Below are positions 1 to 32,000 of a DNA stretch of 32,000 nucleotides, in pieces. Both the position numbers and the translations under genes were made by a program. Every line of letters begins with the position of its first letter. Position 1 is the first letter of the stretch. This stretch comes from Breznakia sp. PF5-3 (GTDB lineage Bacteria > Bacillota_I > Bacilli_A > Erysipelotrichales > Erysipelotrichaceae): positions 30,001 through 62,000 of the forward strand of contig NZ_JAQFIQ010000006.1 of NCBI RefSeq assembly GCF_029504745.1, given 5' to 3'. The notes under the pieces were generated by a model that was not told the DNA's origin, searched no databases, and was given only the letters and a program-made list of their open reading frames with translations.

Positions 1-588
1 ATGATAATGAATCCAAGTATCTGCGTTTTTATTTGGTATACCTTTTATAAGCGCAAGATAGAATTTATCAAGCCTTCTTTCCTTAATCAATAAATTTATA
101 TTACGTAAACTTTCTGCGTTTTTTGCACCTATTACAAGTCCTTGTGTATTACGATCAATACGGTGTGCTAACGCAGGAGCAAAACTTTGTTCACTTTCAG
201 GGTTATACTCTCCCTTTTCGTGTAAATATTTCTTCATTCGATTGATAAGTGTATCAATATCTTCATTTTGATCACTGTGCACAAGTAGGCCTACAGGTTT
301 ATTCATAATTAAAATATTAGTATCTTCATAAATAACTTGAAGCTCACTTTTAGCTTTTAAAAAAGTCATATCTTTTTTTGTTTCAAAAAACTCTTCCGCA
401 ATATAACATGAAAATATATCCCCATTACATAATTTTTGTTCTGGCTTACAACGTTTTCCATTTACTTTTATTTTTTTATTTCTAATATATTTATACATTA
501 AACTTTTAGGCAATTTAGGTAGGGCTTTTTGAAGAAATTTATCAACTCTTTGATTTGCATCATTTTCATAAACATGAATCGTTTGCAT
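1..588 (-). CDS. RluA-family pseudouridine synthase, first 196 codons (3' end lies beyond the left edge)
   Basis: Absent from the ORF track because there is no stop in the window. Manual minus-strand translation from ATG at 588 gives MQTIHVYENDANQRVDKFLQKALPKLPKSLMYKYIRNKKIKVNGKR (S4-like), then ILIMNKPVGLLVH, then APALAHRIDRNTQGLVIGAKN (catalytic-Asp HRLDxxTxG-type motif). The frame is open to position 1. Confidence 0.8.
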   Translation of the reverse strand, partial: MQTIHVYENDANQRVDKFLQKALPKLPKSLMYKYIRNKKIKVNGKRCKPEQKLCNGDIFSCYIAEEFFETKKDMTFLKAKSELQVIYEDTNILIMNKPVGLLVHSDQNEDIDTLINRMKKYLHEKGEYNPESEQSFAPALAHRIDRNTQGLVIGAKNAESLRNINLLIKERRLDKFYLALIKGIPNKNADTWIHYH

Positions 589-592
589 TTTT

Positions 593-1096
593 TTACCATA
601 TAATCGCTACATACGCGATCCCTATAAGAATTCCTACCAATGACCCAAAAAATACATCTGTGAAATAATGTACTTTTAAATACATTCTTGATATTGCAAT
701 TAAACTTGCAATAATAAACGCAATGAATCCAAAGTTAGGATAAAAATATCCAATCACAATCGCACAAGCAAATCCATTGGCACTATGGCCTGAAGGAAAC
801 GAAGATCCATATGGATTATTAATATGAATCTTGATATCTGGATGGTCTTCAAAAGGCCGTTTTCTTCTAAAAATCGCTTTAATAAAACCATTATTTATAG
901 CATTTACCAATAACATTACCACCACTAAAGCAACAACCAATTTACGCTCACCACGCAAAAAAGCAGTTATACAATAAGCCAACCATATAAAACAAAAATC
1001 CCCCATATGGGTACAGAAAATCATAAATTTTTCCAAAATAGGGTTCGTTAATTTATCATTAATATAATATAATATCGTATCGTCTATTCGATTCAT
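593..1096 (-). CDS. PAP2-family membrane phosphatase (phosphatidic acid / undecaprenyl-PP phosphatase-like)
   Basis: The three PAP2 motifs are present: KAIFRRKRP, PSGHS, SRMYLKVHYFTDV. Several TM segments. Start moved to the ATG at 1096 (MNRIDD), which is preceded by GGAGGTGA. The track start at 1111 lacks an RBS. Confidence 0.8.
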   Translation of the reverse strand: MNRIDDTILYYINDKLTNPILEKFMIFCTHMGDFCFIWLAYCITAFLRGERKLVVALVVVMLLVNAINNGFIKAIFRRKRPFEDHPDIKIHINNPYGSSFPSGHSANGFACAIVIGYFYPNFGFIAFIIASLIAISRMYLKVHYFTDVFFGSLVGILIGIAYVAIIW

Positions 1097-1151
1097 CTCA
1101 TCACCTCCCATATTATATCTTATTAAAGAAAAAAAGGATAGTATTGATTTA

Positions 1152-2342
1152 CTATACCTCGTTCTCTATATATTGATATAATATTCTCCCCAAACGTGTT
1201 AAACCATCGACAATACGATCTTCTTGCATGTTGGAAAAATTTATTCGAAATGTATTTTCATTGCCACCATTTGGATAAAATGAACCACCTGGTACAAAGG
1301 CAATATTTTCCTTTAAACTTACTTTCAAAATTTCTCTAGCATCAATATATTCTGGCAATTCAACCCAAGCGAATAATCCGCCTTGTGGTCTTGTAAACTT
1401 AACTACCTTTGGAAATGATTTTTCCATTGTATGGACTGCTAAATCACGACGTTTTTTATAAACTTTACGTATCTTTTCAATATGTTTATCAATATCATAT
1501 TCTTCAAGATATTTAGCTATAGTAATCTGTGACATAGTATTACACTGCAAGTCGGAACCTTGTTTTACCAAAATGAATTGACGAATTAATTCTTTGTTTC
1601 CTGCTATCCAACCAATTCTATACCCAGGACAATATATTTTTGAAAAAGTACCAGTACACATAATATACCCTTTTTTATCAAAAGCGGATATAGAAGGTAA
1701 AAATTCTCCTTCAAAACGTAATTCACCATATGGATTATCTTCAATTACTGGAATTTCATATTGATTAGACAGTTCTGCTAATTTCTTTCTTCGCTCTAAG
1801 CTCCATGTTCTTCCAGAAGGATTTTGAAAATCTGGGATAACATAAATCAGCTTAACCTTTGTATTGCTTTTTAATATTTTCTCTAATTCATCCATATCCA
1901 TTCCATCATCATCACAACTAATCTCTTCAAATTTTGCCCCAAACATCTTAAATGCACTAATTGCGGCAAGATATGTAGGACTTTCACAAATCACAACATC
2001 TTCTTCATCTAAGAATACTTTCCCACCCAAATCCAATGCTTGCTGTGAACCATGAGTGATTAAAATCTCATCTTCATTAAAGTTTGTATCTAAACGTTTT
2101 TCCATCCGTTTGGCTATCCATGTACGAAGTGGTTGATATCCTTCTGTTGTGGTATATTGTAAAGCCTTTTGTCCATCTTCAACAAGAACTCTTTCATTTA
2201 TTTTCTTTATATCTTCAATAGGAAATAATTCTGGTGCTGGCAATCCTCCAGCAAATGATATAATTTCAGGATTTTCAGTTATTTTTAAAATTTCACGAAT
2301 CTCTGATGCTTTCATATTTTTCATTCGTTTAGCTAATTTCAT
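1152..2342 (-). CDS. PLP-dependent aminotransferase, class I/II fold (2-aminoadipate/aromatic aminotransferase-like)
   Basis: 396 aa. Contains MKASEIREILK...ISFAGGLP, FQNPSG, and TFSKIYCPGYRIGW (PLP-lysine region). GGAGG RBS 8 nt upstream of the ATG. Confidence 0.8.
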   Translation of the reverse strand: MKLAKRMKNMKASEIREILKITENPEIISFAGGLPAPELFPIEDIKKINERVLVEDGQKALQYTTTEGYQPLRTWIAKRMEKRLDTNFNEDEILITHGSQQALDLGGKVFLDEEDVVICESPTYLAAISAFKMFGAKFEEISCDDDGMDMDELEKILKSNTKVKLIYVIPDFQNPSGRTWSLERRKKLAELSNQYEIPVIEDNPYGELRFEGEFLPSISAFDKKGYIMCTGTFSKIYCPGYRIGWIAGNKELIRQFILVKQGSDLQCNTMSQITIAKYLEEYDIDKHIEKIRKVYKKRRDLAVHTMEKSFPKVVKFTRPQGGLFAWVELPEYIDAREILKVSLKENIAFVPGGSFYPNGGNENTFRINFSNMQEDRIVDGLTRLGRILYQYIENEV

Positions 2343-2422
2343 AAAACACCTCCTGATGATTTTCTATGATTATATCATTTGTATTATATTATTTCCACAA
2401 CAAAAAAAAAAGAGGTAACCCC

Positions 2423-2881
2423 CTATTTTATGCGTATATTTTTGTATTCCTTGGCTTTTGATCCTTCCAAGATATCTTCAATCTTTTCTACAATCAACCA
2501 ATCATCCATATTTTTTTGACGATCATATTGCATTGGTTCAATCTTCTCTACATCCCGCACTTCAACTAGACAAATAATCTTCTTTCCATACCATCGTTTC
2601 TTTTGAGCATCACTCAATTGTAATTGCTCTTGATTCTTTTCAAGCAAATGAATCGACTCATCAGCACTCATTTTCTCTGAATTAAAAACATGACTTACAA
2701 CCCCTCTGGCACGAATTGTTCCACTCCCATCATTCTCTACAAAATATAAAATTTCACCTGCAAATACCCTACTATGTGGAAGCTTACGTCCTGCTGCACC
2801 ACGAACAATCATTGTCTTTTTTTTGTTTAATAAATTTTCTAATACATTGCTTTTCTTATCTGTATATACTAAATGTTCCAT
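2423..2881 (-). CDS. Hypothetical protein, possibly ASCH/PUA-like fold
   Basis: Start set at ATG 2881 (MEHLVY) behind an AAGGAGA RBS. The pattern KKKTMIVRGAAGRK...AGEILYFVENDGSGTIRARGVV resembles ASCH-domain beta-barrels. The assignment is weak. Confidence 0.3.
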   Translation of the reverse strand: MEHLVYTDKKSNVLENLLNKKKTMIVRGAAGRKLPHSRVFAGEILYFVENDGSGTIRARGVVSHVFNSEKMSADESIHLLEKNQEQLQLSDAQKKRWYGKKIICLVEVRDVEKIEPMQYDRQKNMDDWLIVEKIEDILEGSKAKEYKNIRIK

Positions 2882-2930
2882 CTTGTTCTCCTTGTATAGT
2901 AACACTATAAACCCTACAGTAACTGTAAGG

Positions 2931-3725
2931 TCAAGAAGAAATTGGAATTGTTAATAATGTTACAAATAAATCTTCATCTTTTCCCGAAACTGGATCAATA
3001 ATATATTCCTCACATCCTGGACCAATCATTTTAAATCCATTTGTTTTACACCAATCTAACATTTTAGCATATGTATTATTCATATTATGATATGCACCAT
3101 AATGATATGCACAAACAACTAAGAAATCCCCCCACTTGCGAACATGTTCATGTTCTATGTCTTCTGCAACTCTTACACACACTTCAATATCAGCATTCAT
3201 AGGGTTATAGGATTTATAATGATCATGATAAATTGCCATTACATTTCCACACATTGTCAAATTATGATCTTCACTTAATTTTCGTAATCTTGTAAACCGT
3301 AAATAAAACGCTTCTGGAGTTGATTCACTTCGATATCGCTCAAACAAAAGATTGGTAGATGGAATACGTTTCACAAATACATCCTCGCTTCTATTATCGC
3401 TCAATGTCGTCCACTGTTGTAAAAGCTCATGATGTAATCTTAGGTGCATCATCTTTTCTGTTACTGCTTTTTCTTTTTCTACTAACAAGGGCTCATTTTC
3501 CAAAGTATCCACATTCATCAAATATTTTATCTCTTCAATTGAAAACTCTAGCCTCCGAAACAGTTTAATTTTATTTACGATTAAAAGATGATTTTCATCA
3601 TAGTATCGATAACGATTTTCTTCTGCTACAATTGGTTTCAATATCCCTATATCATCATAATAATGTAATGTTCGTACCGATAAATTACATAACTTAGAAA
3701 ATTCCCCAATTTGATAATATTTCAT
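2931..3725 (-). CDS. MerR-family transcriptional regulator with GyrI-like effector-binding C-terminal domain (BmrR-like)
   Basis: N-terminal MerR HTH YQIGEFSKLCNLSVRTLHYYDDIGILKP, a coiled-coil linker, and a ~150 aa C-terminal domain typical of GyrI-like ligand binders. Confidence 0.8.
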   Translation of the reverse strand: MKYYQIGEFSKLCNLSVRTLHYYDDIGILKPIVAEENRYRYYDENHLLIVNKIKLFRRLEFSIEEIKYLMNVDTLENEPLLVEKEKAVTEKMMHLRLHHELLQQWTTLSDNRSEDVFVKRIPSTNLLFERYRSESTPEAFYLRFTRLRKLSEDHNLTMCGNVMAIYHDHYKSYNPMNADIEVCVRVAEDIEHEHVRKWGDFLVVCAYHYGAYHNMNNTYAKMLDWCKTNGFKMIGPGCEEYIIDPVSGKDEDLFVTLLTIPISS

Positions 3726-3759
3726 TTCCCATTACCTTTCCTATTTATTTTATCAAATA

Positions 3760-3793
3760 CCAAAAGAAAAAGCATTATAAAATTATAATGCTT
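3760..3793 (-). terminator. Hairpin plus U-tract at the stop codon of the NmrA-like gene
   Basis: Minus strand reads AGCATTAT-AATTTT-ATAATGCT followed by TTTTCTTTTGG. Confidence 0.45.
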
Positions 3794-4643
3794 ACATCCG
3801 TTTTTTCAAATACTCCTTAAAGCTTGTTGGTTTACGATTCAATAACCAAGTTAACACATTAGCATTCCCATCAATTCCATATTTACTATATGTATTAGAT
3901 AATTCAATAAATGCATCGCGTGAATAAACATTTTCTAAATGAATACTATCCATAAAATCAACAATATCAATTTTTTCTGCGATTGCTTGTTCACCATATA
4001 CTTCATTAAACTCACAAACCAATCCTTTTGGTGATAATACATCATTTCCCACCAATTCATAAGTTGCTTTGTTATGAATTTCAGGATGTTTTAAAACATT
4101 TGCAGTTACCTCTCCTACATCATCGCTATCAACATAAGCAAGGGGTGTATCTATATCATAAAAAATAGAGTAACGCTTCGTTTCTTTTACAAGCATTGGA
4201 TTAAAATTATGCATATAATGCATAGGTTGTAGAATTGTATAATTCAATCCATCACTTAATCCTTTATATATTAAATATTCTTCAATGTCTCTTTTTGCTG
4301 TATGTTGTAATAAGGTTGACATAATTGAATGTGTTACTGACATCAACACAAATTGCGAAACCTTTAAACGAACCGCTTCATCAATCATCGCTTTTCCTAT
4401 ATAATATTCCTCTGCTTTAAACAATGGAGGAATAAAGACAATTTGAGAAGCTCCTTCAATTGCCAAGCGAATTGTTGATATATTAGTTAAATCACCAACT
4501 ACAACTTCTTTAACTCCAAGTTCATCTTTCAAATTCTCCACTTCTGGATTAATGTCAGTAGCTCTAACATCTAACCCTGCACTTACCAATTGTTTAACAA
4601 TACTTCGTCCTGTGTTTCCATTTGCACTTGTTACTAAAATCAT
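3792..4643 (-). CDS. NmrA-family NAD(P)-binding protein (atypical SDR)
   Basis: N-terminal Rossmann motif ILVTSANGNTGRSIV, 283 aa. AAGGAGG RBS. Confidence 0.75.
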   Translation of the reverse strand: MILVTSANGNTGRSIVKQLVSAGLDVRATDINPEVENLKDELGVKEVVVGDLTNISTIRLAIEGASQIVFIPPLFKAEEYYIGKAMIDEAVRLKVSQFVLMSVTHSIMSTLLQHTAKRDIEEYLIYKGLSDGLNYTILQPMHYMHNFNPMLVKETKRYSIFYDIDTPLAYVDSDDVGEVTANVLKHPEIHNKATYELVGNDVLSPKGLVCEFNEVYGEQAIAEKIDIVDFMDSIHLENVYSRDAFIELSNTYSKYGIDGNANVLTWLLNRKPTSFKEYLKKRM

Positions 4644-4670
4644 TTTATATTTCCTCCTTTTATTAGTTTC

Positions 4671-4699
4671 ATTATAATAAAATATAGGTATGTTTACAA
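4671..4699 (-). promoter_or_regulatory. Sigma-A type promoter for the NmrA-like/MerR unit
   Basis: Minus strand reads TTGTAA, 17 nt spacer, TATAAT. Located ~30 nt upstream of the RBS. Confidence 0.5.
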
Positions 4700-4715
4700 T
4701 GATTAAGCAAATGAA

Positions 4716-4743
4716 TTGAATCTCTATTAAGATATGCTATCAT
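4716..4743 (+). promoter_or_regulatory. Candidate promoter for dps
   Basis: TTGAAT, 16 nt spacer, TATCAT. Located ~40 nt upstream of the dps RBS. Confidence 0.35.
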
Positions 4744-4785
4744 ATAAATAGTTAGATTAAGCTAACATATTAGGAGGAAAGAAGA

Positions 4786-5217
4786 ATGGAAAACAGTTTA
4801 AACAAATATTTATCAGATTTAGTAGTTGAATATCATAAACTACAAAACTTTCATTGGTATGTGAAAGGAAAAGATTTTTTTACAGCGCATGAAAAACTAG
4901 AAGAATTATATGATTACATCAATGAAACAATTGATGAAGTTGGTGAATTAATTCTTATGATTGATGGCAAACCAAAGGCTTCTTTAGAAGATTTCTTAAA
5001 GTTATCTAGTATTAAGGAGGCGCCTGCTCAACATATCGCTTCAAAAGATATATATAAAGAGGTTTTAAATGATTTCGAACATTTATTAAAGACATCAAAA
5101 GAAATCAAACGTGATGCAGAAGTAAAAGAATTGGATGTTGTTGCAATTCAAATGGATGATTACATAAAAGAATTTACAAAATCTATTTGGATGATCAAGC
5201 AAGTAGTAGAAGCATAA
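4786..5217 (+). CDS. dps: Dps-family DNA-protection/ferroxidase protein
   Basis: 143 aa. Contains LQNFHWYVKGKDFFTAHEKLEELYD (ferroxidase-centre His/Asp/Glu region). AGGAGG RBS. Confidence 0.9.
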   Translation: MENSLNKYLSDLVVEYHKLQNFHWYVKGKDFFTAHEKLEELYDYINETIDEVGELILMIDGKPKASLEDFLKLSSIKEAPAQHIASKDIYKEVLNDFEHLLKTSKEIKRDAEVKELDVVAIQMDDYIKEFTKSIWMIKQVVEA

Positions 5218-5235
5218 TAGATGTTTAGAAAATTA

Positions 5236-5279
5236 AAGGATGTAATTTCTGTAAGATACAGTAGTTACATCCTTTTTTT
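5236..5279 (+). terminator. Rho-independent terminator after dps
   Basis: AAGGATGTAA pairs with TTACATCCTT (10 bp stem), followed by a T-run. Confidence 0.75.
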
Positions 5280-5320
5280 ATCAACATCATAAAGCAATCC
5301 TTTGGATCACTTTATGATTA

Positions 5321-6247
5321 CTACTTTTGTTTTTTCAACGCTTCACTACCCTTAGTAATAAGTAATGGTTTTACTAGCCACTCCACATTGTCCCAATGTT
5401 CTTCTTTTGTAAGAATTTCAAATCCACTCTTGAAGAACGCAAGAAGGGCAGCTTCTGGATCTTCGTAATTCATCACATCTCTTAGAGTTATAAAATACTC
5501 ACTTTTTTCTTTACTATAAAATGCTTTATCTGGTTTGATATTTGTATTCGATAAATCTTTTGTTACAAATGGGTATGGTAATATAAAGAAACTTGGTTCA
5601 TCTATTGTATCATCACCTGGCCAAAAACCAAATTCAATCATCTGCTCATCAAAAGCCGTCTTTTCAATTACTCCATTACCTGGAAAAGGTGCCTCTTTAC
5701 CACTAAATAACACAGCAGAGATATCAAATGTTCCCCAGAAAAATGATGGTAAGATTTTCTTGCCTCGATATGCAGATACAAATTTCAATAATGCATTATG
5801 TGCAAATGTTGACATTTGAAAAAACGTCAATGCACATTGCGTATCGTACTCTCTTTTCACTTTATCATCTTCAAATGGTGTTCGAGTATTCATTTCCATT
5901 GGAACTGTACATATTTCCGTCTCACACATTACATCATTAAGCATGCGATTAAATAATGCATAATATTCACTGATTGATTTTCCAGTTTCGAAAGAAAACC
6001 CACTTGTTCGCCCATCGATACCACTGGCTACTACTTTCCCTTCTTTGATCATTAATGAGATGGAAAAACTCTTTTCACCATTCGGGATTAACCCCGTTGT
6101 AAATCCATCCGCATTTAATTGTAAAAGCGTATGATTCCATTCTGGTTGTGGTTCCATTCTCGTTAATTTTGCTTTCCCTAACATCTGACTTATCAAATGT
6201 AAGGTAAGCGCTGTATCTTTCCATTCACTATACTTTAACACATTCAT
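5321..6247 (-). CDS. DUF5996-family protein (function unknown)
   Basis: 308 aa. The N-terminus W.DT..TLHLISQMLGKAKL...PQPEWNH matches my recollection of the DUF5996 signature. No catalytic motif recognised. Confidence 0.5.
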   Translation of the reverse strand: MNVLKYSEWKDTALTLHLISQMLGKAKLTRMEPQPEWNHTLLQLNADGFTTGLIPNGEKSFSISLMIKEGKVVASGIDGRTSGFSFETGKSISEYYALFNRMLNDVMCETEICTVPMEMNTRTPFEDDKVKREYDTQCALTFFQMSTFAHNALLKFVSAYRGKKILPSFFWGTFDISAVLFSGKEAPFPGNGVIEKTAFDEQMIEFGFWPGDDTIDEPSFFILPYPFVTKDLSNTNIKPDKAFYSKEKSEYFITLRDVMNYEDPEAALLAFFKSGFEILTKEEHWDNVEWLVKPLLITKGSEALKKQK

Positions 6248-6336
6248 TTCAACATCTCCTTTTCAATAAATATCCTATTAGTGATATTATATCATTTCGG
6301 ATTCTATATGTAGATTAGAATGCATAAGATATTCAT

Positions 6337-7260
6337 TTATTTGCTTTTTATCCGTTGAATAATCAAAGGCAAAAATATCGCTGACAATAAAATACCTATG
6401 GATACTTGAGCTATCACTTCATCAACATACGGAGCGTATGCTTTATTTGCTGATGCTATGAGCAAAGGTGCAGATAGTGAAACTCCTCCTACACTACAAA
6501 TTGCAGTTGCCATAATTCCCTTTTGATGCAAGAGTTTAGTATCTATTAAATATAAAGGTATCCAGTTTACTATCATATAGACAATAAACAATATGATTCC
6601 TGACAGACTTGAATGTAATACAACATCTAAATGTATAGAACTTCCCAAACAGGCGCCTAAAAAAGGAAGTAAAACTTTATTCATACTTTTGGTAGCTACC
6701 CTAGATTGAGGAAATAGCTTTCCTATTACTAATCCAACAATCAAAGGTATAATGGTTGCTAGTATCATCTGATAATCAAACGATGCAGAACTATCCAAAC
6801 CCATAATCATTAATGGAAAAACAGGCAATACCATGACACTTAATAAAGCGAAATTTGCTTTATCTACATCATCACCATACTCTTCTGCAATTGCCATATA
6901 AACTCCAGGATTATAACTAGTAATAGCTACAACAAACGCTAATACAGAAATACCTAAGATACTATCTTTTACTAAAAAAATTACAATTGTAGATAGAATA
7001 ACATTTATCAAAAATCGCACAACAACTAAGATACCTCCACGTTTCATAGCCTTTATAAAAAGGGGAAGCTTCATCTGAATTCCTGTAACGACTAACATAA
7101 TACCAATAATTGTCATTGTCCCTGTACTTGAAAACACTGCAGTTGTTGGATTACCAATATCTAAAATATCTGTATAACTATTTAAAACTGCTGTTATCAG
7201 CATTGGAATCAATAATATCGCCCCAGGCATTTTCATTATTTTTTCTATTATTTTTCGCAT
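6337..7260 (-). CDS. kdgT: 2-keto-3-deoxygluconate permease family transporter
   Basis: 307 aa polytopic membrane protein. The N-terminus IEKIMKMPGAILLIPMLITAVLNS and the overall layout resemble KdgT (PF03812). Confidence 0.65.
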   Translation of the reverse strand: MRKIIEKIMKMPGAILLIPMLITAVLNSYTDILDIGNPTTAVFSSTGTMTIIGIMLVVTGIQMKLPLFIKAMKRGGILVVVRFLINVILSTIVIFLVKDSILGISVLAFVVAITSYNPGVYMAIAEEYGDDVDKANFALLSVMVLPVFPLMIMGLDSSASFDYQMILATIIPLIVGLVIGKLFPQSRVATKSMNKVLLPFLGACLGSSIHLDVVLHSSLSGIILFIVYMIVNWIPLYLIDTKLLHQKGIMATAICSVGGVSLSAPLLIASANKAYAPYVDEVIAQVSIGILLSAIFLPLIIQRIKSK

Positions 7261-7357
7261 ATCATCCTCACCATATCAACTATAACAATGATATAAGTAG
7301 AGGTATACTACCTTGCTCTTGCCATCACCAAAAATCGGCATTGTCGAAAAAAGGATA

Positions 7358-8605
7358 TTATAATACCCTTTTATACTGTTTATATTTTTGAAAAATAGAC
7401 ATTGGTGCGAAAAGCTTCAATGCAATCCCAGATCCATGATACTCCATATCTACTACTTTATACTGTTCATTCAAATAAGAAACTACATCTCCCATTGCAT
7501 ATGGAAACAAAAACTCTCCTATTTGATAATCAGCGAACAACGCTTCACGAAGAGCCTTTCTAAGTAGCTCAAGCCCTCTTTCTTGAAGTGAAGACACATA
7601 TACCTTATGATCTCCTGCACTTGCTTCTACTCCTTGTAAATCAATCTTATTATACACTTCAATTATTGGAATATCTTCAATTCCAATTTCTTTCAATGTT
7701 CTTATAGCAATATTCTTTTGTTCTTGGTAATAAGGATTGTTTAAATCAATAACATGCAACAAAACATCTGCTTCCTTTACTTCTTCTAAGGTAGAGCGAA
7801 ATGCTTGTATAAGATAATGTGGAAGTTTATCAACAAACCCAACTGTATCTGTAAGTAAACATTCTTCTTGATCTGATAGTTTCACTTTTCTAACTCGTGT
7901 TTCTAATGTCGCAAAAAGGATATCTTCAGCAAAAACCATTTTCTCATCATCTGCCACAAGCGCATTCATTAACGTTGACTTCCCTGCATTGGTATACCCA
8001 ACCAATGCTACCGTTTTTATCCCTGTTTGTTTACGTTTTTCCCGTTGTGTCTTTCGCTCTTGAACCATCTTTTTTAGTTCTTGTCTCTTCTTATGAATTT
8101 TCGCTTCCAACTGTCGTCGATCCAATTCCAGCTTCGTTTCTCCGCCTCCACGATTATAAAACCCAGCACTTCCCCCTTGCCTATTTAAATTCTCATAAGT
8201 CCCTACTAACCTTGGCAATTGATACTGAAGCATACTGATTTCTACTTGTAACTTCGCTTCTTTTGTTTGGGCACGACGAGCAAAAATATCTAAGATTAAC
8301 ATCGTACGATCCATAACCACACAAGGAATTATCTCATCTATGTTACGTAGCTGTGATGGCGATAATTCATCATTAAAAATAACAACATCGATATCCTCTG
8401 CCGCTTCTGCAATTTCTTCTAATTTTCCTTTTCCTACATAATAATGCTTTTGCATGCTTTCTAGTTTTTGAACAATTTGTTTGATTGGTTCAAACCCACA
8501 TGCATAAGCAAGATTTTCTAACTCTTCCATACTATATTCAAATGCTTTATCTTGAGGTGTTTCTACACCTACAAGGAGCACTTTTTCATTTTCAACTTCA
8601 CTCAT
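7358..8605 (-). CDS. hflX: GTPase HflX
   Basis: 415 aa. HflX N-domain (LDIFARRAQTKEAKLQVEISMLQYQLPRL, GGGETKLELDRR). G1 motif GYTNAGKST and G3 motif DTVGF. Confidence 0.92.
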   Translation of the reverse strand: MSEVENEKVLLVGVETPQDKAFEYSMEELENLAYACGFEPIKQIVQKLESMQKHYYVGKGKLEEIAEAAEDIDVVIFNDELSPSQLRNIDEIIPCVVMDRTMLILDIFARRAQTKEAKLQVEISMLQYQLPRLVGTYENLNRQGGSAGFYNRGGGETKLELDRRQLEAKIHKKRQELKKMVQERKTQREKRKQTGIKTVALVGYTNAGKSTLMNALVADDEKMVFAEDILFATLETRVRKVKLSDQEECLLTDTVGFVDKLPHYLIQAFRSTLEEVKEADVLLHVIDLNNPYYQEQKNIAIRTLKEIGIEDIPIIEVYNKIDLQGVEASAGDHKVYVSSLQERGLELLRKALREALFADYQIGEFLFPYAMGDVVSYLNEQYKVVDMEYHGSGIALKLFAPMSIFQKYKQYKRVL

Positions 8606-8832
8606 AAATACCTCCTATTTTCACGTCAAAAGTATAGGTACATATTACCTAAACAAATAAAAATAGTGAGACACCTTCAATTTTAAAATACAAAAAAAGA
8701 ATCTATCCTATTTATTTAATATATAAATGTACCTCATTATAATTTTCTATTTCTGATTCTTATATAATAGCGCATTTTAAAACCCCCAATCGCATTCACC
8801 TTACCATATGTCCATATAAAATACAACTATCA

Positions 8833-9654
8833 CTATTCTTTAATCTTTATTGATATCTTTAAAATATATTCCTCTGGTATTCGCGTTGAAATCTCATTTA
8901 ATAAATAATCCTCATATGCTTCTTTTTCTAATGTGTAGTTATGTTCTTTCGCATATTGAAACATTTTATTATAAAATTCTTGTCTAATCATATAATCACC
9001 ATATAAGTAACCTACAAGATACTTTCCTTTAGGTTTATATGTATTTGATTTTGGGATTCGATAATATAGTTGCATAGTTTCCTCTGTCCCATATGCTTTA
9101 TATCTCTCATAATTCACTACAATTCCCCAAGGAAATGCACATTCAAACCCTTCATCACTTGCATATTGATAAAAGCGTGAAACCATTTTAGACAAAGAAA
9201 TTTTCACACCATCCTCCAATCGCAAATCCGGACTCAAAAAAATAGGTTCCTTTTCATGATATTCAACTTGTATTGTTCCTACTTTTACCTTCTCTGCTTC
9301 CTTGGCCATCTCCATTTGCATATCCATCATATCTTTAATTTGCGTTAACTTGTCTATTTCTTCTTCAATTGTTTTTTTCTGTTTTGTAAATAAAGCAATC
9401 ATTTTTTCTGGCGTTCTACTATCCGTGAATTTTTTTATCTCTTTTAATGGCATTCCAATTTCTTTTAATGTCCATATCATATTCATTGTATATAACTGGC
9501 GATAGTAATAATAACGATAACCATTATCTAATACAATTTCAGGAGAAAAAACACCAATTGAATCATAATAGATTAAATTTTTCCTACTGATTCCTGATGC
9601 TCTAGCAAATTGTCCAATTGATAAATACACTTCTTTGTCTAATTTTCTTTCCAT
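8833..9654 (-). CDS. MerR-family transcriptional regulator with GyrI-like effector domain
   Basis: HTH LSIGQFARASGISRKNLIYYDSIGVFSP. Start moved to ATG 9654 (MERKLD) behind an AAGAGG RBS. The 15 upstream codons in the track have no RBS. Confidence 0.8.
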   Translation of the reverse strand: MERKLDKEVYLSIGQFARASGISRKNLIYYDSIGVFSPEIVLDNGYRYYYYRQLYTMNMIWTLKEIGMPLKEIKKFTDSRTPEKMIALFTKQKKTIEEEIDKLTQIKDMMDMQMEMAKEAEKVKVGTIQVEYHEKEPIFLSPDLRLEDGVKISLSKMVSRFYQYASDEGFECAFPWGIVVNYERYKAYGTEETMQLYYRIPKSNTYKPKGKYLVGYLYGDYMIRQEFYNKMFQYAKEHNYTLEKEAYEDYLLNEISTRIPEEYILKISIKIKE

Positions 9655-9688
9655 ATAATACCTCTTTTTCATTTTATTAAGATTAGGA

Positions 9689-9719
9689 TTGACTGTCAAG
9701 TCGCTATACAGTTTAGAAT
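9689..9719 (+). promoter_or_regulatory. MerR-type promoter with 19-bp spacer and internal dyad
   Basis: TTGACT (9689-9694), a 19 nt spacer containing ACTGT-N11-ACAGT, then TAGAAT (9714-9719). It faces the PRD-like gene and is divergent from the MerR gene. Confidence 0.6.
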
Positions 9720-9770
9720 AATAGTATAAAGAATTAACATATTTCTATAGTTTTGAAAGGAGGCCTTCTT

Positions 9771-10478
9771 ATGAAAGCAAAAACTATATCAACAAACGCA
9801 TTTAACAAACCATTATTTGAGAAAGACCTTGATTATGCATATCATACAAAAAAATACGTATATGATATAAAACAGCATTTCGGTAAAAATTTAAATAATG
9901 CAATTTATGTTACTTTATATCGATATCTATTGGATCTCTCACTGCATTCAAAAAAATCCCATGAAAATAGACGTTCTACTTTATGGTTAGTATCTACCTA
10001 TTTTAACGAAGAATTTTTAGTTGCTCAAACTATCATTCATGATTTAAACAAACACGTACACTGCTTAAATACATACCATAGTAGTGAAATTGCTTTATTG
10101 ATTATAGCTTCAAAATTTCATCTTTCGCCATCACAAATCTATATCATGATCGATATCATTTCAGAAATCACCAAAATAGTTAAATACTATTTTATGTATC
10201 CTATGGATATTCACTCACCTACTACCCATAGCTTTTTAGAACACATCAAATTACTGTCTTATCGTATCGTAATAAACAAATACGATAATAGCAATATTGT
10301 CGACATGTTAGATGTCTTCAAAGCAAAGTATATCCTTGCTTTTCAAGGTAGTGAAAAAGTAGCATCTTTTATCCAAAAAAAATATCGATTCACACTAACA
10401 AAAACAGAAAAGACTTTCTTAGCAATACACATTCAAACAATGATTTATAAATCTGAACACCAAAAAACCGACTTTTAG
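9771..10478 (+). CDS. PRD-domain-like protein lacking an RNA-binding CAT domain
   Basis: Start at ATG 9771 behind GAAAGGAGG. Helical repeats with PRD-like signatures (SSEIALLIIASKF, FLEHIKLLSYRIVINKYDN, EKTFLAIHIQTMI). The assignment is tentative. Confidence 0.4.
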   Translation: MKAKTISTNAFNKPLFEKDLDYAYHTKKYVYDIKQHFGKNLNNAIYVTLYRYLLDLSLHSKKSHENRRSTLWLVSTYFNEEFLVAQTIIHDLNKHVHCLNTYHSSEIALLIIASKFHLSPSQIYIMIDIISEITKIVKYYFMYPMDIHSPTTHSFLEHIKLLSYRIVINKYDNSNIVDMLDVFKAKYILAFQGSEKVASFIQKKYRFTLTKTEKTFLAIHIQTMIYKSEHQKTDF

Positions 10479-10491
10479 CTTTAAGTCGGTT
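10466..10491 (-). terminator. Terminator hairpin for the aldose-epimerase gene, overlapping the PRD gene stop
   Basis: AACCGACTT pairs with AAGTCGGTT. The U-run is on the minus-strand side (TTTTTTGG). Confidence 0.55.
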
Positions 10492-10503
10492 TCACTTTGT
10501 CTT

Positions 10504-11364
10504 TTATAAAACTTCAATACTATATGATGTAGTAAAGGTTTCACCAGCAGTTAAATTCATCATTCCTTCACGTTTAGCAAATGGAAGATCTACCTTTTCA
10601 AAATCACCATGTGAATACCAAGGTTCAATACAAACAAAAGGCGCTCCTTGCGTTGGACTCCATAAAGCTAGTAGTGGAAACTTATCCATGGTTACTTTCA
10701 CTTCATGCTTTGGCCCTTTCAAAGTCACATATGAACTTTTCATACCTTTATAAATAAGAGTTAAATATTTTTCAAACATTGCATAGTCCATAGGTATAGA
10801 TTTCAAACTTACTTCCGTATACGTATGAGGAACCTTTTTATTTGGGTCAAATATCAATTGTTGAAGTTTTTCCTCTTTTTCAAATACAATTTGATAATCT
10901 TCAAATTTTTCATCTTTTTCTAATGGACAGCGAAATCCTGGATGTAATCCAAAGGTAAAGGGCATCGTTACTTGATCATTATTCGTAATTGCATAATAAA
11001 TCTCAATTTTATTATCTACTAATTTATATGTAATCTTATATGTGAAATCAAATGGATATACTTTTTTTGTTTCTTGATTTGCATATAAGGCAAAAGAAAT
11101 CATCGTATCACTTTGCTCAACACATTGTAAATCTGCATAACGAATCAATCCATGATTTTTAAAGGTGTATGTTTTACCATCAACCTCATAAGTTCCATTA
11201 TATGTATTTCCGACAATTGGAAACAACGTTGGATTCTTACCAGACCAATATTTTTCATCTCCCTGCCACAGATATTCAATACCTGTTTCTTTATCCTTAA
11301 ACGATGTCATTTCACCACCTAAAGTGGTAAATTCAACTTCAAAACGATTATTAAATATTTTCAT
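10504..11364 (-). CDS. Aldose 1-epimerase family protein (LacX-like)
   Basis: 286 aa. Contains GGEMTSFKDKETGIEYLWQGDEKYWSGKNPTLFPIVGN and GLHPGF, with a beta-sandwich mutarotase pattern. Confidence 0.8.
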   Translation of the reverse strand: MKIFNNRFEVEFTTLGGEMTSFKDKETGIEYLWQGDEKYWSGKNPTLFPIVGNTYNGTYEVDGKTYTFKNHGLIRYADLQCVEQSDTMISFALYANQETKKVYPFDFTYKITYKLVDNKIEIYYAITNNDQVTMPFTFGLHPGFRCPLEKDEKFEDYQIVFEKEEKLQQLIFDPNKKVPHTYTEVSLKSIPMDYAMFEKYLTLIYKGMKSSYVTLKGPKHEVKVTMDKFPLLALWSPTQGAPFVCIEPWYSHGDFEKVDLPFAKREGMMNLTAGETFTTSYSIEVL

Positions 11365-11429
11365 ATTACTCCCTCTTTCTTCCTTTATTTTATCATAAAA
11401 TAACCATTTGTATCAGCAAAGTCATTCGC

Positions 11430-11458
11430 TTGACACATTACTTAAAAGAATATATCAT
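11430..11458 (+). promoter_or_regulatory. Sigma-A type promoter with no ORF downstream
   Basis: TTGACA (11430-11435), 17 nt spacer, TATCAT (11453-11458). Confidence 0.5.
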
Positions 11459-11462
11459 ATAA

Positions 11463-11545
11463 GTGTAAAGTGAAGTGTAAATATCCCTTTCCTATCTTCC
11501 TACTTCACTTTACACCCTAAAAAAAGGACGTAAGTCCTTTTTTTA
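11463..11545 (+). ncRNA. Candidate small RNA: 14-bp stem with CU-rich loop plus terminator
   Basis: GTGTAAAGTGAAGT (11463-11476) pairs perfectly with ACTTCACTTTACAC (11502-11515). The 25-nt loop reads GTAAATATCCCTTTCCTATCTTCCT. It is followed by AAGGAC-GTAA-GTCCTT and T7. No ORF. Confidence 0.35.
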
Positions 11546-11607
11546 GTTTCAACTACTATTCAAATGGTGTTCACAAAACCAACACACAAGCAAACTATAC
11601 TATAAGC

Positions 11608-11699
11608 AGTTAGATAAGTTTCTTTCTCTCTCCCTAAAATAATCTTTTCTTCTTATCTAACTTTTCCCTCAAAAAAAAGATTCAATTGAATCTTTTTTT
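11608..11699 (+). ncRNA. Second hairpin with CU-rich loop plus bidirectional terminator (candidate sRNA or 3' structure)
   Basis: AGTTAGATAAG (11608-11618) pairs with CTTATCTAACT (11652-11662). The loop reads TTTCTTTCTCTCTCCCTAAAATAATCTTTTCTT. It is followed by A8-AAGATTCAATTGAATCTT-T7 (11671-11699). Confidence 0.25.
11671..11699 (-). terminator. Terminator of the nuclease operon (bidirectional design)
   Basis: Palindrome AAGATTCAATTGAATCTT flanked by an A-run and a T-run, immediately after the stop at 11698-11700. Confidence 0.75.
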
Positions 11700-12285
11700 A
11701 TATTCTTTTCTTCAATTCCTTAGAAAGCCTATTTAGGCTTCTTTTTTTGCCTTTTTGCTTAAATAAAACAACAAGAATCATTAACACAATTATTCCTGCA
11801 ATAGTAATATAATACCATGGATCATCTTCTTCATCACTCCACATATTTAGTTTTTGCTTTTTCGCAACCGCTTCTTTTTCATAAAGCATATCTGTATAAG
11901 CATAATCACCATAAATGTATTTGACTTCTGCCAACCCTTCTTCTACCAATTCTTCCTGTAATAATTCCCCATCTACAAACACCCAAGCGAGAAGACGATC
12001 ATATTTATCTCGTTTATTACTTGGTTCATACTCCAAACTAATTGCTTCTGCTGCTTCTAATTTATCGCAAACATAAGCACTGGATTCTTTACCATAACGC
12101 TCCTTTTTTTTCGTATATTCAGGTGCATTAATCGCTAGAAAACGTACTTTTTCTTCTTTTCCATTCACAAGAAAAGCAGCTGTATCGCCATCAATACACC
12201 TACTTAATGAAACAGTTTCTTGATCATTTGCTTGAATATTGGTTGTCATCATCAACAAACAACAAATACATATTAATTTTCTCAT
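11698..12285 (-). CDS. Thermonuclease (staphylococcal nuclease, SNase) family protein with signal peptide and C-terminal TM anchor
   Basis: Contains RCIDGDTAAFLVNGKEEKVRFLAINAPE and DKYDRLLAWVF. N-terminal signal MRKLICICCLLMMTTNIQA. C-terminal segment YYITIAGIIVLMILVVLF followed by KQKGKKR. Confidence 0.85.
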   Translation of the reverse strand: MRKLICICCLLMMTTNIQANDQETVSLSRCIDGDTAAFLVNGKEEKVRFLAINAPEYTKKKERYGKESSAYVCDKLEAAEAISLEYEPSNKRDKYDRLLAWVFVDGELLQEELVEEGLAEVKYIYGDYAYTDMLYEKEAVAKKQKLNMWSDEEDDPWYYITIAGIIVLMILVVLFKQKGKKRSLNRLSKELKKRI

Positions 12286-12857
12286 TTTAACTTCTCAAAC
12301 AGCTCCTCATAAATCTTTTGTAGTTCTTCTTGTTCTTTATCCGTCATTTTTCTTTCAGTAGCATCATGATCATCCAATGTCCCCATATGGTGTGCAACAA
12401 TTTTACCTTCTTTGATTATAATAACCTCCGGCACATATAAATATGTTTCACCATCATTTTCATCTAATCCATATGCTTTATCCAACAATTTAGTTGTCTC
12501 TTTTAGCCACTCAGGATGTGCTTCATTTGCTTCACTTTTTTTATTTACATAATAGATATTAGTTTCTTGTGCTTTGGCTACCTCATTCATGATTGGAACT
12601 GCTTCAATACACCAAGGGCATGTTGCATATCCAAAATAAATAATTCCTGAAAACTCTTTATCTTTTATAAACGTGTTTGCTTCATCAAACGTAACCTCTA
12701 AAAAGACATGATCACCATCCATGAAATTATCATATCCTTCCATATCTGCTTTCTCACAATCTACTCCACAAACATTCGTATTTTCTTTTTCTTTATTGTC
12801 ATTACACCCTGCTAGCAATAAACAAATGCCAAACAATACAATTCCTATTTTTTTCAT
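12282..12857 (-). CDS. Thioredoxin-fold lipoprotein (CPWC active site)
   Basis: Lipobox LLLAGC. Redox motif YATCPWC. Its stop overlaps the nuclease start (ATGA). Confidence 0.75.
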   Translation of the reverse strand: MKKIGIVLFGICLLLAGCNDNKEKENTNVCGVDCEKADMEGYDNFMDGDHVFLEVTFDEANTFIKDKEFSGIIYFGYATCPWCIEAVPIMNEVAKAQETNIYYVNKKSEANEAHPEWLKETTKLLDKAYGLDENDGETYLYVPEVIIIKEGKIVAHHMGTLDDHDATERKMTDKEQEELQKIYEELFEKLK

Positions 12858-14029
12858 TTTAAATCTCCTGAATCATTTACAATTACTTTAATATCTTTTT
12901 TCTTTAATCGATTATCAATATACTCGCCAAATAATTCATATGCCAAGGCAGTACATGGTACAGCTAATAACATACCAGCTACACCAAATAAATCACCTAA
13001 AACGAAGATTGATAAAAGAACCCAAATTCCTGGCAAGCCAATACTTTTCCCAACAATCTTTGGATATATGATTTGACTTTCTAAATTCGACAGAATTTGG
13101 AAAATCACAATAAACCATATCCCTTGCAATGGATCAAAAGCAAAAATCAAAACAAAATCTATCAACATTGCAAATATTGGACCAAAAACAGGAACGATAC
13201 TACATACCGTAATCGTCGTTGCCAATAATTCTGGGAGTGGGAAGTCAAGAATGATAAATACAATATAGAACATAATTCCCTTGATTGCACAATCAACCAA
13301 TTGACCACCAACAAATTTTGTAAACATGTAATTCGCTTTTTCACCAATTCGGAAAATCTTATGACTATGTTTTAAATTAAAGCAAGCCAAAATCACCTTA
13401 CGAATTTGATAAATAAATTTTTCTTTTCCTGCCAATAAATAAATGCTCAAACAAAAAGCTAAGAACCATTGGAAGAAAGCATTCGTAAACTCCATCGCAT
13501 TCCTTATCACACCAGCTGTAATATCCCCAAAGAATGTAATACCTTTTTCAAATATTTGCTGCCATGACATATCTTGTAATTCCTTTATATATGCAATATC
13601 TTGCAAACGGAAATTAATATTAAAATCATCAAATATTTTATTCACAGAACGAATCCACGAATTTACAAGTTGTGGGAATCCTTTGAATACTTCAACCATA
13701 CTTTCTGAAACCTTTGGAATAATAATCATCACCAATAAATATAAAAGAATTGTCGCAAAAATTAAGGTCAACAAAATAGAAATTGTTCGAATGAACCGTA
13801 AGAGAAATTTATTATTTCGCAATATTTTATTTAACCCCTGTTCAATTCTTCGCATTGGGATATTCAATACAAATGCAATTGCGATTGCATAAAAAAGTGG
13901 TTTTAAAAGCCCTAAGATAAGCATTGTATAATCAATGATTACTTTATAATTCAACATTACGGCTAATAAAACAATAACATATGTACAAACAAAAATTATA
14001 TTTTTATTTTCACTTAAAAATTTTTTCAT
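12854..14029 (-). CDS. AI-2E family transporter (PerM/YhhT-like)
   Basis: 391 aa with ~8 TM segments. C-terminal GLPGIWVLLSIFVLGDLFGVAGMLLAVP is typical of the family. 4-nt overlap with the next gene. Confidence 0.8.
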   Translation of the reverse strand: MKKFLSENKNIIFVCTYVIVLLAVMLNYKVIIDYTMLILGLLKPLFYAIAIAFVLNIPMRRIEQGLNKILRNNKFLLRFIRTISILLTLIFATILLYLLVMIIIPKVSESMVEVFKGFPQLVNSWIRSVNKIFDDFNINFRLQDIAYIKELQDMSWQQIFEKGITFFGDITAGVIRNAMEFTNAFFQWFLAFCLSIYLLAGKEKFIYQIRKVILACFNLKHSHKIFRIGEKANYMFTKFVGGQLVDCAIKGIMFYIVFIILDFPLPELLATTITVCSIVPVFGPIFAMLIDFVLIFAFDPLQGIWFIVIFQILSNLESQIIYPKIVGKSIGLPGIWVLLSIFVLGDLFGVAGMLLAVPCTALAYELFGEYIDNRLKKKDIKVIVNDSGDLK

Positions 14030-14080
14030 TCCATACCTCTTTATATATTTATTATATATGTTTTTCTTCTATTATGAAAC

Positions 14081-15193
14081 CTATTTCATCATTCGATTAT
14101 TAATCACTGCAATTGGTTTTCCGTTTTCTTTAATTACTTTCGTAATTCGATCATTCAATAAACATAGCACTTCATAAGAAAGCATATCTAATTCTTTCGC
14201 TACCTTTACTAAAGGTATATGTTCCCCAATGATTTCCACCTTTTCACCAATAGGATACATCTGATCAACCATAATCATCATCTGATCCATGCAAATTCGA
14301 CCAACGATTTCATATGGATGTGTATCTATACATACAAAACGTCCTTGATTTTTCCTAATAAATCCATCCCCATAACCAATTGGTAATGTAGCGATAATAC
14401 AATCTTTATAACATTCATAGGTAGCTCCATAACTAATGGTTTCACCTTTCTTTACTTCTTTAATATGCGTAATTGTTGAGTAGAGAGATAATACTGGCTT
14501 TAACAATTCCTTACTATCTACACTCTTGATTCCATATAAGGCTAATCCTACTCTTACTGCATTGCTACGCTTATCTACAACCGATAAACTAGCATCGCTA
14601 TTCGCCGTATGAATCCATAAGAAATCATGCGCTAAACAATCAACAATATTATAAAACCAATTCATTTGAATTTCACAAGCAGTTTTATCTTTATTATCAG
14701 CACTATGAAAATGTGTATAAATCCCTTCTACTTGAATTTTTAATACCAAGAGCTTTGCTAAAGCTGCTTGTACTTCATCTACTTTTTTAAAACCTATTCG
14801 ATTCATACCTGTATCCACTTTTATATGTACACGTAATTTCTCAAAATCTAGTTTTAACGTCTCTAGCTTTTCAATCCACGATAAAGAAAACACGCTGATT
14901 GTTAGATCTTGTTCAATCACTTGCGCAACACAATCATGATCAATATATCCAAGAATTAAAATATCACTATGAAATCCCTGGTGACGTAAAGAAAGTGCTT
15001 CATCAAAAGAAGAAACACATACATATGGGCAACCATTTTCTACAGCCGTCTTGGCAATATAATAATCACCATGTGAATATGCATTTGCTTTACATACACA
15101 AAAAACTTTCTTCCGTGTATGCTTTTGCATTGTCTCAATATTATCTTTAAAGTTATCTAAATCGATTTCACTATATGTTCCACGATATATCAT
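14081..15193 (-). CDS. alr: Alanine racemase
   Basis: Contains VCKANAYSHG (PLP-lysine motif), DTGMNRIG and YGDG. Start placed at ATG 15193 (MIYRGTYSEIDL) behind AGGTG. A GTG at 15202 is the alternative. Confidence 0.9.
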   Translation of the reverse strand: MIYRGTYSEIDLDNFKDNIETMQKHTRKKVFCVCKANAYSHGDYYIAKTAVENGCPYVCVSSFDEALSLRHQGFHSDILILGYIDHDCVAQVIEQDLTISVFSLSWIEKLETLKLDFEKLRVHIKVDTGMNRIGFKKVDEVQAALAKLLVLKIQVEGIYTHFHSADNKDKTACEIQMNWFYNIVDCLAHDFLWIHTANSDASLSVVDKRSNAVRVGLALYGIKSVDSKELLKPVLSLYSTITHIKEVKKGETISYGATYECYKDCIIATLPIGYGDGFIRKNQGRFVCIDTHPYEIVGRICMDQMMIMVDQMYPIGEKVEIIGEHIPLVKVAKELDMLSYEVLCLLNDRITKVIKENGKPIAVINNRMMK

Positions 15194-15202
15194 AGATAAC
15201 AC

Positions 15203-15628
15203 CTATACAATTTTAGCCATATAATATGAAATATACCCTGCATAAACAATCATTATCAAATGAATCATTCCCATCACATCCAATTGAAATAAACTACGGA
15301 ATGTACTTTCTATACTATATGGTAAATAGTTAAGTGAAAAAACTGATAGCTGGTGTGTAAATGCAACAAAATCTCCTAAGAACACACATAAAATAAAACA
15401 AGCTACACTTAAAATTGAAAACTTTTTATCAACACCACGTCCAAAGTATTTAATTGCATAACCAATTGCATATCCTGCAGCAATATAAAGCAAAGAATAG
15501 TACCATCCTGTCCCAGAAGTGATAAGCCCTATCACAATTGCACATAAAATCGCTGTGATAACGCCTGCTGCTACTGCAACTGGGAAACGTTGCTTATTTC
15601 TTAAATTATTAGGATTAAAAATATTCAT
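15203..15628 (-). CDS. Small integral membrane protein (4 TM), function unknown
   Basis: 141 aa and hydrophobic. Its stop abuts alr. Confidence 0.5.
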   Translation of the reverse strand: MNIFNPNNLRNKQRFPVAVAAGVITAILCAIVIGLITSGTGWYYSLLYIAAGYAIGYAIKYFGRGVDKKFSILSVACFILCVFLGDFVAFTHQLSVFSLNYLPYSIESTFRSLFQLDVMGMIHLIMIVYAGYISYYMAKIV

Positions 15629-15793
15629 AATCTACCTCCACTAATAAGTAGTATAGCATAAAAGAAAAACAATTGAAAAATTTCCAAAGCAAAATTCATT
15701 ACAAAAATATTCAACAGTTTTCCTTATTAATAATACACAAAAAATGATGTTTAAATTTTTCTGAATAATTTCCAAGAAATATTCAAAAAATGG

Positions 15794-15822
15794 TTGACAT
15801 CATTTTCTACAAATGATAGTAT
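15794..15822 (+). promoter_or_regulatory. Promoter of the tRNA cluster
   Basis: TTGACA (15794-15799), 17 nt spacer, TAGTAT. Located ~40 nt upstream of tRNA-Val. Confidence 0.6.
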
Positions 15823-15862
15823 ATAAAGGCGCTGGATAATATATCCACCAAGAAAATAACAC

Positions 15863-15938
15863 GGAGGTTTAGCTCAGTTGGGAGAGCATCTGCCTTACAA
15901 GCAGAGGGTCAGCGGTTCGAGCCCGTTAACCTCCACCA
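15863..15938 (+). tRNA. tRNA-Val (anticodon TAC), CCA encoded
   Basis: Cloverleaf folded by hand. Acceptor GGAGGTT/AACCTCC, anticodon loop CTTACAA, T-loop TTCGAGC. Confidence 0.95.
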
Positions 15939-15942
15939 TTAT

Positions 15943-16019
<77 letters not shown>

Positions 16020-16029
16020 TTTTTTTTGT

Positions 16030-16113
16030 GGGGGGGTAGCGAAGTGGCTAAACGCGGCTGACTGTAACTCAGTTCCTTAGGGTTCGACAGTTCGAATCTG
16101 TCCCCCCCCACCA
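16030..16113 (+). tRNA. tRNA-Tyr (anticodon GTA), long variable arm, CCA encoded
   Basis: Acceptor G7/C7, anticodon loop CTGTAAC, extra arm, T-loop TTCGAAT. Confidence 0.9.
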
Positions 16114-16122
16114 TTACTTTCT

Positions 16123-16198
16123 TGGGGTATAGCCAAGCGGTAAGGCACCAGACTTTGACTCTGGCATTTCACTGGTTCGAATCCAGTTACCCCAGCCA
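16123..16198 (+). tRNA. tRNA-Gln (anticodon TTG), CCA encoded
   Basis: Acceptor TGGGGTA/TACCCCA. Anticodon stem CCAGA/TCTGG with loop CTTTGAC. Confidence 0.95.
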
Positions 16199-16211
16199 AT
16201 TTCTTATATGT

Positions 16212-16287
16212 GACCCGTTAGCTCAGATGGTAGAGCATTTGACTTTTAATCAAAGGGTCGGGCGTTCGAATCGCCCACGGGTCACCA
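16212..16287 (+). tRNA. tRNA-Lys (anticodon TTT), CCA encoded
   Basis: Acceptor GACCCGT/ACGGGTC, anticodon loop CTTTTAA. Confidence 0.95.
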
Positions 16288-16300
16288 TTTATTTATTTTT

Positions 16301-16374
16301 GCGGGTGTAGTTTAATGGTAGAACTTCAGCCTTCCAAGCTGACTACGTGAGTTCGATTCTCATCACCCGCTCCA
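16301..16374 (+). tRNA. tRNA-Gly (anticodon TCC), CCA encoded
   Basis: Acceptor GCGGGTG/CACCCGC, anticodon loop CTTCCAA. Confidence 0.95.
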
Positions 16375-16388
16375 AATGTAAAACAAAA

Positions 16389-16418
16389 ACTTAACACTCA
16401 AATGTGTTAAGTTTTTTT
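16389..16418 (+). terminator. Terminator of the tRNA cluster
   Basis: ACTTAACAC pairs with GTGTTAAGT, followed by T7. Confidence 0.8.
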
Positions 16419-16591
16419 ATGCTTTTTAGAATACTTAATGATGACATTTATGATCATCACCATGATGGTTACATGGAAACATCCGTGCTATATATATTAA
16501 TGAATGAGATAAAAGCTTTTGCACTACTTCATCTGTTTTTCCTTGCACACTTCTATATATGGCTATATTGTTTTCCATTAATATTTCTCTT
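16400..16591. repeat. Direct repeat copy A (~190 bp), homologous to 19814-20002
   Basis: Aligned by eye: about 15 substitutions plus a 1-nt and a 2-nt indel, roughly 90% identity. It covers the right arm of the tRNA terminator and the 3' end of a NifX-like ORF. Confidence 0.85.
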
Positions 16592-16640
16592 AATATGATC
16601 AAGAAATCATAAACATCTCCTATTCTTATATTATTCAATG
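16435..16640 (-). pseudogene. Truncated remnant of a NifX/NifB-family gene (paralogue of 19849-20208)
   Basis: The C-terminus REILMENNIAIYRSVQGKTDEVVQKLLSHSLIY...CNHHGDDHKCHH matches REILKENNIAIYGSVQGKVDEVVQKFLSHSLIY...CNHHGDDHKCHH of the full-length gene. The N-terminal ~70 codons are missing. Upstream TCTCCT...ATTCAATGCTTA resembles the RBS/intergenic sequence at 20210-20245, implying an internal deletion. Confidence 0.8.
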
Positions 16641-16648
16641 CTTAAAAC

Positions 16649-17458
16649 TTACTTTTCGAATTTTTGTAATTCTTCATAAGCGATATCAATATAATAATAT
16701 CCACCATTTGCTGAAGAATAACCATTATATACCAAGAGTAAAAGTGAATCTTTTTTAAAATAAGAATATACAGGTTGATCTACATCATTATAATTCTTAT
16801 AAAATGCTGTATCTGCATTTTTTAAAGCATACAAAAGATTATCCCCATACTCATTCATAAAGTCCTCTCTTGCTCCACTCTCCTTAGTTAGAAATCTTGA
16901 TTTGTCAAAAACAAAGTCAACTAACTCTTGATCTATATTATAGACATCTTTCAAACACAACCTTTCACCTGTGGCTAAATTATAATTCAAACTAAATGTA
17001 GGATGCCCTGAAACATTTCTATCGACTATTTCTACTGCTGTAAATTTTATACTGAAAATCTTTCCACGCATATTCCATTCATAATCTATACCAAGAGAAA
17101 TATTATCTTTTTTATAAAGTTCATTTCCATTTATATCAGCTAAAAGTAACATTTCTATTTCATTATTAATTTTATTCTCAATATCTTTATTGTGTAATTG
17201 ATTAATACTAGGGTATTTTATGTTAATTGTAGGTTCATCTGTATATATACTCAAAATTTCATTAACATAAATGACCTCATTAATACCAATATCATTATAA
17301 GCATCAGAATATAAAATATGATCACTATTTTTTTGCGTGTTTTTATCTTTTATAACTGGATTATTTTCCGTAGTTTCTTTTTTATTAGTATTAACACACC
17401 CCACAAAAAAACAACAAGACATAAGTATTAAAATTATAATCTTAATATTTTCTTTCAT
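16649..17458 (-). CDS. Lipoprotein with DUF4163/DUF3298-like (RsiV-like) ectodomain; predicted immunity protein for the upstream toxin
   Basis: Start set at ATG 17458 (MKENIKIIILILMSCCFFVGC, lipobox-like FVGC) behind AAGAGGA, 17 nt after the toxin stop. Motifs: INIKYPSINQLHNKDIENKINNEIE (DUF4163-like), SGHPTFSLNYNLATGERLCLKDVY and LLLLVYNGYSSANGGYYYIDIAYEEL (DUF3298-like). Confidence 0.6.
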   Translation of the reverse strand: MKENIKIIILILMSCCFFVGCVNTNKKETTENNPVIKDKNTQKNSDHILYSDAYNDIGINEVIYVNEILSIYTDEPTINIKYPSINQLHNKDIENKINNEIEMLLLADINGNELYKKDNISLGIDYEWNMRGKIFSIKFTAVEIVDRNVSGHPTFSLNYNLATGERLCLKDVYNIDQELVDFVFDKSRFLTKESGAREDFMNEYGDNLLYALKNADTAFYKNYNDVDQPVYSYFKKDSLLLLVYNGYSSANGGYYYIDIAYEELQKFEK

Positions 17459-17474
17459 TTTTATCCTCTTTTCT

Positions 17475-18863
17475 TTAATCAAAATATTTCGATGCTTCAT
17501 CATAGTATTGTTTTCTATCATTTAGAGATTCTTCATTATCCCATGGGTTGATTAATGCCAGTACATCCTCAACACTACCACCAGTGTCAATAACTGCATT
17601 AATTTCACGGTATTTCCAAAACCATCCTGCTGATTGCCATGGATAATTATCTGCGACATACTGATAGCCTTGATTTACTATTTCTGGATCATCTATTTGA
17701 TATATTTCTTTTAAATATGCTGCAAAGGCTTTATAATTACAACGTCCGGTTAATTGGAGCCCTCCAGCACCTCGATATTTGCTACCATCACCTGGTTGTG
17801 TATTACCTAATTGTCCGCCACTAAATGTACCTGGTTCATATTTATCAAAAGCATTTGAATTATTACCATCCCACTCTACCATATCTCTTCCTCCACCAGT
17901 TTCTTTTGTAGCTTGCGCTATAAAATGCTTTATCCGCTCAGGAGTAGTAATATTATAATCTTCTAACGCTTTATTTAAATCATAAAGAAATTCTTCAGTT
18001 ACAACATCTTTTCCATCTCTTGTCTTATTCCATCCCAATAATGTCAATTGCCAACAATCTACATAAATTGTGTAATCTACAAAACCTTGTTTGCTCTTTG
18101 TCAATTTATGTAATTCCTCTATAATTTCCTTTTTTCGTATCTCATCAGCATTCCAATATTCATCTACTAGTTTATCCTGTTTCGTTTGGATACTTTCCAA
18201 AAATCTTTTTTTAAGCACTTCAAATATTTTTCCTATTTCTAAACCTTTATCCTTTTCTTTTTTCTTACTTGTTTTTGATATGATATTTCCAACCCAACTC
18301 ATCTGCTTGATATCTATTTTAAAGCTTCCACTTTTTTCATCCCATGTACCTTTTGATAACATATTCATTCCTTGCTTCACCTGATTGTAATAATATCTAG
18401 CTTCATCATAATATCCCTCTGCTTCAATATCAAAATTATACAACCTCTCTATCATATCTTGCAAATCCCTTGTTTCATATAACTCCATATCCATCCAAGG
18501 CTGTATACCTATCTCATATTCCATTATTTCTCTTAATCTATTAAACCTTTCAATTCCTTCATATAAATAATCAGTATCAATATACGCTGTATGCGACCCA
18601 TCTACTTGATTATGAAATTCATTCATATATCGACTATTTGCATGGATTGTAGAAGAACACATATTTTGTATTCCTTCTAACAATGGAAGCCATACCATCT
18701 GAAAATATTCTTTTCCATTATCATATGCTTTTCCTTGTAATTGCTCCTCATTAATCAACCCTATGATTTCTTGTTTTAATTCTTCAATATCCTCTATTTT
18801 ATTTTGCATATTGTGATTCATACCTTCCATCATAATATGCATCTCATTTGCATCAATAATCAT
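17475..18863 (-). CDS. LXG-domain polymorphic toxin (T7SSb substrate class) with C-terminal glycoside hydrolase family 19 / COG3179 chitinase-lysozyme-like domain
   Basis: N-terminal LXG signature: EEQLQGKAYDNGKEYFQMVWLPLLEG ... NEFHNQVDGSHTAYIDTDYL. C-terminal GH19 signature: ERIKHFIAQATKETGGG ... LGNTQPGDGSKYRGAGGLQLTGRCNY ... SAGWFW. Strong RBS GAGGGAGAAGGAA. The start overlaps the upstream gene by 11 nt. Confidence 0.8.
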   Translation of the reverse strand: MIIDANEMHIMMEGMNHNMQNKIEDIEELKQEIIGLINEEQLQGKAYDNGKEYFQMVWLPLLEGIQNMCSSTIHANSRYMNEFHNQVDGSHTAYIDTDYLYEGIERFNRLREIMEYEIGIQPWMDMELYETRDLQDMIERLYNFDIEAEGYYDEARYYYNQVKQGMNMLSKGTWDEKSGSFKIDIKQMSWVGNIISKTSKKKEKDKGLEIGKIFEVLKKRFLESIQTKQDKLVDEYWNADEIRKKEIIEELHKLTKSKQGFVDYTIYVDCWQLTLLGWNKTRDGKDVVTEEFLYDLNKALEDYNITTPERIKHFIAQATKETGGGRDMVEWDGNNSNAFDKYEPGTFSGGQLGNTQPGDGSKYRGAGGLQLTGRCNYKAFAAYLKEIYQIDDPEIVNQGYQYVADNYPWQSAGWFWKYREINAVIDTGGSVEDVLALINPWDNEESLNDRKQYYDEASKYFD

Positions 18864-19200
18864 TTCCTTCTCCCTCTATTCTTTTCTTCCTTTGCCAATA
18901 CACTGCTTCTTCTTCCTGTTCATTTAATACTCTATTCATTTTTTTATACGCTTCTTTTTCAAACTCTATATATTCATTGTTTTTAATTAATACATTTTTA
19001 TACAGCTCTTCCTTTTTACCATAAAAGGTATTGGCTCTATCTCCTTGATACCCTTCAAATACTAAAGCTAATACATTATTCGTTTCTTGTGTATGACAAT
19101 ATATTGCTTCTCCTGTAGATTCTATTTGCTTAAACTTTTGTTTGTTCCGATATCTTTTAATTTCTATATCCTCTAATTGTTTATTAAATTCATTATTCAT
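18853..19200 (-). CDS. Small helical protein, Lap2-like (DUF3958-like) LXG-associated export helper candidate
   Basis: 115 aa, charged and helical, immediately upstream of the LXG gene and translationally overlapped with it. Assigned by size and position. No diagnostic motif recognised. Confidence 0.4.
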   Translation of the reverse strand: MNNEFNKQLEDIEIKRYRNKQKFKQIESTGEAIYCHTQETNNVLALVFEGYQGDRANTFYGKKEELYKNVLIKNNEYIEFEKEAYKKMNRVLNEQEEEAVYWQRKKRIEGEGNDY

Positions 19201-19202
19201 AG

Positions 19203-19478
19203 TTATTTTACTTCTCGTATTGTCTTTGCCATCTTTTTATCAACATTGTCAAATGATTTTGCCATAATTAAGAAATAATCAACATCCTTTTGCAGATGAG
19301 ATTCCAAATCAGATAATATAGAAAAAGTATCATTTTCACATGATACTGATTATAATATTGATTGTAGAGTACTTTTAGATACTTGTATTGAATTGTTTAT
19401 TTTACATACTTTAGATTGAATCTTATGTAATATTGTTACTCTCGTGTTGACAATATCTAAACTAGATTTTAACATCAT
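19203..19478 (-). pseudogene. Lap1-like (DUF3130 / SACOL2603-type WXG100-like) gene interrupted by an in-frame TAA
   Basis: Manual translation from ATG 19478 behind AAGGAAG: MMLKSSLDIVNTRVTILHKIQSKVCKINNSIQVSKSTLQSIL*SVSCENDTFSILSDLESHLQKDVDYFLIMAKSFDNVDKKMAKTIREVK*. The internal stop is at 19350-19352. An FxxxD motif (FDNVD) lies near the C-terminus. The final stop overlaps the next start (TAACTATG). Confidence 0.5.
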
Positions 19479-19583
19479 ATTTTCACTTCCTTTATACACT
19501 TATGACGTAACCATTTAAATTAGCGTTCCCCTTCCATTTGAAAATTCAATCAATTCCTTGTAGTTCTTTCAGATATTATTTCT

Positions 19584-19620
19584 AAAAAAACAAAGGAGTA
19601 CAAATACACCTTTGTTTTTT
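19584..19620. terminator. Bidirectional terminator hairpin at the truncation point of the methyltransferase fragment
   Basis: A7-ACAAAGG-(12 nt)-CCTTTGT-T6. Confidence 0.6.
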
Positions 19621-19819
19621 GAGCAGCTAATAAACTAATCGTTCTAATACCACAATATGTATCAACAATTACTTCATCACCTTTTAATTCTAATAAAGAC
19701 AATGCTTTATCATATAGTTTTTCACATTGTTCATGATTGATTTGGTAAAATGACTTCGGTGATATTATCTTAAAAGTTAAGCCACAAAGTGTATCATAGA
19801 AATATCCTTTTCCAAATAT
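19610..19819 (-). pseudogene. Internal fragment (~70 codons) of a 23S rRNA (uracil-5)-methyltransferase RlmCD/RumA-type gene
   Basis: IFGKGYFYDTLCGLTFKIISPKSFYQINHEQCEKLYDKALSLLELKGDEVIVDTYCGIRTISLLAAQKTK matches the ...FxISPxSFFQxN...DxYCGxGTI (SAM motif I) region. The TRAM/Fe-S N-terminus and the catalytic C-terminus are both missing. Confidence 0.75.
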
Positions 19820-20002
19820 GTTAAGTTTTTTTATACTTTTTAGAATATTTAATGATGACATTTATGATCATCACCATGATGGTTACATGAAGCATCTGTG
19901 CTATATATTAATGAATGAGATAAAAACTTTTGCACTACTTCATCCACTTTTCCTTGCACACTTCCATATATAGCAATATTATTTTCTTTTAATATTTCTC
20001 TT
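19814..20002. repeat. Direct repeat copy B (~190 bp), homologous to 16400-16591
   Basis: See copy A. Copy B retains only the loop and right arm of the tRNA terminator hairpin, so it is the derived junction. Confidence 0.85.
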
Positions 20003-20208
20003 GCTCCTGCACCTATGCCACCACAGATAAGTGCATCAATGCCTTGATCTTTCAAAAACTTCCCTAAACTTCCATGCCCTTGGCCATTTGTACCAATACA
20101 TTCACTATCAACAATTTTATTATCTCTTATCTCAAAGATTTTAAACTGTGTAGTCTTTCCAAAGTGTTGAAACACATTTCCTTCATCATAAGTAACTGCT
20201 AATTTCAT
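19849..20208 (-). CDS. NifB/NifX-family (dinitrogenase FeMo-cofactor-binding domain, PF02579-like) protein with Cys/His-rich tail
   Basis: 119 aa. Contains MKLAVTYDEGNVFQHFGKTTQFKIFEI and ALICGGIGAGAREIL, with the tail CNHHGDDHKCHH. Confidence 0.75.
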   Translation of the reverse strand: MKLAVTYDEGNVFQHFGKTTQFKIFEIRDNKIVDSECIGTNGQGHGSLGKFLKDQGIDALICGGIGAGAREILKENNIAIYGSVQGKVDEVVQKFLSHSLIYSTDASCNHHGDDHKCHH

Positions 20209-20242
20209 TTTCTTTTCTCCTTTATTATTTCTAATTCAATGC

Positions 20243-20584
20243 TTATTCCTTACTACATGTTCCCCTCTTGCAACATTTCTTTTTATGATTACATTCCCCA
20301 CAGATTTTATACTCTCCTCCTTCTATGAGCAATGTATCTCCATGTACTAAGAAGGAAGCTATTTTCTTTCTACTCCTTGCATAAATTGCTTGGACTGTTG
20401 TACGTGCTACTCCCATCTGTTTTGAACATTCCTGTTGATTTAGACCTTCTAAGTCAATCAATCGTATTACCTCATATTCATCAACACTTAAAATAATTTT
20501 ATTTATATCGTTTCTTGTTTGAGAATGAAAACAGTTATGTTTTGGTAAATGGCACACGTTTCTTCCTTTTTGTGGTCTTGGCAA
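20243..20584 (-). CDS. DUF134 (UPF0251) predicted DNA-binding protein with C-terminal Cys cluster
   Basis: TTG start behind AAGAGGTGA gives the family-typical MPRPQKGRNV. HTH-like LNQQECSKQMGVARTTVQAIYARSRKKIA. C-terminus CGECNHKKKCCKRGTC. Confidence 0.75.
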   Translation of the reverse strand: MPRPQKGRNVCHLPKHNCFHSQTRNDINKIILSVDEYEVIRLIDLEGLNQQECSKQMGVARTTVQAIYARSRKKIASFLVHGDTLLIEGGEYKICGECNHKKKCCKRGTCSKE

Positions 20585-20606
20585 AGCTTCACCTCTTTTC
20601 TATTGC

Positions 20607-20641
20607 ATAATACGCCCATTATCGACATATGTCAATAATGG
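20607..20641 (-). promoter_or_regulatory. Promoter of the DUF134-NifX pair, overlapped by a 26-bp near-perfect palindrome (candidate operator)
   Basis: Minus strand reads TTGACA (plus-strand 20630-20635), 17 nt spacer, TATTAT (20607-20612). Palindrome CCATTATTGACAT|ATGTCGATAATGG spans 20616-20641 with one mismatch. Confidence 0.55.
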
Positions 20642-20642
20642 A

Positions 20643-20679
20643 TAAAAAATAAAACACTCTATCATTTAGTAGAGTGTTT
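20643..20679 (-). terminator. Terminator after the TrxB-like gene
   Basis: AAACACTCTA pairs with TAGAGTGTTT (10 bp stem, 8 nt loop), followed on the minus strand by TATTTTTTA. Confidence 0.6.
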
Positions 20680-20696
20680 ATAAATAACAATCAATA

Positions 20697-21605
20697 CTAT
20701 TTTATTTTCATAGTCGCTTGAATTCCTGCTATTGTACCATCAGCAACAGCAGTTGATATTTGACGAACTTTTTTTACTCGAACATCTCCAACAGCATAGA
20801 CATTTGGAAGGTTGGTTTCCATATTTGTGTTTGTCTTAATGTATCCATTTTCTAATTCTATTTCTTTACACCACTGTGTACTTGGATGAGAGCCGATATA
20901 AATAAATATTTGACCTCCAGATAAAGGAATTATTCTTTCTTCTTTATTGCTGTTATTTATTACTTTAATAGACTCTAATCGCTCATAATTATCTACCTCA
21001 GATAATGAACTATCAGTAATTACTTCAATCGTGTTTGAATTCATAATAGGGTTTTTAAATTGTTCAATACAAGATAATTCTTTTTCTAAAATAATCATAT
21101 ATACTTTTTTAGTTTTCTTTGCTAAATACAACGCCTCTTTAGCAGCTCCATCAGAACCTCCTACAACACAAACACACTTGTCTTTGTATTGTTCTACTTG
21201 TTCAAAAGAATTATGCAATGCTATCGGATATTTAAATTTGCTCTTATTAATATTAGACAATTCGTTTTGAATTGTACCTGTAGCTATAATAACCACCTTA
21301 GCTTGATAACAATCTTTATCGGTACGTATTTCTTTTGTATCACCTGATAAATTTGCATCTAGTATATTCCCTTGTACAATTTCTATATCCATCTCTTTTA
21401 CTTGCTTCCAAATGCGCTTTGCTAATTCTGGACCAGATTCATCATTTAAAACACCTGCATAATGAGTTACCGTTGAAATATTTTGAATCGTTCCTCCAAC
21501 AAAGGATTCTTTTTCTATCAACAGAACATTTTTTCCTCTACTCTTTGCATAGATTGCACTAGACATTCCAGCAACACCTGCTCCAACAACTATTATATCG
21601 TACAT
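20697..21605 (-). CDS. Thioredoxin-reductase-like FAD/NAD(P)-dependent oxidoreductase lacking the CxxC redox centre
   Basis: FAD motif DIIVVGAGVAGMSSA, NAD(P) motif CVVGGSDGAAKEA, C-terminal AVGDV. At the position where TrxB carries CATC the sequence reads ALHNSFEQVEQY. Confidence 0.7.
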   Translation of the reverse strand: MYDIIVVGAGVAGMSSAIYAKSRGKNVLLIEKESFVGGTIQNISTVTHYAGVLNDESGPELAKRIWKQVKEMDIEIVQGNILDANLSGDTKEIRTDKDCYQAKVVIIATGTIQNELSNINKSKFKYPIALHNSFEQVEQYKDKCVCVVGGSDGAAKEALYLAKKTKKVYMIILEKELSCIEQFKNPIMNSNTIEVITDSSLSEVDNYERLESIKVINNSNKEERIIPLSGGQIFIYIGSHPSTQWCKEIELENGYIKTNTNMETNLPNVYAVGDVRVKKVRQISTAVADGTIAGIQATMKIK

Positions 21606-21695
21606 ATAAAATCTCCTTCTCTTTATTCTATATACAGTATACGCTCTTTCTTACACAATTAGAAAGTAAAGTGATAAATCAATTAAGCTACACGC

Positions 21696-22271
21696 TTACC
21701 CATTGTCCTTCTTATGCTTTAGTTGACATATAGCTTGGGTCATTGTCCCCATTGGACAATATACACACCATGATCGTGGCTTAAACAAGAACATGCTCAC
21801 GATTCCTAGTATTGTTGATGTCAACATTACACTATAAAAACCAAAAGCAAATTGAGCTACCCAATTGCTAACAATTGACGTATTACTCCACCACCAAGGT
21901 AATTTAAATACCCACATTAACGTAACTACCTCTTTTAGTGAAGCACCTGCAAAAACTAAATAGGTATTCCAAATCATCAATAGAAACATTGACATAAAAA
22001 AGACTAAAAAACCATAGCGAAACCATTTTGTACGCAAAATTTTTGGTGATATTTTTCTTTGTGATAAGCCATATTTTTCTCCTAAAATTTCTAATAATTG
22101 TCCTCTCCCGCAATACTTATTACAATAAGCTTTATCCCCACCAAAAATTGAGATCAACAATGGAATACTAAAGCAAAGTAAACCAAGCCAAGCAAATAAG
22201 ATATTAAAAAAACCAAGAATTAGATATACCAAAGATACCACCCAAAGATACTCATACCAATGCTTTTTCAT
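21696..22271 (-). CDS. Integral-membrane 4Fe-4S binding protein (Fer4_5/NapH-like Cys motifs)
   Basis: 191 aa with ~5 TM segments. Cys motifs CNKYCGRG and SWCVYCPMG. Confidence 0.6.
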   Translation of the reverse strand: MKKHWYEYLWVVSLVYLILGFFNILFAWLGLLCFSIPLLISIFGGDKAYCNKYCGRGQLLEILGEKYGLSQRKISPKILRTKWFRYGFLVFFMSMFLLMIWNTYLVFAGASLKEVVTLMWVFKLPWWWSNTSIVSNWVAQFAFGFYSVMLTSTILGIVSMFLFKPRSWCVYCPMGTMTQAICQLKHKKDNG

Positions 22272-22473
22272 GTCCCTCTACCTCCCTCATCACAATTTCA
22301 ATCACATCAGCAGGACAAACCTTAGCACACTTTCCACATCCCACACATTTGTTTTCATCCACTTGTGCATACAATCCCTTGTGTATTATAATTGCTCCAA
22401 CTGGACAATACTTCACACAATTACCACAAGCTACACAAGCTTTACCAATTTGTGCCTTTTTTCGTTTTATCAT
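22252..22473 (-). CDS. 2x[4Fe-4S] ferredoxin
   Basis: Contains CVACGNCVKYCP and CVGCGKCAKVCP. It overlaps the downstream membrane Fe-S gene by 20 nt. Confidence 0.85.
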   Translation of the reverse strand: MIKRKKAQIGKACVACGNCVKYCPVGAIIIHKGLYAQVDENKCVGCGKCAKVCPADVIEIVMREVEGHEKALV

Positions 22474-22506
22474 ATAAATACTCCTTTATAATCTTATCCA
22501 TATACA

Positions 22507-22543
22507 AAATATGTAAGAGTGTTATTATATCTCTTACATATTT
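22507..22543 (-). terminator. AT-rich hairpin after the CoA-disulfide reductase gene (possible partial terminator)
   Basis: ATATGTAAGAG pairs with CTCTTACATAT (11 bp perfect), followed on the minus strand by TTTTGTAT. Confidence 0.4.
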
Positions 22544-22550
22544 TATACCC

Positions 22551-24227
22551 TTACTTTTCTTCTACGCTTTTAGAACGTTTCCATTCATCATACGTTAAAT
22601 ATCCACCAAGTAAATTGTATAAATTTGAATACCCTAACTGGTGTAATAAACACAATGCATAGTGTGCTCGCTGACCTACTTTACAATATACAACGATTGG
22701 TGTATTTTTATCTTTTGATAATTTATCTATATTATGACGCAATGTGTCAAGTTCAATGTTTATAGCACCTTCTATATGACCACCTTGATATTCTGAATCT
22801 GTACGAACGTCCAATAAAATAACATCCTTTTCTCTATTGTCTACATCTTGTGATTTCATTGTCTTATATAATCCATCAATTTCATGACTTGCTGCATATC
22901 CTAAAATGTTTACAGGATCTTTTGCACTTGAGAATGGCGGAGCATAGCATAGTTCTAATTTTGCTAAATCTGTTACTTTTAATTTTCCAATAATTGCTGT
23001 CGCTATAACATCTATTCGTTTTTCTGTTCCTTCGTAACCAATTCCTTGTGCTCCTAAAATATCTAAAGTATCTTTATTATAGACAACTTTCAAAGTTAAG
23101 TTTTTTGCATTTGGATAATATCCTGCATGATTTGAACGATGAACAATGGTAGTAGAAACAGGAATACCTAAATTGTTTGCCATCACTTCATTAAGTCCTG
23201 TAGAAGCTGCTACCATATCAAAAACCTTTGCTACACTTGAGCCCAAAGAACCTTGATAATCAATTTCCTTTCCATTTATGTGATCTGCTACTAATCGCCC
23301 TTGACGATTCGCTGGCCACGCTAATGGAATGTATGTTGGCGTTTGTGAAACTAAATGATTCACTTGAATCACATCTCCAACTGCATAAATATTAGGATCT
23401 GATGTTTGTAAATGTTCATTTACCACAATTGCTTTTCTTATACCCAATTCAAGATTTGCTTGCTCTGCTAATTTAGAAGCTGGAGATACTCCAATTGCAA
23501 GAATAGTAAGATCCGATTCTAGCATTTCTCCATTATCTAATAACACCGTTTTTCCATTATTAGCAAAGCCTTTTAATCCTACACCAAGTTTTAATTTAAC
23601 ACCTTTTCTGATCATTTCATTTTGCAAAATCGCAGCCATTTCTTCATCAAATGGTGTAAGTACTTGATTCGCTAAATCAACAAGCGTTACTTCAATACCC
23701 AAATGATGTAAATTTTCTGCCATCTCAACACCAATAAAGCCACCACCAACAATAACTGCTTGCTTAGGGTTATGTCTTACTACTTCTTTAATTTTATCCG
23801 TATCCGGAAGGTTGCGTAACTTCAACACATTTTCCGCTTCTTCCATACCTTCTAAATTAGGCCAAATCGGGTTAGCACCTGGTGATAAAATCAAACGATC
23901 ATAAGATTCTATATATGTTTCTTTTGTCTTATGATTATATACAGTTACATTTTTCTGTTCGCGATGAATTTCTGTAACTTCTTGGAAATTACGAATATCT
24001 AAATCAAAACGCGTAGTCATTCCTTCTACTGTTTGAACTAATAATTTATCTCTTTCTTTTATTACTCCACCTATATAATATGGTAACCCACAGTTTGCAA
24101 ATGAAATATATTCATCTTTTTCAAACATAATAATTTCATCATCTTTTGATAATCTTCTCAATCTTGCAGCTGCTGAAGCACCTCCAGCAACACCACCAAC
24201 TATTAATATTTTCATACTTTTCCTCAC
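22551..24227 (-). CDS. CoA-disulfide/persulfide reductase with C-terminal rhodanese domain (Cdr-RHD, CoAPR-like)
   Basis: 558 aa. Contains ILIVGGVAGGASAA, the active-site FANCGLPYYIGG and VGGGFIGVE. C-terminal rhodanese LLDVRTDSEYQGGHIEGAINI ... VVYCKVGQRA. Confidence 0.85.
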   Translation of the reverse strand: MRKSMKILIVGGVAGGASAAARLRRLSKDDEIIMFEKDEYISFANCGLPYYIGGVIKERDKLLVQTVEGMTTRFDLDIRNFQEVTEIHREQKNVTVYNHKTKETYIESYDRLILSPGANPIWPNLEGMEEAENVLKLRNLPDTDKIKEVVRHNPKQAVIVGGGFIGVEMAENLHHLGIEVTLVDLANQVLTPFDEEMAAILQNEMIRKGVKLKLGVGLKGFANNGKTVLLDNGEMLESDLTILAIGVSPASKLAEQANLELGIRKAIVVNEHLQTSDPNIYAVGDVIQVNHLVSQTPTYIPLAWPANRQGRLVADHINGKEIDYQGSLGSSVAKVFDMVAASTGLNEVMANNLGIPVSTTIVHRSNHAGYYPNAKNLTLKVVYNKDTLDILGAQGIGYEGTEKRIDVIATAIIGKLKVTDLAKLELCYAPPFSSAKDPVNILGYAASHEIDGLYKTMKSQDVDNREKDVILLDVRTDSEYQGGHIEGAINIELDTLRHNIDKLSKDKNTPIVVYCKVGQRAHYALCLLHQLGYSNLYNLLGGYLTYDEWKRSKSVEEK

Positions 24228-24250
24228 AATATTTCTATTTTATTTCGCCA

Positions 24251-24499
24251 TTATCTTGATTTCATCAATAAATCTACAGCTTGTTCAATTTCTTTATCAC
24301 TATATTCTTCACTCTCATACAATTCTTTTAAATTATTAACAACAATTAATGCAATGATACGATCAATACTAGAACGCACAGCACTCAATTGCGTAACAAC
24401 CTCTTTACAACCTTTTTCATCTTCAATCATTTTCAAAATACCTCGAAGTTGCCCTTCGCTTCGTTTTATTCGATTGCTAATATCACTACTGCATTTCAT
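24251..24499 (-). CDS. CsoR/RcnR/CstR-family four-helix-bundle repressor
   Basis: 82 aa. Contains RIKRSEGQLRGILKMIEDEKGCKEVVTQLSAVRSSIDR. Conserved Cys31 is present, but the downstream His/Cys ligand positions read N56 and L60. There is an extra Cys3. Confidence 0.8.
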   Translation of the reverse strand: MKCSSDISNRIKRSEGQLRGILKMIEDEKGCKEVVTQLSAVRSSIDRIIALIVVNNLKELYESEEYSDKEIEQAVDLLMKSR

Positions 24500-24528
24500 C
24501 TAGATACCTCCTTATCTGTTCATAAACC

Positions 24529-24828
24529 TTATACTATCTTCCCTCGCCAACTACTCATTCCTCCACTCACATTAATCACATCATATCCTTGTTTAGATAA
24601 ATAGTGACATGCCTGTTTGCTTCGCATTCCTGATTGACAAATTACATATGTAGTTCCTTTTAACTTAGTATTTTCAATATTAGACAACGGTGCATTAATT
24701 GCACTCTTGATGTGTCCATCTTTAAACTCATCCTTCTCTCTTACATCTAAAATTGTGGTCTTGTCTCCTTGTTCTACCAATTCTTGCAATTTCACTGCAC
24801 TTATCGACTTTATTTTTGAAAAAAACAT
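24529..24828 (-). CDS. Single-domain rhodanese (sulfurtransferase)
   Basis: 99 aa. Contains ILDVREKDEFKDGHIKSAINAP and the active-site loop CQSGMRS. Confidence 0.85.
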   Translation of the reverse strand: MFFSKIKSISAVKLQELVEQGDKTTILDVREKDEFKDGHIKSAINAPLSNIENTKLKGTTYVICQSGMRSKQACHYLSKQGYDVINVSGGMSSWRGKIV

Positions 24829-24840
24829 ACTTATCTCCTT

Positions 24841-24858
24841 TATACCCTAGGGGGTATT
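24841..24858. promoter_or_regulatory. CsoR/CstR-type operator (GC-core pseudo-palindrome)
   Basis: TATACCCTAGGGGGTATT lies between the predicted -10 and the RBS of the rhodanese gene. It resembles the ATACCC-N-GGGGTAT operators bound by CsoR-family repressors. Confidence 0.7.
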
Positions 24859-24867
24859 ATTAATGTT

Positions 24868-24895
24868 ATTCTATCGTCTTTCTTTGTTCGTGTAA
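24868..24895 (-). promoter_or_regulatory. Promoter of the rhodanese/cstR-like/Cdr-RHD operon
   Basis: Minus strand reads TTACAC (24890-24895), 16 nt spacer, TAGAAT (24868-24873). The operator starts ~10 nt downstream. Confidence 0.5.
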
Positions 24896-24917
24896 ATTAA
24901 GATGCACTTAATATTAC

Positions 24918-24946
24918 AAAAAAAGCAACCACAATATTATGGTTAC
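24918..24946 (-). terminator. Terminator after the LysR gene
   Basis: Minus strand reads GTAACCAT-AATATT-GTGGTTGC (8 bp including G-U pairs) followed by T7. Confidence 0.6.
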
Positions 24947-24955
24947 TTCCACTTT

Positions 24956-25843
24956 CTATTTTGTATATAATTTTAACGCTTCGAAAATCGTTTCATATTC
25001 TGTCGAAAAAGCACTATCTTTATTCCACAAAAATGTAAAATCATGAATAACTACAAAATCCGATAGTGGTATCTTTCTCAATGTCCCATTTTTCAATTCT
25101 TCTTCCACTGCTGATTTATACAAAAAGGCTATTCCACAATCCTGGCATAAAAGATTTACAATTGTATGTATATTGCCTATTTCTACTTTATGCTTAAAAT
25201 CATCTATTGACATATTTTTAATTGCCAAGGTTTTTGACAATATTGCCCTTGTCCCTGAACCATGTTCACGAACAAGCAAACGCTCTGAAACAAGATCTTT
25301 TAAATAATGAATTGGTTTTTCAAACATATGATCTTTTGCTGCTATTGCAATATACTCCTCACTCTTATATATTTGTGCATTATAGTCATTACTATTAAAA
25401 TATCCTTCTACAATTGCAAAATCAATTTCCCCATGACGCAAATAAGAAAGCAAAGTTTGTGTATTTGCATATCGTACTCTAATATCTACATTGGGGTGCA
25501 TTTTAATAAAATTAGCCAAAGCAGGTACAATTGTATATTCCCCTATTGTCATTGTAACACCAAATGTTAATGTCTTTTTCCCATCAAGACTAACTTTCAT
25601 ACGTTGTTTTAACGTATTTTCATCATTTCGCATCGTTTCTAAGGTAGAACGTAATATTTCACCAGCAGGAGTAAGTAGCAATTTCTTTTTATCACGAATA
25701 AAAAGTAGTGTCTCATATTCCTTTTCTAAATATCGAATATGCTGAGAAACAGCAGGCTGAGTAAGATTTAACACCTTAGCAGCATGGGTAAAATTCATAT
25801 ACTCACAAACCTTTAAAAAGGTTTCCATTCGAAAATCTAACAT
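24956..25843 (-). CDS. LysR-family transcriptional regulator
   Basis: HTH FTHAAKVLNLTQPAVSQHIRYLE with a substrate-binding domain after it. Start placed at the ATG (MLDFRMETF) after the GGAGG embedded in ATGGAGGTAATGATG. 25855 is the alternative. Confidence 0.85.
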   Translation of the reverse strand: MLDFRMETFLKVCEYMNFTHAAKVLNLTQPAVSQHIRYLEKEYETLLFIRDKKKLLLTPAGEILRSTLETMRNDENTLKQRMKVSLDGKKTLTFGVTMTIGEYTIVPALANFIKMHPNVDIRVRYANTQTLLSYLRHGEIDFAIVEGYFNSNDYNAQIYKSEEYIAIAAKDHMFEKPIHYLKDLVSERLLVREHGSGTRAILSKTLAIKNMSIDDFKHKVEIGNIHTIVNLLCQDCGIAFLYKSAVEEELKNGTLRKIPLSDFVVIHDFTFLWNKDSAFSTEYETIFEALKLYTK

Positions 25844-25975
25844 CATTACCTCCATATATTGATTATTATGCTAACCATAACAAATATTTATGATTATATC
25901 AATTATTATAATTTTACAAAATGATTATACATGTATATAGTAAAAGGGCATACATTCATAATGTGGAGGTATTTT

Positions 25976-27007
25976 ATGAAACTCATTTCAAACAATTGGC
26001 AAGGAATCCTTTTCTGTCTTGCATTAGCAATTCCGTCTTATTTTCTAGGTAATCAATTCCCTATTATTGGTGGTCCAGTTATCGCCATTGTTAGTGGAAT
26101 GATTTTAGCTATTTTCATAAAGAATAAAAATTCATTACATGATGGCGTTAAATATACATCTAAAAAAATACTACAATACGCTGTAATATTATTAGGTTTT
26201 GGGATGAATCTGGAGGTTGTTGTTCAAACCGGCAAACAATCTTTACCAATTATTATTTGTACAATTTCTACTTCCTTGGTGATTGCATATGTATTGCATC
26301 GGACAATGAAAATCCCTAAAAAAATATCTACCCTTATTGGTGTTGGTTCCTCTATATGTGGAGGATCAGCAATTGCTGCTACAGCTCCTGTAATCGATGC
26401 TGATGAAGAGGAAATCGCACAAGCAATCTCTGTTATTTTTCTTTTCAATATAATCGCTGCACTTATTTTCCCTATGTTAGGGAATGCCATCGGCTTCTCT
26501 ACCTCCTCAGGTGATGCCTTTGGTGTCTTTGCTGGAACAGCCGTAAACGACACCTCTTCGGTCAGCGCTTCAGCATCTACATGGGATTCCATGCATAATC
26601 TTGGAAGTCAAACATTAGATAAAGCTATTACTGTAAAACTTACTAGAACCCTTGCAATCATTCCTATAACTTTATTTTTAGCTTTCAGAAGAAGTAAAAA
26701 TACGGAAGCAACCAATGAAAAAAAAGCATCTATTAAAAATGCTTTTCCCTTCTTTATCTTACTTTTCATCTTCGCCAGTTTCCTTACTACCATCGCTACA
26801 TCAGCTGGTATTAGTGAAGATGTTTTCGTACCAATGAAATTCTTATCTAAATTCTTCATCATCATGGCAATGGGTGCAATTGGTTTTAATACCGATGTTG
26901 TAAAACTAATTAAGAGTGGTATTCGCCCCATCCTATTAGGTATGTCTTGTTGGATTGGAATAACTATCGTTTCCTTAGTGATGCAATATATGATGAACAT
27001 TTGGTAA
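25976..27007 (+). CDS. YeiH/UPF0324 family membrane protein (putative sulfate-exporter family)
   Basis: Start at ATG 25976 behind GGAGG (MKLISNNWQG). ~10 TM segments. Motif GVGSSICGGSAIAATAPV. Divergent from the LysR gene, like E. coli yeiE-yeiH. Confidence 0.75.
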   Translation: MKLISNNWQGILFCLALAIPSYFLGNQFPIIGGPVIAIVSGMILAIFIKNKNSLHDGVKYTSKKILQYAVILLGFGMNLEVVVQTGKQSLPIIICTISTSLVIAYVLHRTMKIPKKISTLIGVGSSICGGSAIAATAPVIDADEEEIAQAISVIFLFNIIAALIFPMLGNAIGFSTSSGDAFGVFAGTAVNDTSSVSASASTWDSMHNLGSQTLDKAITVKLTRTLAIIPITLFLAFRRSKNTEATNEKKASIKNAFPFFILLFIFASFLTTIATSAGISEDVFVPMKFLSKFFIIMAMGAIGFNTDVVKLIKSGIRPILLGMSCWIGITIVSLVMQYMMNIW

Positions 27008-27014
27008 CATTTTA

Positions 27015-27758
27015 TCAATTCAGAAATACTGCTTTAAGTACAGAAAAATATTCTCTTATATAATTTGCAGTGAACCCTTTATATAACTTTTGGGATGGAG
27101 AACAATATGCTTTCATCCCTATTTTATTGGCGATATATTTTGCTCGAAATGCATGGAAATTATTAGTAACAATCAGAAAAGATGCATCTTTATTATCAAC
27201 TAATGCATATGAATTCCTCAAATTTTCATAAGTTGAAAAAGAATTATCTTCTAATAAAATTTGTTTCTTTGAAACCCCTAACTTAACAAGATATTTTTTC
27301 ATTACTTCTGCTTCGCTATACTTTTTATCACTCGCTTTTCCACCACTACAAATGATCTTTACATTAGGGTATTGTATATAACAATCATACGCCTCCTCTA
27401 ATCGATAACGTAAAGCTTTACTAGGTTGGTCTCCTTTAATTGCAGCCCCCAACACAACAATATAATCCGGTTTCACATCATCCTTTTTTACACCATTAAT
27501 AATTACAAGTGTTTCAATAAGTAGAAAACTAACAATAAAGGTTGTAACACACACCCGACAAACGTATTGAAAAGGTTTTGGTAATTTCGCTAAAATGTTT
27601 TGCTGTTGACGGAAACATACAAAAGAATATGCACACAACAAAATACCACCTATACATAATAAAATCGTAAATAGATTCCACCAAAGAAACAGATTAACGA
27701 TACAAAAAACACCTGTAAAAAAATATAACCCATACTTCATCTTTTGAAAATTATTCAT
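27015..27758 (-). CDS. DUF218 (YdcF/SanA/ElyC-like) protein with N-terminal TM segments
   Basis: Contains YIVVLGAAIKGDQPSKALRYRLEEA, ICSGGKASDKKYSEAEVMKKYL, STYENL and IVTNNFHAFRA. Confidence 0.75.
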   Translation of the reverse strand: MNNFQKMKYGLYFFTGVFCIVNLFLWWNLFTILLCIGGILLCAYSFVCFRQQQNILAKLPKPFQYVCRVCVTTFIVSFLLIETLVIINGVKKDDVKPDYIVVLGAAIKGDQPSKALRYRLEEAYDCYIQYPNVKIICSGGKASDKKYSEAEVMKKYLVKLGVSKKQILLEDNSFSTYENLRNSYALVDNKDASFLIVTNNFHAFRAKYIANKIGMKAYCSPSQKLYKGFTANYIREYFSVLKAVFLN

Positions 27759-27785
27759 ATTACATCTCCATTATTTCTATTGTTA

Positions 27786-28238
27786 TTATATTTCAACTTC
27801 ATAAATCCTTGATGTTTCTCCATCTGGATGCTCACCATCGCCAATATAAGTAAATCCATATTGTTCATAATATCCAATATGATCACTACATAAATATAAA
27901 CGTTCATATCCCATTTGCTTCGTATCATCTTTAATTTTATCAATCAAAAGTTTTGCATATCGATTACCACGATAATTTTCTTCAACATACAAAGCACAAA
28001 GCCATGGTTTTAAATCTGTCCGATTGATAAAATCATTTTCAATCAAACCTGCACAACCAGCAATAGTATTAGAATCAAAAAGTAAATACCATTGCGGCAA
28101 ATTTGAAGTTGCTTGTAAGCTTTTGAGAATACTGTCTTCATAAACTTTTTCATCTACTATATCTCCCCATTTTGCTTGAAAATAACGGATAGCTTCCAAG
28201 GCATATGTTTGTTGTTCTCTTATTGAAATAATATGCAT
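27786..28238 (-). CDS. GNAT-family N-acetyltransferase
   Basis: 150 aa. Contains LCALYVEENYRGNRYAKLLIDKI (acetyl-CoA motif A, R/Q-x-x-G-x-A-like) and YERLYL..D..GYYEQYGF. Confidence 0.75.
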   Translation of the reverse strand: MHIISIREQQTYALEAIRYFQAKWGDIVDEKVYEDSILKSLQATSNLPQWYLLFDSNTIAGCAGLIENDFINRTDLKPWLCALYVEENYRGNRYAKLLIDKIKDDTKQMGYERLYLCSDHIGYYEQYGFTYIGDGEHPDGETSRIYEVEI

Positions 28239-28286
28239 ACAAAAATCCCCTTTTTCATTTCTTCTAGTATATCATTAAACTTTGTT

Positions 28287-28315
28287 TTGACAACCTCCTT
28301 CAACCATGCTAGTAT
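28287..28315 (+). promoter_or_regulatory. Promoter of the T-box/trpB unit
   Basis: TTGACA (28287-28292), 17 nt spacer, TAGTAT (28310-28315). Confidence 0.6.
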
Positions 28316-28321
28316 TATTAA

Positions 28322-28568
28322 AAATAAAATCAATGATTTGGAGTAGTAAGTTTAAATGAAGATTATAGAGAATTGCGGACGGTGGAAAAGCAATATCCTA
28401 ATTTATTCTGAATGGACCAATGAGAGCGATCCGAAATTTTGAAAGTAGGCATCGACGGATTTACCCCGTTAACAGTAAACGTGTATGATAGTACACGATA
28501 AAAGACGTTTTACGTCATGGTGGCTTAACAAGTATAACTTGTCCTTTATTGGGACAAGTTTTTTTATT
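28322..28568 (+). promoter_or_regulatory. T-box riboswitch leader, tryptophan specifier (UGG)
   Basis: Conserved elements occur in the canonical order: AGAGA (28367), GGTGGAAA distal-loop motif (28381), specifier loop GAA-TGG-A (TGG at 28413-28415), GAGAG, AGTA box, T-box core CATGGTGGC (28516-28524). Terminator ACTTGTCC-TTTATT-GGGACAAGT plus T-run (28538-28568). Confidence 0.8.
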
Positions 28569-28585
28569 TTAAGGAGGTGGTACGA

Positions 28586-28705
28586 ATGGAAGCTGATTGG
28601 GATTGGAAGGCATACAAACAACATAGAAAAGGAGAAATAAAATATGAACTATGGCATTTTTGGTGGACAATATGTGCCACAAGAACTTTTAAAAAGATTA
28701 GATGA
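28586..28705 (+). CDS. Possible 39-codon Trp-rich upstream ORF overlapping the trpB start
   Basis: AAGGAGGTGG RBS 5 nt before the ATG at 28586. Peptide MEADWDWKAYKQHRKGEIKYELWHFWWTICATRTFKKIR has 5 Trp. It is out of frame with trpB and overlaps it by 62 nt. Too short for the ORF track. Confidence 0.25.
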   Translation: MEADWDWKAYKQHRKGEIKYELWHFWWTICATRTFKKIR

Positions 28706-29798
28706 AATTGAACATGAATTTAACCAAGCAATACAAGATGAAGATTACAAACAAGAATTTATATACTATTTAAAAAATTATGTTGGTAGACCTTCCCCAT
28801 TGTATTACGCTAAGAATTTAAGTCGTCTTTATGGGGGTGCAAAAATTTATTTAAAACGAGAAGATTTAAACCATACAGGGTCCCATAAAATAAACAATGC
28901 TATTGGACAAGTATTACTAGCCAAAAGATTAAACAAGACTCATATCATTGCTGAAACAGGTGCTGGGCAACATGGTGTTGCCACTGCCACCGTATGTGCG
29001 ATGTTCAATCTTAAATGTACAATCTTTATGGGTGAAGAAGATATGCGTAAACAAAGTGTAAATGTTGAAAAGATAAAACTATTAGGAGCTGAGGTGATTT
29101 CTGTCACAGAAGGATCAAAAACACTAAAAGAAGCAGTGGATGTAGCCTTTCAATATTTATTAGACCATGATGATGTATATTATTTAATTGGTTCTGCTGT
29201 TGGTCCACATCCATACCCACAAATGGTAAAATACTTTCAACAGGTTATCGGCGAAGAAACAAGAAAACAAATTTTAGCGATGGAAAACACCTTGCCTAAA
29301 GCAGTTGTTGCTTGTGTTGGAGGAGGTAGTAATTCAATTGGAATGTTCTCAGGATTTATCCATGATAAACTTGATATTTACGGTGTTGAAGGTGCAGGAT
29401 ATGGCATTGAAAGCAAGATGCATGCTTCAGCGATTGCCAACAATAATATTGGTATTATACATGGTATGAAAACATATGCCATGACCAATGAGAATGGTGA
29501 AATAGCAGAAGCATATTCTATTTCATCTGGACTTGATTATCCTGGGATTGGTCCAGAGCATGCTCACTATTATAATGAAAACCTTGTTCATTATGATTCT
29601 GTTACTGACAAAGAAGCCATTGAAGGTTTTAAAGACTTGTGTAAAAGTGAAGGCATTATTCCAGCTCTAGAAAGTAGCCATGCCCTTGCCTATACCAAGA
29701 AGATTGCCAAAAAGTATAAACCAGATGATAGTATTGTCGTTTCCCTATCTGGTAGGGGTGATAAGGATGTTTCTACAATCTTAAACTACCAAGATTAA
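28644..29798 (+). CDS. trpB: Tryptophan synthase beta subunit (no trpA or other trp genes nearby)
   Basis: 384 aa. Contains FGGQYVPQ, REDLNHTGSHKINNAIGQ (PLP lysine), ETGAGQHG, GGGSN and GLDYPGIGPEH. Confidence 0.92.
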   Translation: MNYGIFGGQYVPQELLKRLDEIEHEFNQAIQDEDYKQEFIYYLKNYVGRPSPLYYAKNLSRLYGGAKIYLKREDLNHTGSHKINNAIGQVLLAKRLNKTHIIAETGAGQHGVATATVCAMFNLKCTIFMGEEDMRKQSVNVEKIKLLGAEVISVTEGSKTLKEAVDVAFQYLLDHDDVYYLIGSAVGPHPYPQMVKYFQQVIGEETRKQILAMENTLPKAVVACVGGGSNSIGMFSGFIHDKLDIYGVEGAGYGIESKMHASAIANNNIGIIHGMKTYAMTNENGEIAEAYSISSGLDYPGIGPEHAHYYNENLVHYDSVTDKEAIEGFKDLCKSEGIIPALESSHALAYTKKIAKKYKPDDSIVVSLSGRGDKDVSTILNYQD

Positions 29799-29888
29799 AA
29801 TAATAAAATTCACAAATTTCATTGTCTTCAACAAGACAAAGTGATAATATTGAATTAGGAACCAGATGATGTTAGATTGTTGAAAACA

Positions 29889-29942
29889 AGCTAATATAAA
29901 ATACTCTAAAATTGTTCAGGGTGTTTTATGTTGGCTTTTTTA
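29889..29942 (+). terminator. Long hairpin terminator after trpB
   Basis: AGCTAATATAAAATACTCT pairs with AGGGTGTTTTATGTTGGCT (19 bp counting G-U pairs, 10-nt loop), followed by T6. Confidence 0.6.
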
Positions 29943-30018
29943 TTAGAAAGGAGGTAAAAAATAAAACCAAAAGAATTGCTTTGTTAAAAAGAACTTATAA
30001 AGAAAGGCTGGAAGAAAT

Positions 30019-31218
30019 ATGAAGAAAATTATTAAGATTGTATTATCAACTATTTTATCTTTAAGCATATGTTCTAATTTAATGATTACGGTCCATGCTG
30101 ATGCAACTTTGGATCAATATATCGCAGAGCTTATCTATTATCATGCAAATGGGGCAGAAACAGATGAATTACGTATTTTAGATAAAATAAAAGGCATTTC
30201 ATCAGAAGAATATAATAAATGGAGAGATGTTATGGATTATTGGTATTGGATTGAAAGTGATATGGTAGAAAATGTTGGTGTTGCTCCAGATTCACTACCA
30301 AATGATTCTACACATGCATTTGTAGTTTTAGGTTTTGCTTTAAATAATGATACCGGTCAAATGGAACCAGAACTTATAGGACGTTTAGAAGTAGCAAAAG
30401 CTAGTGCTCTAAAATATCCTAATTCTTATATCCTTGTTACAGGTGGAGTTGAAAAACATGGTAACACGGAAGGCGATCTTATGCACGACTGGCTAGTTGC
30501 TGAAGGTATTGATGATAATCGCATTATCGTTGAAAACCAATCGAGGAATACAGCTGAGAATGCGTTGTTTAGTTTTGATAAACTATATAATAATTACAAT
30601 GTTAAAACTGTTTCCATCATTACAAGTCAATACCATTTAAAAAGAGCTAGCATCTTATATTACACACAAGCAATGCAATCAGCAAAAATATATGGAAAAA
30701 CACCAATTGAAATAATTGGTAATGGAAATGCTGGTTGGTATCGTAGTGATAAAACAGAAGAACCAATGACTAGTAAAGCTTATAGCTTATCACTAATTGC
30801 TGGCGGTGATGTGAATGCTAACTTAATGTCATTAATGCAATCACTACCTGCAACATCTATATTACAAAGTATAGCAATTAAAGGCGATAAAGATTACATA
30901 CTTGGTAGTCCATTAAATATCAAAGTAACTGCTACATATGATATCGAAAATTACCAACGTGATATTACTTCATTAGCCACAATAACTGGGTATGACCCTA
31001 ATAAACTAGGTACACAAACAGTGAGTGCAGAATATATAGAAAACAACGTAACAAAACGTGCAACTTTTAATGTAAAAGTTAAAGCGAAAGCGACAACAAC
31101 AGTTAATGCGAAAGCACCAGCTACTGGCGATACAACAAACTATGCGCCACTAACTGCACTATTTACATTATCACTTATTAGCATTGTAGCAATTTTAAAA
31201 CGTCGTCAAAATATATAA
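30019..31218 (+). CDS. Secreted DUF218 (YdcF/SanA-like) protein with Ig-like domain and sortase-type C-terminal anchor
   Basis: Signal peptide ending VHA/DA. DUF218 motifs FVVLGFALNNDTGQMEPELIGRLE, LVTGG, NTAENA, ITSQYHLKRA. Big_3-like segment ITGYDPNKLGTQTVSAEYIENNVTKRATFNVKV. C-terminus APATGD followed by a hydrophobic helix and KRRQNI. Confidence 0.7.
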   Translation: MKKIIKIVLSTILSLSICSNLMITVHADATLDQYIAELIYYHANGAETDELRILDKIKGISSEEYNKWRDVMDYWYWIESDMVENVGVAPDSLPNDSTHAFVVLGFALNNDTGQMEPELIGRLEVAKASALKYPNSYILVTGGVEKHGNTEGDLMHDWLVAEGIDDNRIIVENQSRNTAENALFSFDKLYNNYNVKTVSIITSQYHLKRASILYYTQAMQSAKIYGKTPIEIIGNGNAGWYRSDKTEEPMTSKAYSLSLIAGGDVNANLMSLMQSLPATSILQSIAIKGDKDYILGSPLNIKVTATYDIENYQRDITSLATITGYDPNKLGTQTVSAEYIENNVTKRATFNVKVKAKATTTVNAKAPATGDTTNYAPLTALFTLSLISIVAILKRRQNI

Positions 31219-31221
31219 TAT

Positions 31222-31267
31222 AAAAAGCAGCTAGTTGGAATAAAATTCCAAACTAACTGCTTTTTTT
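31222..31267. terminator. Bidirectional terminator between convergent genes
   Basis: A5-GCAGCTAGTTGGAA...TTCCAAACTAACTGC-T7 with one mismatch and one bulge. The right arm overlaps the last codons of the minus-strand gene. Confidence 0.65.
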
Positions 31268-32000
31268 CATTCTCACATCTTCTTTAAACATATTCCTTGA
31301 AGGATTCCCCTCACAACGATAGTGTTTACCATTTTTCAAATCATATACAGAAGCCCAGATTGTATCAAATATATCAGGAGTTTCATATTGACACATAAAT
31401 CCATACTTCCCCGCCAACAAATCTTGAACAAACGATAAAGAATATGTATGTTTTGCCAATGCATTCATTGCAACAGAATACCGTTCTTGTGAATGAATCG
31501 TATCAGGAACATCACTCACTTTGTATTTCTTCATTGTAGGCGTTTTAAAATCATTTGTTGATACAACAAAATTATCATCATAGCCTCTAAATACCACTTC
31601 CTTTGCATTGCACTCTGCTACTACCATATCCCCACTTGCATCCGCAATCAACAAACTATGTGAAGAGGAATGTGGAACTTGCTTAAGGAGTTCTATTGCT
31701 TCTTTTGTAGTCTTGCATTTTTCTAAAATCATTCTTACTAAGATTCCTGCATTTAATCCTGGAGCTATCACCTTAGGAACAATAAAATTCAACCCCACTG
31801 CCAATCCATGTTCATTTACTCCATCTTCCATTTGAACAAATGCTGTTGTATTCCCAATAAATGAATAAGCATTATCCAATCGATAATATGCACTAATTGT
31901 TAAATCTTTAACAACACTCATAAAATCACTATTGCGTGCAAAGAAGATATGATCATCATCTTTACAAGCTATACATGTACACCAATTATCTTGAGTGTAA
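31253..32000 (-). CDS. Ntn-hydrolase of the C45 peptidase / choloylglycine-hydrolase-like superfamily (5' end off the right edge)
   Basis: The frame stays open upstream of the track's Met: ...YTQDNWCTCIACKDDDHIFFARNSDFMSVVKD..., a candidate nucleophile Cys followed by an xRNxD pattern. Also contains NEHGLAVGLNF and SHSLLIADASGDMVVAE. Confidence 0.6.
   Translation of the reverse strand, partial: YTQDNWCTCIACKDDDHIFFARNSDFMSVVKDLTISAYYRLDNAYSFIGNTTAFVQMEDGVNEHGLAVGLNFIVPKVIAPGLNAGILVRMILEKCKTTKEAIELLKQVPHSSSHSLLIADASGDMVVAECNAKEVVFRGYDDNFVVSTNDFKTPTMKKYKVSDVPDTIHSQERYSVAMNALAKHTYSLSFVQDLLAGKYGFMCQYETPDIFDTIWASVYDLKNGKHYRCEGNPSRNMFKEDVRMKKSS

Follow-up and report, generated by a model that had tools for sequence, protein, structure and literature searches.

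When a gene for a lipoprotein lies directly downstream of a gene for a toxin with a GH19-type domain, as it does in Breznakia sp. PF5-3, the question is whether the lipoprotein protects its producer, and if so by which fold and mechanism. We addressed this in a window of 32,000 nucleotides (the whole stretch of DNA that was analysed), in which the gene in question encodes NCBI protein M2475_000508, identical to P0001 of our homologue set. That its product is a lipoprotein, as the initial annotation had claimed, was upheld: the N-terminus of the ORF reads MKENIKIIILILMSCCFFVGC, the ATG is preceded at 6-7 nt by an AAGAGGA ribosome-binding site, and the N-region contains Lys, followed by an uncharged hydrophobic stretch and by FFVG-C21, in agreement with what we take to be the PROSITE PS51257 lipobox rule. 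Cys is also the majority residue at the lipobox position in an alignment of 52 homologues. A longer in-frame ORF from 17521 was discarded, as it would overlap the end of the toxin gene and has no AAGAGGA site. Residues 22-57 are probably a flexible tether, since the AF2 model falls under a pLDDT of 50 at positions 26-30 and 43-51 and has a short strand predicted at 35-39; the region is gap-rich and poorly conserved in the homologue alignment (A1). The toxin gene ends 16 nt before the lipoprotein gene on the same strand, a spacing that implies co-transcription of the two.

The coordinates of both genes and of their surroundings are collected in Table 1. As read from sequence and model, the toxin is an LXG protein with an intact GH19 glycosidase domain. 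Its C-terminal domain matches GH19 endolysins among PDB sequences (E 8e-14), and the AF2 model of this domain (pLDDT 86.9) had GH19 chitinases, endolysins or proteins of the same fold as all of its best 49 PDB fold matches. Although PF00182 gave no match to the toxin itself at E ≤ 1, homologues of the toxin do carry this family. Of the putative catalytic pair, E321 does not vary among 35 homologues and E330 is conserved in at least 90% of them, and the two align with the Glu of the HE(S/T)G motif and the downstream Glu of PWe2.

Table 1. Features of the toxin-lipoprotein cassette and its borders (positions in the window)
Feature	Residues	Positions	Strand	Basis and remarks
Lipoprotein gene	269 aa + stop	16649..17458	-	ORF, RBS, conserved pairing with GH19 toxin domains; predicted cognate immunity protein
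Signal peptide and lipobox	1-21, FFVG-C21	17396..17458	-	Read from sequence; model helix 5-17
Tether	22-57	17288..17395	-	Mostly low-confidence; separates lipid anchor from folded domains
DUF4163/PdaC-like N-terminal domain	~58-160	16979..17287	-	PF13739 match, profile to RsiV, hhalign, fold search
Divergent DUF3298-like C-terminal domain	~161-269	16652..16978	-	Profile, fold search, hhalign; without direct Pfam match
LXG polymorphic toxin gene	462 aa	17475..18863	-	WP_277489388.1; named 'T7SS effector LXG polymorphic toxin' / 'putative chitinase'
LXG domain	3-116	18516..18857	-	PF04740, E 4.4e-17, 63.1 bits vs cut-off 26.5
GH19-fold peptidoglycan/chitin glycosidase toxin domain	284-462	17478..18014	-	PDB sequence matches, AF2 model, fold search
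Predicted catalytic Glu pair of toxin	E321; E330	17901-17903; 17874-17876	-	Conservation and alignment
Gene for 115-aa helical protein	115 aa	18853..19200	-	Overlaps toxin start by 11 nt; weak DUF3958 match, full length, E 0.032
Small ORF split by one in-frame TAA		19203..19478	-	Sequence reading
Direct repeat (~193 bp), left copy		16399..16591	.	Terminator and 3' end of NifX-like gene; bounds cassette on one side
Direct repeat, right copy		19813..20005	.	Inside and after intact NifX-like gene 19849-20208

The mature part of the lipoprotein had been proposed to consist of DUF4163 followed by DUF3298, the domain pair of the RsiV ectodomain. Pfam models supported the first half of this proposal below threshold and the second half not at all: the DUF4163 motif INIKYPSINQLHNKDIENKINNEIE falls inside residues 77-118, which match PF13739 (PdaC, formerly DUF4163) with 20.1 bits and E 0.0014 against a gathering score of 29.1 bits, whereas PF11738 (DUF3298) had no match to the lipoprotein sequence itself at E ≤ 1. 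Among the 52 homologues, PF13739 is matched by 42 at E ≤ 0.01 (best 1.9e-16) and DUF3298 by 2. Word-index homologue searches returned only the protein itself when its sequence was used, and only two Breznakia paralogues when a five-member alignment was used; the family alignments A1 and A4 contain no run of 7-10 conserved columns. Because the single sequence scores below the Pfam cut-offs, significance is reached only with a profile of the family or a model of the structure, and with these the proposed fold held. The 52-homologue profile reached RsiV (5jen_A) over both domains, positions 36-252 aligning with 46-263 of the chain at E 3.4e-9, and 3cyg_A at E 7e-11. In an hhalign comparison with P0023, which has strong Pfam matches to PdaC and DUF3298, the A1 profile spanned both domains (Prob 99%, E 6e-18) and ran through residues 148-239, which are the Pfam DUF3298 region of P0023. 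The best six PDB matches found by Foldseek for the AF2 model (pLDDT 83.3, pTM 0.77) are all DUF4163/DUF3298 structures (E 1e-7 to 1.5e-5) and include 3cyg, 5jen (RsiV-lysozyme) and the DUF3298 structures 3s5t and 4e72 (E 1.7e-6 and 1.5e-5, respectively). The lipoprotein is thus predicted, by profile and model, to be a two-domain DUF4163+DUF3298 module as in the RsiV ectodomain, with an IKYPS motif in its N-terminal domain.

RsiV binds the active-site pocket of C-type lysozyme and inhibits the enzyme almost completely at a 1:1 molar ratio (PMC5014341). The lipoprotein resembles the Bacillus subtilis RsiV ectodomain (PDB 5JEN) in its two-domain fold and in its predicted place on the external side of the membrane, but has neither the cytoplasmic sigma-binding domain nor the TM helix, bearing a lipoprotein signal peptide for a lipid anchor instead, and no sigV gene is found near its gene. 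The NCBIfam RsiV model NF052658 gave it 8.9 bits, against an equivalog cut-off of 250 bits. By profile alignment, two loops have counterparts in RsiV: VSGHPT (residues 149-154) corresponds to E163-T171, a loop with which RsiV binds lysozyme, and YSSANGG (residues 247-253, in the C-terminal domain) to the RsiV loop Y255-G263. The lysozyme-contact residues themselves are not kept, since S169, P259 and Y261 of RsiV align with G151, S248 and A250 (RsiV residues from PMC5014341). Moreover, a GH19 toxin from a bacterium is presumed to be the ligand here, and because the GH22 C-type lysozyme bound by RsiV differs in fold from GH19, the RsiV interface is not simply transferable.

A link between this lipoprotein family and GH19 toxins had also been expected, and it was borne out in other genomes. 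A GH19 toxin domain or a remnant of one lies directly upstream, on the same strand, in 5/11 homologues with readable surroundings. The upstream toxins are 41% identical to ours over 271 aa (P0004, locus L002), 37% over 198 aa within a polymorphic-toxin island (P0008, L009), 43% over 143 aa in an Oscillospiraceae protein that joins an RHS core to the GH19 toxin domain (P0045, L109/L110) and 40% over 88 aa (P0033, L111); in the fifth case, a paralogue that stands as an orphan in the Breznakia genome studied here (P0005, L003-L005), a 42-aa toxin stub is left 19 nt upstream. All five share the strand of the lipoprotein gene and either overlap its start or end at most 41 nt away. The N-terminal parts of the paired toxins differ, being an LXG-like linker, an RHS core or an unknown N-terminus. 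The pair is thus found again in other Bacillota, on toxin scaffolds that differ, and what members of the lipoprotein family follow from genome to genome is the GH19 toxin domain rather than the part that delivers it. Several of the pairs sit on short metagenomic contigs.

Five of the 11 homologues with readable context adjoin no toxin (P0003, which is IS-flanked, P0007, P0009, P0010 and P0018); P0007 adjoins a GntR-ABC operon, P0010 follows pyrE and P0018 follows spoIIGA-sigE-sigG, and because of these toxin-free members the family as a whole has other roles too. As a negative control, which speaks for the pairing, a gene of the lipoprotein family is absent from 95 other, mostly endolysin-like GH19 loci, of which 80 came from a toxin-domain scan of genomes of many phyla and 15 from a scan of metagenomes for toxin-specific motifs, neither of which gave new pairs. 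The endolysin-like ones among these control loci encode short proteins or LysM or peptidoglycan-binding fusions, with holin neighbours where examined. A conserved Bacillaceae lipoprotein gene convergent to holin and LysM-GH19 lysin genes (L013, L014, L015, L019) was considered as a family member and rejected: it belongs to a different family, and its weak family-HMM score came only from the signal peptide and a low-complexity linker.

Since an RsiV-like fold follows the toxin gene and the pairing recurs in other bacteria, the lipoprotein is probably the producer's antidote, and on the strength of this gene neighbourhood we consider it likely to confer cognate immunity to the LXG-GH19 toxin. 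We envisage that a type VIIb secretion system would export the toxin, which would then cut peptidoglycan glycan strands from outside the membrane. A toxin with a target beyond the cytoplasm has to be met there by its immunity protein, and the lipoprotein is predicted to sit where the toxin would act, its lipobox and tether being read from the sequence and the extracytoplasmic substrate from the GH19 assignment. Anchored to the producer's membrane on its outer side, it would bind incoming or self-secreted toxin 1:1 and block the substrate cleft, the likeliest contact elements being the VSGHPT and YSSANGG loops, at the positions where RsiV plugs the lysozyme active site. A point against this reading is that charge complementarity between the partners was not seen: with pI values of 4.5 for the toxin domain and 4.7 for the mature lipoprotein, both are acidic.

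It is conceivable, though in our judgment unlikely, that the lipoprotein is an immunity protein but not an active-site blocker of the RsiV kind, and that it binds the toxin elsewhere, sequesters it at the membrane or shields the substrate, i.e., peptidoglycan or lipid II-linked glycan. The loss of the RsiV contact residues and the different fold of the target enzyme would fit such a mode of action, as would the occurrence of the DUF4163/DUF3298 module in a peptidoglycan-modifying enzyme, to which the PdaC family owes its name, and a fold match of the lipoprotein model to SpPgdA, weak as that match is. Known inhibitors of cell-wall glycosidases, however, generally insert loops in the catalytic cleft: this applies to RsiV and to the muramidase inhibitors MliC, which is membrane-bound, PliC and Ivy (PMC5014341), as well as to EatI, a downstream lipoprotein that inhibits EatA completely at a molar ratio of ~1:1 via an inserted loop (PMC13444075). 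In addition, the two loops aligned with the active-site-binding loops of RsiV are the places of greatest difference among the toxin-linked homologues, and such strong variation is what would be expected of determinants of cognate specificity, which argues for cleft-blocking immunity.

The surroundings of the lipoprotein gene, whose neighbours are the LXG toxin gene and a NifX-gene remnant, raise the question of whether the cassette still works. The genes for the 115-aa helical protein, the toxin and the lipoprotein have the same orientation; the first two overlap by 11 nt, and 16 nt separate the last two. From its weak DUF3958 match and its position, the 115-aa protein is a candidate LXG-associated (Lap2-like) export partner. 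The small split ORF next to it may possibly be a decayed second Lap-like partner, an uncertain reading, as it had no Lap- or T7SS-related Pfam match and hit unrelated families only at chance level (E ≥ 0.008). Gene fragments flank the cassette, one methyltransferase-like (19550-19861) and one a NifX 3' remnant (16435-16638). No T7SSb core genes (EssC etc.) were recognised in those ORFs of the window that were compared with Pfam, and because of this and of the in-frame stop in the putative partner ORF the cassette may not be fully functional. That it is a decaying relic, in which toxin export was lost and the lipoprotein has no current function, would accommodate the in-frame stop, the surrounding fragments and the missing T7SS genes; we nevertheless regard this as quite unlikely, given that full-length genes for the toxin, its 115-aa candidate partner and the lipoprotein are present, with catalytic residues and start sites intact, and that near-identical toxins (same 90%-identity cluster) are maintained in several Breznakia assemblies. 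Very unlikely, finally, is a chance adjacency of the toxin to a general PdaC/DUF4163 envelope protein that controls the cell's own wall enzymes or protects from insect-host lysozyme, a notion favored by the many family members in housekeeping or sporulation contexts without a toxin (P0007, P0010, P0018), by RsiV itself handling host lysozyme and by Breznakia being an insect-gut genus, but opposed by five independent homologues joined to a GH19 toxin domain or stub on three toxin scaffolds, by the location of the gene in a cassette that has a duplicated gene end as its boundary and by the co-transcription that its spacing from the toxin implies.

As a cognate immunity protein, the lipoprotein can be compared with several known systems. 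The solved structure of TseP (PDB 8xcl), a secreted antibacterial T6SS effector with dual function, matches the GH19-fold model of the toxin domain at rank 21, but TseP is a Gram-negative protein with type VI delivery, and to our knowledge its immunity protein is unrelated to the DUF4163/DUF3298 lipoprotein. MliC, which is a lipoprotein, PliC and Ivy are Gram-negative periplasmic inhibitors of unrelated folds, directed against animal lysozymes, and none of them was returned by sequence or fold searches with our protein. Closer in delivery is the TelC-TipC pair of Streptococcus intermedius, in which an LXG/T7SSb toxin likewise acts outside the membrane on a cell-wall pathway; TelC, however, is a lipid II phosphatase, a toxin chemistry other than that of GH19, and TipC is surface-exposed with a fold other than DUF4163/DUF3298. 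Closer in chemistry is the X-T4SS pair of Xanthomonas citri, X-Tfe XAC2609 and X-Tfi XAC2610, a GH19 effector with a lipoprotein immunity protein, which differs in being Gram-negative and delivered by a type IV system; XAC2610 is absent from the fold matches of our lipoprotein model, and we know of no relation between its fold and DUF4163/DUF3298. XAC2609 is a GH19 peptidoglycan hydrolase that serves as an interbacterial effector and is inhibited by its cognate lipoprotein XAC2610 (PMC10933484). TelC is reported to act in the 'inner wall zone' (PMC6193138). The mycobacterial ESX-4 pair EatA-EatI is similar in that a glycoside hydrolase toxin directed at the cell wall is secreted by a type VII system, comes with genes for helical partners and is followed by a lipoprotein gene (PMC13444075), but the enzyme belongs to GH183 and targets arabinan, and EatI is a small beta-sandwich, not a DUF4163/DUF3298 protein. 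The initial suggestion of a new type of toxin-immunity pairing is consistent with this literature as far as the fold is concerned, and has to be narrowed in that GH19 effectors with lipoprotein inhibitors of another fold are already known (PMC10933484). In the literature consulted, we found no paper tying the DUF4163/DUF3298 fold to toxin immunity, nor any description of this immunity family or of a GH19 cell-wall toxin in the type VII/LXG repertoire.

If our reading is correct, the type VII/LXG repertoire of Gram-positives would gain both a new family of immunity proteins and a GH19 toxin acting on the cell wall, and the one known activity of the fold, the blocking of C-type lysozyme by RsiV, would be extended to an enzyme of a different fold. 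Such lipoproteins could also explain resistance to GH19 endolysins, which are under development as antibacterials. As a tentative and rather doubtful generalization, DUF4163+DUF3298 may be an evolvable inhibitor scaffold for cell-wall glycosidases at large, of which RsiV and the GH19-immunity lipoproteins of T7SS and RHS toxins would be two branches, and the toxin-free members, such as the sporulation-linked lipoproteins, the N-terminal domain of PdaC and a cyanobacterial protein of 11 modules, would likewise bind peptidoglycan-cleaving enzymes. For the family itself, the immunity role proposed herein would give a testable function to a part of the large DUF4163/DUF3298 group, and it would suggest an ancestral inhibitor common to lysozyme sensing and interbacterial immunity.

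The gene directly downstream of the LXG toxin gene begins 16 nt past the toxin stop codon, behind an AAGAGGA ribosome-binding site just 5' of its ATG, and its product starts MKENIKIIILILMSCCFFVGC, with Lys residues, an uncharged hydrophobic stretch and then FFVG-C21, Cys being the majority residue at that position among 52 homologues. Such an N-terminus is, on its sequence pattern, a predicted lipoprotein signal peptide, and the initial annotation of a lipoprotein placed immediately after a GH19 toxin holds. An identical protein is recorded as 'hypothetical protein M2475_000508 [Breznakia sp. PF5-3]', Breznakia belonging to the Erysipelotrichaceae (Bacillota). The partner likewise proved to be of GH19 type. 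Besides its LXG domain (residues 3-116; PF04740, E 4.4e-17), its residues 284-457 match by sequence solved GH19-type endolysins and chitinases (PWe2 9ms7, E 8e-14; also 4ok7, 9eoi and plant or Streptomyces GH19 chitinases), and when residues 251-462 were modelled with AlphaFold (pLDDT 86.9, pTM 0.84), the 49 best PDB fold matches were GH19 chitinases, endolysins of GH19 type or proteins sharing that fold, including the T6SS effector TseP. Both catalytic glutamates are present, E321 (KETGG) being invariant across 35 homologues and E330 (MVEWD) conserved to at least 90%. The Pfam GH19 model does not match the toxin itself; PF00182 is carried by its homologues, and in NCBI the toxin goes under 'T7SS effector LXG polymorphic toxin' or 'putative chitinase'.

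The lipoprotein had been likened to the ectodomain (DUF4163 + DUF3298) of RsiV, a lysozyme-binding anti-sigma factor. Taken as a single sequence, its support for this likeness is thin: with 20.1 bits (E 0.0014), PF13739 PdaC (formerly DUF4163) stays below its cut-off of 29.1 bits, Pfam gives no DUF3298 match, NCBIfam RsiV reaches E 0.87, and the best PDB sequence match is RsiV itself (5jen), yet at E 0.13. By Pfam's curated thresholds, the protein alone falls short of membership. Exhaustive searching of 1.84 billion representatives with HMMER (E <= 1e-3) found 63 relatives, mostly lipoproteins of 240-280 aa; PdaC is matched by 42 of the 52 that were aligned and DUF3298 by only two. The family profile covers both domains in 3cyg_A (E 7e-11) and RsiV 5jen_A (E 3.4e-9), and hhalign against P0023, a protein with strong Pfam matches to PdaC and DUF3298, spans both domains as well (Prob 99%, E 6e-18). 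In the AlphaFold model (pLDDT 83.3, pTM 0.77) the signal peptide is helical, residues ~22-57 form a tether of mostly low confidence, and the body is folded into two domains. The six top PDB matches of the model are 3cyg and the RsiV-lysozyme complex 5jen, each with two chains, and 3s5t and 4e72, both DUF3298 structures; MPT64 comes next. The RsiV-type fold is thus confirmed by profile and structure. Unlike RsiV, the lipoprotein has no anti-sigma domain, transmembrane helix or sigV neighbour, and it is not itself an RsiV; PDB sequence and fold searches also rejected an Ivy, MliC or Pli inhibitor. The second-best match to the lipoprotein (E 9e-30) is a cyanobacterial protein of 2307 aa with 11 tandem PdaC/DUF4163-type modules, encoded near a PipX gene and with no adjacent toxin gene.

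The co-occurrence with GH19 toxins was borne out by the DNA around the homologues, as a GH19 toxin domain or remnant lies directly upstream on the same strand in 5 of the 11 with usable context, although these additional pairs number only five, several of them on short contigs. The toxin preceding P0004 (L002) is 41% identical over 271 aa, pre-GH19 linker included, and overlaps the lipoprotein start, as does a GH19 fragment (40% over 88 aa) at P0033 (L111). A 434-aa protein, 37% identical over its C-terminal 198 aa, stands 41 nt before P0008 (L009), inside an island that also holds a YD-shell phospholipase toxin and an Ank gene. P0045 (L109-L110, Oscillospiraceae bacterium CM) follows by 28 nt a 579-aa protein combining an RHS core end and GH19 (43% over 143 aa), between which lies a region resembling, by sequence, a peptidoglycan-binding domain. 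Finally, P0005 (M2475_002094; L003-L005), a paralogue 27% identical to the window lipoprotein and encoded by the same Breznakia genome, is a classic orphan immunity gene, preceded at 19 nt by a 42-aa stub of the toxin C-terminus (45% identical). The same C-terminal toxin domain is found on different delivery modules, each time with the same lipoprotein family downstream, as is characteristic of polymorphic toxin-immunity cassettes.

Five homologues have no toxin link: P0003 (flanked by IS elements), P0007 (adjoining GntR-ABC genes), P0009, P0010 (after pyrE) and P0018, whose position directly after ftsZ-spoIIGA-sigE-sigG hints that some members without a toxin could have a part in sporulation. 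No gene of the family turned up in the control set, 80 genome loci and 15 metagenome loci whose related GH19 domains are mostly endolysin-like. In a rough neighbour-joining tree the window lipoprotein groups with P0003, P0004 and P0005, apart from the pair P0008 and P0045; judging from these sequences, the pairing would either predate the window-protein clade or have arisen more than once. In four Bacillaceae genomes (Terribacillus, B. spizizenii TU-B-10, Oceanobacillus and an uncultured one), a conserved lipoprotein follows, in convergent orientation, a holin and a multi-LysM GH19 lysin. It combines a low-complexity, acidic linker with a C-terminal domain of ~120 aa (YSAxQIEYARVW...GNGDGTINVY) that belongs to no known family; this lipoprotein has no relation to the window family and could be a different GH19 inhibitor.

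Features of the window and of the compared loci
Locus	Feature	Position	Strand	Remarks
Window	Staphylococcal-nuclease homologue	11698-12285	minus	signal peptide, C-terminal hydrophobic helix
Window	Thioredoxin-like lipoprotein	12282-12857	minus	
Window	Six-tRNA cluster	15863-16374		adjoins repeat-bounded LXG cassette
Window	Direct repeat, ~193 bp, ~92% identical	16399-16591 and 19813-20005		terminator and last ~52 codons of NifX-like gene
Window	21-bp repeat	16633-16653 / 20234-20254		
Window	Lipoprotein gene	16649-17458	minus	269 aa
Window	LXG toxin gene	17475-18863	minus	462 aa
Window	115-aa helical protein gene	18853-19200	minus	11-nt overlap with toxin start; weak full-length DUF3958 match
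Window	Split helical ORF, ~91 codons	19203-19478 (19350-19499 + 19203-19307)	minus	single in-frame TAA; just upstream of 115-aa gene
Window	Truncated methyltransferase-like ORF	19550-19861		between ~193-bp repeat copies, as is whole LXG cassette
Window	NifX-like gene	19849-20208		3' end duplicated in ~193-bp repeat
L003/L004	Toxin stub; P0005 lipoprotein	5859-5981; 6001-6789		near parAB/gidB region
L112	P0018	4001-4843		
L009	Island with P0008 pair	1557-12354		YD-shell phospholipase-like toxin with Ank-repeat gene; two YkzU-family (PF27189) proteins, 616-622 aa, ~215-aa gene after each
L108	11-module protein locus	6001-12924		
L013, L014, L015, L019	Convergent Bacillaceae lipoprotein	5605-6405, 5616-6437, 5568-6260, 5556-6338	minus	

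Upstream of the toxin, the 115-aa helical protein looks like an LXG-associated export partner, as we infer, and the split ORF, which matches no T7SS-relevant Pfam family, may be a decayed second one. The ~193-bp repeat resembles a scar left by insertion or recombination, which would mark the cassette as acquired. No T7SS core genes were seen among the window ORFs scanned against Pfam, and the cassette's current activity is uncertain because it is flanked by a duplicated gene end and gene fragments. Elsewhere in the window (11698-12857, minus strand), two secreted-protein genes overlap by 4 nt.

As for mechanism, RsiV inserts loops ~E163-T171 and Y255-Y261 into the active-site pocket of C-type lysozyme and inhibits it almost completely at a 1:1 molar ratio (PMC5014341), and the LXG toxin TelC works outside the membrane, in the inner wall zone (PMC6193138). 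In the profile alignment, where those residue numbers equal the chain index + 14, both RsiV loops coincide with the family's two best-conserved motifs, GAAHP and vPHAlGdH, their window counterparts being VSGHPT (149-154) and YSSANGG (247-253). The lysozyme-contact residues are not conserved in the window lipoprotein, and the aligned loops are highly variable among toxin-linked proteins, a pattern that would fit specificity determinants. Both partners are acidic, and RsiV-style charge complementarity is therefore unexpected. The tethered lipoprotein would catch the toxin at the membrane's outer face and, through a presumed interface, occlude its cleft.

Full-text literature searches returned no paper tying DUF3298 or DUF4163 to toxin immunity or RsiV to LXG, 'LXG + GH19' being co-mentioned in Xanthomonas papers only, and neither a chitinase nor a GH19-type toxin is listed in the 2012 polymorphic-toxin survey, where RsiV also goes unmentioned. 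The proposal of a new type of toxin-immunity pairing is consistent with the literature searched. The logic of a secreted wall hydrolase and a lipoprotein inhibitor is already known from Xanthomonas, where GH19 domains are peptidoglycan-cleaving effectors with lipoprotein inhibitors (PMC10933484), and from mycobacteria, where a T7-secreted wall glycosidase is inhibited by a loop-inserting lipoprotein (PMC13444075); what would be new here is the immunity fold and the LXG toxin type. The window lipoprotein is predicted to act like a polymorphic-toxin immunity protein and, in its inhibitor function, most likely like RsiV.
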